Assembly (NCBI GenBank): GCA_030603565.1
Contig: JAUVXM010000003.1
Location: 1,359 to 65,358 of the forward strand
Origin: Candidatus Aminicenantes bacterium
Lineage (GTDB): Bacteria; Acidobacteriota; Aminicenantia; Aminicenantales; Aminicenantaceae
DNA length: 64,000 nucleotides
Direction: 5' to 3'
The position numbers were made by a program, and so were the translations under genes. Within the stretch, counting starts at the first letter, position 1; each line of letters starts with the position of its first letter. The notes below the pieces were generated by a model, which was not told where the DNA came from, searched no databases, and was given only the letters and a program-made list of their open reading frames with translations. Positions 1 to 64,000 of this stretch are shown here, one piece after another.

Positions 1-1543
1 TTGACGGGAATTGCTCCAATCCCTGTTCCAGGATTTCCAGGGCTTCTTGTATACGTCCGGTCTCTGAATAGATCCCGGCTAAACGCTTGTAGGCCATATC
101 TATCTTATTATTTTCTGCTAAGATTTTTCGGAGAATGTTGATCGCAACTTCAGTTTTACCCGCTTTATACGTGTTCCAGGCATCCTGGGTTTTGTAATAT
201 ATGGGAAGAAGGACTTTAACATCATCCGCTTTGGTGAATTCTTTGTTGCTTGCCACATGAGAGCCGGAAAGATATCCCAAACTTTGCAGTTTTTCCAAGG
301 CCTTACGGTCAAATTTATATTTTGCTTTTGTATTTTCGGGGGCAGAAAAATCTTTGATAACCCGTTCCAGGGAATCTTTATATATTCTTATTTGGGCCGG
401 CTGAAATAAGTTGATCTTTTCATTAAAATCGGCTTTCAGATCATAAAGCTCATAAATGGGTGAATCAATGAATTTTTCATCTCCTCTAATAAATCCGACC
501 AAAGGCGCCCAGCCCCGGTTATAATAAGGATAAAGGGATTCAAAATAAACCGGTCTTGTTTTTAGTTTCTTGCCTTTCATGGCAGGCAGGAGTGATTCCC
601 CCTGCAGAAATGCAGGTTTTTTTAGTTTTAGGATCTCACAGATGGTTGGAAATATGTCTATATGCGAGACTGTTTGGGTATTAATTCGAGGTTTTAATTC
701 CGGAGCTGAGATAATCAGCGGAATCCATATGGTGGAGTTATAGGCAAAAAAAGCATGGGTTTCTTCCCCGTGATCACCCAAGGATTCACCGTGGTCTCCG
801 GTAAAAATAATTGCGGTATTTTCAATCAGGTTCTGACTCTCCAAGTATTTAAACAATATCCCCATTTCCTGATCGACATATGCTACTTCACCGTTATAAG
901 GAGTTTTGGCGAAGCGTGTTTTAAAGGGCTCCGGGGGATCATAAGGCACATGGGGATCAAAGCAGTGGATCCAGGCGAACCAGGGAGAGGTCTGCCCGCC
1001 TATCCAATCGACAGCATGGTTAATGACTTTTTCAGCTCTTCTTTCCGGGGAATAAAAATTGCCTTCATGCTGGCGCCTGTATTCATCATCATAGGTCGAA
1101 AAACCCTGAGCCAGGCCAAATCTTGAATCCAACGGATAAGCCCCGACAAAGGCTCCGGTAGCGTATCCCTGTTCCGCAAGATATTCCGCTAGAGTCACCA
1201 TTTCCTCCCGGATGATGAAGCTAAAGTTGTCATGCACCCCATGGTAAAGCGGTGTGGTCCCTAATAAAATATTGGCATGTGAAGGTAGAGTCGTAGAGTT
1301 GTGGGCAAAAGCTCGTTTAAATATGGTTCCCCGTGCAGCCAGGGCATCGATATGAGGAGTCTTTAAAAAATCGGGATTGTAGCAGCTCAACCGATCGGCC
1401 CTGAGCGTATCAATGGTAATAAGCAGCAGATTTGTCCCGTTCTTTTTTAAAGCTTTGCCGGGATAATCTGAAGCTACGTAAAAATTCCGGCTAAAAAGAA
1501 AAACAACAAACAAGCACAAGAAGATAGTGAGATTTTTTTTCAT
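1..1543 (-). CDS. Sulfatase-like hydrolase/transferase (alkaline-phosphatase superfamily) with C-terminal TPR repeats; membrane-anchored; C-terminus runs off the window
   Basis: Minus-strand translation from ATG 1543 (GGAG RBS upstream) gives MKKNLTIFLCLFVVFLF... (signal anchor), then LLLITIDTLRADRLSCYNPD, TLPSHANILLGTTP, IIFTGDHGESLGDHGE. The C-terminal part is TPR-like. Paralogue of the gene at 61446..63761. Confidence 0.75.
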   Translation of the reverse strand, partial: MKKNLTIFLCLFVVFLFSRNFYVASDYPGKALKKNGTNLLLITIDTLRADRLSCYNPDFLKTPHIDALAARGTIFKRAFAHNSTTLPSHANILLGTTPLYHGVHDNFSFIIREEMVTLAEYLAEQGYATGAFVGAYPLDSRFGLAQGFSTYDDEYRRQHEGNFYSPERRAEKVINHAVDWIGGQTSPWFAWIHCFDPHVPYDPPEPFKTRFAKTPYNGEVAYVDQEMGILFKYLESQNLIENTAIIFTGDHGESLGDHGEETHAFFAYNSTIWIPLIISAPELKPRINTQTVSHIDIFPTICEILKLKKPAFLQGESLLPAMKGKKLKTRPVYFESLYPYYNRGWAPLVGFIRGDEKFIDSPIYELYDLKADFNEKINLFQPAQIRIYKDSLERVIKDFSAPENTKAKYKFDRKALEKLQSLGYLSGSHVASNKEFTKADDVKVLLPIYYKTQDAWNTYKAGKTEVAINILRKILAENNKIDMAYKRLAGIYSETGRIQEALEILEQGLEQFPS

Positions 1544-1644
1544 CTCCGGCTCCTGTTTTTCCGAAGTTACAAATAAAAATCTCCCCCAACTTCTCCCTCC
1601 ATATAATTAGACGTGTTTAGCGCAGTAATTCTTCCCTTTTTTTA

Positions 1645-1786
1645 CCTGAACTATTCATAAAAGATGTCGATATGTATGATACATCTTTTCAAATCAACAT
1701 TTTACCCTGATTCCTATATAGATTCAATTGACCACTTCGTTTTCGATATAATCTATATTTATAATCGACATTTTTTGCTCTTAATA
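1645..1786. repeat. MITE-like repeat copy: left terminal inverted repeat (TIR) intact, right TIR degenerate
   Basis: cctgaactattcataaaagatgtcgatatgtatgatacatctttt ... ataatcgacatttttt. Shares TIR and internal blocks with copies at 43277, 45524 and 57199. Confidence 0.6.
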
Positions 1787-1945
1787 CGTTTTATACAGGC
1801 CAATTCTATGAAACTCTCTATTTCCTGCTGACTTCTTGTTGACAGTATATGTTTGCTCTGTGTATCATTGTAAATAAAGCAGCTCAATGGGCTGATGTTA
1901 ACCACATTTGAGGGTTTTTCAGATGAAATTCTTTGAGACGAACTT

Positions 1946-3140
1946 ATGGAAAAAGAAGCCAAAGCAAGGATAAGAATCAATGGCCTCCTTCAGCGTGCAG
2001 GGTGGCGGTTTTTTGATAATGAAAACGGCCCGGCAAATATTGCCCTGGAAATAAATGCCAAAATAAAGAAGAAAGTTCTTGACCAGTTTGGTGATGATTT
2101 TGAAAAAACCGTTGACGGATTTGTTGATTATCTCTTGCTTGACAGTAAAGGCTTCCCCTGTGCGGTACTTGAAGCAAAATCCGAAAAATTAGACCCATTG
2201 GTTGGCAAAGAACAAGCCCGCAAGTACGCTAAATCGTTAAATGTTCGCTTTATAATTCTTTCCAATGGAAACCTCCATTATTTTTGGGACTTAGAGCATG
2301 GTAATCCATCCATTATAACCGACTTTCCTTTTTTCTCCCACCGATTTCATACAGATCAAGGGCCGCGGCACACGGAGATATACCTTTCAATATAAAACCA
2401 AAGAGGGCAGCCGCATAGAGGAGTACAGGGACGAAAAGGGAACCTTCAAACTCTTCGATTTCTTTGCCACCTGCGAATATTTTGAGGAGAAATTCAATTA
2501 CGACGAAGTGCTGGAACTGCCACCAACTCAAGCGGGCACAGGTGATGGCAGCGGCATCAGCATTGATGAATTCGAGAGCATCAAACCGGACCCCTTATCG
2601 TCTTATATAGAGTCTCGAGTAGGCTATCATGGAATGAAGATCGACAGGAAATTTTACGATCAATTCGAGGAAACCGTCAAAAAAGATGATACGGTTCGCG
2701 AGCACTATGAGCGCGGTAATATCAAAGCAGCCGAGGAATACATCAGGGACAACCTCTTTGATAAACCTGAAGAATTCTTCAATTTGGAGAAACTGCGAAA
2801 GTCGGTCCAGCTCGATCGCCGGCTCTGGTTGTGGGAGATTATTGAAAAGGCATTTGGAGGCATTGACCGGTTTAAGTCCAAAGATGAACTGCTTGACGAG
2901 GAATTAGATAAATTTGTATCCATTCACAGGCCTGATGCTTCTCATATTTCCCGGATCAGGGATTTTTTCAAAGCTTATATTACGGACAGTGAAATCCGTG
3001 ACATTATAGAGAATAAACAATACAATCGCCTTGCCACCAATCCCAAGGTAACTATTGCCGATCTTAAGGACCTTGAAGAGTGGCGGAATATAATACCTGA
3101 ATATGTAAAGGACTATGTTTCTCTAAACACATTTTTGTAA
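1946..3140 (+). pseudogene. hsdR: Type I restriction enzyme R subunit (hsdR) remnant: HSDR_N nuclease domain joined by an internal deletion and frameshift to helicase motif VI plus C-terminal domain; motor core missing
   Basis: ORF 1946..2395 is an HSDR_N / PD-(D/E)xK domain (VDYLLLDSKGFPCAVLEAKSEK). The frame switches near 2320 to ...DFIQIKGRGTRR (SF2 motif VI, QxxGRxxR) with no DEAD-box or motifs I-V before it. The 2508..3140 ORF resembles an R-subunit C-terminal region. About 600 aa of ATPase core are absent. Confidence 0.7.
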
Positions 3141-3180
3141 AATATAGAAAATATCTGTATGTGATAAATGAGGATAACTG

Positions 3181-3755
3181 ATGGATAAAAAAGGTGTTAT
3201 GATTCCTGTTGAGAGAATTAAGCAGTTGATTGTGTTCATCCGCGGTCAGAAAGTTATGTTGGATCGGGATCTTGCAGAACTTTATGGCATAGAAACAAAG
3301 GTTTTGAAGCAAGCAGTACGGAGAAACATAAAACGTTTCCCTGACGATTTTATGTTTGAGTTAACGAAAGAAGAATTTGAAAATTGGAGGTCACAATTTG
3401 TGACCTCCAATAGGGACAAGATGGGTTTAAGATATAAACCTATGGCTTTCACCGAGCAAGGTGTAGCCATTCTTTCAAGCGTTTTGAGAAGTGAGAGGGC
3501 AATAGAAGTCAACATTGCCATAATGCTGCCTTCGTGCAACTCCGCGAAATGCTGGCTTCTAACGTGGAGCTTGCCAGTAAGCTGAAACAAATGGAAAAGA
3601 AATATGATGAACAGTTTAAGATCGTCTTTGAAGCTATTCGCCAACTTATGACGCCGCCAGAGAAGCCACGCAAGAAGATTGGGTTTGTGGTAAAGGAAAA
3701 GCAAGCTGCCTATGGCCGTCGAGGCATAAAACGCAAAAAGGCTGACCATGCTTGA
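3181..3755 (+). pseudogene. ORF6N-domain DNA-binding protein disrupted by a 1-nt frameshift near 3520
   Basis: N-terminal part [53 protein letters not shown] is the ORF6N signature. The reading ...AIM breaks, and the +1 frame continues (R)[35 protein letters not shown] (ORF 3534..3755). One missing base near gccataatgc-tgcc restores a single ORF. Confidence 0.65.
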
Positions 3756-6285
3756 TAACGGAACAAAAAAGCGGATAGATTCCGCGCGTGACATCCTTGT
3801 GGGTAAGGTTCCCGACCCAAAATCACAGGTAGAACAGATAACCATCGCCATGATCTACAAGTTCATGGACGACATGGACAATCAAACCGAAGAACTCGGA
3901 GGCAAGGCCACCTTTTTTGCGGGCGAATTCAAACAATACGCCTGGAGCCGCCTGCTGGACCGCAAATTCAGCGGTCACCAACGTCTTCTCCTTTATGCTG
4001 AGGGCATAGAGAAGATGAATATAAACGAAAACATCCCCCAGCTTTTCAGGGATATTTTTAAAGGAACGTTTCTTCCTTACAGGGACCCGGAAACACTAAA
4101 TCTCTTTCTGAAGGAGATAAACGGCTTTGCCTATGACCACAGCGAACGCCTGGGGGATGCTTTTGAGTATTTGCTTTCCGTTCTGAGCAGTCAGGGCGAT
4201 GCGGGGCAGTTTCGCACCCCACGTTATATCATTGATTTCATAGTTGAAATTGTAAATCCAGCCAAAGAGGACACTGTTCTTGATCCTGCATGCGGCACTG
4301 CCGGATTCCTGATCTCATCATACAAACACATCCTTCGCCAAAACACCAACCTGTCTACGTGCGGGCACGCACAGGCAGGAGACCACCCCGGCGACCTCCT
4401 GACCACCGATGATAAAGGCAGGCTTATGACCAATTTCTGCGGCTATGATATCTCCCCTGACATGGTGCGTCTGTCCCTGGTCAACATGTATCTGCACAGT
4501 TTTGCCAATCCATCAATTTATGAATACGATACACTTACCAGTGAAGACCGCTGGGACGAGCGTTATGATGTGATCATGGCCAATCCGCCATTTATGTCGC
4601 CCAAAGGGGGCATCCGGCCCCATTCCCGTTTCAGCATAAAGGCCAAACGGAGCGAAGTTCTTTTTGTGGACTACATCGCCGAACACCTCAATGTTCACGG
4701 CAGGGCCGGCGTCATTGTTCCTGAAGGGATCATCTTCCAGTCCCAGAATGCCTATAAGAATCTGCGCAGAATGTTGATTGATGAAGGCTACTTGTATGCG
4801 GTTATCTCCCTGCCTGCCGGGGTCTTTCAGCCATATTCGGGCGTAAAAACCAGCATCTTGATCATGGATAAAACCCTGGCAAAGAAGACCACTGAAATTC
4901 TTTTCGTAAAAATAGCAAACGACGGCTTTGACCTCGGAGCACAGCGTCGCCCCATTGAAAAGAACGACCTGCCCCAGGCCCTTGAGGTTGTCAAGGGCTG
5001 GAAGCAGGCAATCGGCGAAGGTAAAGGCTTTGAGTTTAACGAGGACGACAAGACAATCGCGCATACTGTCAGAAAAGAGAAAATTGCCGAGTCTGGCGAT
5101 TACAACCTCTCCGGGGACAGGTATAAAGAGGTTATGAGTTACGCCAATGTCAAGTGGCCGATGGTGGAGTTGGGGGATAAAAGCCTCTTTCAAATTGAAT
5201 CAGGCGGCACTCCAAGTTCCAACAAATCAGAATATTGGGATGGCGATATTAGATGGATAACATTGGTTGATTTACCCAAAGAAAATTTTATAACTTATAT
5301 TTCTGATACCAAAAGAAAGATTACAGAATTGGGATTAAGCAATTCATCTGCAAAGCTTCTGCCCAATAAAACTGTTTTGGTGTCGTCTCGTGCTACTATA
5401 GGCAGAATTGCTATTTCCCAAACAGAACTTGCGACAAATCAGGGATTCAAGAATGTAATCATTAAAGATTTCAGCAAGGTTAATGAAAAATATTTAGCGT
5501 GCATGCTTATGCGATTAGTTCCACAGATGGAGCAAATGGGAACTGGTGGCACATACAAAGAGATATCAAGAGCAAGCTTTTCAACTCTACGTATCCCCCT
5601 CCCACCCCTGGAAGTTCAGGAGAAGATTGTCGCGGAACTGGACGGTTATCAGGAAATCATTGATGGCGCAAAACAGATTGTCGAAAACTACAAACCCACA
5701 ATCAAAATCGACCCCGACTGGCCGTTGGTGGGGTTGGGGGAGGTGTGTGATATTAAGTCAGGCGGAACACCAAAAAAAGATGTTGATGACTATTGGGAAA
5801 ATGGTGAAATTCCTTGGCTTGGCTCTGGAGTCTGCAAAGATAATATTGTTTCTGAAAGTTCAGATTTTATAACTGAAACTGGTTTTAATAACTCCTCAGC
5901 TAAGAAATTGACCCCAAAAACTACATTAATCGCATTAGTTGGTGCTACGATAGGAAAAACAGCATTTCTTACTTTTGAAGCAACTACAAACCAAAATATT
6001 GCAGGCCTATATCCATTGAATACCAATGAATTACTTCCCGAGTTTCTATTTTATATTTCGCAAAGCCTATATTCAGAATTTATTAGTTTGGGGTCTGGAA
6101 AATTTAGAATGGCAAATCTAAGTTTCATAAGGGGATTGAAAATTCCCCTCCCACCCCTAAAAACTCAGGAAAAAATCGTTGCTGAAATCGAATCTGAGCG
6201 TGAGCTTGTGGAGGCGAATAAGAGGTTGATCGAGATTTTTGAGAAAAAGATAAAGGACAAAATCGGTGAAATCTGGGGGCAATAA
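3748..6285 (+). CDS. Fused type I RM methyltransferase-specificity protein (HsdM gamma-class N6-adenine methyltransferase domain plus HsdS with two target-recognition domains) in one 845-aa polypeptide
   Basis: [11 protein letters not shown] (motif X), [12 protein letters not shown] (motif I), IMANPPF (motif IV NPPF). From about aa 470 there are two target-recognition domains, each ending in the HsdS conserved repeat [17 protein letters not shown] / [17 protein letters not shown]. Start ATG overlaps the upstream ORF6N stop (ATGCTTGA). Confidence 0.85.
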
Positions 6286-6297
6286 TAAGGAGCATTC

Positions 6298-6660
6298 ATG
6301 AGTGAAAATGGAGTTATTCCAGGTGATCAGATTAAAAGCATTATCTTCCTGATACGCGGTCAAAAGGTCATGTTAAGCCCTCACCTGGCGGAGCTGTATA
6401 ATATTGAACCGCGCGTTCTGGTTCAGGCAGTAAAGCGAAATATCGAGAGATTCCCAGAGGATTTCATGTTTCAGTTGACAGACGATGAGTTTTTAAACTT
6501 GAAATCACAAATTGTGATTTCAAGTTGGGGTGGCTCTCGCAGGGCAAAACCCTATGCCTTCACTGAACAGGGTGTTGCGATGCTTCCATTGGGTTTTATA
6601 GTAAAGGAAAAGAAGGCTGCCTATGGCAAAAAAGAGGGCAGAGGAAAAGAAAAACCATGA
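6298..6660 (+). CDS. ORF6N-domain protein, shortened paralogue (central coiled-coil segment deleted)
   Basis: [57 protein letters not shown] then directly [16 protein letters not shown]. Same N- and C-terminal blocks as 3181..3755 but about 50 aa shorter. Overlaps the radC start. Confidence 0.55.
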
Positions 6661-7319
6661 AAACCATTAAAGACATGCCCGAACACAGCCGGCCCCGTGA
6701 GAAGCTGCGGGAAAAAGGCGCGTCTGCTCTGACCGACAAGGAACTGGTAGCCGCCATCCTTGGCCGTGGCATTGAAGGCGTGGATATTGTTACAATGTCC
6801 AGGAACGTCGCACGGCTGATACGAAAACATAAAGAGAACCTTTCTGTTGAGCATCTTACGTCTGTGCCGGGGATGGGGCTTGCCAAGGCCGCTCAGATAC
6901 TCTCGGCCTTTGAATTGGCAAGGAGATACCTGCTCAAAGAGACCGTAAAAATCACCAGCGCCAAGGATATCTTGCCCTTGGTTGCCGACATTGCCGATAA
7001 AAAACAAGAATATTTTGTGTGCATATCCTTAAACGGAGCCAACGAGCTCATTGAAAAGCGTATTGTCACCATCGGCCTTGTGAACAGCAGCCAGATTCAT
7101 CCGCGTGAAGTCTTTGCCGATGTCATCGCAGACCGTGCCGCTTCCGTCATCTTTGCCCATAACCATCCATCCGGCGACCCAAAACCAAGCGAAAGCGACG
7201 CAAAAACCCACAGGCAGCTTACAGAAGCCGGAAATATCCTCGGCCTTCGGATTCTCGATCACATAATAGTAACTAAAAAAGGATACTTCAGCTTCCAGGA
7301 AGCCGGATTGATTAGTTAA
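6657..7319 (+). CDS. radC: RadC-like JAB-domain protein
   Basis: N-terminal helix-hairpin-helix region ([10 protein letters not shown]..), JAB metal motif [27 protein letters not shown]. Confidence 0.85.
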
Positions 7320-7476
7320 CGGAAAAAACAAAAGAACAATACAAGGACAAACTCAAACTTCTGAAAAAGGGCCTCCTACAGGATTTGTTAACCAGCAAAA
7401 TGGAGTTTAGGATTTAAGAGACACTAAGCTTGCTTATAGGGGAAAAAAAGGTTAAAATTATACTAACATAACTGAT

Positions 7477-8115
7477 ATGGCATATCCAATTCCAACTCCA
7501 ATTTATCACCTTACTCACATCGATAACTTGACCTCTATTATTCAGTCAGGAGGCTGCTTATCTTTTAACCAGATGCAAAATCAGGGGATTGGTCACATTG
7601 ATATTGCATACGAAACCATTCAAGCCCGCCGTGTACAAACATCAGTTCCATACGGTCCTGGAGGATGTTTACACGACTACGTGCCCTTTTTTTTTGCTCC
7701 ACGTCCCCCAATGCTCTATGCGATCCACGGAGGGAATGTGGAAGGATATGAACAAGGGCAGATCCCTCTCATTTATCTGGTTACAACAGCTCAAACTGTC
7801 AGCAATAGCAGCAGTGAATGGGTTTTTACAGATGGACATGCAACTATGGCATTTTCCGGATTTTTTGACGATCTAAATGACCTTGATGAGATCGACTGGG
7901 AGGTTATGGAGTCGCGATACTGGAATGATACGCCAACTCTGCCCGACAGAAAGCGCAGACGACAAGCAGAGTTTTTAATTAAAGATTGTTGTCCCTGGGA
8001 ATTGTTTTCAGAAATCGGGGTCATAAACTCACGAATGGGATCAAGGGCGGAAAATATTCTCGAAAAAAACAGACATCAACCAATTGTTCAGATACACGGG
8101 AACTGGTATTATTAG
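7477..8115 (+). CDS. darT: DarT ssDNA thymidine ADP-ribosyltransferase toxin (DUF4433)
   Basis: IYHLTHIDNLTSIIQSGGCLS at the N-terminus and RKRRRQAEFLIKDCCPWELFSEIGV at the C-terminus (catalytic Glu in the AEFL motif). Size 212 aa. Immediately followed by a macrodomain gene. Confidence 0.8.
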   Translation: MAYPIPTPIYHLTHIDNLTSIIQSGGCLSFNQMQNQGIGHIDIAYETIQARRVQTSVPYGPGGCLHDYVPFFFAPRPPMLYAIHGGNVEGYEQGQIPLIYLVTTAQTVSNSSSEWVFTDGHATMAFSGFFDDLNDLDEIDWEVMESRYWNDTPTLPDRKRRRQAEFLIKDCCPWELFSEIGVINSRMGSRAENILEKNRHQPIVQIHGNWYY

Positions 8116-8127
8116 AAGGAGGGAATC

Positions 8128-9195
8128 ATGATTAAGCTTACGCAAGGCAACGTTATCGAAGCCGATGTGGAAGCCCTTGTCAATACCGTAAATTGTGTGG
8201 GTATTATGGGCAAGGGTATCGCTCTCCAGTTTAAGCAGGCATTCAGGGATAACTTCCAGGCATACACAAATGCTTGTAGAAAGGAAGAAGTCAAGCCGGG
8301 GCTCATGTTCATCTTCCCTACTCATAGAATGATCAATCCTAAATACATCATTAATTTCCCAACAAAGCGGCACTGGAAGGAAAAATCTAAGCTCGAATAC
8401 ATTGAGCAAGGACTAAACAGTTTGGTCAAGGAAGTCCGCCGGTTAAGAATCAAGGCTATTGCCATACCTCCTTTGGGTTGTGGCTACGGTGGGTTGAAAT
8501 GGCCAGTGGTCCGTAATCTAATCGAAACCTCATTCGATCAATTGCCCGATGTCCAGGTGCTCCTTTTCGAACCTGGAAGAACACCCGAGGCTGAATCAAT
8601 GCCTATAGATTTCACAAAACCATCATTAACGCGTGCCAGGGCTCTTCTCATTAAGCTCCTTGAGCAGTATGCCATACCAGGTTACCGGTTGAGCCTGCTG
8701 GAAATCCAGAAGCTTGCATATTTCCTTCAGGTTGCGGGTGAACCTCTTCGTTTGGAGTATGTCAAACAGAAGTATGGACCTTATGCTGAAAATCTTAATT
8801 TCGTGCTGCAACTATTGGAAGGGCATTACATTCGGGGATATGGGGACCGCAGTGTCAGGGCATCTATCCGCCTTCTCAATAGTGCCGGTGAGGAGGCCAG
8901 TAGGTTTTTGGCAGATAATCAAGAAGCCTTCCAACGCCTCGAGAGAGTGGGGCAACTAATTGAGGGTTTTGAAACGCCCTATGGTATGGAGCTCTTATCA
9001 TCCGTGCATTGGGTTGCAGTGGCCGATGACAAACCAGCTCAAACCGTGGATCAGGCCGTGAATCAGATTTTTGCCTGGAATGCCCACAAAAAAAAGACTT
9101 TCAAAGCCAGTCATGTCCACAAGGCATGGCAGCGTCTTGTTGAGCAAAGCTGGTTGCCAATTTTTTCATCGACCCTTTCTAATCCTTCGCATTGA
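8128..9195 (+). CDS. darG: DarG antitoxin: N-terminal TARG1-like macrodomain (ADP-ribosyl-DNA hydrolase) plus C-terminal DarT-binding domain
   Basis: EADVEALVNTVNCVGIMGKGIALQFKQAF macrodomain signature. 355 aa. RBS AGGAGGG 6 nt upstream; 12 nt downstream of darT. Confidence 0.75.
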   Translation: MIKLTQGNVIEADVEALVNTVNCVGIMGKGIALQFKQAFRDNFQAYTNACRKEEVKPGLMFIFPTHRMINPKYIINFPTKRHWKEKSKLEYIEQGLNSLVKEVRRLRIKAIAIPPLGCGYGGLKWPVVRNLIETSFDQLPDVQVLLFEPGRTPEAESMPIDFTKPSLTRARALLIKLLEQYAIPGYRLSLLEIQKLAYFLQVAGEPLRLEYVKQKYGPYAENLNFVLQLLEGHYIRGYGDRSVRASIRLLNSAGEEASRFLADNQEAFQRLERVGQLIEGFETPYGMELLSSVHWVAVADDKPAQTVDQAVNQIFAWNAHKKKTFKASHVHKAWQRLVEQSWLPIFSSTLSNPSH

Positions 9196-9225
9196 ATATT
9201 AAAATTCGAAGTCCTAGATCAGCGA

Positions 9226-10485
9226 TTAATGGGGGTGTGATTTAAGGTGCGGGAGGCAAGAGATGCCAAAGGGCATGACCAGGACTTTGGCATCTTTACC
9301 CTGAGCCTTAAGCGCTTCTGAGAGGGCTTTTTGGGGGGAGTCAAAACACCGGAAAAATAAATTCTTTGTTACCTCCTGCGGGAGGTCAGAGACTAAGTAA
9401 ATCCTATACTCAAGCTGTATCTTTGCCATCTGGGAGGCGATGTGGCGGCCCTGGATAAATTTATGTTTTAATTCATCCACCAGTTCATCAAGCGAAAGAT
9501 TCTCTGACAGAGCGCGGGACAAATTTTCCTCACCAATACCTTCTTTACAGCAGGCAACAGTCAGGATTATCCCGCCTTTTTTGACTGCAGGTAAAGCATT
9601 CTGCATAGCTTTGTGTGCCTGGTAGAGATTTATATCTTTAGGAAAACCTCCGGGAGAAGTAATGACAACATCAGCCGGTTCGTTAATCTGCAGCCTGAAT
9701 ATCCGGTCGATATATTCTACTCCTGCCCGGTGCGCAGCAGTCACATTACCAGCCACCACTTTTATTATCTCCTTTTGGGGATTTAATACTGCATTGACCA
9801 TAAAATCCACCCCAACCATAGCAGCTATCTCTTCCAGCTCTTCCCGCAGGGGATTGCCTTTAAGCACACCGGCTTTAGCACCTGGATGAAGAAACAGGCT
9901 GTGATTGGATTCAATGGTAGTCCGGCTGCATACACCGGGAGCCAAAGCTTTGGCACCCCCACTGTATCCGGCAAAATAATGGAATTCAAGATTTCCGGTT
10001 GCTATGACAAAATCAGCCTCAAGGACTTTTCTAAACACTTCTGCTTTCGTCCCCCTGCTTGTGACTCCGACTTGCTCACAATCCTCTAGATCATGTTCAA
10101 TAGACTTGATCCTCTCATATATCTTTTTGCCTACAAGGTCTTTTTTTTCTTCCTCAGTCTGTTTTCTGTGTACTCCCAGGCCGAATACTATTTTTACCTG
10201 ATTGTCATCTATGCCGGCAGTTTTTATCTCTTCTAAAATAGGAGGCAGTAAAACCTTCGAAGGAGCAGGCCGGGTAATATCGCTGACAAGAATCACAATC
10301 CGGTCATCAGGGGAAACAAGCTCTTTAAGCCGCTTGCTCTTAACAGGTTCAGCCAGGGCCCGCCTTACTTCAGCAGCCGGGTCGTCAACGCCGGCTTTAT
10401 CCTCAGGTTTTATCATCCCCAGGAAATTGGAGTTAGGAATATCAAGAGAGACTATTTTTTTTCCGTAATGTAAATCGATTTTCAT
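9226..10485 (-). CDS. LarA-family nickel-pincer-cofactor-dependent racemase/epimerase (lactate racemase-like, DUF2088)
   Basis: 419 aa; VILVSDITRP.., GLGVHR, HYFAGYSGGAKALAPG...ESNHS blocks typical of LarA homologues. Confidence 0.7.
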   Translation of the reverse strand: MKIDLHYGKKIVSLDIPNSNFLGMIKPEDKAGVDDPAAEVRRALAEPVKSKRLKELVSPDDRIVILVSDITRPAPSKVLLPPILEEIKTAGIDDNQVKIVFGLGVHRKQTEEEKKDLVGKKIYERIKSIEHDLEDCEQVGVTSRGTKAEVFRKVLEADFVIATGNLEFHYFAGYSGGAKALAPGVCSRTTIESNHSLFLHPGAKAGVLKGNPLREELEEIAAMVGVDFMVNAVLNPQKEIIKVVAGNVTAAHRAGVEYIDRIFRLQINEPADVVITSPGGFPKDINLYQAHKAMQNALPAVKKGGIILTVACCKEGIGEENLSRALSENLSLDELVDELKHKFIQGRHIASQMAKIQLEYRIYLVSDLPQEVTKNLFFRCFDSPQKALSEALKAQGKDAKVLVMPFGISCLPHLKSHPH

Positions 10486-10500
10486 CTATTTTTCCGACCC

Positions 10501-10535
10501 GTGAATAATTCAAGTCCGCCTGAACTATTCATAAA
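10501..10535. repeat. Solo TIR palindrome of the MITE family (right end and left end abutting)
   Basis: gtgaataattcaag tccg cctgaactattcataaaaa; lies between vapC and larA. Confidence 0.5.
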
Positions 10536-10924
10536 AATTGAAGTTTTAGCCTAATATTTTTATTGATCAGTTTAAAATGTGAATCTGCTGTAACTATAGT
10601 CAAATCATAATAAATAGCATGTGCAGCAATAATTAAATCTGTTAAAGGAATTGTATAACCTTTTTTTCTTAATCTGAATCCAATCTGGGATGTCTGTGCA
10701 AATATATTTTTATCAGTTTTTAGATGTTTAAAACCTTCAAAATTATTTTTGAGAAAGGAGAATTCTTTTTTATTAACTGCCCCAATAAGAAGCTCACTCA
10801 AAATAATACCATTATAATAGATTTTGTCTTCTTCAATTAAAGGCAGAAGAAAATCATTAACTGCTTTGTTCTTGCCTTTAAAAAAATCAATCCAAATTGT
10901 ACTGTCAATAATAAATTTACTCAT
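10529..10924 (-). CDS. vapC: PIN-domain toxin VapC
   Basis: 131 aa; IIDSTIWIDFF (N-terminal acidic residue), TIVTADSHF. Overlaps the upstream antitoxin by 8 nt. Confidence 0.75.
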   Translation of the reverse strand: MSKFIIDSTIWIDFFKGKNKAVNDFLLPLIEEDKIYYNGIILSELLIGAVNKKEFSFLKNNFEGFKHLKTDKNIFAQTSQIGFRLRKKGYTIPLTDLIIAAHAIYYDLTIVTADSHFKLINKNIRLKLQFL

Positions 10925-11132
10925 TCAATTCTTCTTCCCTTAATTTCAAAATATCTACTTTCAAATCCAATTTCCCACATGACTCTTTGATTTTTTCACG
11001 TTTTAATTTCCTGACAAAATCAGAAAGGGCTAGTTCAATAATCTTTGTCTTGTTTGCGATACCTGACAGCTTTAGTGATTCTGAGATTAAATCATCATTT
11101 ATATTAAGTGTAGTTCTCATCTGCACCTCCAA
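10917..11132 (-). CDS. vapB: VapB-type antitoxin
   Basis: 71 aa; MRTTLNINDDLISESLKL...IIELAL. Translationally coupled to vapC. Confidence 0.6.
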   Translation of the reverse strand: MEVQMRTTLNINDDLISESLKLSGIANKTKIIELALSDFVRKLKREKIKESCGKLDLKVDILKLREEELNE

Positions 11133-11232
11133 TGCATATAATAGATACAGATAACAAAACTGTCAAGCAATAAAACATACCTCTAAGCATTCGATGCGGT
11201 TATAATGGTGAAGGAAGAGTTTCTGCTTTACT

Positions 11233-12441
11233 TTGACATCTGAACTTTCATATGATATTACGGCTCATATGGAATCTATTTCTGCCAAGCGCCTCCCCTA
11301 TTCAAAAATCCGGGTGATGTTTGATGCTGCTAAAAAACTGGAAAAACAGGGCAGAGATATCATCCATCTAGAGATCGGCCGGCCTGACTTTAACACACCC
11401 CAGCACATCGTAGAAGCAGCTATCGAGGCTTTAAAGGCAGGAAAGCACCACTACTCGGCCAATGCCGGCATAATCGAACTGCGGGAAGCAGTAGCTGAAA
11501 AATACGCATCTGAATATAAACTGAATTTCTCTCCAGAGTCTGAGATCGTGATCACAAACGGAGTGGCAGAAGGAGTCTTCCTGGTAATAAATGCCCTGCT
11601 TGATCCGGGAGACCAGGTTCTAATCCCTAATCCACGCTGGGTCAATTACGAACCGGATGCCTACACAAACTTTGTTGAACCAATAAGTTATACTCTGTTT
11701 GAGGAAAAAAACTTCCAGCCTGATCCTGAGGAGGTGGAGGAAAAAATCACCCCCCGGACAAAAATGTTGATTTTAGCCAGCCCCTCCAATCCTACCGGGG
11801 GGGTCACAAGTAAAAAAATTCTTGAACAGATTGCTGCGTTGGCTGAAAAACATAACCTCATAGTAGTAAGCGACGAGATCTACGAAAAGATCATCTATCC
11901 TCCCGCTGAACACATCTGTGCTGCATCCTTAGAGGGTATGCAAGAACGAACAATAGTGCTGAACGGATTCTCTAAATTTTACTCGATGACAGGCTGGCGG
12001 TTGGGATATGCTGTGGGCCCGCAAAAATTAATTGACCCGCTATTACGTTACCACCAATACATGATAACCTCGACCAACACTTTTGCCCAATGGGGTGCGG
12101 TGACAGCGCTTAAAGGAGACCAGAATCCGTCTCTTATAATGCGGGACAAATTCCAAAAACGGCGGGATTTTATCCACACTGCGGTCAATGAAATTCCCGG
12201 GTTTTGCTCTACCCTGCCGGCCGGAGCTTTTTATCTCTTCCCCTCTGTCAAAGAAACGGGGCAAAAAGGAATTCAGGTCGCAGAGATGTTACTTGAAAAA
12301 GCCGGAGTAGCAACAGTCGCTGGTGAGTATTTCGGTATAAAAGGAGCCGGGCACATCCGGATATCCTATGCCAATTCTATGGAAAACCTTAAAACTGCGG
12401 TTAAGAAAATTAAAGCTGTTATGATAAGCAGTGAACAGTAA
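11233..12441 (+). CDS. Class I/II PLP-dependent aminotransferase (aspartate/aromatic aminotransferase family)
   Basis: GFSKFYSMTGWRLGY (PLP lysine), NPTGG, PNPRW. True start may be the internal ATG at about 11269. Confidence 0.85.
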   Translation: MTSELSYDITAHMESISAKRLPYSKIRVMFDAAKKLEKQGRDIIHLEIGRPDFNTPQHIVEAAIEALKAGKHHYSANAGIIELREAVAEKYASEYKLNFSPESEIVITNGVAEGVFLVINALLDPGDQVLIPNPRWVNYEPDAYTNFVEPISYTLFEEKNFQPDPEEVEEKITPRTKMLILASPSNPTGGVTSKKILEQIAALAEKHNLIVVSDEIYEKIIYPPAEHICAASLEGMQERTIVLNGFSKFYSMTGWRLGYAVGPQKLIDPLLRYHQYMITSTNTFAQWGAVTALKGDQNPSLIMRDKFQKRRDFIHTAVNEIPGFCSTLPAGAFYLFPSVKETGQKGIQVAEMLLEKAGVATVAGEYFGIKGAGHIRISYANSMENLKTAVKKIKAVMISSEQ

Positions 12442-12614
12442 ATGGTAAATAGTAAATGGTAAATAAAACCAGGAGAAGCAGGGCTATAAAAGCTAATCGT
12501 CATTCCGGTGAGTTTAAGCATCGTCATTCCGGCGGAAGCCGGAAACCAGGATAAATAGTAAATGGTAAATAGATAATGGTTACCCTAAAAAATTCATAAA
12601 TCGCGGAGGTATTG

Positions 12615-15404
12615 ATGCAAAAAAATAATACTATATCTTTAAGATTTTCAGCTCTGCTGCTTTTATTTATTTTATTGATAACATCTCCTCTTCCGGCCCA
12701 GAACCGAATCACAAGCCCCAAAGAACATTTCGGACACAACATCGGTGCTGACTATTTTCTGGCCACTTATACTCAGATGACAGAGTACTGGAAAAAACTC
12801 GCTTCAGAGTCCGACCGGATGATCCTTGAGGATATTGGCATAACTGAAGAAGGCCGAACCATAGTCATGGCTATTATTACTTCACCTGACAATCATAAAA
12901 ACCTTGACGGTTATCAAAAAATATCAAAAAAAATGGCTCTGGCAGAAGGGATCAAAGATAGCGAGGCCCGAACATTAGCCGCAGAAGGCAAAGCCGTAGT
13001 CTGGATCGATGGCGGCCTGCATGCTACCGAAGTCGTAGGTGCCCAGCAGGAAATCGAACTGGTCTATCAGATGGTCAGCCGCAATGACACCGAAACCCTG
13101 CGCATCCTTGACAATGTCATCCTTCTGGCAACAATCACCAATCCGGATGGCATGGACCTTGTCAGTAAATGGTATATGCGGGAATCCGACCCTGCTAAAC
13201 GCTCTTACAGGGGACTTCCCCGCTTGTATCAAAAATACATCGGGCACGACAATAACCGCGACTTCTATATGGTAACCCAAAAAGAATCTGAAGCTGTCTG
13301 CAGGGTCCTGTACAAGCAGTGGTTTCCCCAGATCATATACAACCACCATCAGAGCGGCCCCTCAGGGTGTGTGCTTTTTGCCCCGCCTTTCCGGGAACCA
13401 CACAGCTATAATTTCGACCCCCTCTTAATTCTGGGAGTCACGACCGTAGGTAATGCCATGCACAGCCGCTTTGCTGCAGAGGGGAAACCCGGTGCTGCTA
13501 TGCGGGATATCGCCGGTTACCAGACCTGGTGGAATGGGTGTCTGCGCTGTACTCCCTATTTCCACAACATGATCGGCATCCTTACGGAGATGATCGGCAA
13601 TCCCACCCCCATGGAAATCCCATTTATCCCTGACAGACATCTGCCAAGCGGAGATTACCCATTTCCTATCGCTCCCCAAAAATGGCACTTCCGCCAATCC
13701 ATAGAATACTCTATGACAGCAGACCGGGCCATTCTTGATCTGGCTGCCAAGTTACGGGAAAATTTCCTTTTCAATATTTACCGCATGGGGAAAAATTCAA
13801 TCGAATACGGAAGCAGCGATCACTGGACTATAGACCCAAGCCGCATCAAAGCGGTTGAGGAAGCCATAAACAAAAACAAGCCCACAATGACAGGCTCTGG
13901 CCGCTCCCAGGGATACCCTCCCGAATACTATCACAAGGTCCTCCACAACCCGGAAGCCCGTGACCCCAGGGGATATATCCTGCCATCTGACCAGGATGAT
14001 TTCCTGACTGCAGGAAAATTCGTAAACACTCTAATCAAGAATGGAATTACAGTATTACAAGCAACCGCTTCTTTTAAAACCGGAGACAAAACCTATCCGC
14101 AGGGCTCTTACATAATTAAAACCGCCCAGGCTTTTCGGCCCCACATCCTGGATATGTTGGAACCTCAATATTACCCGGATAAACCATCCTCATCCGGAGT
14201 AACTCCCAGACCTCCCTATGACAGCGCAGGCTACACCCTGGCCTTTCAGATGGGAGTAGAATTTGACCGTATCCTGGAAGGATTCGACGGCCCTTTCGAA
14301 AAAATCGAAGGGCTTGTCCAACCTTCTCCCGGCAGAATATACGGCATAGGAAAAGCCGGTTTTTTGCTGTCCCACAAAACAAATGATTCCTTTATTGCTG
14401 TAAACCGTCTGCTTAAAAGCGGAGAAAAAGTGTTCTGGCTTCAGAACCCCCTTAAAATAAGCAACAGGTTATTTTCCGCAGGCGCCATATATATCCCGGC
14501 CGCCGCCTCTACAGCAGCAAAGGTCCGTGAACTAGCTGCTGAACTCGGGTTGAATTTTTTTGCCATGGATAAAAAGCCAACCGGGACTGCTTTAGCTTTA
14601 AAGCCGACCAGGATCGGATTGTGGGACCGCTACGGTGGCTCTATGTCCTCCGGCTGGGTACGCTGGATCCTGGAAAAATTCGACTTCAACTTCGAAGTAG
14701 TCTTCCCTCAGACACTCGATGCGGGTAACCTTAAAGAGCAATTCGATGTCCTCATCTTTGTGGGCGGCGCCATTCCCTCAAAAGAAGGTTCTTCCTCCCA
14801 GCGCTCCTGGAGACGTTCCAGCCCTGACCCTGAAACCATACCGGCTGAATTCAGGCAAATGCTGGGTTCTGTCACCGCAGAAAAGACAATCCCCCAACTG
14901 CGCAAATTCCTCAGGCAAGGAGGCACTGTCCTTACTCTCGGAAGTTCCAACAATCTCGCATCCCACCTCGAACTCCCGCTCGTTGACCCTCTTACCGAAA
15001 AAAATGCTGATGGAAAATCAACTCCCCTGCCGTCAGATAAATTTCTCATTCCCGGTTCAATACTTCAGGTACGAGTTAATAATAACCATCCGCTGGCCTA
15101 CGGCATGCCGGAAAAGGCAGATGTCTATTTTAACCGAAGCCCTGTATTTGACCTGCTGCCGGAAGCATCATTTGAAAAAATCAGCCCGGTTGCTTGGTTT
15201 GATACCGACACCCCCCTGCGCAGCGGTTTAGGCAGAGGGCAGCACTATCTCAAAGGCACTACTGCAGTCATCGCAGCTGAAGTAGGAAAAGGCAAACTTT
15301 TTTTACTCGGCCCGGAAATCACCTTCCGCGCCCAACCGCACGGAAATTTTAAGTTTCTGTTTAATGGAATATATTACGGAGGAGCGAAATTAACAGAATT
15401 TTAA
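12615..15404 (+). CDS. Secreted M14-family zinc carboxypeptidase with large C-terminal extension
   Basis: Signal peptide; HATEVVG, TNPDGMD, NHHQSG motifs. GGAGG RBS upstream of ATG 12615. Confidence 0.8.
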   Translation: MQKNNTISLRFSALLLLFILLITSPLPAQNRITSPKEHFGHNIGADYFLATYTQMTEYWKKLASESDRMILEDIGITEEGRTIVMAIITSPDNHKNLDGYQKISKKMALAEGIKDSEARTLAAEGKAVVWIDGGLHATEVVGAQQEIELVYQMVSRNDTETLRILDNVILLATITNPDGMDLVSKWYMRESDPAKRSYRGLPRLYQKYIGHDNNRDFYMVTQKESEAVCRVLYKQWFPQIIYNHHQSGPSGCVLFAPPFREPHSYNFDPLLILGVTTVGNAMHSRFAAEGKPGAAMRDIAGYQTWWNGCLRCTPYFHNMIGILTEMIGNPTPMEIPFIPDRHLPSGDYPFPIAPQKWHFRQSIEYSMTADRAILDLAAKLRENFLFNIYRMGKNSIEYGSSDHWTIDPSRIKAVEEAINKNKPTMTGSGRSQGYPPEYYHKVLHNPEARDPRGYILPSDQDDFLTAGKFVNTLIKNGITVLQATASFKTGDKTYPQGSYIIKTAQAFRPHILDMLEPQYYPDKPSSSGVTPRPPYDSAGYTLAFQMGVEFDRILEGFDGPFEKIEGLVQPSPGRIYGIGKAGFLLSHKTNDSFIAVNRLLKSGEKVFWLQNPLKISNRLFSAGAIYIPAAASTAAKVRELAAELGLNFFAMDKKPTGTALALKPTRIGLWDRYGGSMSSGWVRWILEKFDFNFEVVFPQTLDAGNLKEQFDVLIFVGGAIPSKEGSSSQRSWRRSSPDPETIPAEFRQMLGSVTAEKTIPQLRKFLRQGGTVLTLGSSNNLASHLELPLVDPLTEKNADGKSTPLPSDKFLIPGSILQVRVNNNHPLAYGMPEKADVYFNRSPVFDLLPEASFEKISPVAWFDTDTPLRSGLGRGQHYLKGTTAVIAAEVGKGKLFLLGPEITFRAQPHGNFKFLFNGIYYGGAKLTEF

Positions 15405-15473
15405 AGGGGTGGTTTAAACAGCAAAAATGTCGATTATAAATATAGATTACATCAAAAACAAAAGGAGGTTATT

Positions 15474-18014
15474 ATGATATTAAAATCTAAAACAAAATTA
15501 TTCGGGAAAATATCTCTTCTGCTGTTTATTTTGGTTATCTGTACAACCATAGTTCCAGCAGAGCAGGAAAATCAGTTTAAGGAAGCTTACCTTAAACCGC
15601 CGGCATCCGTACAAGATTTACTCACCCGGGATAGGCATTACGATACTTTAAACAACCTAAGCCCTGATGGGACTCATTTTTTAATACCCATAAACTCCCA
15701 ATTTTCCTCTCTCAAACTAATGACCCAAAAAACCTACAGATTGGGCATGCTGGAGATCTGCCCGGATGTAAACCGGGAATGGCGGCTTTCAACCTATGGG
15801 ACAAAAAAGCTTAAGATCTATTCTTTAAGCCAAAGGAGAAGCTGGAATATCGGGCTTCCTGAAAATATCTTTGTAAGTGACATGACCTGGTCTCAGGATG
15901 GAAAAAAGATCGCCTTTCTGGCCCATTTTCCCAAGGGAAGCCAGGCATGGACTGCAGATGTCCAAAGCGGTAAAGCTAAAGCCTTGCACAAAGCCTTTGT
16001 AATGGCCACTTTGACAGGCCGCAGCCGTTGGGGGAGCTCCTCTTCAGCTTCACAGATGCTGCAGTGGACACCCCAAGGGACAGTTATAACCCTTCTTGTT
16101 CCGGACAACAGAGGCCCGGAACCAAAAAAGAGCCCTATTCCGGACTCTCCCATCATCCGCCACACACGCAAGAAAGATTCCCCGACATCTACTTACCCTT
16201 TTCTTATGAGGACATCTCATGACAAAAAGCTTTTTAAATATTATACCTACGCCCAGCTGGCAGAGTTTGCTCCGGGAAAATCTCCCCGGAAAATAGGCGA
16301 ACCAGCCATGTATATGAGTATCTCCTTAAGTCCAAACGGAAAATATATTCTTGTAGAAAAAATTGTTGAGCCGTTTTCCTATATCGTAAGTTACAGCAGC
16401 TTTCCCCGCGAACTTCAAGTAATGGATCTGAGCGGAAACATCCTGTCAACTGTCAGGAAAACCCCGCTTCGGGAAGCAGAGGCAGGGAATGGAAGAGACA
16501 GGTCTCAAGCTGATCTTCCCCGGAATGTCACCTGGAGACCTGACGGAAAAGGTCTGTCATTCCTCTGGAAAGAGCAAAAAGAAAAAGACAAGGAAGACGA
16601 TGAGGAAGAAGAAGAAAGTAATGCCAGTGAAAGAAAAGACAGATTGATGCTGCTGGCTCCACCCTTTTCTATGGATGAAACAACTACCCTTATCACCAGT
16701 AAAAAAAGCTTCAGCAGCATCTCATATGCCCCCAATGGCCGCTATGTTTTCACTAAGCTCAGCGGAAGAGGCGAAGACGGGCAGACCGGGACTGATCTGG
16801 CCGCTTTTGACCTTAGTCAAACTCCTCCCATAAAAACCATACTGCTTAAAGATATGGAAACCAAAGACCCGCTTAAATTTCCCGGAGATATCATAACTCA
16901 ATCCACAGGCAATGGAGTTGACTTTGCTCTCCTTTCCAGTGATGGAAAATCTATCTATCTCGAAGGCCGGGGGTATAAAGAAAATTTCAAGCCCCAGCCT
17001 TTTATCGACAGAATAGAGATCTCTACCGGCAAAAAAGAAAGGACCTTTGAGGGCGCAAAAGATTTCTACGAACGTCCGCTGGTTCCGCTTGACAATGATC
17101 TAAAGCGTATTATTATCAGCCGGGAATCCAAAACTGCTTTTCCCAACAGCTATCTATGGGAAAAAGACGGAACAGGAGAGAAGCTAACAAATAATAAGAC
17201 CCCTTACCCGGAATTAAAGGCCAGTAAAAGAATCGATTTTGAGTTTACCCGCAGAGACGGTCTTGAGATCCAGGGCCGCATCTCACTTCCCCCGGGTTAT
17301 GAGAAGGGAACCCGGGTTCCCGCTGTCTTCTGGACATATCCAAGCGAATATAAATCATTCAAAGATTATAAGCATTCTACCATACGAGGAGACAATCACA
17401 ATGCTTTCCAGCGCTTCAGCACCCGGAATGCATCGGATATATGGCTGACACAAGGATATGCAGTAGTTGTACCGGATATTCCTATTATCGGAAAGGGGAA
17501 CACTTACAACAACAATTTCATCGCTCATTTGGTTGACTCGATGTATGCCGCCATCCGCAAAGTCGGTAATCTCGGTTATGTTGATGTCGATCGTCTCGGC
17601 CACGGCGGCCACAGTTACGGTGCCTTTTCCACTGCGAATATTCTGGCGCACTCCCCCTTCTTTAAAGCCGGAATTGCCGGTGACGGAGCATACAACCGGA
17701 CTCTTACTCCCATGACTTTTCAGCGGGAACGGCGTTTCATCTGGGAAGCCCAGGACATATACCTGGAAATGTCCCCCTTCTTCCAGGCAGACCACATCGA
17801 TACTCCGCTTCTCATGTACCATGGAGCTGTAGATAACAACACCGGCACCTTCCTGATACAATCCGAGCGCATGATCCAGGCGCTGACCGGATTGGGAAAA
17901 AACGCCGTACTCTACATATATCCTTTTGAATCCCATGGCCCCCGCTGTAAAGAGACCTATATGGATATGTGGGCCCGCTGGCTGGAATTCTTCGACACTT
18001 ATGTTAAAAAATAA
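15474..18014 (+). CDS. Secreted S9-family serine peptidase (prolyl oligopeptidase / acylaminoacyl-peptidase-like; beta-propeller plus alpha/beta hydrolase domain)
   Basis: Signal peptide; GHGGHSYGAF (GxSxG) with downstream D and H blocks (MYHGAVDNNTG, FESHGP); acidic insert KEDDEEEEES. Confidence 0.8.
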   Translation: MILKSKTKLFGKISLLLFILVICTTIVPAEQENQFKEAYLKPPASVQDLLTRDRHYDTLNNLSPDGTHFLIPINSQFSSLKLMTQKTYRLGMLEICPDVNREWRLSTYGTKKLKIYSLSQRRSWNIGLPENIFVSDMTWSQDGKKIAFLAHFPKGSQAWTADVQSGKAKALHKAFVMATLTGRSRWGSSSSASQMLQWTPQGTVITLLVPDNRGPEPKKSPIPDSPIIRHTRKKDSPTSTYPFLMRTSHDKKLFKYYTYAQLAEFAPGKSPRKIGEPAMYMSISLSPNGKYILVEKIVEPFSYIVSYSSFPRELQVMDLSGNILSTVRKTPLREAEAGNGRDRSQADLPRNVTWRPDGKGLSFLWKEQKEKDKEDDEEEEESNASERKDRLMLLAPPFSMDETTTLITSKKSFSSISYAPNGRYVFTKLSGRGEDGQTGTDLAAFDLSQTPPIKTILLKDMETKDPLKFPGDIITQSTGNGVDFALLSSDGKSIYLEGRGYKENFKPQPFIDRIEISTGKKERTFEGAKDFYERPLVPLDNDLKRIIISRESKTAFPNSYLWEKDGTGEKLTNNKTPYPELKASKRIDFEFTRRDGLEIQGRISLPPGYEKGTRVPAVFWTYPSEYKSFKDYKHSTIRGDNHNAFQRFSTRNASDIWLTQGYAVVVPDIPIIGKGNTYNNNFIAHLVDSMYAAIRKVGNLGYVDVDRLGHGGHSYGAFSTANILAHSPFFKAGIAGDGAYNRTLTPMTFQRERRFIWEAQDIYLEMSPFFQADHIDTPLLMYHGAVDNNTGTFLIQSERMIQALTGLGKNAVLYIYPFESHGPRCKETYMDMWARWLEFFDTYVKK

Positions 18015-18322
18015 GATTCCAAAGAGAATGGCAATTTAAGCGACGATATAACGTCTGTAGAGATCAATCACAGCTACAAGATAGACAAACCTATGCTTCA
18101 AACGGATGAAGGATAACAGCAAATTTCATGCAAATAAAGCAATCAGTAAATAAAAACCAGGTACTTATGAAGACAAAGGAATGATTGGTTGGAAATGATC
18201 AAATTGTAATAATTTATTGACATTATATATATATATTTATATATTTATAAAACTACCGATAAAAAGGAAGGCTTTGTAAATACACCTTCCCGGAAAATTA
18301 TATTTATTTCGGAGGTCTTGAG

Positions 18323-19690
18323 ATGCTTTTAGGTCTATCCATGATAAAAGGACTCATCTGTTTGGCCTTGATACCGAGCTTATTCCTCTCCCTTTCGGCG
18401 AAAAATACCCCGGATATAACTAATCTTGAGGAGCAAGTAAGATGGCTTAAGGAAAACGGTGTTTCCATTCGGACGGTGGCTCCAGATGATGAAGATTTTG
18501 CCGACCTTATGCCATTGGTGGATAAAATCGGTTCGTCCCGGCTAGTTCTTCTGGGCGAGCAAAGTCATGGCGACGGAACAACCTTTCTGATGAAATGTCG
18601 CTTGGTTCGCTTTCTCCATCAGGTCATGGGCTTTGATGTGTTAGCCTGGGAATCGGGACTATATGATTGCCGCCGGATGGAATCGGCGCTACACAGCGAT
18701 GTGCCCCTTGATATGGCGATCACGAAAGGAGTTTTTCCCATTTGGGGGATGAGCGATCAGGTCCGCCCTGTTTTCGCTTATGCCCGTTCCACTTATGGAA
18801 CCCCCCGTCCTCTTGAAATGGCTGGCTATGATTGTCAATTTTCTTCCCCAATGACCGTGACCTCGTTTGCGAAAGAGCTCACAGCTTTTTTAGAACGACC
18901 GGGAGAGAAGTGGATCTCTTCGGAGATGTTTTCAGGTTTAAAAAAAGCTGTCGATTTCCAGCAACTTGCAAAAATGACACCCGAAGAGCGCCGCGAAAAT
19001 CAGCAGGTCATCAAAAAAGTTGGCGACTTAATCGTAGCTTCGAAGCCAGTCCTACAAAAGGCACACAGTCAACGGGAGATAGCTTTCTGGGAACGTGTAT
19101 TAAAAAATTTTCAGGTATTTTATACACTGCTTGAGAACATGAGCAAAGGCAAAGACAGGAAGGTCTCAGATAATAACCCTCGGGATGAAGCCATGGCCGA
19201 GATCCTTATCTGGCTGGCGAATGACATCTACCCAGATCGCAAGATCATCGTCTGGGCTGCAAGCTTTCACAACATTCGCAACATAGAGAAAATTAATCTC
19301 GGTGATTCCCGCTTGGACTATGCAGGGGTCGTGACCATGGGGCAACGCATCTATGAAAGATTGGCGGATGACACCTATTCCATAGCCTTTACCGCATATC
19401 AAGGGGAGTCCGGAAATGTCAACCACAAAGAAACCTACGACATCGGCAAGGCTTCAGAGGGAAGCCTGGAGGATCTTATTCATCTAACCGGGAAAGAATT
19501 CCTTTTTGTGGATTTCATGCAGCCGCGTCTGAATCCGACTCACTGGCTTTGTCGTCCCATAACTGCACGTCCCCTCGGTTACACCCCAATGAAGACGGTA
19601 TGGCCTGAGCATTTTGATGCCATGATCTTCACTGAAAACATGATCCCAAGCACAAGGATTAAGAATAAGGACTTGAAAAAAGAGGAATGA
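18323..19690 (+). CDS. Erythromycin esterase family protein (Ere-like), secreted
   Basis: SSRLVLLGEQSHGDG, IIVWAASFHN blocks; signal peptide. GGAGG RBS. Confidence 0.75.
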   Translation: MLLGLSMIKGLICLALIPSLFLSLSAKNTPDITNLEEQVRWLKENGVSIRTVAPDDEDFADLMPLVDKIGSSRLVLLGEQSHGDGTTFLMKCRLVRFLHQVMGFDVLAWESGLYDCRRMESALHSDVPLDMAITKGVFPIWGMSDQVRPVFAYARSTYGTPRPLEMAGYDCQFSSPMTVTSFAKELTAFLERPGEKWISSEMFSGLKKAVDFQQLAKMTPEERRENQQVIKKVGDLIVASKPVLQKAHSQREIAFWERVLKNFQVFYTLLENMSKGKDRKVSDNNPRDEAMAEILIWLANDIYPDRKIIVWAASFHNIRNIEKINLGDSRLDYAGVVTMGQRIYERLADDTYSIAFTAYQGESGNVNHKETYDIGKASEGSLEDLIHLTGKEFLFVDFMQPRLNPTHWLCRPITARPLGYTPMKTVWPEHFDAMIFTENMIPSTRIKNKDLKKEE

Positions 19691-19729
19691 GCGGGTACTT
19701 TCCAGCTGTTTAATATATGTTAGCCGCCT

Positions 19730-20314
19730 TTGCCAAACAGTAAAGAGAAAGAACAGCCGATGTTAAATTTTACAATCGAGACTCTCAATCTATCACGCCA
19801 ATATGGAAAACTTACCGCTGTTGACAATCTAAACCTGAAAGTCCCTTTCTCGAGTGTGTACGGCTTCTTGGGGCCAAACGGCGCAGGCAAGACTACCACG
19901 ATTCGCATGTTGCTTGGCCTTATTCGCCCCACACAAGGTCAAGTGCAATTGTTCGAGACACCTCTTGAGAATAATCCAATCACACTTCTAGGGCGTATGG
20001 GCGCATTGGTCGAGTCGCCATCGCTCTATCCGCACTTGACGGGATATGAGAATTTGGAAGTCACGCGAAGGCTCACCAGAGCAAAACGCGAACAGATCAC
20101 GCGTGTGCTATCCATTGTGAAGATGGAACAGGATGCTCATCGCCGCGTCCGTGAATACTCACATGGGATGCGCCAACGTTTGGCTTTGGCGCTTGCATTG
20201 CTCAGCGAGCCGGAACTGCTCATTTTGGATGAGCCCACGAACGGGCTTGATCCCTCTGGCATCCGCGAAATGCGGGAGTGTAAAAGGCAAGGACTTTTAC
20301 ATACCTTGCGGTAA
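19730..20314 (+). pseudogene. ABC transporter ATP-binding protein, truncated after Walker B/D-loop
   Basis: GPNGAGKTT (Walker A), YSHGMRQRLALA (signature), LLILDEPTNGLD (Walker B/D-loop), then premature stop at 194 aa with no H-loop or C-terminal domain. No permease partner follows; a repeat solo-TIR and an AT-rich tract lie downstream. Confidence 0.6.
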
Positions 20315-20407
20315 GGATAAATACATAAGTCGAACGAAAACAAAGTTTTCAAAGTGTTTCCCCAAAAATCAAAGGAACATACTGAAAATACAGAAATTAA
20401 ATTAAAC

Positions 20408-20434
20408 ATCGACATTTTTTATGAATAGTTCAGG
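20408..20434. repeat. Solo right TIR of the MITE family
   Basis: atcgacattttttatgaatagttcagg. Confidence 0.55.
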
Positions 20435-20537
20435 TTAATAGGAACACCCATTATATTTCTGTTTACCATTGGCATTGCATCTCAACTTTCCCTTTCCAGC
20501 ACTTCCTGCTAGAATAAAATCTCATCGCTTCGCTCCG

Positions 20538-20605
20538 GCGAGGGGGTGGGATTTTGCACCGGAATCAGGTGGGACTTTCCCTCCGGAATGGGTGGGTATT
20601 TTGTA
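20538..20605. repeat. Iteron-like tandem array, about 2.7 x 23 bp (GGTGGGAYTTTSCMYCGGAATSA)
   Basis: ggtgggattttgcaccggaatca / ggtgggactttccctccggaatg / ggtgggtattttgtattg in a roughly 600-bp AT-rich intergenic tract. Confidence 0.4.
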
Positions 20606-21010
20606 TTGTATGAAGCTTTTTATAAAAAAATGAGAGTTTTAATCAGGGAAAAAGAAAAAGCTCTGCGAATTATCCAAACAGCAACAAATTATGAAACAGG
20701 TTTTTATGCTATTTGCGAAAATAGATTAGTATGTATTGCGGGAATATTAATATAAACACTAAAGATAGTGACGTAATAAATCTATCTAAATTCGAATATT
20801 TTGTCTGTTTTCTGTCCGGAAATAATTTTGTCATTTTTCCTGGAAAAACATGGCTGCATGATTCCAATCTGCAATCACATTTTGCACAAAATGAATAAAT
20901 TATCAGCGAAGTAAATATTAGAATTATCGCAATATATAGCACAGCACTTATTAATGAAAACTTTGCAATCGAAAATAATCCAATACAAATTGTAACCATG
21001 AAAAAAGAAA

Positions 21011-21038
21011 TTGACAATTTTGTTTTTCATGGTATACT
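21011..21038 (+). promoter_or_regulatory. Sigma-70-like promoter for the AAA ATPase gene
   Basis: TTGACA - 16 nt - TATACT, ending about 5 nt before the ORF. Confidence 0.4.
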
Positions 21039-21044
21039 TTAGGT

Positions 21045-22202
21045 GTGATTAAAAGAAAAAAATACATAAGGTTAATAAAAAGGGCGCTTGAACGAAGCCG
21101 GGCTGTGGCGCTTTTAGGCCCTCGCCAATGTGGAAAGACCACCTTGGCTCAAGAGTTGGTCGATATTCATTCCCCAAATTATTTTGATCTGGAAGATCAA
21201 AGTAGTCTGATCGCTCTGGCTAATCCCAAGAGTGTTCTTGAACCTTTGAAGGGTTTGGTTGTTATAGATGAGGTTCAGCAATGCCCCGAACTCTTTCCTG
21301 TTTTGCGCGTCCTTTTAGACCGAAAACCCCTGCCTGCAAAATTTCTAATTCTTGGAAGTGCATCACCGGACCTCCTACGACAGTCGTCAGAATCCCTTGC
21401 AGGACGATTGGAATTGATTGAAATGGGCGGGTTTGATCTAGCGGAAATCGGGCAGAATAAAGATTCCTTGCTTTGGTTGCGCGGCGGATTCCCGTTATCA
21501 TTTTTATCTAAGAATGATAAGGATAGCTTTGCCTGGAGAAAAAGTTTTATTAAGGCATTTCTTGAGAGGGATTTACGGGAACAGGGAATTGACCTGCCGT
21601 CTGTGACTCTGCATCGTTTTTGGGCCATGCTTGCCAACAGTCATGGCCAGATTTGGAATGCGGCACCGATTGCCTCTTCATTAGGGATATCGGAACCCAC
21701 GGTCAGAAAATATATGGATATTTTTACAGGTGTATTTATGGTGCGTCAACTTCAGCCTTGGTACGCAAATATCAAGAAGCGTCAGGTCAAATCTCCAAAG
21801 GTTTATATTCGTGATACAGGAATATTGAATTCATTTTTGGAATTGAGGTCTGAAGCTGAAATTTTGCGTCATCCTTCCTCCGGAGCGTCTTGGGAAGGAT
21901 TTGTCATCGAACAATTGATTCGCTCCCTTGAACTGGACTATGTCTATTTCTGGGCGACGCATCAGGGAGCGGAGATCGATCTTGTTTTCTCAAAAGGCGG
22001 AAGAATGTTCGGCATTGAGATCAAACGGGCGGACGCGCCGTCCATGACGCCCTCCATGCGCATTGCACTTGACGATTTGAAGCTAGAACACATCGTCGTC
22101 GTTTATCCTGGGAAGAAGTGTTACTCGCTTCATAAGAAAATTGAAGTCGTTTCTTTGGATGAAATTTTGGGCGGGATGAACCATATATTTGGAAAAGGAT
22201 AA
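21045..22202 (+). CDS. AAA-family ATPase (AAA_14 plus DUF4143 type)
   Basis: LLGPRQCGKTT (Walker A), VVIDEVQ (Walker B); C-terminal DUF4143-like region. Confidence 0.75.
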   Translation: MIKRKKYIRLIKRALERSRAVALLGPRQCGKTTLAQELVDIHSPNYFDLEDQSSLIALANPKSVLEPLKGLVVIDEVQQCPELFPVLRVLLDRKPLPAKFLILGSASPDLLRQSSESLAGRLELIEMGGFDLAEIGQNKDSLLWLRGGFPLSFLSKNDKDSFAWRKSFIKAFLERDLREQGIDLPSVTLHRFWAMLANSHGQIWNAAPIASSLGISEPTVRKYMDIFTGVFMVRQLQPWYANIKKRQVKSPKVYIRDTGILNSFLELRSEAEILRHPSSGASWEGFVIEQLIRSLELDYVYFWATHQGAEIDLVFSKGGRMFGIEIKRADAPSMTPSMRIALDDLKLEHIVVVYPGKKCYSLHKKIEVVSLDEILGGMNHIFGKG

Positions 22203-22964
22203 AAACAGTCAAATGCAAATTTTGAACCTGTGACTTATATCGTGTGTAAAAGGTACAAAAAAAAGAAAAGGAAGTTTAGAAGGCATAACAATCGGATGCT
22301 GCCGACAGTCATAAGAACACGGATTCATGCAATATCCGCAGCTGAGCCTCAACGTTATACTTCAACTAATATATCCAGCAATAAAGCCGAAATAATTTGT
22401 AAATAAAAGGTGATTGGTCATCTTTAAAGGGGACAGGTGCTTTAAAGAAGAGCACCAGTCCCCAGAATGACTGCAAAGCAACTCCTCCCGGATTCTATAT
22501 GTCAACTCTCCCCCCCAAATCACAAGTCAACATTTTTATTCACTTTTCGTATACATATATATATAGTGAAAAAGAAAAAAAGCCCCCTAATCAGAGTCAG
22601 GCTGCTTAATTCTCTGCTCCGGGTTTCGGTGCGGGAAGCAAGGGCCGCCCGTTCTGATCCGGTAAAATCTCTGCGGTATGAGTAGCTAACAAACCATTTC
22701 CATAAAATTAAAGCCGGCTCACTTGAGCTGTTTATCCTTAGAATCGGATTGATTCCGGTTCTGGCCGCTTGGATCTGGGGCAGCACAGTATCGGACAATT
22801 GGTTTTTGTAATGAAAGAGGGAGATGTTTTTACTGAATTTCTTCGTTGAAGGAAATCCTTAGAAATGTGTCAAAATGAAATCATTGCTTGACAATAATTT
22901 CTATATTTTATATATATGGTTATATATATATTTAATTTAATTATTATACACATTGGAGTAGCTT

Positions 22965-23960
22965 TTGACCGATACTAAAATTATAAACGACAAGCTGACA
23001 AAAATTCCCTGCCTGCGTCTGGCAAACCGCCCGACTCCCATTGAGACCTGTCCTTTTCTCAAAGCCTGTCTTCAATCCTCCCCCAACATTTACATAAAGC
23101 GGGATGACTATATCGGATACCTGGTCGGAGGAAATAAAGTTCGCAAACTGGAATATATGATGGCGGACGCTGTGGAGCAGAAGACAACTGCCGTATTGAC
23201 AGTGGGTTCGGTACAGTCAAATCATGCCCGCACCACAGCCATGGTCGCCCGGAGATTCGGCCTGAAATGTGAATTAATCCTCAACGGCGACCCCCCCGAT
23301 CCCCCTTGCGGGAACTATCTGATCAACAGGAAGCTTGAAATTCCCATCCACCTTATACCGTCCCGGGAGGACCGCTGCCAAAAGATGGAATCCGTAGCCG
23401 CCCGAATGGAGTCAGAAGGAGAAAAAGTCTACCGTATTCCGCTGGGAGCATCGGACAGCCTGGGCACTCTTGGATTCGTCACAGCATTCGCGGAACTTCT
23501 GACGCAGGAAGCCGAGTTGGGGATCCGCTTCGATCACATCATCATCTCCAGTTCTTCCGGAGGAACCCAGGCCGGACTCGAGATCGGCAAACGCCTGTTC
23601 AATCGTCCGGAAATGGATATCATCGGGATCAGCCCCGATGACCCCAGTCAGAGCATAAAACAGACGATCATTGAAATAGGCCTTCCTGTTCTCAAAGATT
23701 TCGGATCCTCGCTGGGAATCTTGGAAAAAGAGATAGAAGTCGATGAGAATTTCATCGGAGAAGGGTATGGATCGCCCACACAAGCTTCATTGGAAGCCAC
23801 TAAGATGCTTAATCAACTGGAGGGCATCCTGCTCGATCCTGTCTATACAGCCAAGGCCGCAGCGGCGCTGCTGGCCTTTGTTCGAGCCCGCCGCTTCAAA
23901 CCAGATGGAAATGTACTTTTCTGGCATACCGGAGGCTTGATCAGCCTTTTTTGTCTCTAA
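22965..23960 (+). CDS. PLP-dependent D-cysteine desulfhydrase / ACC deaminase family protein
   Basis: GGNKVRKLEY (PLP-lysine motif of the ACC deaminase/DcyD family), SSSSGGTQAGL glycine-rich loop; TTG start with GGAG RBS. Confidence 0.75.
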   Translation: MTDTKIINDKLTKIPCLRLANRPTPIETCPFLKACLQSSPNIYIKRDDYIGYLVGGNKVRKLEYMMADAVEQKTTAVLTVGSVQSNHARTTAMVARRFGLKCELILNGDPPDPPCGNYLINRKLEIPIHLIPSREDRCQKMESVAARMESEGEKVYRIPLGASDSLGTLGFVTAFAELLTQEAELGIRFDHIIISSSSGGTQAGLEIGKRLFNRPEMDIIGISPDDPSQSIKQTIIEIGLPVLKDFGSSLGILEKEIEVDENFIGEGYGSPTQASLEATKMLNQLEGILLDPVYTAKAAAALLAFVRARRFKPDGNVLFWHTGGLISLFCL

Positions 23961-24245
23961 CCGGCTCTCAACCGTTATATCTATCTCAGCTTGCGCCAAA
24001 TACCATCCCACCGAACCTTCAGGCGCTTCACCCACCTTGTGTTCGATCAGGGCTCCGTTCTGCTCGCTTTCAGGATCCATCAGGCGAGCCTGGAATCCTC
24101 CCCGGTTGAAAGCAAAACCTAAGCTGTAATACTTATCACCAAGCAGATCCTTGAGATACGCTCCCATGGCCTTATATCCCGGCCCCCAACCGGCATTGGA
24201 AATATGCCCGTTATGCGCCCATACAAGGAGCCTGATAGATCCCAT
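23960..24245 (-). pseudogene. C-terminal fragment of a second erythromycin-esterase-family gene
   Basis: IRLLVWAHNGHISNAGW...YYSLGFAFNRGGFQA aligns with the C-terminal third of the intact Ere-like gene (IIVWAASFHNIRN...YSIAFTAYQGESG). No N-terminal two-thirds is present. The ORF-track extension below 23960 overlaps dcyD and is not homologous. Confidence 0.55.
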
Positions 24246-24333
24246 TGATCTTGAAAGCCAGATCTTTGGCCAAGGAGATTTCGAATCTTACATTGACGGC
24301 GTCTGAACAGGGACGTTTGAGGCCCAGCTCGAC

Positions 24334-24669
24334 ATGAGCCGGCCCGAATTCAAACAGATAATCCGACTGGCATCTGAATATAGAACTGTTCTGACACCTA
24401 CTGCGGTGGTTTTAGAGCCGATCGACCCATCACAGTGCAAGATGGATGAACAGAAATCTTATTTTACACCCGAGGCCTGGGCAGTGGTGGAGAAACGTCT
24501 GGCCAAACCACTATTCCCAAATGCGGCTGAGATAATGCGCAACTGCCGGGAATTCATTCACCAAGCCTGGCAGGCGGGCTGTATCCTGACAACCGGCACA
24601 GACCAGGTAGGATTTACCCTTCTGCCCGGCTACAGTATTTGGCGTGAAATGGAGATTTTTTATGAATAA
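24334..24669 (+). pseudogene. Internal fragment of an amidohydrolase-family gene
   Basis: GCILTTGTDQVGFTLLPGYSIWREMEIFYE matches the amidohydrolase ..GTD... PGxSLHxELELL block. Too short (111 aa) and lacks the N-terminal metal-binding HxH. Confidence 0.45.
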
Positions 24670-24744
24670 TCCAGGCTGCTCAGGGACTGACTTAATCTCA
24701 GGGAGAATCCATAATATGGACAAACCGGTAAATTTTACGGAATA

Positions 24745-24774
24745 ATTGATATTTTGGAATAACTTTTGTTATAA
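24745..24774 (+). promoter_or_regulatory. Sigma-70-like promoter upstream of the GntR gene
   Basis: TTGATA - 18 nt - TATAAT. Confidence 0.35.
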
Positions 24775-24804
24775 TATAAATTTATAAACGTCAGGGTTGC
24801 AAAA

Positions 24805-25785
24805 ATGATTAATTGGTTTATCGAAAAAGAAAACAAGATACCACTTTACCTTCAGCTTAAGGATCTGATCAAATATTACATTTCAACAGGTGTGCTCAAG
24901 GATCATCAGCAGCTACCAGGTGTCAATGAACTGGCTCGCCAACTTGACATAAACTTTGACACCGTCCGAAAAGCTTACAAAGAGCTCGAAAAAGAGTATC
25001 TGGTGACGATGAAAAGGGGCACCGGCACCTTTGTCAATCTGAGCGAATCCAGCCTTCCGGACATCACTCCGGAAACTCATTACGAGCTGGACCCGCTGGA
25101 GTCCGCCAGAATCCTGATCCGCCGGATGCTGAGACAGGGAATGACACTGCCGGCAATTGAAAAACTTGTTCAAAAAGCGATCACCGAAGTATCCTGGGAC
25201 GAAGAACGGCAGTATCTCATCTTTACCGAATGTAATATGCTTCAAGTTAAAGAGATATCAGCCATTCTGGAAGAGTACCTGAGCCTCAAGGTCCGGCCGG
25301 TCCTGCTGACAGATCTGAAGAAAGCGCTGACTTCGCTGCCAAAATCTAAGGGGAAACTGCTGGCAATCATTACAACCGGTTTCCATGTCAATGAGGTTCA
25401 AGGCCTACTGGGTAACCAAGCCGTCGATGTGCATGTATTGGTTACCAATATGTCTCCGGAAACTAGGCGTTTATTGGAGGATTACCGGGAAAATGCTCAT
25501 TTCGGATTTATCTGCCGGGATCAGAAGTCGATACCTTTCTACACAGACCTGCTAAAATCCGAACTCGGGCGGGATATAAAGTTTTCCTCCAGTACTCTGG
25601 CGGATAATTCCAAGATGCGATCGGTTATCGAAAAAGCGGATGCGCTGCTGGTGACTCCTCCTGTGTTTAAGGCCGTAAGTAGCCAGGCTCCGGATAACAA
25701 ACCTGTTTATAATGTTCTTGATCGAGTCGATCCCATGTCTCTCAGACTGTTGAAAGACAACATATTTCACATAAACCGCAGCTAA
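24805..25785 (+). CDS. GntR-family transcriptional regulator with uncharacterised C-terminal domain
   Basis: N-terminal winged HTH: PLYLQLKDLIKYYISTGVLKDHQQLPGVNELARQLDINFDTVRKAYKELEKEYLV..RGTGTFV. Confidence 0.75.
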   Translation: MINWFIEKENKIPLYLQLKDLIKYYISTGVLKDHQQLPGVNELARQLDINFDTVRKAYKELEKEYLVTMKRGTGTFVNLSESSLPDITPETHYELDPLESARILIRRMLRQGMTLPAIEKLVQKAITEVSWDEERQYLIFTECNMLQVKEISAILEEYLSLKVRPVLLTDLKKALTSLPKSKGKLLAIITTGFHVNEVQGLLGNQAVDVHVLVTNMSPETRRLLEDYRENAHFGFICRDQKSIPFYTDLLKSELGRDIKFSSSTLADNSKMRSVIEKADALLVTPPVFKAVSSQAPDNKPVYNVLDRVDPMSLRLLKDNIFHINRS

Positions 25786-25890
25786 AGAGACCGTCAGCCC
25801 TAACAGGACATCGCCGGGCAAGGGAGCTCAACATCATCCGATAATAATTGGGGGACCACATAATTAAAGGATATCTCTCCCAGGAATCCA

Positions 25891-26583
25891 TCAATTTTTT
25901 GTTAAAAGCAGAGCTTTGCCATTGAATATATTATTAAATTCACCTTCGGAAATACAGATTTTTCCATTTACCAGAACATAAGCGACGCCGGTGCTGTACT
26001 GGTGCGGTTTCAGGAAAGTCGCATTATCCCGGACAGTGTTCCGATCGAATATCGCTATATCAGCCTTATATCCTTCGAGAAGCAGTCCTCTTTTCCGCAG
26101 CCTCAGCAGCTGAGCCGGAAGGGAGGTCATCTTACGGATTGCCGCTTCCAAGGACATAAGCTTTTCTTCCCGGACGTATTTTCGCAGCACCCGGGTAAAC
26201 GAACCATAATTGCGGGGATGTGTCCCTCCCCGTCCAAATGGGATCGCTCCGCCGTCAGATGAGAGGTATTGATCCTGATGCCGGATTCACGTCCGATCGT
26301 GATAGTCTCTGCGACCGCTTCCCCTAGTTTTTCCTCTTCACTGCGCATATGGCTGGAGTAGATGCCGCCGTATGGTCCCAAAACCTGCCAACTGCACTGC
26401 GTTGGTGCCGATCCCCTGCTCATTCCAGAGTTCTGCGATCTCGGCAATATTAAGCAGCCCATAACCGCAGTTCCCCGTGACAACCGTGGTCACACCCTGG
26501 GATAAATAATTGACGATTTTACCTTCCGCGTTTATGATCCGGGCAGCCGAATATCCGGACAAGTCACCGATCTTTACAATCAA
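25891..26583 (-). pseudogene. N-acyl-D-amino-acid deacylase (D-aminoacylase, amidohydrolase family) split into three frames
   Basis: Frame A (26338..26583): GVTTVVTGNCG. Frame B (26127..26483): HMRSEEEKLGEAVAETITIGRESGIRINTSHL. Frame C (25891..26190): SLEAAIRKMTSLPAQLL..GYKADIAIFD. All are D-aminoacylase blocks in N-to-C order but in three different frames. Confidence 0.65.
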
Positions 26584-27143
26584 ATCGCCTCAAAACCGAG
26601 CTTGGTCAAACCGGTCAGATTCGGGACCAGAGAACCTCCGGCGAAGGCATTGCTGTAATGATGGTTAAATTGACAGATCCGCAGTCCCAGCTCATAAAAA
26701 ACATCCATCATTTCCAGGTCCTCGGAAATGGATTCCAGGCTTTGAAATTGCAGGAAAACAGCGATCTTCCCGTTCTTGTAGGCTTGCTTTATCTGGCTGC
26801 CCCGGGTAGCAAGAAAGAGTCCATCCTGGTTATCCCTTAATAATCGATTGGCTTTAACGATCGACTTCAGAGTAGGAACAAGACTGCGGATAAATTTCCC
26901 ATCCACGATATCACCAGCGGAAACATCCCAAATTAAACCGCTTAAGCCGGATTTCGCAAGGTCGCCTTTACGGGCGCCAAAAAAAGTCAGCCCATCAAAA
27001 TACAGGGGATGGGGAGGCTCTGCATTCCTGGCCGCTGAAAACCTCGATCCATTCAACATTAAGGCCGCCCCAGCTGCAGCTTTGGCGCTTCCGAATATAA
27101 ACTCTCTTCGTTTCATATTCTTTTTCTCCTTAAATTTAAGCAT
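26580..27143 (-). pseudogene. N-terminal fragment of a TAT-secreted membrane-dipeptidase (peptidase M19)-like gene, abutting the D-aminoacylase pseudogene
   Basis: MKRREFIFGSAKAAAGAAL (twin-arginine signal); LGLRICQFNHHYSN resembles the M19 GVRxLTLTHN block; only about 150 mature residues. Its stop overlaps the next reading frame by 4 nt. Confidence 0.45.
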
Positions 27144-27307
27144 TTCCGCCGGATTTTTTGCCCGGATATAAATATATTACAGCTTGACAAATTCCAGCCT
27201 CCTGATAATATGATTATATATATAACCATATGTTTAAGTAAATGATACAGTCATCATTAAAAAAATTCAAGTGTTAAAACGGCCCTAGGGGCTAAAGGAG
27301 GCATTTT

Positions 27308-28528
27308 ATGCAAAAAAATCCAGCGAAAAAACCTATTCCGACTTTACTACTTTTTATCAGCCTGGTCTTATCCTGCGTTTATGTCAATGCTGGAACAGAA
27401 ACGCCCAAAGAATTCCAACAGATCATGACAAAATTTAAAACCTTTTATGAAAAATCTTTAAAAAAACACAGTATTGTCGGCAGTTCCTTTATGTTTATTT
27501 ATGACAACCGAGTCCTGGCCCGGGAGGATTACGGGCTGGCCAATAAGGAACTTGACCGCCCGGTTGACAAAGACACCATCTTTCACTGGGCTTCAATAAC
27601 AAAAACCTTTTGCGGCATCGCTATAATGCAGCTGCGTGACCGGGGACTTTTAAAGTTGGATGATCCTATCATCAAGTACATCCCTGAACTCAGAAATGTC
27701 CACAATCCCTTCGGGAACATGAGTGAGATCACTATAAGGCATCTGATGAGCCACAGTTCCGGATTCCGGGGCTCATCCTGGCCCTGGAAAAGCAAGGCCT
27801 GGCACCCGCATGAACCTTTGCATTGGGAGCAACTGGTCGCCATGATCCCTTATACTGAGATCCATTTCAAACCGGGCAGCAAGTGGAGTTACTCCAATCC
27901 CGGCATAATTTTTCTGGGCAGAGTGGTGGAACTGCTAACCACCGATGACTGGGAAGTCTATATCGATAAAAACATTTTTAAGCCTCTCAAAATGTACCAC
28001 AGCTATTTCGACACTACCCCTTATTATCTGATGAAAGATAAAAGCCAAAGCTACTGGATCCGGAAAGGAAAGCTTGTCCCCGCAATCCCTGATGTCAATA
28101 CCGGCATCACTGTTGCAAACGGCGGCTTGAAATGCCCTTTTGATGACTTTTTTAAATACATCAATTTTCTTATGGGAGACGCAACCAAAACTGATATTTA
28201 TGACCAGGTACTAAAAAGATCCTCTCTGGAAGAAATGTTCCAGGCTCAGATCGAAATCGCCCGGTTCGAGGCTGATTTCCCAGGAGAAAACCGCCGGGAT
28301 TCAATGGGCCTGACATTCTTTCTTGAGGACAACTACAATATGAGTTTTGTCTGTCACAGCGGCGGGCAAAACGCTTACGTGACCCATTTTTATCTTAATA
28401 CCAAGGACCGTACGGCCTATGTGGTGGGATTCAATACAACAGGACGTGACAAGGAACAAAGCACCCGTGTTCTGGACCGGGAGATAAAAGAATTCCTTTT
28501 CCGGAACGTCTTCCCTCTTTTTAATTAA
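27308..28528 (+). CDS. Secreted serine hydrolase of the beta-lactamase/PBP4-like family
   Basis: Signal peptide; HWASITKTF (SxxK active-site motif); AAAGGAGG RBS. Confidence 0.8.
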   Translation: MQKNPAKKPIPTLLLFISLVLSCVYVNAGTETPKEFQQIMTKFKTFYEKSLKKHSIVGSSFMFIYDNRVLAREDYGLANKELDRPVDKDTIFHWASITKTFCGIAIMQLRDRGLLKLDDPIIKYIPELRNVHNPFGNMSEITIRHLMSHSSGFRGSSWPWKSKAWHPHEPLHWEQLVAMIPYTEIHFKPGSKWSYSNPGIIFLGRVVELLTTDDWEVYIDKNIFKPLKMYHSYFDTTPYYLMKDKSQSYWIRKGKLVPAIPDVNTGITVANGGLKCPFDDFFKYINFLMGDATKTDIYDQVLKRSSLEEMFQAQIEIARFEADFPGENRRDSMGLTFFLEDNYNMSFVCHSGGQNAYVTHFYLNTKDRTAYVVGFNTTGRDKEQSTRVLDREIKEFLFRNVFPLFN

Positions 28529-28546
28529 TCGAATAATCTTCTAAGG

Positions 28547-28586
28547 AAAAAAAGGCGGCTTTAAACGAAGCCGCCTTTTTTTATGT
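28547..28586. terminator. Bidirectional rho-independent terminator
   Basis: aaaaaaaGGCGGCTTtaaacgAAGCCGCCttttttt between convergent genes. Confidence 0.6.
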
Positions 28587-28596
28587 AGATAAGAAT

Positions 28597-30350
28597 TTAG
28601 AAAACAATTCGACATCCCAGCATAGCGATCCGAGGTGCTTGGATGCCCATAACCTGGTCGAGTTCATAATAAGGATTGCCGACCTGAGAATACAAGCTGG
28701 TAGTCCCATTAAGATTCAGCACATTGTAAACTTCTGCAAAAAAGCTCAACTTTACCTGCTTGATATTGAAATCTTTGGCGATACGCACGTCCCAATAATG
28801 AGTAAAAGGCGTCCGGCGCTTATCGGGGGCCTCCGCTGGAAAACTGGTCATGCCTTGATTGAGACGCGTCTGAAAATAATAACCATAGGGATAACCCGAT
28901 CTGCCATTATAGGCCGTGCTAAGGACAAAACCTAGAGGCGCCATATAGATTCCCTGGAACTTTATGACATGGGCGTGGTCTCCGCTTAAAAGTCCATAGT
29001 TGTTGATGGTGTAATTGGGATCGTTCCAGGGTCCGGTTGCCTTCATACTGCTCGATGTGCTGGTGGTACCTTTAAGCTGACTGTATGTGTAGCTCAGGCG
29101 AAACTGAAAGTTGTGCGACATGCGTTTTGTGAGCTCAAAAATTAGCGCCCGGTATGATCTTTCTGCGCGGGGATCATTATTATAGTAGTCTACCGGATCC
29201 GGAGAGTTCATGTTCCAGTTGTAAACAGTCATGGCTTCTCCGGTCAGCGGGTTGGTCACCTGGATCGGATTATACCATTCTTCAGTACGAGCACTGTCTA
29301 TGATAGTGATAAAGTCTTTGAACTGCCGGTCGACAAAATTCAGCTTGATCAAAAAATCTTTACCGATGTTACGCTCGACCGAGACAAACACCTCGTTCAC
29401 ATAGGGTCGCTTCAAATCTGAATCGATTTCAAAAGCATAGGGGGACGAAGAGAACAGCGGATAAAACTGTCCCGGGCCCAATATGTAGTACATGTTCATA
29501 GTAGAGCTATTGGGATTGAGTCCATAGAACCAGGTCCACATCATGGTGGCATAACGTGAAAAACTCAATTTTATCCCGGATTTTCCATCACCGAAGGGAT
29601 CGATCCCCAGGGCGATCCGCGGTTCAAGGGTTTTCCAATCAGCGATGGGCAGTTTGATTGTCTGCTGGTGTTGAGGCGGAGTATAAGCATCGATATAGTT
29701 AAAACGAAATCCAATGTTAAGATTGATGAAACGATTGATTCGCCCAGGAATCCTGTGCGAAAACAGCGAACTGATTATAGGGATCAACATTGGTGTCCAT
29801 CTCCGGAGGATCGAAACTGATGGACATATAAGGAACTCCGTTCATAGTGTAATACATGCCCATCCCGTATTCATCCGGGAAATAATTAGCGGCATTACGA
29901 GACTCTCCGCGCTCATATTCGATCCCGGCCTTCAGTTCATGGTCGCCTGCCATATCATCGATAAAACGGGTGATATTGACTTTAGCCTGCCAGCGGAGCC
30001 GTTCCTGTAAACAGTCATTGCTACTGCCCGGATCGGTCTCATCCACAACCGTCCCGGCCATGATAAAGATACCCTGATGTAAACTCTACCGGTTCACCGC
30101 TGCGAATCAATTCCTTCTGTGCGGGAAGGTTATCTATGTTATCCTCAAGATAAAGCCACTCCAAATGAACCCGGCCCTTGATCTGTTTTAATTTTCTGAC
30201 ATGGATAATCCCTTCTTCGCCGCCGGTCACAGGTTGCTGTGCGGATGCAGGAAAGAAAAATCCGAAGCCGAGCAAAATAAATATAAAAAAACCGCAGCGG
30301 AAAAACAACTTCTGTTGATACTTTTCATCTGCATATGACATTTCCTGCAT
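28597..30350 (-). pseudogene. Oar-like TonB-dependent outer-membrane barrel gene, frameshifted into three pieces and internally deleted
   Basis: Pieces 30039..30350 (signal peptide plus N-domain), 29717..30061 and 28597..29790 (barrel C-terminus ending ...RIVF). Paralogues 32499..35564 and 35839..38853 are about 1020-1040 aa, whereas this locus spans only about 580 codons. Confidence 0.6.
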
Positions 30351-30567
30351 AAATATTATAAGTCAGTCATTTCCTTATGTCCAGCAACGGTGATTACATT
30401 TTTCCCTTTTTCGGAAACGAACATGAAATTTAAAAACCAATCACTCGGTAACTGGCAACGATACGCACAGCTTATGATTTAACGGCAGGTGGTTCTTACG
30501 CCAGACGCGATGAATTTGAGGATGTCCCGGAATCCCTCTATAACTCGTTATTTGTGGGCTCACTTAA

Positions 30568-30582
30568 CCTGAATAATTCACG
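30568..30582. repeat. Solo TIR-end motif of the MITE family
   Basis: cctgaataattcacg. Confidence 0.35.
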
Positions 30583-30706
30583 CAGCAGGAGTGTGCCCTG
30601 CAGAAGTAACTTTTTGTGCACCTAAGCAATACCACAATATATTTAGTGGATAAGTTTATGTATTTGACAATCAATCATGGCAGTGTTAAGGTTTTTTTCA
30701 CAGATC

Positions 30707-32122
30707 ATGGAAACATACGGCTGGCTTTCGATCCTAACTCCGGTCCTAGCGATTTTTATGGCTATCAGGACCAAACAGGTCTATATATCTTTAACCCTGG
30801 GGATTTGGCTGGGCTGGACCATTATCCACGGCGGCAATCCTCTAACCGGGTTTATCCAGACCGTCAATGTTCTGGTCGCTGTATTCGAGGATGCTGACAA
30901 TACCCGGGTAATTCTGTTCAGTGCTATGATCGGCGCCATTATAACTCTCACCCAATACTCCGGCGGGATGCAGGGTTTTGTCGACTGGATCACCGGTAAA
31001 GGGCTGGTCAAAACCCGCAAGTCAGCCGGGCTGCTGGCCTGGTTCCTGGGCGTCATAATATTTATTGAATCCAGTATCTGTGTCCTGGTGGCCGGTGCTG
31101 TTTCCCGGCCTATATTTGATAAACTGAAGATCTCACGCGAGAAGCTCAGCTATATCCTGGATTCGACCTCGGCCCCAAAATGCATCATCATTCCCCTTAA
31201 TGCATGGGGAGCCTTTATCCTGAGCCTCCTGGCATCCCAGGGGATAGATAATCCCATCCGGGTTTTTGTCGCCTCCATTCCATTTAACTTTTACGCCTTC
31301 CTGGCTCTGGGCCTGGTGCTTTTCGTCGTATTGACAGGGAAAGATTTCGGTCCCATGAAAAAAGCGGAAAAGCGGGTTTGGGAAGAAGGAAAGCTGCTGC
31401 GCGACGGAGCCGAACCATTGGTCGCGGATGAAGTTGTCAAAGTCAAAGCAAAAGCTGGAATACCGCACCGGGCGATCAACATGATCCTGCCGGTGGGCAT
31501 CATGGTTGTAACGATGCCGGTTGTGCTGATGATTACCGGCCGGGGGAATCTGATGAAAGGCTCAGGCTCAATTTCCGTACTCTGGGCTGTGATCTGCGGA
31601 GTGGGTGTCGCAGCCGTTGCTTACCGTCTGCAGGGCATAATGAAAACCAAAGAGATCATGGATTACTTTATGAAAGGGGTAGGCGGTCTGGTTCCGCTGG
31701 CTAGTTTAATGATCCTGGCATTTGCCATCGGAGACACCTGTGAAGCGCTCGGGACCGGTCCCTTTGTTGCCCAGGCGGCTAAATCCACTCTCCCGTCCGG
31801 AATTATTCCTGCTGTCCTGTTTCTTATCTCCAGCTTCATCGCCTTTTCGACCGGTACCTCCTGGGGCACATTTGCCATTATGATCCCCATAGCCGTTCCA
31901 ATGATCAATGTTATTGGACTACATCCTGGCTTGATGATCGCGTCCGTATTGGGGGGAGGCGTATTTGGAGATCACTGCTCACCTATATCAGACACCACTA
32001 TCATTTCATCAATGGCCTCTGCTACCGATCACATCGATCATGTACGCACCCAGCTCCCGTATGCCCTTGCAGCCGGGGTAGCAGCTTTACTATTATTTCT
32101 TATTTTTGGATTTATACTCTGA
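30707..32122 (+). CDS. NhaC-family Na+/H+ antiporter
   Basis: Multi-pass membrane protein, about 470 aa, with NhaC-like hydrophobic blocks; likely start METYGW at 30707 (ORF-track start 30677). Confidence 0.75.
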   Translation: METYGWLSILTPVLAIFMAIRTKQVYISLTLGIWLGWTIIHGGNPLTGFIQTVNVLVAVFEDADNTRVILFSAMIGAIITLTQYSGGMQGFVDWITGKGLVKTRKSAGLLAWFLGVIIFIESSICVLVAGAVSRPIFDKLKISREKLSYILDSTSAPKCIIIPLNAWGAFILSLLASQGIDNPIRVFVASIPFNFYAFLALGLVLFVVLTGKDFGPMKKAEKRVWEEGKLLRDGAEPLVADEVVKVKAKAGIPHRAINMILPVGIMVVTMPVVLMITGRGNLMKGSGSISVLWAVICGVGVAAVAYRLQGIMKTKEIMDYFMKGVGGLVPLASLMILAFAIGDTCEALGTGPFVAQAAKSTLPSGIIPAVLFLISSFIAFSTGTSWGTFAIMIPIAVPMINVIGLHPGLMIASVLGGGVFGDHCSPISDTTIISSMASATDHIDHVRTQLPYALAAGVAALLLFLIFGFIL

Positions 32123-32142
32123 ATATAAAACATAAAAAGGCC

Positions 32143-32206
32143 GGGTATGTCCGGATTGGGAAAAAACGCCTTACTCTATATATATCCTTTTGAATCCCAT
32201 AAGCAC
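32143..32206. repeat. About 62-bp relic duplicating the 3' end of the S9 peptidase gene (17884..17945)
   Basis: ccggattgggaaaaaacgccttactctatatatatccttttgaatcccataagcaccgctgt versus ccggattgggaaaaaacgccgtactctacatatatccttttgaatcccatggcccccgctgt. Confidence 0.55.
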
Positions 32207-32498
32207 CGCTGTTTGTAATTATTAACCGGGCCAAGGAAGGGAGTCCAAAGGGGAAGAAGAAAATCCATAATTTTGGATTTTTTCATAATAATTAAATATT
32301 GTCAGCTCTCTATATTATTGAGTCTACTGCGGTTATATAAAAGCTTGACATTGGCACATTTTTTGCGGTATCTTTAAAATAAGATTCAAGAAAAGAGCAT
32401 AAAAAAACACTTATGGAATTAAAAAACAGGGGGTGATGCACCCGAGTAATTATCAAGGGAAACTTAATACCACAAAAAATTAAAACTAAGGAGGGAAG

Positions 32499-35400
32499 AT
32501 GAAGATTAAAATTTTCAAAGTTTTTTTGATCCTGTTTCTGGCTTTCGGGCTAACATCAGTCAGCTTAGCCCAGGGAAGACAGACAGGATTAATAAGCGGA
32601 ACAATCCTTGACTCTGAAGGAAACGGTCTCCCCGGAGCAACCATAACTCTCACAGGGACCAAATTACTAGGACACAGGTCTTATATGACCACAGACTCAG
32701 GAAAATTCCGTTTTCCGGCTCTTTCTCCCGGTTCCGGTTATGAACTTAGGGTAGAAATGCCGGGATTTAATACTCACGTGAGAAAAGGCCTTATAGTAAG
32801 TATCGGGAGCACTACTGAAGTCAATATTGAAATGGAAATGTCTGCGGTCGAAGAAGAGATCACGGTTACGGCCGAATCACCTGTTGTGGATGTAAAAACT
32901 TCTAAATCCAGTATCAATTACACCTCGGATTTTATTGCAAGTATCCCCATGAACCGCGACCTCTACGACATCCAGAACTCTATCCCCGGCGCTATTTCTG
33001 AAGGCAGGGCTTACCGGCGGACCTCATCCATCCTGGGGGGAACTGTAAGAAGTACTCTCTATGCCCTGGACGGAGTTCCTATGAACGACCCAGCCACTTT
33101 TTACTCCATGGCAAACATCAATGTCGATGTTTATGAAGAGATCGAGTTCGGAGTGGGTGCTTTACCAGCCGAAGTCGGCCAAACCGACTCTGTATATGTA
33201 AACATCGTTACCAAAAGCGGCGGAAATAAATTTTCCGGCGGAGTCACTACCTATTACACAGGCTCCAGCTTTGCTGAAAATCTTTTCACCGATGAAGAGA
33301 TCGAAGCCCTGGATGTTGACGACCCGCAGAGTTTCAGTGATTACAAAGATCTATCCTTAAACTTCGGCGGCCCGCTCATCAAAGACCGTCTCTGGTTTTT
33401 CCTGAACGCCCGGCGCCTGATCTGGGAAAAAGTAAACCAGTATACCCCGGAAAAACGGATGGAAGAGCTGGGCATCAGCAGCCCTCACTATGACCTGGAG
33501 CACGAGGAATGGCTGGGCTTCGGCAAACTGACATTCCAGTTCACAGACAAGATCCGCTATATGGGCATGCTGCATTACAACCACCTCTATGAGCCCATCT
33601 ATACCAATCGGGTAGGCTCCAGTTATTCATGGGATTACACCGGTGTCTGGAACCATGAGAACACCTACACCACCACTCACCAGCTCAACTGGGTCTTTGA
33701 CCAGAACACTTTCCTGGATATCCGCGGCACCTATATCAACCGTTATTTCCCCATCAATGTCCAGCCAGGGCTTGAGGGGAATTACACCTATTATGACAGG
33801 GCTGAGAGGGTCTACTGGGGACGCACCTCTTATGATGACGAATATGTGCGTAAAAAAATGCTGGGCTCAGCCTCAATGACCCACTTCAAAGACGATTTTT
33901 TAGGTGCAAGCCATGAATTCAAAGCAGGAGTGGAGGTCGAACAGACCGAATACCACAGAGACTGGTTCCGCGAAAACCCATATTATTCCTACTGGCGTGA
34001 TTGGGCAGGAGGAAATCCCTATTACTATTCCACCTCAGGAAAAAGGGGACGTTTAAGAATCCGCTACTGTCCGCCTGAAAAAGGGATGTGGGATGTGGTC
34101 GACAATACCCGCCGCTACTCCGCCTTTGCCCAGGACAGCCTTTCAACCGGCAAGCTGGCTGTTAATGTCGGCCTTCGCTTAGACCACTCCTTCCAATTCG
34201 AACCGGAACAGACCCGCCCCCAGCTTCGTTATGATCACTCACCGGAGCTTCAAAATCCAGCCTTAGCGACTAATGAGCTTTTAGAAGCACTGATTGACCA
34301 GTACCATAATGAGATTGGGCCGATCTCTCCCTTTGACGCTTTGACCACCCCTTACAAAAAAATCGTTACATTTACTACTCTTTCTCCCCGTATCGGCTTT
34401 GTGTACGACCTTTTCGGCAACGGCAAAACCGCCCTGAAACTCCACTTTTCCCGCTATTACGAACCGGTCTGGTCAGCTAAATACAATGGAGCACAGATCT
34501 TTGGGGCTGGCTCTGTCAGCTATTACTGGTACGATTACAATGGCAACAAATTAATGGACCTTCCCCCAGATGATGGGTACACTCTCCCCAGCACACCCGA
34601 ACAGGATCCCAACTACGAGTATTATAAGAGTGACCTTAAACCTCCCTATATGCACGAATATATGGCGGGGATCGAACATGAACTAGTAAAAAACTTCAGG
34701 GTAGGACTGCAATTTGTCGTAAAGCAGAATAAAAATATCGTTGAAGATATTGATGTTAATAACGGCTACGACGCCACAGCCACAGATGAAAACGGCCTCA
34801 TCTGGCTTCCATATGACGTTATCGATCCCGGCTGGGACGGTGAATTCGGCACCTCTGACGATGAACCCCTTACTATTTACGGACTTAGGGAAGACCGGCC
34901 CGTAAAGACCTGGATGGGAACAAATCCCCCGGAAGCAGAGCGAAAATACTGGGCAGCTATCCTTACTTTTGATAAGCGGATGTCAAACAGTAAATGGACA
35001 CTTAAAGGGTCAATCCTCTACAGCTCGTTTAAAGGAAACGCCTCCGCTCAATACGGTGCTACCGAAGGCGAATCCTCCATGTTCGACAATCCCAATACTC
35101 TGATAAACTCCTACGGTCCGCTTTACTTTGACCGCCCGTTGCAGATCAAGATCATGGGTTCTGTTATCCTACCCTACGATTTCATACTCAGCGGTTATTT
35201 CCAACACCGTTCCGGAAGTGCCTGGAACAGAACTCTTGAGCGGGTCTATTTCCCCTCTAGCATGGATGTGTATGAAAGTTATGTCAGTGTAAATGCCGAA
35301 CCGCTTGGTTCCCGCAGAAATCACCCCTATACAAATATTGACCTTAGAGTCGAAAAAAGCATTCTTTTCGGTGGTATCGGTAAACTTAACCTCTATGTCG

Positions 35401-35564
35401 ATATATTCAACCTTGCAGGTCGCAGCGGAGTAAACCTCTATGAGAATCCCAATGGCAGGCTCAAATATTACAATCTTGACTACACACTCTACAGCCTCTA
35501 CGGTACCGTATCCAGTATCTATGGAGTACGTTCCTTTAGAATCGGAGCCAGATTCAGCTTCTAA
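32499..35564 (+). CDS. Oar-like TonB-dependent receptor family outer-membrane protein (carboxypeptidase-regulatory-like N-domain plus beta-barrel)
   Basis: Signal peptide, GTILDSEGNGLPGATITLTG (CarboxypepD_reg-like), 1021 aa, C-terminal aromatic residue (..RFSF). Confidence 0.8.
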   Translation: MKIKIFKVFLILFLAFGLTSVSLAQGRQTGLISGTILDSEGNGLPGATITLTGTKLLGHRSYMTTDSGKFRFPALSPGSGYELRVEMPGFNTHVRKGLIVSIGSTTEVNIEMEMSAVEEEITVTAESPVVDVKTSKSSINYTSDFIASIPMNRDLYDIQNSIPGAISEGRAYRRTSSILGGTVRSTLYALDGVPMNDPATFYSMANINVDVYEEIEFGVGALPAEVGQTDSVYVNIVTKSGGNKFSGGVTTYYTGSSFAENLFTDEEIEALDVDDPQSFSDYKDLSLNFGGPLIKDRLWFFLNARRLIWEKVNQYTPEKRMEELGISSPHYDLEHEEWLGFGKLTFQFTDKIRYMGMLHYNHLYEPIYTNRVGSSYSWDYTGVWNHENTYTTTHQLNWVFDQNTFLDIRGTYINRYFPINVQPGLEGNYTYYDRAERVYWGRTSYDDEYVRKKMLGSASMTHFKDDFLGASHEFKAGVEVEQTEYHRDWFRENPYYSYWRDWAGGNPYYYSTSGKRGRLRIRYCPPEKGMWDVVDNTRRYSAFAQDSLSTGKLAVNVGLRLDHSFQFEPEQTRPQLRYDHSPELQNPALATNELLEALIDQYHNEIGPISPFDALTTPYKKIVTFTTLSPRIGFVYDLFGNGKTALKLHFSRYYEPVWSAKYNGAQIFGAGSVSYYWYDYNGNKLMDLPPDDGYTLPSTPEQDPNYEYYKSDLKPPYMHEYMAGIEHELVKNFRVGLQFVVKQNKNIVEDIDVNNGYDATATDENGLIWLPYDVIDPGWDGEFGTSDDEPLTIYGLREDRPVKTWMGTNPPEAERKYWAAILTFDKRMSNSKWTLKGSILYSSFKGNASAQYGATEGESSMFDNPNTLINSYGPLYFDRPLQIKIMGSVILPYDFILSGYFQHRSGSAWNRTLERVYFPSSMDVYESYVSVNAEPLGSRRNHPYTNIDLRVEKSILFGGIGKLNLYVDIFNLAGRSGVNLYENPNGRLKYYNLDYTLYSLYGTVSSIYGVRSFRIGARFSF

Positions 35565-35578
35565 CTATTAATCAGAAA

Positions 35579-35612
35579 AGAGGGGAGGCGAGAATGCCTC
35601 CCCTTTTTTTTT
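35579..35612 (+). terminator. Rho-independent terminator
   Basis: AGGGGAGGCgagaatGCCTCCCCTttttttttt. Confidence 0.6.
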
Positions 35613-35838
35613 AATTAAATTTTCAGGAGTTACCCCCCTATTAATAACTTATAATAAACCCAATTAGAAAACCATTTTCTCCGGATTAGCTATAAAAATA
35701 ATACTGTATCCGAGCGGATTATTGCTTATTGCACTTAAACTTAGAAAAAAAGGGGAACTTCAGATAATTAAATTAAATTACATATTATCAGGCAGTGCTA
35801 AAAATGTTATTATAGGCGGGATAGAAAAGGAGTTGAAA

Positions 35839-38800
35839 TTGCTAAAAGACCTAAAAAAAATACAAATCGTCACTATATTGATCTTTATTTCAACGGTTTT
35901 CCTCAATGCCCAGGTCAAATCGACCGGTTCCGTATCCGGAAAAGTCATTGATACAGAAGCCAAAGCTCTCGCCAATGTAAGTGTTACTATCAAAGGGCCT
36001 GCTCTGCAGGTGCAGTTATTCGTAGCCACTGAACAGGACGGCATCTTTAGGTTCCCCCAACTCCCGCCTGGAAAAGGATACACACTTCACATAGAACTTC
36101 CTGGATATAAGACGGATATCCGGAAAGGATTCGATATCGAAGCAGGAAAAAAAATATTTCAAACCATTACAATGGAAACCAGCTCTACAGGGGAAAAAGT
36201 TATATCACCCGCGCATAACCCTTCTCTAAATTTAAGGACATCAAAAACTTCTCTTAATTTTTCAAAAGATCTGATCCGCAATATCCCCATGTCACGTGAC
36301 CTGCATGAAATCATAAAGGCAATCCCTGGTTCAGTATCTGACGAAAAAAACCTTAACCGCACTTCCAGTATCTCTGGCGGCACCTTATCAGGCAATCAAT
36401 ACTATTTAGAGGGAATATCTTTCAACGACCCGATCACTATGTGTCCCATAACCAATATCAATATAGATGTTTACGAAGAAGTGTTGATGGGAATCGCAGG
36501 CCATCAAGCTGATACTGAAATAGCAGATGGGGGTTATATCAATATCATAGCCAAGTCCGGCGGAAACGACTTTCAAGGTAATACCTTATTTGAATATTTT
36601 AACCAGGACATGCAGAAAAGTCTTTTAAGTAAAGAGGAGCTGGAAGCAGTCGCTTTGGAAAAACCTGCCGGCATAAACTCACAAAAAGACCTGTCACTTT
36701 CCTTGGGAGGAGCATTTTGGAAAGGCTTGGCTTGGTATTTCCTAAATGCCCGCTATTTTAACTGGACCCGGGATTTTAACCACATTAACTGGGATCAAAC
36801 TCAGGCAACTGACGAAAAATACATGGAAATAGATGAAGCCCCCCATTCCGAGTACAATCTCTTTGGAAAATTGACAACTAACCCGATGCAGAAGCTCCGC
36901 ATTACTGCTACTTATAACCTGACTTCTATCTCTGAAAATTTTTATGCCGACCAAATAGAAAATTATCTTGACAGCTCCGCTGTTAGCAAACGGCGTAACG
37001 AAATGAGCCATTTAGTAATAGGAAATGTCTATTATGTTATGCAGAAAAATTTTTTCTTGGATGCTCGGGTTGGATACATCTACCGCATGTTACCTCTTCG
37101 TTACGGTGAGAATGCCTTAGCCGGAGAACCACGCTTATATGACAGATATTATGATGTTTACACAAATAACCCACCCTATCAAGATATCCGGACCCAGCAA
37201 AGAATCAACCCAGGTATGACCGGTTCCTTTTTTGCCGATAATATCCTAGGGAGCAGCCATGAATTGAGGTTCGGGGCCGAATATGAGTGGAATGAGAACA
37301 GGTCGAACTTTTGGAGAGAAAACCCCTTTTATATTCATTATTACCGAGGCAATATCTATGCCTACCCTGACTCAAAAACTTCCAATCGAACCCAGCTTTA
37401 TGCCTATACCTGCGGACCGGCAGAAGGAGCATCTATTCAGAAAACCGTAAAATCCCGTATCAGCATTTTTGCCCAGGATAACCTTACGATCGGCGGACGC
37501 CTGACTTTTAATCTGGGATTTCGAGCTAATTACAGCAGCGGAAATTTTCCTGGACAAATGCAATACGCATCCGCTGATACATATGGGATCTTCGACATCC
37601 TCCCCGGATTAGGCTTACAATATAAAGGTTTCTCTACCCAAGCGATCAATGCTTTAAACTGGATAAACATATCTCCCCGTATCGGGTTTGCTTTTGACAT
37701 TTTAAATGACGGCAAAACCCTTATCAAAGGCTCTTTCGCCCGCAACTTTGAATACCTTATGCCCAGTCATTTCAATCAAGTAAACTCAGTATCCCCCCGC
37801 TTGAGTTCCTGGTATTGGACGGATATAAATTACGACCAGATTCCGGACGTTAATGATTCCTATACAGCGCTTTACCTTGCTGATGACCCTGAAGCATATA
37901 GCCTGGCAGATAAACTGGATACCAAGGCCTCGGCTCCTTTTACTGACGAATACACCCTGGGTATTGAAAGAGAAATAGCGCGTGATATCAGGGCCGGGAT
38001 AACCTTCATCTATAAACACAAACAGAATATATTAGCAGGTGTCAATGATTATGGATATGGCGCAGACGAAGCCTGGAAAGGATACAGCCCTGACAGCCCC
38101 TTATGGGAAAAGTTTGAATTCATGGATCCGGGTGAAGACGGTCTTTTTGGTACTAATGACGACTATTCCGCTTTTTGCTATGCTGAATTAGCCGAATCAC
38201 CCGGCAGCCGGCACCTTTATTTTACTAACCTGGAAACAGGTTTCCGTAAATATACCGCCCTCCAGTTTGTACTCAATAAACGAATGTCCCATAACTGGCA
38301 GTTGCTGACTTCGATCATCTGGAGCAAGACCTGGGGTAATATTGGAAACACAATGACTTACAACACTCCTAATGACTTACTATATCCAGAAGGCCGGTTG
38401 GATTACGACCGACCGCTTAATATAAAAATCCAGAGTTCTGTTATCCTTCCTTATGACTTTGTCTTAAGCGCCTATTTTAATCACCGCTCCGGCTCACCTT
38501 GGAACAGGACAGTGACAGTCTATATCCCGGAAGACCCAAAATATTGGGACCCAGGAGCATGCTACACAATCCCAACTGAAGAAAAAGGCGCCAGGAGAAC
38601 TCCAGCGTTAACCTATTTAGACCTTAGAATCGAGAAAAGCTTCGCTCTGGGCAAAGCTACATCTATAAGTGGATATATCGACATATTGAATGCTTTGGGA
38701 AAAAACGGCTATCAGGTTGTCTCAAACTCAGGCGGCTTCCTTGACTACCGGGACCCCGATAATCCGACCTATGAAAGGTATGTGGATTGCAGCAATATTT

Positions 38801-38853
38801 ACGGCCCTTACACAAGCAGAATCATCAAGTTCGGCCTGAGCTTTAATTTTTAA
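35839..38853 (+). CDS. Oar-like TonB-dependent receptor family outer-membrane protein, second tandem paralogue
   Basis: Likely TTG start 35839 (AAGGAG 6 nt upstream) giving signal peptide MLKDLKKIQIVTILIFISTVFLNAQ (ORF-track start 35722). GSVSGKVIDTEAKALANVSVTIKG N-domain; ends ..LSFNF. Confidence 0.75.
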   Translation: MLKDLKKIQIVTILIFISTVFLNAQVKSTGSVSGKVIDTEAKALANVSVTIKGPALQVQLFVATEQDGIFRFPQLPPGKGYTLHIELPGYKTDIRKGFDIEAGKKIFQTITMETSSTGEKVISPAHNPSLNLRTSKTSLNFSKDLIRNIPMSRDLHEIIKAIPGSVSDEKNLNRTSSISGGTLSGNQYYLEGISFNDPITMCPITNINIDVYEEVLMGIAGHQADTEIADGGYINIIAKSGGNDFQGNTLFEYFNQDMQKSLLSKEELEAVALEKPAGINSQKDLSLSLGGAFWKGLAWYFLNARYFNWTRDFNHINWDQTQATDEKYMEIDEAPHSEYNLFGKLTTNPMQKLRITATYNLTSISENFYADQIENYLDSSAVSKRRNEMSHLVIGNVYYVMQKNFFLDARVGYIYRMLPLRYGENALAGEPRLYDRYYDVYTNNPPYQDIRTQQRINPGMTGSFFADNILGSSHELRFGAEYEWNENRSNFWRENPFYIHYYRGNIYAYPDSKTSNRTQLYAYTCGPAEGASIQKTVKSRISIFAQDNLTIGGRLTFNLGFRANYSSGNFPGQMQYASADTYGIFDILPGLGLQYKGFSTQAINALNWINISPRIGFAFDILNDGKTLIKGSFARNFEYLMPSHFNQVNSVSPRLSSWYWTDINYDQIPDVNDSYTALYLADDPEAYSLADKLDTKASAPFTDEYTLGIEREIARDIRAGITFIYKHKQNILAGVNDYGYGADEAWKGYSPDSPLWEKFEFMDPGEDGLFGTNDDYSAFCYAELAESPGSRHLYFTNLETGFRKYTALQFVLNKRMSHNWQLLTSIIWSKTWGNIGNTMTYNTPNDLLYPEGRLDYDRPLNIKIQSSVILPYDFVLSAYFNHRSGSPWNRTVTVYIPEDPKYWDPGACYTIPTEEKGARRTPALTYLDLRIEKSFALGKATSISGYIDILNALGKNGYQVVSNSGGFLDYRDPDNPTYERYVDCSNIYGPYTSRIIKFGLSFNF

Positions 38854-39029
38854 TTTATTTTAACCATGTCAAAAAAGATACTCTCAGATGAACTTTATAT
38901 CCACAGGGAATGGACTCTGGACCTTCCCCCCGGCAGTAAATATATCTATTTGAGTGTAACGGATAACAATAAAGGGAAAAGGCTGAGGAAACTTTTAGAA
39001 ATCAGGTAATCGGCTTGAGAGCTGAACTG

Positions 39030-40019
39030 CTATTTTATCATCTCTTCCAGCTTGGGAATCAGGTTGTTTATAGTCGGGGTCAGAGGATCATCCGGAGCAA
39101 GTTCAATAAATTTTTTAAAATTTTCAATCGCCATTTTATAATCGGCCTGATTTAAATACGCATATCCCATCTGCCTGTAAGGGGGAGCCCAGTCGCTTTT
39201 AATCTCTGTGGCTAGAGTGAAATATTCAATACCTTTAGCTGTCTCCCCTTGTTTAAAAAATATCTCACCGATGTTAAATGCTAATGTCTCATCTTTCGGG
39301 AATATGCTAATAGCCTTCTGTAGATATCCTGCCGCTTTTTCCAGCTCTCCTTGTTTAATATAGGTTTCGCCAATACCGGACAGAGCGCGAGCCGCTCCCT
39401 CATCTCCGGCCAGTTCGGGTTTCCCCTCCTTGATCTTATCCAGCATCATGTTGTAGGCAGTAATTGCCTTTTCATATTCGCCAATTTCTTTATAGCAGTT
39501 GCCGATATTAATGTTTACCTGATAGATCTCTGGATTTTTTTCTAAGAACTCTTCAAATTTTAATACAGCCTTAGAATATTCTTTCGCTTCAAAAAGCTTG
39601 TTTCCTTCTTCAAAGAGAGCAATTGCCTCTTCATTTCTAATGTCGGGGACGCCAAAATCCTGGACACTGACATTCTGGAGCGTAAAATCGACTGGTGGAT
39701 TTTTTTTTGAAAACTGACTGACTTTCATCTCATGAAAAACCGTTCCATATCCTTCAAATTCCGCTGAAATACGAAAATAGCCTGTTCCTAAACCGGCAAT
39801 AGCCCAGATGCCTTTCTTGTTTGATTTTGATTCAAACTTGGTTCCATATTCAATATGTTCGGCAATTATCTTCACATCCTTCAAAGGATTTCCGGCAGTG
39901 TCTTTAACCGTACCATAGATCCGGCCCCTTCCCCGTCCCTGTTGGGAAAAAGTCCATGAAGTCATACAGATAATCAATAAAAGCAAAAGACCTGATAATA
40001 GGACATTTTTACTCCTCAC
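39030..40019 (-). CDS. Secreted TPR-repeat protein with N-terminal carboxypeptidase-regulatory-like domain
   Basis: Likely GTG start 40019 with GGAGG RBS; signal peptide; IYGTVKDTAGNPLKDVKI; multiple TPR-like repeats. Confidence 0.65.
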   Translation of the reverse strand: MRSKNVLLSGLLLLLIICMTSWTFSQQGRGRGRIYGTVKDTAGNPLKDVKIIAEHIEYGTKFESKSNKKGIWAIAGLGTGYFRISAEFEGYGTVFHEMKVSQFSKKNPPVDFTLQNVSVQDFGVPDIRNEEAIALFEEGNKLFEAKEYSKAVLKFEEFLEKNPEIYQVNINIGNCYKEIGEYEKAITAYNMMLDKIKEGKPELAGDEGAARALSGIGETYIKQGELEKAAGYLQKAISIFPKDETLAFNIGEIFFKQGETAKGIEYFTLATEIKSDWAPPYRQMGYAYLNQADYKMAIENFKKFIELAPDDPLTPTINNLIPKLEEMIK

Positions 40020-40090
40020 AAAAACCTCCAATAATTGTAGTGCTATGTAATATTTTAATTAATACTCGTTTTCTATTCAAGCTTGAGAGC

Positions 40091-41086
40091 CTATTTAAAC
40101 TCAAATCCCAGAACTTTCCGTACAGTTTTATTTCCAGTCGTGTTTTTTAGGGTGGCAAATATTTTATTCCGCCCCTTGCAGAGGAGTTCAACATTTTTTT
40201 CAATAACAAACGGGAGCTCGATCTTGTATTTTATCCCTTTACTTTCCTGCAGCTCCTCCTCTGTAGTTTTCACTTCATACGATTCTTCGTACTCCCAGAT
40301 CTTCTTCTTATCTGTATCCCTTACTTCAAGATAGAGCTCAAGCACTGTTGCCATCTCTCCGTCTTTTTCCTTAAGCCACAGGTGGGAAAAAGGCACTTCT
40401 ATAAATATAATACCCTCCACTCTTTCCCCCCCTACCAGACCGGCTTTGACCTTCCAGTTAAAATTGAAAAATCCTTCCTGGCCTTGAATGGTCTGTTGGG
40501 CCTGACTTTGGGCCTTGCTTAATTGGTGCATATACATAAGATTCGTAGTACGAAGCTGAGTCAGGTTATAGGTCACCAGTCTATAATGTCCGGAACAAGA
40601 GGAATCAACAAATACAACAGGAAAGTTTCCATAATACCAGGTCTCACTGCAATTATAACTTGGATTATTTGTTATCCGGTCCATAGGAGGCCCAAACAGA
40701 ACGTAGATGCGCCCCCGATCAGTAAGCCAACCCGGCCTTCCTTCGCCTATGAAGAGTTCATTCGCCCTTTCAATCCGGTTGTAATATTCCATTTTAAACT
40801 CATTTTCTTCTGTCTGAGGATCCGGGTCGCGCCGGGCCCAGAATTCCTGTTTAAACTCTTCTTTTTCAGCAGCCGGAAGTTCAAGAAACATCTTCCGTTC
40901 TTTAGAGGTAATAATATACCTGACCTTGTCTAACCATTCCGAATTTTCAGGATCCAGCTTTTGCTCCAGGCTGTAATAATGGCAGGAAATCGATAAGATC
41001 AGAAGGAGGCAAAATAGCATCATCAGTCCCGGGATAACCAGCCCCCTTTCCCGAATATATCTATTTGAAAGCAAAAGATGCATCAT
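40091..41086 (-). CDS. GWxTD-domain protein
   Basis: RPGWLTDRGRIYVLFGPP motif; membrane anchor; 4-nt overlap with the upstream gene. Confidence 0.7.
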   Translation of the reverse strand: MMHLLLSNRYIRERGLVIPGLMMLFCLLLILSISCHYYSLEQKLDPENSEWLDKVRYIITSKERKMFLELPAAEKEEFKQEFWARRDPDPQTEENEFKMEYYNRIERANELFIGEGRPGWLTDRGRIYVLFGPPMDRITNNPSYNCSETWYYGNFPVVFVDSSCSGHYRLVTYNLTQLRTTNLMYMHQLSKAQSQAQQTIQGQEGFFNFNWKVKAGLVGGERVEGIIFIEVPFSHLWLKEKDGEMATVLELYLEVRDTDKKKIWEYEESYEVKTTEEELQESKGIKYKIELPFVIEKNVELLCKGRNKIFATLKNTTGNKTVRKVLGFEFK

Positions 41087-43143
41087 TTTTTCTCCTTTAA
41101 AGCTTCCACATTTTTTTTTATTTTAGGCTGGTCTACATTGATCTCAAGCGATTTCATCCAGGCAGTCAATGCCTCCGACATATCCCCCAACTGAAAATAG
41201 CATTCACCGATCGCATTAAGGCAGTTGGTGTTGAGGCCGTGATGGTTCATGGCTTTTTCAAATATCTCAATGGCTTGAGCTAACTCGCTCCGGTACTGAT
41301 AAGCTCTACCCAGGATAAAATATATTTCGAATTTTGGAGGTTCATCCAGGTTTACAAATGGAAGCAAGACAGCTGGAACTTCATCATAGTTTTTTTTCTC
41401 CATATAAACACGAACCAGATTCAGGGCAAATTCAGCATTTTCCGGATTTTTATGGAAAGCGGCCTCCAGTTTGGCCTCAGCAGCTTCAATCTGTCCGGTA
41501 TTAAACAACTGAGAACCAAGGACAAAAGAATAAACCGGGTTTTCAGTTTCGGACAACAGTTTGCTGTAAATCCAGGGACGGGCTATACTTTCCATATAAG
41601 TGACATCAAATTCATCGCTCTCAAAAAGCTTTTCCTGGCTATCCACAATGAGAGAAACCCGGACCCGGTAGTGGGCTGGGGAAAAATTTTTAAGCGAAAA
41701 CTTCTCTACAAAATCCGGAATATTCCTATATTCACTTATCTTTCTGTAAAGACTAAAAAAATCTTCTCCGTCACGGTAAAAATTATATTTTATCACTGCC
41801 TTCTCTTTTTCATCCAGGCTTAGGCCATGAATCTGATACGCCAGCACTATATCATCCTTTCTAAGAAACACACGGTTTGCCTGAAAATACATCTGATAGC
41901 TTCCTGCCTGAAAAGGCCGCAGACGGTTGTTGGCTGGAATATTCCAGTTCATATGGTACCCTAAGAGCAGAGAAGTCATCTGGATCCGATCTTCTTCTCC
42001 GGGAATAAGGAGGGTTCGGTCAAGAGAAGTAAATTCTTTAGATATCTCATTTTTAACCAGTACGGATAAGCGAAATTTGCCTGGAATCAAAGGAAACATA
42101 TCCCGGATACTTAAAGGCCGGCTGCTTACCTTTTTCATTTGTTCCTCTTTAAATTCCAAATGGATAGTCTTATCGAACTGATACACTGTTTTGCCCTCTA
42201 TCGTGGAAACGGTCCCATTTAATTTTAAGGTTGTGTAAAACTTGTCCTGGTACTGGTTTACAGATAGCCTTTCCGGTTCTATGGCGTAATGAACAAAATA
42301 TATTCCCGAAGGATCCTTCAATACCTTTACCAGAGAATCGCAGTCCATATAATTCGCTGTATATTCCACCTCGACCAGGTCCTTATATTCCAGGAATTTC
42401 CTGGCATATCTATCCTCTATTGCTCTAACAGGCGTGGATTCAACCCGGTTTACTAATATATCTGAAGACATGGTAGGCCGGCCGATCCCATCCGAACGAT
42501 CTCCCGGGATCAAAGTCATAGCATAACCAGAAAGCTCGGGTTCAAATTCACGCAACTGGCTATAAGCAGCCATGTAATCCATAGGATCTCCAAGGTAAGA
42601 TGTCAATAGGGCCTGCGGCCCGTCTCCGAGCGGACTATACAATTCATATTCACCCAGACCGCCTTCCTGATAAAATACCAGATTAAACCCGGGGGGAAGC
42701 CCTTTATCAGTCAGCCCCTGGTAAAACCAGACCACTGTCGGATAAACCTGAGTTTTACCCTCAAACCTCTGTATGTCATTTGGAGCGCCAAGAATGATGT
42801 AGATCCTGCCGCGGTCGGTTTTCCAGCCTTTTTTTGGGAGAGCGCGTCCAAAAAATTGATTTGCATAATTTATCCGGCGGTAATGCTCGGTTTTGAACTC
42901 GTTCTCCGGAGTGCTGAGGGTAGGGTCGCGATGTTTCCAGAAGGCTTTAATAAACATATCCCTTTCGCGATCTGTTTTAAGCTGTAAAAAAATCTCATTT
43001 TCCACCGGTGCTATAATATACACGACTTCCTCTTCAAGCCACTTTTTATGATGTTTGGGAAGGTCACCTACTCCAGCTGAAGCATTATATACAAAGGAAA
43101 ATAATACAGCGGCTAATAAATATAATATGAGTCTATTCCTCAC
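41083..43143 (-). CDS. GWxTD-domain protein with C-terminal TPR repeats
   Basis: KKGWKTDRGRIYIILGAP; signal peptide; TPR-like C-terminus (..AYQYRSELAQAIEIFEKA..). Confidence 0.7.
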   Translation of the reverse strand: MRNRLILYLLAAVLFSFVYNASAGVGDLPKHHKKWLEEEVVYIIAPVENEIFLQLKTDRERDMFIKAFWKHRDPTLSTPENEFKTEHYRRINYANQFFGRALPKKGWKTDRGRIYIILGAPNDIQRFEGKTQVYPTVVWFYQGLTDKGLPPGFNLVFYQEGGLGEYELYSPLGDGPQALLTSYLGDPMDYMAAYSQLREFEPELSGYAMTLIPGDRSDGIGRPTMSSDILVNRVESTPVRAIEDRYARKFLEYKDLVEVEYTANYMDCDSLVKVLKDPSGIYFVHYAIEPERLSVNQYQDKFYTTLKLNGTVSTIEGKTVYQFDKTIHLEFKEEQMKKVSSRPLSIRDMFPLIPGKFRLSVLVKNEISKEFTSLDRTLLIPGEEDRIQMTSLLLGYHMNWNIPANNRLRPFQAGSYQMYFQANRVFLRKDDIVLAYQIHGLSLDEKEKAVIKYNFYRDGEDFFSLYRKISEYRNIPDFVEKFSLKNFSPAHYRVRVSLIVDSQEKLFESDEFDVTYMESIARPWIYSKLLSETENPVYSFVLGSQLFNTGQIEAAEAKLEAAFHKNPENAEFALNLVRVYMEKKNYDEVPAVLLPFVNLDEPPKFEIYFILGRAYQYRSELAQAIEIFEKAMNHHGLNTNCLNAIGECYFQLGDMSEALTAWMKSLEINVDQPKIKKNVEALKEKK

Positions 43144-43165
43144 TTAAAACTCCTCTCAATCCTGA

Positions 43166-43224
43166 ACTATTCATAAAAAATGTCAATATGTATGATACCT
43201 CTTTTGTGTATAATCCAGGTCCTC
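43166..43224. repeat. Internally deleted MITE derivative (both ends, about 60 bp)
   Basis: cctgaactattcataaaaaatgtcaatatgtatgatacctcttttgtgtataatccagg, followed by another left-TIR fragment cctgcactattcat. Confidence 0.55.
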
Positions 43225-43276
43225 CTGCACTATTCATATTTTTATTATAACATTCTGCCTTTCAACTAACAACTAA

Positions 43277-43409
43277 CCTGAACTATTCATAAAAAATACC
43301 GATGAATGCTACATCTTTATTAATAAGTATTCTACTCTGATTGATACGTGAATTCTTTTTACCTTTTCGTTCACGATGTAATTTATATTAATAATCGACA
43401 TTTTTTACC
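43277..43409. repeat. MITE-like repeat copy
   Basis: cctgaactattcataaaaaataccgat...ttttcgttcacgatgtaatttatattaataatcgacatttttta. Confidence 0.6.
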
Positions 43410-43513
43410 TTTCAGGCAAGCCGATCTTACCGCATCTACTTTGTTGCAGCGCATTCGCAGTGAAGGACCACAGCTTCATCCCCTGCGCCTCGTATCTGCA
43501 GCAACCTCGACTC

Positions 43514-43558
43514 GTGAATAATCCAGTTTAACCTGAACTATTCATAAAAAATACCGAT
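43514..43558. repeat. Solo TIR palindrome of the MITE family
   Basis: gtgaataatccag tttaa cctgaactattcataaaaaataccgat. Confidence 0.5.
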
Positions 43559-43747
43559 ATTCATGTTGATTAGATTCATTGTTAAAGCCGGTTAATAGAA
43601 AATGGTAAATGGCAAGACAATTCAAGTCTCCCCGCATCGCAAGCTCCCGATCTATTTCATCGTAAAAAGTAATATTTTTGATATAATATTTACAATATAT
43701 TTTCTTTGGAAGGCATATTTGCGTATGAAATAACCGCAAGGATTATA

Positions 43748-43835
43748 TGGTGCGGAAGGTGGGAGTCGAACCCACACAGCCTTTTGGGCCATAAACTCCT
43801 GAGGCTTACGCGTCTACCAGTTCCGCCACTTCCGC
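43748..43835 (-). tRNA. tRNA-Leu (anticodon CAG), type II with long variable arm
   Basis: Minus-strand GCGGAAGTGGCGGAACTGGTAGACGCGTAAGCCTCAGGAGTTTATGGCCCAAAAGGCTGTGTGGGTTCGACTCCCACCTTCCGCACCA: 7-bp acceptor stem, anticodon loop CT-CAG-GA, long variable arm, GTTCGACTC T-loop, encoded CCA. Confidence 0.85.
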
Positions 43836-43901
43836 ACACCTTTCTTTCTGTCACAATCTCTGAAAAAATATTATAGCTGTTATCCTCTTGCTTTTCAACT
43901 C

Positions 43902-43944
43902 GTGAATAACTCAGGCTAGCCTGAAATATTCATAAAAATTACCG
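43902..43944. repeat. Solo TIR palindrome of the MITE family
   Basis: gtgaataactcagg ctag cctgaaatattcataaaaattaccg. Confidence 0.5.
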
Positions 43945-44376
43945 GTGATAAAATAAGCAGGAGTTCCCCCTAAATTTCCGCTCATTTTCATTTAAATATA
44001 TGCTTTTCATTTTTTTATCAAATAATAGGAAGAAACCCATTTTTTGCTAAAAAAGCAGTAAAAAGAATCAGGTTAGATTGATAAAGAAAACCGTGAGCAA
44101 GGATGAGCGGGCATGGTTCTTCTCCTTTAAGGAGAAGAGAGCGAAGACTGTATCCGAGCGGATTTTCCTAGCTGGGGAAAATCCGCGTGTTTTCGGATCA
44201 ACTGAACTGATTCTTGCTTAAGGCTCAAAAGCTTAGAAAAAATAGAGGAACTGCTGGAGTCCCCTGCTTGACAAATTCAGATTTCTACTTATTATAATAG
44301 AGTCAATTGTCTAATTCTTTCCAAAACAAATATGTTCTTTTATATATCCATTTACCCAAATTTTTAAGGAGGTCAA

Positions 44377-45522
44377 ATGAAACTTCTGAGCCAGGAACAA
44401 ATCGAAACTCTGGCAAAATTTAAATGTAAGGATTTATTTACCACTTCTTTTTTTCTCGACACCAGTAAAAACAGGCTGACAAAAAAAGAAATCCAACTGT
44501 CTTTAAAAAACCTTCTGTTTAACAGCAGGAAAAAGCTTAAAGAGATGTCGCTATCCAAAGCCAAAAAAGAATCTTTGGTACAGGATCTGGAAAAAATTGA
44601 GAAATACTGTCAGCAAAATCTTTCCGGGTCAAACTTCGTGGGCCTGGCTATTTTTTCTGGCAGTGAATGCGATCTGTGGAAGGTTTTTAACTTGGTTAAA
44701 TCCCCCAGAAATATGATTATTTTTGACCATAATCCCTATATCCGACCGCTATCAGCGATCCTGACTGAATACCATCGTATTTGTGTGCTGACTTTCGACC
44801 GAAAGGAAGCCAGATGGTATAATATTTATATGGGAGAGATCTTTGAACTGGGATCTCTTCAGAGTGATGTCCCCAGCCGCATTAAAGAAGGAGGCTGGCA
44901 AGGATACAGATCAAAACGCATTGAAAGACATATGACTTCGCGCCTCCGTGATTTTTTTAAGAAAACCGCCAAGGAAACATTCACTCTAATGAAAAAACAC
45001 AATTTTGAGTGGCTCTTTCTTGGATGTAAAGACGAATACTATGCAGAGTTGGAGCCATTACTTCATCCCTACCTAAAAGAAAAAATAAAAGCACGCATCA
45101 AAGCAAATCCCGGAGATTCAGCAAATATAATTCTCCAGAAAACTTTAAAGATAAAAGATAAATTAAAAAAGCAAGAAAAAGAAAAAATCGTACAAAATTT
45201 CATCTCTGAACATGAAAAAGACGGACTGGCTGTCTCCGGGCTGGAAAACACTCTAAGCAAACTAAACCGGGGTGGAGTTCAAACCCTTCTAGTAACACGC
45301 CATTTCTCCCAACCGGGAAAATTTTGCCCTAAATGCCACTTCCTGTTCACCAATAAATCCGAATGTCCATCCTGCAGGGTAAAAACCAAACCCTTAATAG
45401 ACGTTATTGATGAAGCCGTAGAAGCAGCTTTGAACTCAAGCAGTGATGTGAAACATATAAATCCGCCTTCCCCCCTGGACAAATACGGCGGCATCGGAGC
45501 ATTTCTGCGTTATAAGATATAA
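44377..45522 (+). CDS. Bacterial eRF1/Pelota-like (baeRF-type) protein with GGWQ loop and C-terminal zinc ribbon
   Basis: Central-domain block ICVLTFDRKEARWY followed by VPSRIKEGGWQGYRSKRIERHMTSRLRDFFKKTAKE, which parallels eRF1 KKHGRGGQSALRFARLR..RHNYVRKVAE. C-terminal CPKCHFLF...CPSC. RBS AAGGAGG. Promoter-like TTGACA..TATAAT at about 44268. Confidence 0.6.
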   Translation: MKLLSQEQIETLAKFKCKDLFTTSFFLDTSKNRLTKKEIQLSLKNLLFNSRKKLKEMSLSKAKKESLVQDLEKIEKYCQQNLSGSNFVGLAIFSGSECDLWKVFNLVKSPRNMIIFDHNPYIRPLSAILTEYHRICVLTFDRKEARWYNIYMGEIFELGSLQSDVPSRIKEGGWQGYRSKRIERHMTSRLRDFFKKTAKETFTLMKKHNFEWLFLGCKDEYYAELEPLLHPYLKEKIKARIKANPGDSANIILQKTLKIKDKLKKQEKEKIVQNFISEHEKDGLAVSGLENTLSKLNRGGVQTLLVTRHFSQPGKFCPKCHFLFTNKSECPSCRVKTKPLIDVIDEAVEAALNSSSDVKHINPPSPLDKYGGIGAFLRYKI

Positions 45523-45523
45523 A

Positions 45524-45668
45524 TTTGAACTATTCATAAAAACTGTCGATATTTATGATACTTCTTTCTAATTCAATATTTTACATTAATCTCTAGGTAT
45601 AAACTATTGGTCTTTTCGTTCACAGTGTAATCTCTATTTTAATCGACATTTTTTATGAATAATCCAGG
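45524..45668. repeat. MITE-like repeat copy filling the gap between convergent stops of the eRF1-like gene and the RND pump
   Basis: tttgaactattcataaaaactgtcgatatttatgatac...ttttcgttcacagtgtaatctctattttaatcgacattttttatgaataatccagg, then an extra partial end tgcataatccag. Confidence 0.65.
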
Positions 45669-45681
45669 TGCATAATCCAGT

Positions 45682-48600
45682 CTAGATTTTCTTCGTCTTA
45701 AACGACACTTTGTCAAAAAGGCTGTAAAGTATCGGGATGACAAAGAGGGTAAAAATGGTAGTAGCTATAAGGCCTCCGATCACAGTGATAGCCATAGGCG
45801 CACGCATCTCTGCGCCTGCAGAAGTGCTCACAGCCATGGGAACCATTCCCATAATAGTCGTCAGGGCTGTAATCAGTACCGGACGCAGACGAACAGTGCA
45901 GGCCTGCAGTATCGCTTCTTTTATCTCGATTCCCTTCCTCTTTAATTGATTGATATAGTCCACCATAACAATTCCATTATTAACAGCAATTCCTCCCAGC
46001 ATAACAAATCCTATCATCGTAACAAGACTTATCGGCCATCCCGATATAAGTAATGCTAATGCCACCCCGATAAGCGACAAGGGAATTGTAAACATTATAA
46101 CAAACGGATGCTTAAACGATTCGAACTGAGAAGCCATGATCATATAGACAAAAAGAACTGCAAGCGCAAAAACTCCGATCATTATAATAAAAGCTTTCTG
46201 CATCTCTTCATACTGTCCGCCATACTCGATAAAATAACCTATGGGAAGGGTTTTCTCCATTGGGGCTGTTCTCTTGATAATATCACTCATAACACTACCC
46301 AGGTCACGCCCTGCGATATTGGCAGTCACACTGACAAGACGGGCCTGATTTTCTCTGGTTATCTGAATCGGCCCTTCGCCCTTTGAGATTTCAGCAACCT
46401 GATCCAAACGTATCATAGTGTTGGCAGGAGTTACTATAGGGATATTCCGGATATTATCTATATTATCCCGGTATTTTTTCTGAAATCGCACTCGCACATC
46501 AATTTCTTCGTTTTCTTCCCGGTAACGGGTTGCAATTTTACCCAATGATGCGACTTGGACTGCATTTGCGACCTGGCCTACTGTCAAGCCAAATCGGGAA
46601 GACTTCTCCCTGTCAATACTGATCTGATATTCAGGTTTTCCTTCGGCAAACGTGTGAGTAACATCTCTAAGGCCTTCAACATCCCGGATCCTATCCCTTA
46701 TATTATCTGCAATTTCCTTTAACTGCTCAATATCCTTGCCAAAAACTTTTATCTCGATCGGGGCTTGAGTTCCACCCATCATTACCTGGCTCATATCCAG
46801 GGCCTCAAACTTTACATCTTTGAGTTTTGGTAATTTATGACGGATCTTCTCCAGAATCTCAAGATCTGATAGCGACCTTTCATCCTGGGGAACAAGACCT
46901 ACCCACAAAATTCCTTCATGCGGCCCTGAAGGGTTAAAGCCGGAAGCAGTATCCTGGGCATTCTCTTCGGCTTGGGAGCCGGCTTGGGCAGAGACAATCT
47001 TTACTGTCGGCTCATTGAACATAACTTCTTCAGCCATGGAAAGTACCCGGTTAGTTTCTTCAAGAGAGGTGCCGACCGGCATTTTCAATTTAATCAGAAG
47101 CATGTCCCTGTCTGTAGTCGGCATAAATTCTGTTCCGATAAAAGGAAACAATCCAAAGGAAAGCAGGAAGAGGACAACAGCTGCGGTCAAGACCAGGCCT
47201 CTCCGCTTCAGGGCTTTGAGTAAGGCCCGGCGGTAAAAATTCCGGGCTTTTTCAAAACGTATTTTTCTTGGTTTATCACTATTCCCCCCATGCCTATTAT
47301 CGACTTTAAATAACAGAGAGGCGACCAGAGGAATAACTGTTAAGGCTACTAATAGAGAAGCGGTCAAAGAAAATGCGATCGCCAGGGCCAGGCTCCGGGT
47401 CATCTTTCCGGTTATGCCGGAAGCGAACATCATGGGGAAAAAGACAGCAATTGTGGTCAAAGTGGATGCTGTGATAGCCATTCCTACTTCAGATGCGCCT
47501 TTTTTGGCAGCTTCTATGCGATTTTTTCCCTCTTCAAGGTGGCGGAATATATTTTCAATTACCACAACCGCATTATCGACCAGCATCCCTATACCTAAAG
47601 CCAGTCCTCCCAAGGTAAGCAGATTAAGAGTATAGCCGGCAACATAAAAAGCAATAAAGGTGGTTATGACTGAAAGGGGGATAGCCAAACCGATGGTTAT
47701 AGTCGGACGCCAATTGCGCAGAAAGATGAAAATAAACAGGATAGCCAGAATACCTCCGACCAGGGCATTATTTCCGGTCTTGCGGATGACTTGCTGAATC
47801 ATATCAGACTGATCCATGGCAATAAAAAATTTCACATCAGAGGGTAGGGTCTCTTTAATCTTTGCCAGTTCCTTTTTAACCGCTTTAGTAGTTATAACAG
47901 TATTGGCCCCGGAACGCTTGCTGATGATCATGTAAACACCATTCTCTCCCTGGATGCGGGCAACATAGCGTGACTCCTTCATAGTATCTTTGACGTCAGC
48001 TACATCTTTTAGATATATGGGCTGGCCTGTCTGGGTGGCTCCTACTACTGTATTTCGGATATCATCCAAATTTTTAAACTCACCCAGTGTACGCACTAAC
48101 AGCTCTGAATGTCTTTCAACTATGTATCCTGCCGGTAGATTTATGTTCTCAGCTCTAAGTGCCATAATGATCCGATCCGGAGAAAGCATCCGGGACTCAA
48201 GCGCGGCCTTATCAATATCGACCAGGATCTCCCTGACATCGGTTGAAAATACCTGGGCTGCTGCTACTCCGTCTATTCTTTCAAGCCTCATAGCGACTTC
48301 ATCTTTTATCAATTCCATCAACTCATATGTTGGCATATCAGACGTGATCCCCCAAAAAATAATAGGCATCTGGGAGATATTGAATTTCACAACCAGAGGT
48401 TCTGCAGCATCTTCAGGAAGATAGCCGCTGTAAAGGCCGATCTGATCGCGCACATCCTGGCCGGCAAAATCCAAGTTAGTTCCCCACTCAAATTCCACCA
48501 TAATCATAGAGAGCCCTTCAGATGTGATAGAATCGACTTTTTTAACCCCGGAAACAGAGTTCACTACCTGTTCTAGGGGACGGGTAATGGTATTTTCTAT

Positions 48601-48774
48601 ATCTTTAGAAGAAGCGCCGCTGTAAGTAGTGATAACAGAGACGGTAGGAAACTCAAGATCTGGGAAAAAGTCCAAGCCCAACCGCATAAAAGAAAGAATA
48701 CCCAGAACCACCAGGATCATAGCAAACATGATAGTGGTGACTTTTCTATTAACGGAAAATTCCGGTATTTTCAT
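45682..48774 (-). CDS. RND-family efflux transporter (AcrB/HAE1-like)
   Basis: 1030 aa, 12-TM RND architecture, conserved N-terminal block FFPDLEFPTVSVITTYSGAS. Confidence 0.9.
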   Translation of the reverse strand: MKIPEFSVNRKVTTIMFAMILVVLGILSFMRLGLDFFPDLEFPTVSVITTYSGASSKDIENTITRPLEQVVNSVSGVKKVDSITSEGLSMIMVEFEWGTNLDFAGQDVRDQIGLYSGYLPEDAAEPLVVKFNISQMPIIFWGITSDMPTYELMELIKDEVAMRLERIDGVAAAQVFSTDVREILVDIDKAALESRMLSPDRIIMALRAENINLPAGYIVERHSELLVRTLGEFKNLDDIRNTVVGATQTGQPIYLKDVADVKDTMKESRYVARIQGENGVYMIISKRSGANTVITTKAVKKELAKIKETLPSDVKFFIAMDQSDMIQQVIRKTGNNALVGGILAILFIFIFLRNWRPTITIGLAIPLSVITTFIAFYVAGYTLNLLTLGGLALGIGMLVDNAVVVIENIFRHLEEGKNRIEAAKKGASEVGMAITASTLTTIAVFFPMMFASGITGKMTRSLALAIAFSLTASLLVALTVIPLVASLLFKVDNRHGGNSDKPRKIRFEKARNFYRRALLKALKRRGLVLTAAVVLFLLSFGLFPFIGTEFMPTTDRDMLLIKLKMPVGTSLEETNRVLSMAEEVMFNEPTVKIVSAQAGSQAEENAQDTASGFNPSGPHEGILWVGLVPQDERSLSDLEILEKIRHKLPKLKDVKFEALDMSQVMMGGTQAPIEIKVFGKDIEQLKEIADNIRDRIRDVEGLRDVTHTFAEGKPEYQISIDREKSSRFGLTVGQVANAVQVASLGKIATRYREENEEIDVRVRFQKKYRDNIDNIRNIPIVTPANTMIRLDQVAEISKGEGPIQITRENQARLVSVTANIAGRDLGSVMSDIIKRTAPMEKTLPIGYFIEYGGQYEEMQKAFIIMIGVFALAVLFVYMIMASQFESFKHPFVIMFTIPLSLIGVALALLISGWPISLVTMIGFVMLGGIAVNNGIVMVDYINQLKRKGIEIKEAILQACTVRLRPVLITALTTIMGMVPMAVSTSAGAEMRAPMAITVIGGLIATTIFTLFVIPILYSLFDKVSFKTKKI

Positions 48775-49880
48775 TATTTAACCTCTTTTACCTCTAATTC
48801 TGCTCCGTTTTCAAGACCGTAATTCCCTTCAACTACCACAAGGTCTCCTTCCTCAAGTCCCTGCAAAATTTCCACAAGATCGGTATTCTGCAATCCAATC
48901 TTGATCTCTCTCTTCACAGCTTTGTTCCCTTTTGCTAAAAAGACATGACTGTTCTTAAGCACTGCTTTTTGGGGAATTACAAGGGAATCTTCATGAGTGC
49001 TGACTTCCAGCACAACTTCTCCAAAAGTATTCGGACGTAAAAGCAAATCAGGATTCTTAACTCGTACTTCCACTTTAAATTTCTTCGTCATAGGATCTGC
49101 TGCCAAATTCACAACAGTAACCTCTCCAGGGAAGGTCTTATCTGAAAATGCACTGACTTTAAGCCAGGCGGCCTGACCTTTTTTTATGCGGACAATATCC
49201 TGATAAGATACATCTACCTCGATCTTAACCTGGGAAAAATCCATAAGAGTAACTACTCCACTGCTAGGCGAATACCCCCCCATCATAGGATTAATAACAT
49301 CTCCAACATCAGCATTTTTTGAAGCGATCACCCCGCTGAAAGGAGCTTTCATAAGAGAAACATTCAGACTATGTTTTGCTAAATTAACTGCTGCTCCGGC
49401 TTGCTGGAGCTGGGCGTCAGCTAAGTCAAAAGCAAGCTTTACTTTCTCATACTGCTGATCGGAAACGGCATTTTCCTGTTTCAACCGCTCCATCCGCTCC
49501 ATATTACGGGAAGCATCATTATAACTTGCCTCAGCTACGGCCAGGGCTGCTTGAGCCTGTTCCAATTGAAGGCGAATAGGTCGTGTGTCCAGTTCTGCCA
49601 GGAGCTTACCTTTTCTTACCCTGTCTCCGCTCTCAACGTATATCTTAGTGATCTTACCTCCTACTTCTGGAGTGATGACAATTTTATTCTGGGCTTCGAT
49701 CAAGCCTGTATAAAAAAGTTTTTCTGATATCTTCTGTCTTTTTACCTTAAAAACTTTAACTTGGGCGGCCCCAAAGCTTTCTTCTGCAATTGTTTCTTCA
49801 TCTTTTTGAGCTTTACAGGAGAAAAAAGAAACAGCAACCAATATTATTATAATAATTACCCCTAGCCGTCTTTTATTCAT
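48774..49880 (-). CDS. RND efflux periplasmic adaptor (membrane-fusion protein, HlyD family)
   Basis: 368 aa; lipoprotein-like N-terminus; coiled-coil plus beta-barrel blocks; 1-nt overlap with the pump gene. Confidence 0.85.
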   Translation of the reverse strand: MNKRRLGVIIIIILVAVSFFSCKAQKDEETIAEESFGAAQVKVFKVKRQKISEKLFYTGLIEAQNKIVITPEVGGKITKIYVESGDRVRKGKLLAELDTRPIRLQLEQAQAALAVAEASYNDASRNMERMERLKQENAVSDQQYEKVKLAFDLADAQLQQAGAAVNLAKHSLNVSLMKAPFSGVIASKNADVGDVINPMMGGYSPSSGVVTLMDFSQVKIEVDVSYQDIVRIKKGQAAWLKVSAFSDKTFPGEVTVVNLAADPMTKKFKVEVRVKNPDLLLRPNTFGEVVLEVSTHEDSLVIPQKAVLKNSHVFLAKGNKAVKREIKIGLQNTDLVEILQGLEEGDLVVVEGNYGLENGAELEVKEVK

Positions 49881-49910
49881 TTATATCCTCCATATCATCC
49901 TATTAATAAT

Positions 49911-51233
49911 TCATCCCACACCCATAGCCTTATCCAATTCTGCAAGAGCAACCTCATAATCATACAGTGCCTGCGAATAATTGGTTTTCGCTTGGGTTAA
50001 AGCTGACTGAGCCTGATTATAATCAAGCATTGTGATCAGGCCTTCTTTAAAATTTAAATCCGCAATCCTCAGACTTTCCTCAGCCTGCTCCACATTTTTT
50101 TCCTGAGAGAGAAGAGATTCTTTGGCTTCATTGATTTTTAATATTGCCTGTCTGACTTCAAATTTCAGCATATCAACAAATCCCTTCCGGTTAAATTCAA
50201 GCTCCTTTATAGCGGCTTTAGCCTGTCCTACCCTGGCCCCTGTGGCAAATCCATTGAATATGGGAATAGACAGGGTTAGATTCATCTGATAAAAATTCGA
50301 CCAAGTGTCCTTATTGAAATTTAATTTATCCGCCCAGTAATTGTACTGGCCTGAAATAGCTACGGAAGGAAGTCCGGCAGCACGTGCCATTTTCAAACCT
50401 TCGCCGGCAATTCTTTTCTGGAAGCCAAGCTGTTTGAGCTCTGGCCGGTTCTTCATAGCTTTAACCAGACAGACATCAAGCTCGGGTTCTACTGCTTCGT
50501 AAGTCAATTTTCCCTGGACTTCTATCTCTTTTTTCTGATCCATTCCCAATATCGTCTTTAGATTAAGCTTCATGATCTTTAAATTATTCCTGGCTTTGAT
50601 CAACTGAGGCTTTAAATTGGCCAGTTGAACTTCAGACCTTAAAAGGTCAAACTGAGAGGCCATGCCGACTTCATGCTGGATCTTGATATTGTTGTGGAGT
50701 TTTTCAGCTAAAGCAACAGCCTCTTCCGAAACCTTAACAAATTCTTCCGCCAGCAAAATCCCATAAAATATTTTTTTGGTATTGAAAACAGTAGTATGCC
50801 GGGATTGCCGGACAGCTTCCTTAGCAGCATCAACATTGTAATTTGCCTGTTTAAATCCAGAAATCAACCGCCCTCCTGTAAAAAGAGGTACAGACAAAGA
50901 CATGGTAAATTGATAATCCCGGGTAAAATCGATCTCGACTCTCTGGGGAGGTTGTCCGGGGATCATGGAAGGAAACTCCAATTCCATAGCTTTTTCATCC
51001 AATGTGTATAATCCCTGCGCATTAAGTGCGGGCAAGAAACCGGAAACAGCTTCTCTTACTCCTGATTTAGCAGCATCCACTTTTTTCTGAGAGGCCAGGT
51101 GATAAGGATTCTGTTGCAGGGCTATATTAAGACTGTCTTCCAAAGTCAGTATCCTTTTTTCCTGGGAAAAGGAAAAACTTACGGCAAATAGAAGCACAAA
51201 AAGGATTAAACAGTATTTTTTTGTATTCTTCAT
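49911..51233 (-). CDS. TolC-family outer-membrane efflux protein
   Basis: 440 aa; signal peptide; duplicated OEP repeats (LTLEDSLNIALQQNP..). Confidence 0.85.
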   Translation of the reverse strand: MKNTKKYCLILFVLLFAVSFSFSQEKRILTLEDSLNIALQQNPYHLASQKKVDAAKSGVREAVSGFLPALNAQGLYTLDEKAMELEFPSMIPGQPPQRVEIDFTRDYQFTMSLSVPLFTGGRLISGFKQANYNVDAAKEAVRQSRHTTVFNTKKIFYGILLAEEFVKVSEEAVALAEKLHNNIKIQHEVGMASQFDLLRSEVQLANLKPQLIKARNNLKIMKLNLKTILGMDQKKEIEVQGKLTYEAVEPELDVCLVKAMKNRPELKQLGFQKRIAGEGLKMARAAGLPSVAISGQYNYWADKLNFNKDTWSNFYQMNLTLSIPIFNGFATGARVGQAKAAIKELEFNRKGFVDMLKFEVRQAILKINEAKESLLSQEKNVEQAEESLRIADLNFKEGLITMLDYNQAQSALTQAKTNYSQALYDYEVALAELDKAMGVG

Positions 51234-51253
51234 ATATAAACTCCTTAATTAAT

Positions 51254-51295
51254 CTGAACTATTCATAAAAAATATCGACTCGGGAATAATCCAGG
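51254..51295. repeat. Minimal MITE (both TIRs, about 42 bp) between tetR and tolC
   Basis: ctgaactattcataaaaaatatcgactcgggaataatccagg. Confidence 0.5.
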
Positions 51296-51967
51296 TTAAT
51301 CTTTCGTTTTCTTAAGGCCATTTAGGAAAAAGCTATAAACAAGTTCCGTGCTTTGCTCGATCGAATATTCTTTCTCATGCAATGGTCCCTTGAAATTGAA
51401 ACCGCGCAGCATAGCGCCTAAAATCAAGCAGGCTTCTCTGGCATCGACTTCTCGGAATTCTCCGGAATCTATTCCCTCCTGGATGATCTTACACATTGCT
51501 TCAAAGATATCTTTGATTATTTTCAGGTAATCATCTGGAATATGTTGTTTTGAATCTATTGGCATAACATGATTATCAATATCCATACCTAAAATCTGCT
51601 TCATGGAGGACCTTTCCATCAGAAATATCCGGGCGATATTTTTCTTGCTTCGAAAATATGAGAGAATAAAATGAATTATTTCTTCTACCCTCTCTGCCGC
51701 GCTTTGGTTTTTCTTACTTATTCTCAATAAATTCTCGCGTGCTTCCAGAAACGAATCCATTACTATCTCTGAGAAAAGGTCGCTTTTACTGTTAAAATAC
51801 CGATAAATAGTGGCTTTTGAAAATTGAGCCTCATCTGAAATATCATCAACAGTAGCCTGGCTATAACCTTTCTGGCTGAACACTTCCTCAGCCGCTTCCA
51901 GGATAAATTTCTTATTTTCTCTTTTTCGCTGCAATTTTCTTTCAGCTCTTAAATCATTTTTTTTCAT
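51296..51967 (-). CDS. TetR/AcrR-family transcriptional repressor
   Basis: HTH QATVDDISDEAQFSKATIYRYFNSKSDLF; first gene of the efflux operon. Confidence 0.85.
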   Translation of the reverse strand: MKKNDLRAERKLQRKRENKKFILEAAEEVFSQKGYSQATVDDISDEAQFSKATIYRYFNSKSDLFSEIVMDSFLEARENLLRISKKNQSAAERVEEIIHFILSYFRSKKNIARIFLMERSSMKQILGMDIDNHVMPIDSKQHIPDDYLKIIKDIFEAMCKIIQEGIDSGEFREVDAREACLILGAMLRGFNFKGPLHEKEYSIEQSTELVYSFFLNGLKKTKD

Positions 51968-51980
51968 TGCTCTAGCCTAA

Positions 51981-52018
51981 TGGTTTAATTATTAAACTAT
52001 ATAGTTTAATTTTAAAAC
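51981..52018. promoter_or_regulatory. Probable TetR operator: perfect 18-bp palindrome inside a longer imperfect one
   Basis: TTAAACTATATAGTTTAA (51992..52009), flanked by gtttaatta / ttttaaaac, 25 bp upstream of the tetR start. Confidence 0.5.
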
Positions 52019-52158
52019 TGTAGGGTCACAATAGCATACTCTCCAGTCTCTGTCAACCGCTTCCAGCCAGAATTTCATCTTGTCATTTACTATTTATTAT
52101 TTTCTAAGTATCATTCGCAGCGACATTTTTATATTGGCGATCAATCAGGGAGGATAAA

Positions 52159-52497
52159 ATGGGAGATGAACTTAAAAAATATAATGAATTTCGAGAAAAG
52201 ATGAATAAACACATATTAAACTCCGGCAACCTTGAGCTGAAGCGTTTTTTCGCTCTTGATAAAAATGCCTACAAAGACGGTGCCCTGCCAGCTTCTACAA
52301 AAGAGCTTTTAGGCCTGGCTGCATCCATAGTGCTAAGGTGCAATGATTGCATCGCCTATCATCTTACCCGGTGTGTTGAACTGGGTTTTTCAGATGAACA
52401 GCTTTATGAAGCTTTTAATGTGGCCCTGGTAGTCGGAGGCTCAATAGTAATTCCCAACTTACGTAAGGCTTTTGTAACATTGGAAGAGCTAACGTGA
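52159..52497 (+). CDS. Carboxymuconolactone decarboxylase / AhpD-like family protein
   Basis: 112 aa; CNDCIAYH (CxxC..H AhpD-core motif). Confidence 0.7.
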   Translation: MGDELKKYNEFREKMNKHILNSGNLELKRFFALDKNAYKDGALPASTKELLGLAASIVLRCNDCIAYHLTRCVELGFSDEQLYEAFNVALVVGGSIVIPNLRKAFVTLEELT

Positions 52498-52524
52498 ATA
52501 ACTCAGGTACTCTGAATTATTCAT
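52494..52524. repeat. Solo TIR palindrome of the MITE family, overlapping the AhpD-like stop codon
   Basis: gtgaataactcagg tact ctgaattattcat. Confidence 0.5.
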
Positions 52525-52536
52525 AATAATAAGGAA

Positions 52537-53127
52537 TTAGAGGGCAATTTTATCAGGAATGACCATACCGCCGGAGACAAGCAGCTTTAAACCCTGTTCA
52601 ACAGAAAAATTCGCATCAATTACTTCATTTTTTTTGACAAACAGCACAAATCCGGTCGTGGGCAGCGGTGTGGACGGCACAAAAACAGAATAGTATTCTT
52701 CTCCTTCAGTCCCTGAGGTAGTTCCAGTTACAAACGACAAAGTCCACAATCCTTTCCTGGGGTATTGAATAAATACAGCTTTTTTGAAATTACTCCTTTC
52801 TTTGATTGAAAAGGCTTGGAATATCCCTTTTGTTGTTGAATAGACTACTTTTATTATCGGCAGTCGAAGGATAATCATGTCAAGCAGCTTAATGGATTTC
52901 CTTCCTACTAAATTCGCAGTTAACAGCCCAATCAAGTAAACAGCAAGCACAGTAAATAAAATCCCAAGGCCAGGGAAATACCATTCCACATGCTCCTTAA
53001 GATAGGGTCCAACAAGGCCATCAAAAACATTAAAAATCCAGCGTAAAACGAGGGCTGTAAGACCAATAGGCCCCAAAATCAGCAGACCAGCCAGAAATCT
53101 GTTTCGAATACTAGACCAAATTTTCAA
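52537..53127 (-). CDS. DUF502-family membrane protein
   Basis: 196 aa; N-terminal TM pair plus conserved C-terminal domain typical of DUF502. Confidence 0.65.
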   Translation of the reverse strand: MKIWSSIRNRFLAGLLILGPIGLTALVLRWIFNVFDGLVGPYLKEHVEWYFPGLGILFTVLAVYLIGLLTANLVGRKSIKLLDMIILRLPIIKVVYSTTKGIFQAFSIKERSNFKKAVFIQYPRKGLWTLSFVTGTTSGTEGEEYYSVFVPSTPLPTTGFVLFVKKNEVIDANFSVEQGLKLLVSGGMVIPDKIAL

Positions 53128-53151
53128 TTTTCCTCCATATTAATAGATTAT

Positions 53152-54054
53152 TTATGCACGGGGGTGATATTTATTATATACCTGACACAATCTTTTCCGG
53201 CTGACCTGCGTATATATCTGGGTTGTAGTTATTTGACTGTGTCCCAGCATAAGCTGAATCGAGCGAAGGTCTGCCCCTCTTTCCAGCATGTGTGTAGCAA
53301 AAGAATGACGCAGCATATGAGGGCTGATCTTCTTGTCCAACCCAGCCTTTAAGGCATAGCCTTTAAGAAGTTTCCAAAATCCCTGCCGGGTAAAACACCC
53401 TCCTCTTAATGTTAAAAACACAAAATCATTTTGCTTTTTGACATACTGCCGGCGTGCTTCTTTAAGGTATGTTTTTATCGCTGAAGAAGCTGAGTTTCCC
53501 ATTGGGACAACTCTCTCCTTGCCCCCTTTCCCGCGACAGATAAGGAAACTATCATCAAGGTTAAGGTCCTTTAATTTCAATTTTACCAGCTCAGATACAC
53601 GTAAACCTGTAGCATAGAGTAATTCAAGCATCGCTTTATCCCTGATACCGCGGATATCTTCATCTCCAGGCTGGTTTAAAAGACGCTCCACTTCTTTTAT
53701 TTTTAAAAACTTTGGCAGTTTGAACCATATTTTTGGTGAACTGAGATTAGCCGCAGGATCCTTTTTAATTACTCCGTCCAGGATTAAAAATCTGAAGAAT
53801 GCTTTTAAAGAAGAAATCAGCCGGGCCAAGGAACGGGAAGAAAGACCTGCCCTGCTCTGTTGATGAATGAATTTGATCAGATCATTTTCGTCGACTTTAT
53901 TCCAGGTGATCTTTTCTTTTTGAAAAAACAGAAAGAATTTATTTAAGTCATGGGAATAGGCCCGAATAGTATTGGAGGAAAGACCCTTTTCCACGGAAAG
54001 AAACTCAAGGAAAACCCGCAGAATGCCCTCGGGAGATGAGAGAAGGTTGCTCAT
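53152..54054 (-). CDS. xerD: Tyrosine recombinase XerD/XerC
   Basis: C-terminus HMLRHSFATHMLERGADLRSIQLMLGHSQITTTQIYTQVSRKRLCQVYNKYHPRA is near-collinear with E. coli XerD (RHSFATHLL..GADLR..Q.LLGHS..STTQIYTHV). N-terminal phage-integrase SAM-like domain. Confidence 0.85.
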   Translation of the reverse strand: MSNLLSSPEGILRVFLEFLSVEKGLSSNTIRAYSHDLNKFFLFFQKEKITWNKVDENDLIKFIHQQSRAGLSSRSLARLISSLKAFFRFLILDGVIKKDPAANLSSPKIWFKLPKFLKIKEVERLLNQPGDEDIRGIRDKAMLELLYATGLRVSELVKLKLKDLNLDDSFLICRGKGGKERVVPMGNSASSAIKTYLKEARRQYVKKQNDFVFLTLRGGCFTRQGFWKLLKGYALKAGLDKKISPHMLRHSFATHMLERGADLRSIQLMLGHSQITTTQIYTQVSRKRLCQVYNKYHPRA

Positions 54055-54695
54055 CTGATATAAGGATTAGATTCTTTTTCTTGTCCCACTGTAGTAGCAG
54101 GACCATGCCCGGGTAATACCAGGGTTTCATCGGGCAGGGTCAAGATCTTTTTTCTAATCGAATTTACTAACTTTTCCCATGAGCCACCGGGAAGATCGCT
54201 ACGGCCCACCCCGCCGCAAAAAAGCGTATCCCCGGAAAAAAGCACTGTATCGGTTAAAAAGCTTACACTACCCGGAGAATGACCGGGAGTGTGAATAACC
54301 TCCAACTTTGACTCTCCGATATCTATTATGTCTCCTTCATTAATAAATTTATCCGGCGCGGGAGAAGCTTTAGAACCCAAAAGCAAAGCCAATCCCGACT
54401 GTAAAGCGCTTTTTAGCATCTTTTCGTCGGCTTTATGAATATAAAGCGGGACTCCAAACTTATCTTTTATACCTTTATTCGCCCCGATGTGGTCTATATG
54501 CCCATGAGTATTTAACAACACAACCGGCTTCAGGCCTTTATCATCAATAATCCGGATAATTTTTTCAGGATCAGCACCCGGGTCTATTACCGCACATTTT
54601 CGGGAGTCTTCACAAAATGCCAGGTAACAATTTGTCTCTAATGCACCCACAACAATATTTTCATATTTCATAACATTTAATTTTATTATTATCAT
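54051..54695 (-). CDS. MBL-fold metallo-hydrolase (glyoxalase II-like)
   Basis: LNTHGHIDHIG (HxHxDH), 214 aa; 4-nt overlap with xerD. Confidence 0.8.
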   Translation of the reverse strand: MIIIKLNVMKYENIVVGALETNCYLAFCEDSRKCAVIDPGADPEKIIRIIDDKGLKPVVLLNTHGHIDHIGANKGIKDKFGVPLYIHKADEKMLKSALQSGLALLLGSKASPAPDKFINEGDIIDIGESKLEVIHTPGHSPGSVSFLTDTVLFSGDTLFCGGVGRSDLPGGSWEKLVNSIRKKILTLPDETLVLPGHGPATTVGQEKESNPYIR

Positions 54696-54800
54696 ATCCC
54701 TGAGTCAAGGTTTGGGGACTCCAGAGTCTTGCTATGTGGATTGAAACGACCCAAGATGCTATGATAAAAGGGTAATTTCCCGTAGAAAGGATTCTTATTA

Positions 54801-56807
54801 ATGGCAACCCTTGTTAAAAAGCAAAAGCTCAAAAGTATAAGACATCATTTTTTTATCATTATACTTTCCATAGCCATCGGTGCTCTTGCCGGACTCGGCG
54901 CCTATGGAGTCAGTAAATTTATCGGCTTAATTCAAAGTATCTCCTGGAAAGGAGTGAAAGATTTCCTGGAAATAAAGCAATATGTTTCTTCTCTTTATAT
55001 ATTGCTGATCCCCGCCATTGGAGGTCTATTAGTAGGACCCATTATTTTCAAAGGAGCTAGAGAAGCAAAAGGACACGGTGTTCCGGAAGTTATGGAGGCA
55101 GTGTTTTTAAAGGGAGGAGTTATTAGGAAAAGAGTTGCCTTTATTAAGGCACTTGCCTCGTCTATAACCATTGGAACCGGAGGGTCAGTTGGCCGGGAAG
55201 GACCGATTGTACAAATAGGATCTTCTATTGCATCAAGTATAGGCCAATTTTTTAAAGTAAAAGAAAGCGAATTAAAGGTGCTTGTCGGCGCTGGAGCTGC
55301 TGCTGGGATTTCTGCTACTTTTAATGCACCCATTGCCGGAGCCCTCTTTGCAACTGAAATAATCCTGGGAAATTTTGCCATCACTTCCTTTGCCCCAATA
55401 ATCGTGGCTTCTGTTATGGGAAATTTAGTTTTCATCAGCATTGAAGGGGCCAAGCCAATTTTTTCCGTTCCGGTTTATTCTTTAAATTCAGGTTGGGAGC
55501 TAATTTTTTATTTGATCCTCGGAATCGTTTGTGGAATTGTGGGTATCCTATTCATCAAAATCCTCTACTATTTTGAAAAAAAATGGATGGACCTGAAACT
55601 TAACGAAATGATAAAACCTTTTTTCGGGGGAATAATCATTGGGGCAATCGCAATCTTCTACCCCCACATAATGGGTTCAGGTTATACAGCCATAGACTTG
55701 GCTTTAAAAGGGAATTTAGTATTGTGGACTGCCTTGCTTCTGATCCTGATTAAAATATTTGCTACTTCGACTTCGCTTTCTTCCGGAGGCTCAGGGGGAA
55801 TTTTTGCTCCTTCTCTATTTATGGGTGCTTATACCGGCTTCATAGTGGGGAGCCTGTTTAATTACTTATTCCCTTCATTAGGAATCACACCAGGTGCATA
55901 TGCTCTTGTGGGTATGGGGGGAGTAGTGTCTGCCGCAATTCACGGTCCTTTAACTGCTATAATAATAATTTTTGAACTTACCGGGGATTATAACATCATA
56001 CTACCGCTTATGATCACCTGTATAATCGCTTCACTTCTATCTGAAGTATTTAACGAATACTCAATATACACATTGAAGTTGAAATTAAAAGGGATACTTT
56101 TTAAACAGGGAATAGAAGTAAATATATTAAAAAGGATTAAGGTTTCAGACATAATAAAGTCAGATTTTGCCGTAGTTAATAAAAACACTCCTTTAAAAAA
56201 CCTGATAAGAAAGGTTATGGAAAAAAATATAAATATTTTTCACGTCATTGATGAAGCAAATAAATATGTAGGCATTATTACTCTTTCCAATCTAAAAATT
56301 GCTATAGGAGAGAAGGATATTTTTGAAGGATTTTTATTAGTCGAGGACATTTATGAGCCTATTGAGGCAATTTCAGAGCAGGATTCTCTGGAAAAAGCTA
56401 TGGCTGTTTTTGGCAGGAATGATGTAAATGAACTCCCAGTACTGAAAAACGGAGAGATAATCGGCGTAGTGAAAAGGACAGACTTAATCGAAACCTACAA
56501 CCAAGAAATTAAGAAAATCGAGGCAAAAAGTTCATTTCTTGCTAAAATTAAATTTTCTGAAAATACGGATGTTAAAAAGATTTCTGATGAATATTTTTTA
56601 AAAGATCTACCTGCGCCCTCCTTTTGCTGGGGGAAGACCTTAAAAGAGCTAAATTTGCGAGCTGAATATGGTGTCGAACTCCTAAACGTAAAACAAAAAA
56701 GTCCTCTTGTAACCGTCACCTTACCCTATGGAAATTTTAAGATTAAGAAGGGAGATACTCTTATGGTAGCTGGAAGCCTGGAAAGAATTAAAAATTTTGA
56801 GGAGTAA
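54801..56807 (+). CDS. ClC-family chloride channel / H+-Cl- antiporter with C-terminal CBS pair and TrkA-C-like domain
   Basis: GSVGREGP, GIFAPS selectivity-filter motifs; CBS-like segments about aa 440-560; 668 aa. Confidence 0.85.
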   Translation: MATLVKKQKLKSIRHHFFIIILSIAIGALAGLGAYGVSKFIGLIQSISWKGVKDFLEIKQYVSSLYILLIPAIGGLLVGPIIFKGAREAKGHGVPEVMEAVFLKGGVIRKRVAFIKALASSITIGTGGSVGREGPIVQIGSSIASSIGQFFKVKESELKVLVGAGAAAGISATFNAPIAGALFATEIILGNFAITSFAPIIVASVMGNLVFISIEGAKPIFSVPVYSLNSGWELIFYLILGIVCGIVGILFIKILYYFEKKWMDLKLNEMIKPFFGGIIIGAIAIFYPHIMGSGYTAIDLALKGNLVLWTALLLILIKIFATSTSLSSGGSGGIFAPSLFMGAYTGFIVGSLFNYLFPSLGITPGAYALVGMGGVVSAAIHGPLTAIIIIFELTGDYNIILPLMITCIIASLLSEVFNEYSIYTLKLKLKGILFKQGIEVNILKRIKVSDIIKSDFAVVNKNTPLKNLIRKVMEKNINIFHVIDEANKYVGIITLSNLKIAIGEKDIFEGFLLVEDIYEPIEAISEQDSLEKAMAVFGRNDVNELPVLKNGEIIGVVKRTDLIETYNQEIKKIEAKSSFLAKIKFSENTDVKKISDEYFLKDLPAPSFCWGKTLKELNLRAEYGVELLNVKQKSPLVTVTLPYGNFKIKKGDTLMVAGSLERIKNFEE

Positions 56808-56837
56808 GAAACTAATTTTTCCCGGAATAAGCGACAA

Positions 56838-57173
56838 TCAGTCCAATCCCGATTTTTTATAAAACTCTTTGATCCTTTCTTCCAATTCTTTTGCCTTTTG
56901 GATGCTCGATTCCTCTTTCAGGCTGGATTTTAATTTTTTCAGTTCTTTTTCTACTTGTTTGATCTTATTAACGGAGTCGTTGACATCAAAAGTTGCGGCT
57001 ATGCCGGTTGTTCCGGCCATACGCTCAGCTCTTATAATCTCGCCGGCAGCACTATCAAATTCAGCTTTTAAATTCTTTACTGCTTTTTCTTCATCGCTCA
57101 ACGGAGTATATAAATTCGTGTAAGCAAAATAGCCGATAACCGCCAGGATTAAAATAATAATCAATGCTTTCAT
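56838..57173 (-). CDS. Small secreted/coiled-coil hypothetical protein
   Basis: 111 aa; N-terminal hydrophobic segment; lysine/glutamate-rich coiled-coil. No recognisable family. Confidence 0.4.
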   Translation of the reverse strand: MKALIIILILAVIGYFAYTNLYTPLSDEEKAVKNLKAEFDSAAGEIIRAERMAGTTGIAATFDVNDSVNKIKQVEKELKKLKSSLKEESSIQKAKELEERIKEFYKKSGLD

Positions 57174-57194
57174 TTTAAATTCCCATATTTTTAA

Positions 57195-57347
57195 TTAACC
57201 TAAACTATTCATAAAAAATGTCGATTACAAATAAAGATTATATTTTGAACGAAATGATAAATTGAGTTACTGTAGAAATCAATGTAACATAGTGATAAAA
57301 AAAGATGTATCATACATATCGACATTTTTTATGAATAGTTTAGGTTA
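57195..57347. repeat. Best-preserved MITE copy: perfect 29-bp TIRs flanked by TTAA on both sides
   Basis: TTAA-aacctaaactattcataaaaaatgtcgat ... atcgacattttttatgaatagtttaggtt-TTAA, about 90-bp core. Confidence 0.7.
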
Positions 57348-57433
57348 AAGATATTTTACTATATAATAAATAAATTACAAAGCCAAAAAAATATAATCAA
57401 AACAATATGTCTAAAAATCTTTAGCAACTTCAA

Positions 57434-58243
57434 ATGGAAATAAGAAAAAAAGTCGGATTCATCCTCGGCCCTCTGCTTTTTTTCCTAATATATTTCGCTC
57501 CCATACTTTCTGAAAATCCCAGAGCCCATGACCTTTTGGCCGTATTTCTCCTGGTAGTTGTATGGTGGGTGACTGAATGTATTCCGATTCCTGTAACGGC
57601 ACTCTTAATCCCCGTTTTTATAACAATACTTAAAATTTCAACTGTAAAAGAGGCATTAACCCCATTTGCCAATCCCATAATACTGCTCTTTCTGGGCAGC
57701 TTTATCTTGGCCAGGGCCATGTATGTCCATGGAATCGACCTTAAACTTGCCTATTCAGTACTCTCATTAAAATCCATCCGGAATAAACCAATCCGGATAT
57801 TATTTGCCTTAGGGCTAACATCAATGTTTCTGTCGATGTGGATAAGTAACACTGCCACCACTGCCATGATGTATCCTATCGCCCTGGGAGTACTATCAAC
57901 ATTTCACCAGGACAAAAAGAAAACAAGGGAACTGTCTTTTGGAGTAGTACTGCTCCTAACCCTTGCTTATGCAGCCTCCATCGGCGGAATTGGCACCCCT
58001 ATCATAATTGCCATTACTCAGGCTGTGGGTATTAATCCGCTGCCGCCGGTACTGGGCAGTGCTATAGGCTGCAGCTTTGCATTTATGCTGCCGGTGGCGA
58101 CGCCTCCTAATGCTATAATTTACGGATCCGGCCTCATCAAACTCCCCCAGATGATGAAAGCCGGCTTCTGGCTAAATATAGCCGGCATTCTGATTATCTG
58201 GCTTAGCATTACTTTTCTTGCCCCCTTACTCGGATTGATCTGA
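57434..58243 (+). CDS. DASS/SLC13-like anion permease, unusually short (269 aa; possibly internally deleted)
   Basis: VVVWWVTECIPIPVTALLIPVF (N-terminal hairpin block), one SNTATTAMM motif, C-terminal PPNAIIYGSG. Canonical members have two SNT motifs and are more than 440 aa. Confidence 0.45.
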   Translation: MEIRKKVGFILGPLLFFLIYFAPILSENPRAHDLLAVFLLVVVWWVTECIPIPVTALLIPVFITILKISTVKEALTPFANPIILLFLGSFILARAMYVHGIDLKLAYSVLSLKSIRNKPIRILFALGLTSMFLSMWISNTATTAMMYPIALGVLSTFHQDKKKTRELSFGVVLLLTLAYAASIGGIGTPIIIAITQAVGINPLPPVLGSAIGCSFAFMLPVATPPNAIIYGSGLIKLPQMMKAGFWLNIAGILIIWLSITFLAPLLGLI

Positions 58244-58264
58244 ACTATTAATAAAAAATGTCGG
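58240..58264. repeat. Solo left TIR of the MITE family overlapping the permease stop codon
   Basis: ctgaactattaataaaaaatgtcgg. Confidence 0.5.
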
Positions 58265-58306
58265 AAATAATAAAAAGAAGAACAAATCAAAGATCAGGAG
58301 GAAATC

Positions 58307-59419
58307 ATGAATTTTATTAGTTATCGCCGGTTTTATTCGATTCTTATTGGAGTTATTTTCTTGTCATTTATTTTGACGCCATGCTTATCATTCGGGCGGC
58401 AGCCCGGTCAGAATCAGGACAGCGAGGAATTGAAACTGTTAAAGAGGGGATTCGAAAATCTTCAGCACCGTTTGGATGTCGTGGAAAAACTTATCGACGA
58501 TGTGCTTTGGTTTCACAGAGTTGGGGATGTCTGCCATGTGGACAAGGTGCGCATTATCGGACCTCCCAATCCTCATGTAAAAAATCCCACGGCCATGGGC
58601 GCAAAAAATCCGATCAAGTTTTACAGCTACATCTTCATCCCTAAAAACATTGACCGCAGCAAAAAGTATCCCCTCCTGGTTTTTCCTCATGGAGGTGTGC
58701 ATGGGGATTTCACAACCTACTACACGCACATAATCCGGGAACTCATGGCCCAACACTACATCGTGATTGCCCCAGAATACCGGGGGAGTACGGGCTACGG
58801 CCGCTCCATTTATGAACTCATCGATTATGGCGGATTGGAGGTCGAAGACAACCATTGGGCGCGCAATTACATGATCGAAAACTATGTTTTTGTGGATAAG
58901 AACCATGTCGGGATAATCGGCTGGAGCCACGGTGGTTTGATCGCTCTGATGAACATTTTCGACCATCCCAAGGATTACCAAGTGGCCTTTGCAGGAGTTC
59001 CGGTCAGTGACATCATCTCACGTATGGGATATGCCTCAGATAGCTACAGGGACCTGTATTCGGCTGATTATCATATTGGCAAGACCGCCCGCCAAGATGT
59101 ACAGGAATACCGCCGCCGCTCCCCTGCCTACAATGTTCACAAATTCCAGAACACCCCTTTGCTCATCCACACCAACACCAATGACGAGGATGTGAATGTC
59201 CTTGAAGTGGAGCATCTTATCAAAGCCCTCAAAGCAGAAGGTAAAAAATTCGAATACGAGATTTTCCAGGATGCTCCCGGAGGACACAGCTTCGATCGGA
59301 TGGACCTGATGCTGGCAAAAAAAATTCGGATCAAGGTCTACAAGTTCCTTGCGAAATACCTGAATCCGGAAAATCCGATCGAATCCATTGATGCCTTGAT
59401 GAAAGCAGGCTATAGGTGA
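58307..59419 (+). CDS. Secreted alpha/beta-hydrolase (S9 prolyl-oligopeptidase catalytic-domain-like / dienelactone-hydrolase fold)
   Basis: Signal peptide; GIIGWSHGG (GxSxG); downstream D and H (NTNDED, GGHSF). Confidence 0.75.
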   Translation: MNFISYRRFYSILIGVIFLSFILTPCLSFGRQPGQNQDSEELKLLKRGFENLQHRLDVVEKLIDDVLWFHRVGDVCHVDKVRIIGPPNPHVKNPTAMGAKNPIKFYSYIFIPKNIDRSKKYPLLVFPHGGVHGDFTTYYTHIIRELMAQHYIVIAPEYRGSTGYGRSIYELIDYGGLEVEDNHWARNYMIENYVFVDKNHVGIIGWSHGGLIALMNIFDHPKDYQVAFAGVPVSDIISRMGYASDSYRDLYSADYHIGKTARQDVQEYRRRSPAYNVHKFQNTPLLIHTNTNDEDVNVLEVEHLIKALKAEGKKFEYEIFQDAPGGHSFDRMDLMLAKKIRIKVYKFLAKYLNPENPIESIDALMKAGYR

Positions 59420-59679
59420 TAGAATAAAATGCGGATCAATGATTGGCTTTTTTTCGCTACTATTTCAGAGCCGAAAGTAAAAAAAAGAACGGAAAGCGTT
59501 CCTTTTGAAGAAGCCCGATGATCTTCTGAAAGAGTTGGAGCAGAAATGGTCTGCATCAGCAGACGAAAGAATTGACCTTGTCAATTACACCAATTTGCTT
59601 CTCCAAAACGCCAAGGAAATAAAAACAAGAAAAAGATCATGCCTTTTTGTAATCTTGGGATTAGCCTTGGTTGATCGTG

Positions 59680-60141
59680 TTAATCCAGGAGAAGATACTG
59701 ATCGATATGTTCTTGAATGCTTTTCGCACACTTTTTATACATTTCCAAGCCTTGAGTGAAAGGATCCTTAATGTCCCATAAAACCATCCTGTCCCCAAGC
59801 TGCGAGAAGTTAAGTTTAAGGAATTCAAATACATATGAATCCAGAGGGATAATCCAGTCGAACCGGACTATATCTAAATCAATAATATTCCTGGTCCGGT
59901 GGGAGGAAATATCGACCTCATAAAATTCCTGCATTACAGCTATGGCCTCAGCCTGGGCTCCTTCAAATGCAGAAACCATTCCGGCGCTTTCTATGACAAC
60001 TTTTTTACCTACTTTTTTCTTAGCCAGCCCTTCGGCCATGGGACTTCTGCAGGTATTACCATAGCATACAAAAAGTATACTTTGAGTATCTTTAAAAAAT
60101 ATTGTTTTATTCATTACGTATTCGCCAAATAATTCTAACAT
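59680..60141 (-). CDS. Low-molecular-weight protein-tyrosine phosphatase / ArsC-like (CX5R P-loop)
   Basis: ILFVCYGNTCRSPMAEG; probable true start MNKTIFF at about 60112. Confidence 0.75.
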   Translation of the reverse strand: MLELFGEYVMNKTIFFKDTQSILFVCYGNTCRSPMAEGLAKKKVGKKVVIESAGMVSAFEGAQAEAIAVMQEFYEVDISSHRTRNIIDLDIVRFDWIIPLDSYVFEFLKLNFSQLGDRMVLWDIKDPFTQGLEMYKKCAKSIQEHIDQYLLLD

Positions 60142-60322
60142 AATAATAGGAATAAAGCCTCAAGCTTATTAAATTTAATATATGATTATTTATCAATTAT
60201 TTTAGATAAAAGGTTGACATTTTTTAACTTATTAAATATATTTAATATCATTATCAACGAAAGGTCATTATAAAGTGGAAAAATCCTCTTCAAGATTTCT
60301 ATAATATACAAAGGATTAAGCA

Positions 60323-61435
60323 ATGAAAATAGATATTTTTGAGCTGGAAAGATTTCAATCCCTCTGGGAAAATACCGTCAAATACAATCTAACCGATAGT
60401 GGCGTCCACCCCTTTAGGATCAATGAACTGTTGAGTAAAGATGAAATTGAAAAACTGTTATCCCTTCAGATAGGTTACGGCCAGACAAACGGCTCTATTG
60501 AACTGCGGGATACTATAAGTAAGCTTTACCGCAAAGCAGACATTGACAACATCCTGGTCACAAACGGCACAGCTGAGGCAAACTTTATTTCTATGTGGAC
60601 AATGATAGAACCGGGGGATGAGATTCTAATAATGCTTCCCAATTATCTGCAAATCTGGGGAATTGCCCGGTCTTTTGGCGCAAAAGTAAAGCCATATCAC
60701 CTTAAAGAAGAACTTGATTGGAAGCCTGACTTTGATGAAATAAACCAACTGGTATCATCCAAAACAAAAATGATCGTGATCTGTAATCCTAACAATCCTA
60801 CAGGTGCTGTCCTAAGTAATGAAGCTATGAAGGAATTTATAAATATCGCTGAAAAAAATGACACTTGGATCCTTACCGATGAGATCTACCGCGGTTCAGA
60901 ACTTAATGGAAAAGAAACAGAATCTTTCTGGAATAGTTATGACAAAGTTATTGTTACATGCGGGCTGGCAAAATCATATGCACTCCAAGGACTTAGGATC
61001 GGCTGGATGACCGGGCCAAAAAAAAATATTGAGAAAGGCTGGGCTTACCACGATTACACAACAATCGCTTCCAATATAATCAGTAATTATATTGCTGCCT
61101 TGGCTTTAAAGCCTAAGCTGAGACAAAAAATCCTCAACCGCAACCGCTCAAGGTTAAACGAAAACCTTGCCTATTTGACGGAATGGTTAAAACCTCATAA
61201 GGATCTGTTTACCCTCACTCCCCCAAAGGCAGGCGGGATGGCCTTTATCCGCTACAATATGAAGATAAATTCAACCGATCTGGCTAACAAACTCCGGGAA
61301 GAAAAAAGTGTGTTGATAGTTCCTGGAGATCAATTTGGGATGGACCATTTTATCCGCCTCGGTATCGGGACAGAAAAGGAATGCTTTCTATCCGGACTGA
61401 ACCTTATGGAAGAAACCCTTAAAGAAATACTATAA
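60323..61435 (+). CDS. Class I/II PLP-dependent aminotransferase
   Basis: CGLAKSYALQGLRIGW (PLP lysine), NPNNPTG; 370 aa. Confidence 0.8.
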   Translation: MKIDIFELERFQSLWENTVKYNLTDSGVHPFRINELLSKDEIEKLLSLQIGYGQTNGSIELRDTISKLYRKADIDNILVTNGTAEANFISMWTMIEPGDEILIMLPNYLQIWGIARSFGAKVKPYHLKEELDWKPDFDEINQLVSSKTKMIVICNPNNPTGAVLSNEAMKEFINIAEKNDTWILTDEIYRGSELNGKETESFWNSYDKVIVTCGLAKSYALQGLRIGWMTGPKKNIEKGWAYHDYTTIASNIISNYIAALALKPKLRQKILNRNRSRLNENLAYLTEWLKPHKDLFTLTPPKAGGMAFIRYNMKINSTDLANKLREEKSVLIVPGDQFGMDHFIRLGIGTEKECFLSGLNLMEETLKEIL

Positions 61436-61445
61436 CCAAAAGGGA

Positions 61446-63761
61446 TTATCTTATTTTAACAGCCTCGTTGGCTGCTTTGCCTTTGCGGACATATTCAGCT
61501 GATTTAGCATAGTCACCCAGCCGGTTATACAGGTCTGCCAGAAGGAAATACCCGAGAGGCAAGTCTTCCTTCTTGGGTTGGAGTTCTATCCCCTTTTCAA
61601 TCAGGGAAACTGCCTCCTTATATTTCTCCCCGCGGTTAAGAAAAATTCTGGCAAGATAAAAATAACTGAGTGGAAAATTAGGATTGATCTCAATCGTTTT
61701 CTCAAGATAAACCTGTTCTTCGGCCCCTCTTTCGCTTATACGATATAACCTGGAAATGTTGAAAGCCGCCCGAAAATTGTGCGGGATATATTCCAACTCC
61801 TGCTTATAAGCTTTGATCGCTTCTTCCATATCTCCTTTGGCCTCCCTTAGCTGGGCATAATTATAATTCACATTCCGGAGCCGGGGGTTGATCTCCATGG
61901 CTTTTTGAAGCAATTCCTCCGCTTCGTCCAGCTTCTCCTGGGTCACATATATTCCCCCAAGGGCATTGCAAGCTGAAACAGACTGTGGATTTAACTTTAA
62001 GCACTTTTTATAGTAAAAAACGGCATTTTCATAGTCTTTAAGAAAATTAAATATGTTTCCTTGCACAAAATAAACCTGGGAGTCAGGCGAAAGGATCTCA
62101 AGTTTATTCAAAACAAATTTTTTAGCCTTCTCCAGCTCGTTCAGCCGGATATAGGCATTGGCAATATTGATTACAGTAAAAGTGTCATCCGGCTTTTTAT
62201 CCAATACCTGAAAATAACTCTCTAAAGCTTCTTCGTTCTTACCCCATTTAGTATATAAATTTCCCAGAGAAGAATATGCATCAACGATATCCGGATCCTG
62301 GGCAATAATGTTCTTTATCATTTCTACAGCTTGTTCGTACTCCTCCTGTAAGCCGAGTTCCCTGGCATGCCCGAGTTGATTGAAGATATTGATCTTATCC
62401 TTAGGGTCGCTTAGCTGCCGCCAGGAGACAGATGTAGAATCAGCAAATGACCCGATATATCCGAGGGCAGCAAGCTTTTCCCGGCTTTCCTCATCCATAT
62501 GGCTGTAATCAAGCTCATATGCCCCTCGGCTTGATTCATCAATGAAAGATTCAATTTGCGCCACCATCCGGCGGGCTTCAGCCGCCTGGGAGTCGATAAT
62601 ATTTCGTTCTTCATCCGGATCGCTTTGTAGGTCATAAAGCTCAAGCTCAGGCGCCAGGATCAGTTTATATCTTTCATCCTGAAGGCTTTTAAGCTCGCTC
62701 CAGCCATAATGGAACCGCGGATAAAAGGTTTCGCTGTAAGCAATACTCTCCCATTCCTTTATATCCTTAAAAAAAAGCGGCTGGAGGCTTTTGCCCTGTA
62801 CCTGAGAAGGGGCCTGAATCCCTGCCAGGTCAAGAATGGTTGGCATAACATCCACCAGCGACACGGGCCGGGCCCTGCTTATTCCGTGCAGCTTCTCAAA
62901 GGGAGTAACAAAAATAAGCGGAACATGCACCCCTTCCTGGTAAATAAAAAATCCATGGGATTGTTCCTGGTGCTCTCCCAGACTTTCCCCATGGTCAGAG
63001 GCAAATACCAAAACTGTATTTTCAACCAGGTCATTCTCTTCTAAAAATTGCCACAAGCGGGCCAGCTGAGAATCGGTATAGGCAATCTCTCCGATATAAG
63101 GATGGTTGGGATATTTTTCCATGTAAGGCTCCGGAGGTTCATAAGGGGTATGAGGGTCATACAAATGGATCCAGGTGAAAAATTTATCCTGTTTATGTTC
63201 CTCCAGCCAGGGGAGCACTTCATCAATAATCTCGTTTCCCGGGCGCTGAACATTCCCTAAAGAAACCGTTTTATATTTACTTAAATCAAAGCTGTCAAAA
63301 TAATGGTCAAAACCCTGATCCAGACCCCATTTTGAATCCAATACATAGGCTGCCACATAAGCAGACGTCTTATAACCATTCTGCTTCATCAGTTCGGCCA
63401 GAGTAGTCATCTCTTGAGGAACCAGAAATCCGCCGTTATCACGGACTCCATGAAAGGTCGGGTAAGTCCCTGTCAAAAGCGAGGTATGGGAGGGCAAAGT
63501 CAAAGTAGCTGTAGAAATGCATTTTTCAAATTTAACTCCCCGGCGTGCAAACATATCCATGGTCGGAGTGCTGATTCCGGAAAATCCATAACACCCGACC
63601 CGGTCAGCCCGCAGGGTGTCTACAGTGATAAGGATGTAGTTTAAATCCTCAGCTTGATCCAGGGGTGATATACCGTCTTTTCGAACAAACAGAAAATAGC
63701 CCCCTACAGCTAAAATCAAGACAAAAAACAGGCTAAAAATCAATATCGCTTTTTTATTCAT
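61446..63761 (-). CDS. Sulfatase-like hydrolase/transferase (alkaline-phosphatase superfamily) with C-terminal TPR repeats; membrane-anchored
   Basis: TM anchor, ILITVDTLRADRVGCYG, TLTLPSHTSLLTG (Thr in place of the formylglycine Cys/Ser), VFASDHGESLGEH; C-terminal roughly 350 aa TPR. Paralogue of the window-start gene. Confidence 0.8.
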   Translation of the reverse strand: MNKKAILIFSLFFVLILAVGGYFLFVRKDGISPLDQAEDLNYILITVDTLRADRVGCYGFSGISTPTMDMFARRGVKFEKCISTATLTLPSHTSLLTGTYPTFHGVRDNGGFLVPQEMTTLAELMKQNGYKTSAYVAAYVLDSKWGLDQGFDHYFDSFDLSKYKTVSLGNVQRPGNEIIDEVLPWLEEHKQDKFFTWIHLYDPHTPYEPPEPYMEKYPNHPYIGEIAYTDSQLARLWQFLEENDLVENTVLVFASDHGESLGEHQEQSHGFFIYQEGVHVPLIFVTPFEKLHGISRARPVSLVDVMPTILDLAGIQAPSQVQGKSLQPLFFKDIKEWESIAYSETFYPRFHYGWSELKSLQDERYKLILAPELELYDLQSDPDEERNIIDSQAAEARRMVAQIESFIDESSRGAYELDYSHMDEESREKLAALGYIGSFADSTSVSWRQLSDPKDKINIFNQLGHARELGLQEEYEQAVEMIKNIIAQDPDIVDAYSSLGNLYTKWGKNEEALESYFQVLDKKPDDTFTVINIANAYIRLNELEKAKKFVLNKLEILSPDSQVYFVQGNIFNFLKDYENAVFYYKKCLKLNPQSVSACNALGGIYVTQEKLDEAEELLQKAMEINPRLRNVNYNYAQLREAKGDMEEAIKAYKQELEYIPHNFRAAFNISRLYRISERGAEEQVYLEKTIEINPNFPLSYFYLARIFLNRGEKYKEAVSLIEKGIELQPKKEDLPLGYFLLADLYNRLGDYAKSAEYVRKGKAANEAVKIR

Positions 63762-64000
63762 TTCTATTAGATATTAACACAAATTATGATAGATGTTAAG
63801 TCTTTGTAGAACCGGCAATCTCCCCTGCTTTCCCCCGCTAAATAAAACAATATCCCTTAGAAGGCCAATTTTAAGAGCAAATGAGCCTTTTAAGCCGAAA
63901 TATTAGGCGTTATTTGAAGTATATCTAATATTATCAACAAGATAGCACAGCCAAGGTGCCTTTCCGCTTTCCTCTTCTTTCTTATATAAGCTGCCCTTTC

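Follow-up and report, generated by a model that had tools for sequence, protein, structure and literature searches.

The window, i.e., the whole stretch of 64,000 nucleotides analysed here, carries a dense series of damaged genes between positions 19730 and 30350, interspersed with a few intact ones. Homology searches of the window revealed that the six loci listed as damaged in this interval by an earlier note on the same DNA are all damaged, and three further remnants were found among them (MacB, the 3' end of amidohydrolase-1 and a piece of a TonB-dependent receptor). The features of the interval and the damaged genes found elsewhere in the window are the following:

1946..2395, + strand, hsdR cut down to its N-terminal nuclease domain (149 aa)
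19730..20314, + strand, truncated ABC-2-type ATPase (ABC_tran 2-137/137; galliderm_ABC 2-166/223; DrrA 2-163/302)
20315..20438, - strand, partial copy of a ~155-nt inverted-repeat element, with one terminal repeat kept and the other absent, abutting the ABC truncation point
21045..22202, + strand, AAA_14/DUF4143 ATPase, intact
22509..22694, + strand, remnant of a MacB-type permease, residues 57-110 of 924
22802..22852, + strand, last 17 codons and stop codon of amidohydrolase-1
22965..23960, + strand, PALP enzyme of the D-cysteine desulfhydrase/CuyA family, intact
23970..24233, - strand, remnant of the Ere-family gene Ere2, residues 309-396 of the 472-aa orthologue
24232..24339, - strand, remnant of a TonB-dependent/Oar-like receptor (893 aa), 36 codons, residues 614-649
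24322..24666, + strand, remnant of amidohydrolase-2, residues 270-384 of 464
24805..25785, + strand, GntR-family regulator, intact
25894..26589, - strand, remnant of a D-aminoacylase, ~230 of 544-560 residues
26583..27143, - strand, N-terminal half of an M19 dipeptidase, residues 1-~180 of 372
27207..27232, no strand, conserved palindrome ATATGATTATATATATAACCATAT in the divergent M19/bla promoter
27308..28528, + strand, beta-lactamase-fold serine hydrolase (bla-like), intact, 406 aa
28597..30076, - strand, C-terminal ~490 residues of an Oar-like TonB-dependent barrel
30039..30350, - strand, ORF in a third frame with a signal-peptide-like start
32148..32212, + strand, S9 peptidase relic, 65 nt
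57434..58243, + strand, DASS-family permease with an in-frame internal deletion of ~220 aa

The remnants present only partial-length homology to protein families in the Pfam and NCBIfam profiles, and tblastn against full-length orthologues matched them to internal or terminal segments only. Essential catalytic or structural parts are missing in the D-aminoacylase, the ABC ATPase, the receptor remnants and the DASS permease, and the TonB-dependent/Oar-like receptor remnants have neither the plug nor the N-terminal barrel. Intact genes make up 40% of 19691-30676, as counted from gene coordinates; 83% of the window outside these limits lies in ORFs of 150 aa or longer, and the ORFs of ~770-1040 aa in the window are all unbroken. 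In total, ~9-10 remnants lie within 10.6 kb, against three in the remaining 53 kb.

These three are hsdR, the S9 relic, which is 89% identical to 17884-17948 inside an intact S9 peptidase gene, and the DASS permease, which has 269 aa versus 489-493 and has lost the second SNT motif, with a junction near 57995-58003 at the microhomology CCTATC. Five damaged loci had been proposed for this part of the window, but the other two, both ORF6N copies, each span the full ORF6N profile, and the profile search showed no damage in them.

The interval was compared with metagenome contigs of relatives of 75-85% nucleotide identity and of one close relative, L001, of 95.7%. In L004, L006 and L007 the common order is MacB-Ere1-amidohydrolase1-PALP-Ere2-TonB receptor (893 aa)-amidohydrolase2-GntR, and L003, L002 and L106 have a common bla-like/M19/D-aminoacylase/S41 group, all of these genes being full length. 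With the exception of the ABC ATPase, full-length orthologues were found at the syntenic position across L001-L004, L006, L007 and L106. The comparison with orthologous loci suggested in the earlier note therefore yielded an intact syntenic cluster with which the fragments are collinear: the window matches the relatives' loci only as ordered pieces of unchanged orientation. Only loss can leave collinear internal pieces of genes which the relatives have intact and in synteny, and the remnants are hence products of loss. As seen intact in the relatives, the original cluster would have comprised two TonB-dependent receptors, two Ere-family hydrolases, two Xaa-Pro-dipeptidase-like amidohydrolases, an M19 dipeptidase, a D-aminoacylase, a MacB-type transporter, a PALP lyase, a beta-lactamase-fold hydrolase and a GntR-type regulator. 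Its role was probably the uptake and hydrolysis of peptides or D-amino-acid compounds. Only PALP, GntR and the bla-like gene survive in the window, each with its promoter, and the lost genes are now pieces of 50-560 nt, apart from the larger Oar-like remnant (~1.5 kb). The AAA_14/DUF4143 ATPase is missing from the relatives' syntenic loci and is hence a non-ancestral neighbour of the remnants.

Concerning the left side of the interval, the ABC ATPase is indeed truncated, as it covers the full Pfam ABC_tran profile yet reaches only 166/223 of galliderm_ABC and 163/302 of DrrA. Walker A, the signature motif, Walker B and the D-loop are all present, but the H-loop and the C-terminus are missing; the homology stops near 20277, just past Walker B and the D-loop, and no ABC sequence was found downstream in any frame. 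A syntenic relative was sought for this locus and none was found. The MacB remnant was recognized by 78% nucleotide identity over 115 nt to L006/L007 (tblastn E 5e-5), and the end of amidohydrolase-1 by comparison with relatives, with the conserved PALP promoter region after it. The PALP protein (331 aa) equals those of the relatives in length and is 77% identical to them.

Just beyond, a deletion of 251-254 nt begins 2 nt past the PALP stop codon and leads into Ere2. Homology to relatives showed that the Ere-family piece, previously placed at 23960..24245 and called C-terminal, is a fragment but an internal, C-proximal one; the part of ORF 23787-24245 outside the Ere homology is antisense to PALP. 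The receptor piece (75-78% aa identity, E 1e-10; 77.6% nt vs L006) meets amidohydrolase-2 at a 20-nt imperfect overlap. The latter had been described as an internal fragment at 24334..24669, which homology to relatives confirmed with slightly different limits, and its 3' break is joined to a copy of the repeat motif (24650-24681) through a common ATTTTTT. The GntR regulator that follows (326 aa, like the relatives', 79% identical) has a conserved promoter. For the GntR/D-aminoacylase junction a syntenic relative was also sought and none was found.

The D-aminoacylase is really spread over three frames (26356-26589, 26250-26387 and 25894-26265), as had been noticed. It has three internal deletions: one of 72 nt, in frame, which takes out the HxH metal motif, and two of ~184 and ~562 nt, which shifted the frames in place of single-base errors. 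The M19 N-terminal fragment, earlier put at 26580..27143, was likewise confirmed by comparison with L001, and its break was located exactly at 26583/26582, where a ~0.8-kb deletion joins it to D-aminoacylase codon ~59 with a GATT microhomology. A half-site of the palindrome in the M19/bla promoter is present at 22913-22928, upstream of PALP, and the palindrome is a candidate operator of the cluster's regulator.

The Oar-like barrel had been read as three pieces. Two of them have homology (29744-30076 and 28600-29742, approximately residues 387-893 of the 893-aa paralogue), the N-terminal ~400 residues being absent, and are separated by a 1-nt insertion at 29743. This is the only mapped single-base frameshift of the window; it lies in a 3-base run, and L001 reads through it. 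The third piece, ORF 30039-30350, has the look of a signal peptide only and matched no receptor N-terminus, although the gene may originally have begun with it.

Overall, at least 11 deletions of 72 nt to ~5 kb were recognized across the region, with measured losses of 72, ~184, ~562, ~800, 251, 1733, 2861 and 196-276 nt, and the seven junctions inspected show microhomology of 1-20 nt. The close relative L001 gives a relative time for one of them. It keeps a full-length M19 and the start of the D-aminoacylase and departs from the window exactly at 26583, and the M19/D-aminoacylase loss is younger than the split of the two. Four indels separate them in 3.4 kb, all within M19 or the Oar-like remnant: +1 nt in the window (29743) and, in L001, -24 nt (with loss of the conserved PRIxLxxDP motif), +2 nt and -21 nt in M19. 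Hence, L001 has independent lesions in the same genes. Their divergence is a mosaic, with 0.4% in bla (5 of 1221 nt) versus 4-8% in the flanks, and the M19 promoter and operator region differs by one base.

No point-mutation decay was observed in the remnants. Their dN/dS against relatives is 0.04-0.13, and that of the intact PALP, GntR and bla genes is 0.035-0.11. Values near 1, as in neutral evolution, were not found for the remnants either against the distant relatives or against L001 (0.21-0.31). Since the remnant codons show no excess of amino-acid changes, the decay must be recent, and we read the low dN/dS as very recent inactivation and/or recombination and not as retained function. 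In the case of the Oar-like remnant (0.21-0.27 between the window and L001, not ~1), the explanation is either a very recent loss of function in the two lineages or recombination with functional alleles, which would have brought in the divergence.

Considering these data, the interval is probably the recently made wreck of a cluster for uptake and breakdown of peptides and D-amino acids, whittled by spontaneous deletions after the module became largely dispensable. Ongoing gene decay, one of two explanations offered before, is supported by the collinear fragments, by a loss younger than the split at 96% identity and by the independent lesions in L001. The cluster would first have become largely dispensable in this Aminicenantes lineage; spontaneous deletions of the above sizes would then have piled up, probably by illegitimate, microhomology-mediated recombination or replication slippage, with a combined loss of perhaps ~13 kb. 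Selection would have halted them only at the edges of PALP, GntR, the bla-like gene and their promoters, which would still be in use. Relaxed selection together with deletional bias appears to be the cause.

A different possibility is that the whole genome is being reduced, owing to a small effective population or a new restricted niche, the interval being a dense patch of it. The damage to hsdR, the DASS permease and the S9 relic outside the interval, the abundance of a dispersed repeat and the deletions that L001 also gathers in the same genes are in line with this. On the other hand, the uneven distribution of remnants (~9-10 against three, within one 64-kb window) points to the loss of one functional module and not to uniform erosion, the genes elsewhere are long and intact, and the intact genes of the interval are under strong purifying selection. 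We therefore regard genome-wide reduction as improbable. A more novel reading, equally improbable, is that genome reduction through deletions is unusually active in this population at present and shreds dispensable modules within <4% divergence, perhaps with the help of a hairpin-forming intergenic repeat, common to the family, at which deletion end-points would be seeded. To our knowledge, neither such a phase nor repeat-seeded deletion has been described for this uncultured lineage.

The repeat in question is a ~155-nt inverted-repeat element with 14 motif copies in the window, where 0-1 would be expected, and 132 copies in 653 kb of Aminicenantes loci. Units were found at 57195-57348 (31-nt perfect inverted repeats), 45516-45674 and 1640-1776, and folding of a full element gives a stem of 31 bp (-47.9 kcal/mol, z = -9.2). 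Many copies are flanked by TTAA or TA, and no filled/empty orthologous pair was found. No cognate transposase with the element's ends was found in the two cases inspected, one in L010 and one in L046: the inverted motif copies, 1.4-2.7 kb from each other, enclose ordinary genes there (an aminotransferase and a GWxTD protein). Such hairpins could have caused the truncations by being fragile or by serving as partners in recombination, and two breaks of the interval lie in or next to a copy (the ABC ATPase and the amidohydrolase-2 3' end). Most junctions, however, have no element nearby (the three of D-aminoacylase, M19/D-aminoacylase, PALP/Ere2, Ere2/receptor, receptor/amidohydrolase-2 and DASS). 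Moreover, the element usually sits at gene ends, so a truncation that reaches the spacer often lands beside one, and the copy 3' of the DASS gene keeps its position in relatives whose gene is intact. A repeat-driven hotspot is therefore an unlikely origin.

The least credible alternative, with very little probability left to it, is an assembly or sequencing artefact, in which systematic indels, chimeric joins or amplification (MDA) chimeras mimic deletions. The window-specific junctions were sought in other assemblies without a find, exact-sequence look-ups of four window proteins gave no match, and the frameshift at 29743 is missing from L001; nevertheless, the frames changed through deletions of hundreds of nucleotides, that frameshift lies in a run of only three bases, and intact genes aligned with relatives of 96% identity have no gaps, either in 2714 nt against L053 (95.65%) or in the 1221-nt bla gene. 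Systematic indel error, the other explanation of the earlier note, is contradicted by these figures and by the unbroken long ORFs, as the lesions are not spread by gene length and do not follow a single-base homopolymer pattern. Furthermore, order and orientation are unchanged in every remnant, whereas de Bruijn mis-joins depend on extended exact repeats and most amplification chimeras are inversions. Deletions ending within a few nucleotides of the stop codons and promoters of retained genes are a signature of selection and not of assembly, and the independent metagenome contig L001 repeats 3.5 kb, including the Oar-like remnant, with its own lesions.

Returning to the loss of a dispensable module, the interval is a clear case from nature of how bacteria lose genes, through many independent medium-sized deletions bounded by selected genes, and its ordered relics and intact comparators make each event reconstructable. 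It suggests that the lineage recently gave up TonB-dependent scavenging of peptides and D-amino acids that its relatives keep. Regarding annotation, ~6.5 kb should be labelled as remnants and not as short hypothetical proteins, and the truncated ORFs should be left out when the metabolic capacity of the organism is assessed.

With respect to known systems, the element resembles the Correia elements of Neisseria and REP/BIME in its unit of ~155 nt, its 27-31-nt terminal inverted repeats, its TA/TTAA-rich flanks, its strictly intergenic position at gene ends, its many copies and its long hairpin, although we know of no sequence relation. It differs in that one or more copies have stayed in place across ~70-75% nt divergence, which would point to constraint and not to recent transposition.

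The decay itself is ordinary biology, deletional bias acting on a dispensable module, at an unusually high local density, and no new kind of system is involved. Bacterial pseudogenes reportedly decay under such a bias (Mira, Ochman & Moran 2001; Kuo & Ochman 2010), and here too dispensable genes were inactivated and whittled by deletions, remnants are short-lived and retained genes bound the deletions. The window differs by an extreme local density, with nine or more genes in remnants and 11 or more deletions within 10.6 kb, by remnants almost without point-mutation decay and by lesions that are mostly deletions of 70 nt to 5 kb instead of frameshifts or stop codons. Mycobacterium leprae, Sodalis glossinidius and Shigella have the pseudogene-rich genomes of recently restricted bacteria; the window shares with them many fragmentary genes and proliferating small repeats, but its decay was shown for one functional module, in an environmental uncultured lineage, and, unlike in that type, no IS expansion or transposase was seen in the 64 kb. 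Finally, as in the strain-level loss of substrate-utilisation loci (TonB-dependent receptor, hydrolases and regulator), a co-regulated cluster with an operator-like palindrome was lost while related strains keep it; here, however, it was lost piecemeal with ordered relics and not by clean excision or replacement, and the regulator and two enzymes survive.

Judged from sequence comparison, the interval at 19730-30350 is best read as the site where a largely dispensable catabolic module was genuinely and recently lost through deletions; the decay is very dense, yet conceptually it is ordinary bacterial gene decay. The evidence covers one 64-kb window, and module loss is judged there rather than genome-wide. 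An earlier note had listed damaged genes in this interval, and the Pfam and NCBIfam matches to these loci are indeed only partial:

19730-20314, ABC_tran, just 2-166 of the 223 positions of the nearest subfamily profile
Erythro_esteras (Ere), profile positions 218-303 of 358
Amidohydro_3, final 70 profile positions
Peptidase_M19, profile positions 41-167 of 319
OMP_b-brl_4, profile positions 515-680 of 838

No ABC-like sequence was found 3' of the ABC fragment in any frame. Full-length genes stand beside the remnants (DUF4143 ATPase, PALP enzyme, GntR regulator, beta-lactamase-fold hydrolase and NhaC), and, counted from gene coordinates, intact genes make up 40% of 19691-30676; in the remaining window, ORFs with 150 aa or more account for 83% of the sequence. 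Inspection by eye of stop-to-stop ORFs with 40 aa or more in the leftover dark stretches gave nothing recognisable.

Comparison with orthologous loci in related genomes, which the earlier note had proposed as a check, revealed full-length syntenic orthologues where the window has ordered fragments. The relatives' metagenome contigs were found by two chimeric homologue searches and genomic-context look-ups. In L004 (Logan SRR24302412) and L006/L007 (JGI 3300017613 and 3300021179) alike, the genes run Ere1-amidohydrolase1-PALP-Ere2(-)-TonB receptor (893 aa)(-)-amidohydrolase2-GntR. Upstream (5') of Ere1, L006/L007 encode a full-length MacB-type permease (924 aa) and L004 a 94-aa partial MacB-type ORF ended by the contig edge, the one exception to the full length of the cluster genes in these loci. 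Three further contigs (L003, L002 and L106) have the common order bla-like(-)/M19/D-aminoacylase/S41 peptidase. The window's PALP, GntR and bla-like proteins are 77%, 79% and 86% identical to those of the relatives, and the other cluster genes match as ordered fragments with their orientation kept:

22509-22694, MacB, residues 57-110
22802-22852, amidohydrolase-1, final 17 codons
23970-24233, Ere2, residues 309-396
24232-24339, TonB receptor, residues 614-649
24322-24666, amidohydrolase-2, residues 270-384
D-aminoacylase, residues ~43-66, 91-141, 193-238 and 421-544 (L003 numbering)
M19 dipeptidase, residues 1-177

Since internal gene fragments cannot be ancestral, the change was a loss in the window's lineage. 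The Oar-like remnant at 28597-30076 (-) aligns with roughly residues 387-893 of a paralogous receptor, so that the plug and the start of the barrel are missing. The ORF at 30039-30350, 5' of this remnant, has a signal-peptide-like start and no detectable homology to receptor N-termini. The lesions, sized by comparing each junction with the relatives' loci, are as follows:

MacB to amidohydrolase-1, ~5 kb, size inferred from the L006 gene order
3' of PALP, 251-254 nt, starting 2 nt past the PALP stop codon
Ere2/receptor, 1733 nt
receptor/amidohydrolase-2, 2861 nt, junction via a 20-nt imperfect overlap
amidohydrolase-2 3' end, 196-276 nt
D-aminoacylase, internal, 72 nt in frame, with loss of the PGFIDMHTH metal-binding motif
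D-aminoacylase, internal, ~184 nt and ~562 nt
M19/D-aminoacylase, ~0.8 kb, M19 codon ~180 now joined to D-aminoacylase codon ~59 at a shared GATT

The ~184-nt and ~562-nt deletions, not 1-base errors, put D-aminoacylase into the three frames already reported. A single 4.6-kb deletion between the Ere2 and amidohydrolase-2 remnants was rejected, as the two flank a 36-codon piece of the receptor. In total, ~13 kb of coding DNA is missing from the interval, including the receptor N-terminus.

Regarding the Ere genes, the Ere1 orthologue is completely lost from the window. The intact Ere at 18323-19690 shares only ~40% identity with the Ere1 that stands at the syntenic position in the relatives, and may therefore be a paralogue or else a foreign acquisition; larger multi-domain Planctomycetota proteins are among its best matches with a name in the database (46-48% identity). 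A recent duplication of this neighbour as the origin of the Ere fragment was rejected, no paralogue match being found at E < 1e-3. The nearest homologues of D-aminoacylase and Ere are labelled Aminicenantes or Acidobacteriota. A chimeric search combining Ere1', ABC and the Oar-like remnant returned only Ere-family proteins at identities up to 48%, and the ABC fragment, the DUF4143 gene and the Oar N-terminal ORF had no relative among the loci retrieved. Scanning for GntR gave no relative in representative genomes and, in metagenomes, relatives at 72%, 51% and 34% only; exact-sequence look-ups of bla-like, GntR, PALP and a 111-aa remnant ORF gave no match.

The dense damage had been ascribed either to genome decay or to systematic indel error in the assembly, and the comparisons support decay and not indel error. 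Only a single 1-nt frameshift was mapped, at a 3-base run. The long genes of the window (~770-1040 aa) are all unbroken. The 1221-nt bla gene aligns without indels to L001 (JGI 3300040952, 4170 nt), and so do 2714 nt (window 61047-63760; 95.65% identity, 0 gaps) to L053 (JAUWTR010000088.1, MAG CSMAG_2585). Every fragment stands in the order and orientation of the ancestral cluster, which also argues against an artefact. Moreover, several deletions end within a few nt of retained genes and their promoters, which points to selection, since assembly errors would not produce such limits.

L001 also dates the decay. It is 95.7% identical to window 30081-26583 and carries a full-length M19 and the start of D-aminoacylase; its homology to the window ends exactly at 26583, so the M19/D-aminoacylase deletion is younger than the split of the two. 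Only four indels separate them, every one in the M19 or Oar-like genes:

29743, +1 G in the window, the window's frameshift
L001, -24 nt, loss of a conserved PRIxLxxDP motif
L001, +2 nt, a frameshift in its own copy
L001, -21 nt, in frame, M19

As these lesions are separate, both lineages are degrading the same module independently. The remnants are fresh, since their dN/dS against distant relatives (0.04-0.13) is the same as that of intact PALP, GntR and bla (0.035-0.11) and the M19 promoter and operator region differs by one base between the window and L001. Against L001, the Oar-like remnant has a dN/dS of 0.21-0.27, not ~1, and divergence over 26583-30081 is mosaic, with 5 of 1221 nt differing in bla and 4-8% in the M19 and Oar-like remnants on either side of it. 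Both features are tentatively attributed to very recent inactivation and/or inter-strain recombination; the mosaic itself suggests that the bla-like segment underwent recent homologous recombination or a sweep.

The role of the cluster was inferred from family assignments. The nearest NCBIfam model of both amidohydrolases is Xaa-Pro dipeptidase, PALP belongs to the D-cysteine desulfhydrase/CuyA family, and the bla-like protein falls among class-C beta-lactamase/D-aminopeptidase-type serine hydrolases. Furthermore, the AT-rich palindrome ATATGRTTATATATATAACCATAT overlaps the promoter of PALP (22913-22928) and the divergent promoter of M19 and bla (27207-27232). Its conservation in the window, L001-L004, L006 and L007 suggests a single regulon, plausibly controlled by the GntR protein, and the palindrome is a candidate operator for this regulator.

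The window, a piece of chromosome with ~43% G+C, encodes Oar-like outer-membrane barrels, GWxTD/TPR proteins, an RND efflux operon and an island with type I restriction-modification and DarT/DarG:

1946-10924, defence-type island with truncated hsdR, hsdM-hsdS fusion ORF (845 aa), two ORF6N proteins and RadC
7477-8115, DarT
8128-9195, DarG-like macro-domain protein
10529-10924, PIN-domain protein

Among the lesions reported outside the cluster, hsdR retains its N-terminal nuclease domain alone, and the S9 peptidase relic is a 65-nt copy, 89% identical to part of the intact S9 gene. The DASS permease is shortened by an in-frame loss of ~220 residues; the junction falls between GTP and IIIA, with CCTATC common to both sides, and the C-terminus is native. 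For the two ORF6N copies damage is not shown, as each covers the whole domain profile. An Rfam search of the window gave one tRNA-Leu and no further match. This tRNA-Leu(CAG), at 43748-43835 in a repeat-rich spacer (43100-45680), has a canonical promoter (TTGAAA-N17-TATAAT) and adjoins a baeRF family 10 (bacterial eRF1-like) gene at 44377-45522. Short AATAGTAAATGGTAAAT copies, tandem and dispersed, occupy the aminotransferase/M14 peptidase spacer (12434-12580). Ahead of the sulfatase-TPR gene, on its 5' side, the window's intergenic spacer (63761-63910) exceeds that of its 96% relative L053 (2715-2744) by ~120 nt, and homology restarts at 63911.

A dispersed intergenic repeat with the core ATCGACATTTTTTATGAATAGTTCAGGTTAA occurs 14 times in the window, where chance would give 0-1 copies, at 1645-1776, 10519-10544, 20315-20438, 24650-24681, 43161-43557, 43920-43945, 45516-45674, 51253-51278, 57195-57348 and 58239-58264. 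The full unit is ~155 nt with terminal inverted repeats of 27-31 nt, a longer one (~255 nt) lies at 43273-43532, and the segment 57191-57352 has a folding energy of -47.9 kcal/mol (z = -9.2). L001-L007 lack the repeat, and it is not restricted to the window's lineage: its exact 25-mer occurs in >95 stretches, nearly all from Aminicenantes MAGs. The Aminicenantes-type repeat is also present in public MAGs named 'uncultured Eubacteriales bacterium' (L010, L013, L024 and others), in two of these records beside Aminicenantes-like genes, and these taxonomic labels look wrong. Only 2 of 132 motif copies across 653 kb lie inside ORFs; the motif sits 0-40 nt 5' of start codons or directly abuts stop codons. 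A sigma-70 promoter was rejected, since tRNA-Leu and GntR have ordinary TTGACA-like/TATAAT promoters, no -10 lies at the right spacing and the motif often abuts stop codons of convergent genes. Truncation of the DASS permease at the motif was also discarded, its lesion being internal. The motif had no Rfam match, no transposase lay between inverted motif pairs in the two loci examined, and nothing relevant was found in the literature on Aminicenantes pseudogenes or inverted repeats. The repeat looks like Correia/REP-type elements, but one of its copies holds the same position in different species.

Follow-up and report, generated by a model that had tools for sequence, protein, structure and literature searches.

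Organization of the GWxTD gene cluster

The window, as we refer to the whole 64-kb stretch of DNA analysed here, comes from a Candidatus Aminicenantes bacterium and contains three co-oriented genes for exported proteins, A (41083..43143), B (40091..41086) and C (39030..40031), whose open reading frames were confirmed at these coordinates on the minus strand. They face two tandem plus-strand genes for Oar-like outer-membrane barrels with a CarboxypepD_reg N-terminal extension (NTE), Oar1 (32499..35564) and Oar2 (35722..38853). This convergent arrangement, described in the original prediction, is borne out by the coordinates and strands of the open reading frames, and since the two groups of genes converge in the window, they are not co-transcribed. 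The region at 28597-30350 had rightly been called a pseudogene: it holds an Oar-like remnant, truncated and frameshifted, which matches only residues 451-1021 of Oar1 and does so in two frames. A search of the cluster with the PADLOC anti-phage defence models gave no system-specific match, only a generic TPR match for C (E 1e-5).

Gene A codes for a protein of 686 aa with a Sec-type signal peptide and a predicted cleavage site between NASA and G. The protein contains GWKTDRGRIYIILGAP (motif form GWKTD) and scores 117.2 bits against TIGR04514 (cut-off 28, E 4e-34) and 55.1 bits against PF20094 (cut-off 26.9). Its GWxTD domain (residues ~35-142) is followed by two beta-sandwiches (~265-385 and ~390-530) and a C-terminal TPR region (~535-686), in which TPR families match, as had been foreseen for the larger of the two GWxTD proteins. 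The AF2 model has a pLDDT above 90 across residues 265-686, and residues 93-263 form a conserved but poorly modelled segment (pLDDT below 50). A fold search with A returned generic TPR fold matches only, and among the 4766 homologues listed, the nearest named ones belong to Candidatus Aminicenantes.

The 331-aa protein encoded by gene B contains GWLTDRGRIYVLFGPP (motif form GWLTD) and matches the same two families, with 109.1 bits for TIGR04514 (cut-off 28, E 1e-31) and 61.7 bits for PF20094 (cut-off 26.9). The sequence ATGA at 41083-41086 is common to the TGA stop of A and the ATG start of B, and an AAGGAG lies 8 nt upstream of this start. Together with the family scores, this overlap confirms that A and B are adjacent GWxTD genes and that they are translationally coupled. 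A-B pairs are found in 36 loci and the 4-nt overlap, either ATGA or GTGA, is kept in 30 of them. B is composed of a GWxTD domain with five helices and a three-stranded sheet (residues ~44-170), a disordered linker (174-205) and a C-terminal beta-sandwich (207-331), with a pLDDT of 79.8 for the AF2 model. Only the beta-sandwich found fold matches in the PDB, where it resembles Ig-like and carbohydrate-associated domains of GH2 enzymes. The N-terminus of B carries a lipobox, LSIS-C35, which fits the PROSITE lipobox rule, a pattern matched by 51 of 70 short GWxTD open reading frames. In an alignment of 69 B homologues, Cys35 is conserved in at least 90% of the sequences, and Cys146 and Cys164 form an invariant pair. 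B is thus the lipoprotein of the cluster.

The original prediction had assigned this role to C, described as a TPR lipoprotein, and here it does not hold. The sole N-terminal cysteine of C follows Ile-Ile, which breaks the lipobox rule, and is not conserved in 24 homologues, whose signal peptides are of the cleavage type and end in AQA before GRG. C is a secreted protein of ~330 aa with a signal peptide, and its translation probably starts at a GTG at 40019, 5 nt after a GGAGG, rather than at the TTG at 40031. It matches CarboxypepD_reg (PF13620) at residues 38-119 (38.5 bits, cut-off 32.3), a domain that it shares, as predicted, with both Oar-like barrels, and carries TPR repeats at residues ~130-330 (TPR_2, 93.6 bits). 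Matches to envelope TPR factors all stayed below the equivalog cut-offs: 52 bits for YbgF (90.1), 29.3 bits for BamD (81.4) and 29.4 bits for LapB (430). C follows B or B' in 24 loci and is missing from the locus in the relatives L003 and L090, which are 92-94% identical; it is dispensable at this locus in these relatives.

Among TonB-dependent transporters, a CarboxypepD_reg NTE is the hallmark of the Oar and SusC classes. Oar1 and Oar2, which are 33.6% identical, score above the cut-offs for both PF13620 and PF25183, with 62.1 and 49.1 bits, respectively, for CarboxypepD_reg and 100.4 and 90.9 bits, respectively, for OMP_b-brl_4. The Plug model gave a weak match below the cut-off for Oar1 (20.6 bits, cut-off 23.9) and no match for Oar2. 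The true start of Oar2 is probably ~37-39 codons downstream of 35722, near 35830, as its orthologues are 1004-1006 aa long. A C-terminal phenylalanine is present in 38 of 39 Oar-like proteins. In the close relatives L003 and L090, the 3' end of Oar2 overlaps the 3' end of B by 11 nt, and genes for an S9 peptidase, an SDF symporter and an M14 carboxypeptidase follow downstream of Oar2; the same genes are located at 12612-18014 of the window. In more distant Aminicenantes loci (L002, L009 and L013), Oar1-type genes are the convergent neighbours of C. No TonB, ExbB or ExbD genes were seen near the Oar genes.

The GWxTD family and its gene linkage in Acidobacteriota

The GWxTD family is large, with 11,409 cluster representatives at 50% identity and E <= 1e-3. 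An alignment of paralogues shows no variation at the residues G, W, T, D, R, G and R, and the motifs FWxxRDP, ENEF and GWxTDRGR likewise do not vary from one paralogue to another. When paralogues from different classes are compared, the GWxTD motifs stay almost unchanged. In line with the earlier view of these proteins as uncharacterised, we found no paper on the domain in the literature searched, sequence, profile and fold searches revealed no solved structure, and its fold matched nothing in the fold search, so that it might have an enzymatic role. No GWxTD family description that we found covers the operon structure, the linkage to barrels or the fusions with BlaR1 described here.

Among the top 150 cluster representatives, 13 are Peptidase_M56 (BlaR1) proteins that carry two or three GWxTD domains in tandem at their C-terminus; one of the 13 ends in TonB_C as well. 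A blaI gene is located upstream in every fusion locus for which upstream sequence was available. The fusions are BlaR1-type sensors with GWxTD as their periplasmic end, and each has a BlaI repressor as its partner. The true BlaR1 sensor domain has a penicillin-binding fold unrelated to GWxTD. The M56 and Penicillinase_R (BlaI) features occur only in relatives, for example in L056 and L084-L089, and most of the M56-GWxTD loci have no CarboxypepD_reg neighbour. At another M56-GWxTD locus, L086, two CarboxypepD_reg genes are located directly upstream of blaI and the M56-GWxTD gene.

Many CarboxypepD_reg-headed barrels are encoded by the Acidobacteriota, a phylum abundant in soils and sediments. 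We examined the pairing of such genes with GWxTD genes across this phylum, using about 170 other loci for comparison. CarboxypepD_reg was found on 51 of 165 immediate GWxTD neighbours (31%) compared with 4 of 348 genes (1.1%) at a distance of at least four genes, a ~27-fold enrichment, in which the loci are phylogenetically related and the counts are not independent events. The linkage is seen in at least five different gene arrangements, several of which have an Oar-like gene beside the cluster. They include A-B-C, C and Oar in convergent orientation, a single B that overlaps a convergent Oar gene by 11-12 nt (about 15 loci) and a GWxTD gene located after Oar in the same orientation (L058, L065 and L078). 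The Pyrinomonadaceae locus tatA-tatC-GWxTD-GWxTD has no CarboxypepD_reg neighbour. Within one or two genes of GWxTD genes, a Sulfatase-TPR gene is present in 17 loci; these neighbours and the peptidase genes flanking Oar2 in close relatives would fit a nutrient-uptake reading equally well.

An independent module of two genes is found in the Terriglobia. Of 68 metagenome loci long enough to hold the pair, 65 have a ~580-aa GWxTD gene and, directly after it at a spacing of -56 to +47 nt, a ~570-aa partner gene. At its head the partner carries CarboxypepD_reg, and its 58 full-length members all terminate in G-V-A-F-[TS]-F, a C-terminus of the outer-membrane-protein type; it is a probable barrel protein. 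It has no Plug match and only about 440 residues after the NTE. The GWxTD proteins of these pairs have ordinary signal peptides and no lipoboxes. The pair is also present in L092 and in the cultured Koribacter versatilis Ellin345 (Acid345_3322 and the next gene), in each case among unrelated flanking genes, and its flanks contain no degradative enzymes.

The check named as able to refute the original prediction was a lack of conserved linkage between GWxTD genes and TPR or Oar-like genes; with the A-B pairs, the C genes following them and the neighbour enrichment, such linkage was found. The proposed envelope-associated complex agrees with this recurrence and with the export signals on all products. 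It no longer includes C as a lipoprotein, and we infer a physical complex from these features.

Possible roles of the GWxTD proteins

Based on gene linkage, we tentatively propose a role for GWxTD in the periplasm, as a recognition module whose partners are outer-membrane barrels with a CarboxypepD_reg extension, a reading that we regard as plausible, if somewhat short of probable. In this model, A would be soluble in the periplasm and B lipid-anchored and produced in a fixed ratio with A by means of translational coupling, and the GWxTD domains of the two proteins would act together as a pair. Their likeliest target would be the CarboxypepD_reg NTE of Oar-type barrels and of C, or alternatively a conserved envelope ligand handled by Oar-type barrels. 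The beta-sandwiches and TPR repeats of A and the TPR repeats of C could serve as scaffolds, and the A-B-C module might act as an accessory or regulatory partner of the adjacent Oar-like transporters. In other Acidobacteriota, GWxTD domains on BlaR1-type membrane proteases may report the same signal to BlaI repressors. As the GWxTD motifs are invariant between paralogues, a conserved partner fits better than varied nutrients.

The CarboxypepD_reg NTE of Oar and SusC is periplasmic and of unknown function (PMC6434023, PMC7782687). Its deletion from one SusC abolished growth on the substrate (PMC7782687), and the NTE of Myxococcus xanthus Oar is dispensable for PopC secretion (PMC6434023). With ~11,000 sequence clusters and an additional occurrence at the end of BlaR1-type sensors, GWxTD is a concrete and testable candidate for what such extensions contact. 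One might speculate further that GWxTD is a dedicated periplasmic receptor for the NTE of Oar- and SusC-class barrels, part of a phylum-wide and previously unrecognised trans-envelope coupling in free-standing or BlaR1-GWxTD/BlaI-wired forms, a counterpart of STN-FecR made of unrelated components; we think this stronger version unlikely.

If GWxTD proteins were instead accessory proteins that bind nutrients for a polymer-utilisation locus, B and possibly also A would capture peptides or sulfated glycans and pass them on to an Oar-type TonB-dependent transporter, as SusD, SusE and SusF do for SusC, and the BlaR1-GWxTD fusions would detect this substrate once it is imported. The S9 peptidase, SDF symporter and M14 carboxypeptidase genes, both after Oar2 in relatives and at their position in the window, the Sulfatase-TPR neighbours and the GH2-like beta-sandwich of the lipoprotein B are consistent with such substrate capture, and a CarboxypepD_reg-like NTE is also found on SusC (PMC7782687). 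However, near-invariant motifs are unexpected for a domain binding diverse nutrients, none of the A, B and C proteins has a SusD-like family match, and the genes are mostly convergent with the barrel gene and not co-transcribed downstream of it. In addition, the Terriglobia pair persists in unrelated flanks free of degradative enzymes, and the BlaR1 fusions place GWxTD in the periplasm and not at the cell surface. We consider a role in substrate capture improbable.

The Terriglobia operon, nearly universal with its GWxTD gene followed by a barrel gene, could also suggest that the GWxTD protein is the neighbouring barrel's cargo or plug, or a partner displayed at the surface, as in LptD-LptE, Slam-dependent surface lipoproteins, two-partner secretion or Oar-dependent PopC secretion. 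The short Terriglobia partner without a Plug match and the lipoprotein nature of B-type proteins would suit such a passenger role. Yet tandem GWxTD domains on an inner-membrane BlaR1 protease next to BlaI make sense only for periplasmic sensing, the TPR repeats of A are common in periplasmic scaffold proteins, and the Terriglobia GWxTD proteins have ordinary signal peptides and no lipobox; we give this explanation little credence.

Equally doubtful is the view that A-B-C is a periplasmic TPR complex that works on its own in general envelope maintenance, like CpoB/YbgF, BamD or LapB, with the Oar adjacency as inherited synteny in a lineage rich in Oar genes: the convergent orientation, the variable presence of C, the weak TPR similarities and the two intact and one remnant Oar-like genes in a single window would allow it, but the linkage far exceeds that in the distant flanks of the same loci, takes at least five forms and reappears in another class, where the barrel is of a different type and the flanks vary, and the envelope-maintenance matches all fall far below the curated cut-offs.

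If the proposed link between GWxTD and CarboxypepD_reg-headed barrels is true, outer-membrane transport would have a new layer of accessory and signalling functions; if it is false, A-B-C still stands as the operon of a widespread, unknown module of the envelope. The recurrence across Acidobacteriota points to a still unstudied cell-envelope partnership, and with Koribacter versatilis Ellin345 the pair is available in a cultured organism.

Comparison with known systems

The two barrels of the window resemble the Oar subclass of TonB-dependent transporters in their signal peptide, PF13620 extension and large barrel ending in phenylalanine, whereas a Plug domain is only weakly detected in Oar1 and undetected in Oar2, and the Myxococcus Oar has no described GWxTD partner (PMC6434023). 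The SusC-SusD systems of Bacteroidota likewise combine a barrel that has a periplasmic CarboxypepD_reg-like NTE with an adjacent lipoprotein and TPR-type helical-repeat partners (PMC7782687). However, A, B and C have no SusD-family match, the partner genes are usually convergent with and not downstream of the barrel gene in one operon, and the conserved element is a novel domain of helices and beta-strands and not a TPR lid. A third parallel is offered by BlaR1/BlaI (MecR1/MecI), as in relatives GWxTD tandems replace the extracytoplasmic sensor of M56 proteases beside BlaI repressors. Unlike BlaR1/BlaI and FecA(STN)-FecR, the genes in the window include no M56 protease, repressor, STN domain or sigma/anti-sigma pair. 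Nevertheless, if GWxTD reads the barrel NTE, the logic would mirror that of the FecA STN domain contacting FecR.

Gene organisation at the GWxTD locus

Genes A, B and C lie co-oriented on the minus strand and converge on two Oar-like outer-membrane barrel genes of the plus strand, Oar1 (32499-35564) and Oar2 (35722-38853). Gene A (41083-43143) encodes a 686-aa protein with a Sec-type signal peptide, a GWxTD domain and TPR repeats at residues ~535-686, which scores 117.2 bits against TIGR04514 (cut-off 28) and 55.1 bits against PF20094 (cut-off 26.9). The GWxTD domain of the 331-aa protein B (40091-41086) scores 109.1 bits; the start codon of B is located inside the stop codon of A, within an ATGA at 41083-41086, and an AAGGAG is present upstream. 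Protein C (39030-40031) contains a CarboxypepD_reg domain at residues 38-119 followed by TPR repeats, and its more likely start, judged from the sequence, is a GTG at 40019, 5 nt after a GGAGG. Oar1 and Oar2 are 33.6% identical and each combine a CarboxypepD_reg head with an OMP_b-brl_4 barrel, and a frameshifted remnant at 28597-30350 covers only Oar1 residues 451-1021. The gene set of the original prediction, namely a GWxTD pair with an ATGA overlap, a CarboxypepD_reg-TPR gene and convergent Oar-like genes, was confirmed in the sequence. C is not a lipoprotein, contrary to its designation there, as the Cys fails the lipobox rule and is unconserved in 24 homologues, whose signal peptides end in AQA directly before GRG. 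B, unlike C, has a conserved lipobox Cys. Promoter and terminator scans around the locus gave nothing above shuffled expectation, a tRNA was the only Rfam match in the upstream intergenic region, and defence-system models found nothing at the locus.

The 1.2-kb gap upstream of A carries five copies of a dispersed repeat, TTTATGAATAGTTCAGG, one of them 18 nt before the A start codon. Allowing up to 3 mismatches, the window contains 17 matches, with 0.27 expected (1645, 10519, 12584, 20418, 24659, 43161, 43224, 43277, 43532, 43920, 45524, 45652, 51253, 52511, 57199, 57328 and 58239). Some copies are full palindromes (TGAATAGTTCAGG..CCTGxxTATTCA) that form hairpins of 12-13 bp (z about -3.4), and others consist of a half-site. 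Rfam does not contain the repeat, which may represent an operator or a REP-like element. A gene for a bacterial eRF1-like protein (baeRF_family10, 76 bits; 44377-45522, plus strand) is situated between the GWxTD operon and an operon for RND efflux, and its product scores far below the cut-offs of ribosome-hibernation-factor models; the same placement is seen at L002 (6699-7844), in a genome only 62% identical. Sulfatase-family genes with a C-terminal TPR region (about 715-920 aa) are found one or two genes from GWxTD in 17 Aminicenantes loci (L002, L011, L015, L016, L033, L040, L044-L048, L053-L055, L059, L065), and the two copies in the window (2-1543 and 61446-63761) are at a distance of 16 and 29 genes. 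Genes for radical SAM proteins and class-V aminotransferases also occur near GWxTD genes (L002 8403-9731 and 17440-18708; L086 63-2666; L088 6368-7516), a recurrence in three otherwise different loci that may be coincidence.

Conservation of the operon and linkage to CarboxypepD_reg genes

The original prediction had proposed gene-order conservation across GWxTD-encoding genomes as a check. We used an alignment of the GWxTD domain to scan a single genome from each species and annotated 80 loci with purpose-built profiles. This revealed A-type and B-type genes in succession at 36 loci, C downstream in 24 loci and recurrent Oar-like neighbours, in agreement with the prediction. A 4-nt ATGA or GTGA overlap is kept in 30 of the 36 A-B pairs, an extra B-like lipoprotein gene (about 350 aa) is frequently inserted after B, and an Oar-like gene is convergent with C in 12 or more loci. 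At about 15 loci, a lone B-type gene extends 11-12 nt into the 3' end of a convergent Oar-like gene, and L058, L065 and L078 carry an Oar gene and, after it on the same strand, a GWxTD gene. In two 92-94% identical relatives (L003 and L090), A-B is joined directly to Oar2, with an 11-nt tail-to-tail overlap of B and Oar2. Both lack the 1.24-kb C segment (window 38854-40093), which shows that the locus can do without C. Also missing from both is a stretch of about 17.7 kb (window 18042-35768) that includes Oar1, the Oar remnant and, among others, genes for a Na+/H+ antiporter and a beta-lactamase-family protein; in the window this stretch lies between Oar2 and an S9 peptidase gene. The C-less relatives are not explained by simple deletion between the GCTCTCAAGC repeats found after the stop codons of B and C, as their junction is located at a TTAAA microhomology joining the B and Oar2 stop regions.

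Using a profile iterated from the CarboxypepD_reg domain of C, we detected this domain in 51 of 165 genes adjoining GWxTD genes, in 19 of 247 at a gene-rank distance of 2-3 and in 4 of 348 at a distance of four or more, counts that are not independent events since the loci are related. The linkage is present in at least five different arrangements. The linkage test set by the original prediction itself supports its interpretation, a repeated pairing of GWxTD proteins with TPR and outer-membrane partners in a putative envelope-associated complex. An exception is seen in Pyrinomonadaceae (L063, L069, L072, L080, L082), where tandem GWxTD genes coding for proteins of about 538 and 535 aa are located directly downstream of tatA-tatC and have no CarboxypepD_reg neighbour.

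A two-gene module was found in Terriglobia (L081, L091, L092, L093-L172), in which the first gene codes for a GWxTD protein of about 580 aa and the second for a partner of about 570 aa; more than 8000 homologues are on record. In an Acidobacteriaceae MAG (L081), the GWxTD gene encodes 593 aa and overlaps a CarboxypepD_reg gene encoding 577 aa, and in the cultured Koribacter versatilis Ellin345 (L091; CP000360.1, around 3.93 Mb) the pair comprises Acid345_3322 and the next gene, whose product has 563 aa. At L092 the pair is present at 66% identity and the flanking genes are unrelated. A metagenome scan yielded 80 further loci, of which 68 extend 400 nt or more downstream, and in 65 of these the partner gene lies on the same strand within -56 to +47 nt of the GWxTD gene. 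Of the other three, two contain a GWxTD ORF that is fragmented and one offers 412 nt of downstream sequence only. Features of the partner are a signal peptide, a CarboxypepD_reg head and a C-terminal G-V-A-F-[TS]-F, the last present in all 58 full-length copies. A C-terminal Phe is present in 38 of 39 Oar-like proteins, and from this Oar-like kind of C-terminal strand we infer that the Terriglobia partner is an outer-membrane barrel.

BlaR1-type fusions, family size and predicted structure

Among the top 150 GWxTD protein representatives, 13 combine a Peptidase_M56 domain with a C-terminal tandem of two or three GWxTD domains, and L056 provides a further case (L056, L083-L089; P0241-P0247, P0252, P0253, P0263, P0269, P0284, P0297, P0383). 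Their named sources are Candidatus Acidoferrales, and one fusion (P0242) also has a terminal TonB_C domain. A Penicillinase_R (BlaI) gene overlaps the start of the fusion gene at every such locus with upstream sequence, and at L086 two CarboxypepD_reg genes are also located directly upstream. The C-terminal domain of BlaR1-type proteins is, by established topology, extracytoplasmic, and the GWxTD domain is therefore placed as a periplasmic sensing or docking module. We considered whether the tandem domains correspond to an A-type plus a B-type domain, an ancient heterodimer, and rejected this, as the A-type profile gives the higher score for nearly all of them. Since both domains are A-like, pairing in the fusions has an origin separate from that of the A/B pair; the arrangement was not inherited but arose more than once.

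With a profile of the two GWxTD domains of the window, 11,409 representatives of 50%-identity clusters were matched at E <= 1e-3, of which 5,889 also reach E <= 1e-10. The nearest named homologues of A and B are from Candidatus Aminicenantes, and the named sources among the matches viewed are Acidobacteriota (Aminicenantes, Pyrinomonadaceae and other Blastocatellia, Terriglobia, Candidatus Acidoferrales); a few MAG labels outside this phylum look like mis-binning. A further architecture, GWxTD with Big_7 and von Willebrand factor A domains, is found in P0286 (1402 aa). In the AF2 model of B (mean pLDDT 79.8), the GWxTD domain (~44-170) consists of five helices and a three-stranded sheet and is followed by a disordered linker and a beta-sandwich (207-331). 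Confidence in the AF2 model of A is restricted to the two beta-sandwiches and the TPR domain (residues 265-686). Residues 93-263 of A (window 42355-42865) have a pLDDT <50 despite 66 aligned sequences; they are highly conserved, include the GWxTD core motif and the stretch LIPGxxSxxxGRPxxSSD..YAxKFLEYKD, and may fold only in a partner-bound state. PDB sequence searches with A gave matches to the TPR region alone, and searches with B and a 69-sequence profile of B gave zero matches even at E <= 10.

A proposed role at the outer membrane

The best-supported reading of these genomic data is that GWxTD proteins act as periplasmic partners of outer-membrane barrels with a CarboxypepD_reg N-terminal extension (NTE). 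In the window, the recognition unit would consist of A and B; C, together with the TPR and beta-sandwich parts, would serve as scaffolds. The near-invariance of the RDP, ENEF and GWxTDRGR motifs fits a conserved target. The NTE is periplasmic and its function is unknown in the published record (PMC6434023, PMC7782687); secretion of PopC by Oar does not need it (PMC6434023), and its deletion in one SusC abolished levan-dependent growth (PMC7782687). Substrate capture at a locus for peptide or sulfated-glycan uptake remains an alternative to such a barrel partnership, and the S9 and M14 peptidase genes adjoining Oar2 in relatives and the Sulfatase-TPR neighbours in 17 loci speak for it. A barrel-and-passenger arrangement also remains, as does mere synteny with no functional tie. 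A search for literature on GWxTD, TIGR04514 or PF20094 returned nothing relevant. The component domains are already catalogued; the module, made up of a coupled GWxTD pair, a CarboxypepD_reg partner, the linkage to barrels and the BlaR1 fusions, is without a characterised counterpart.
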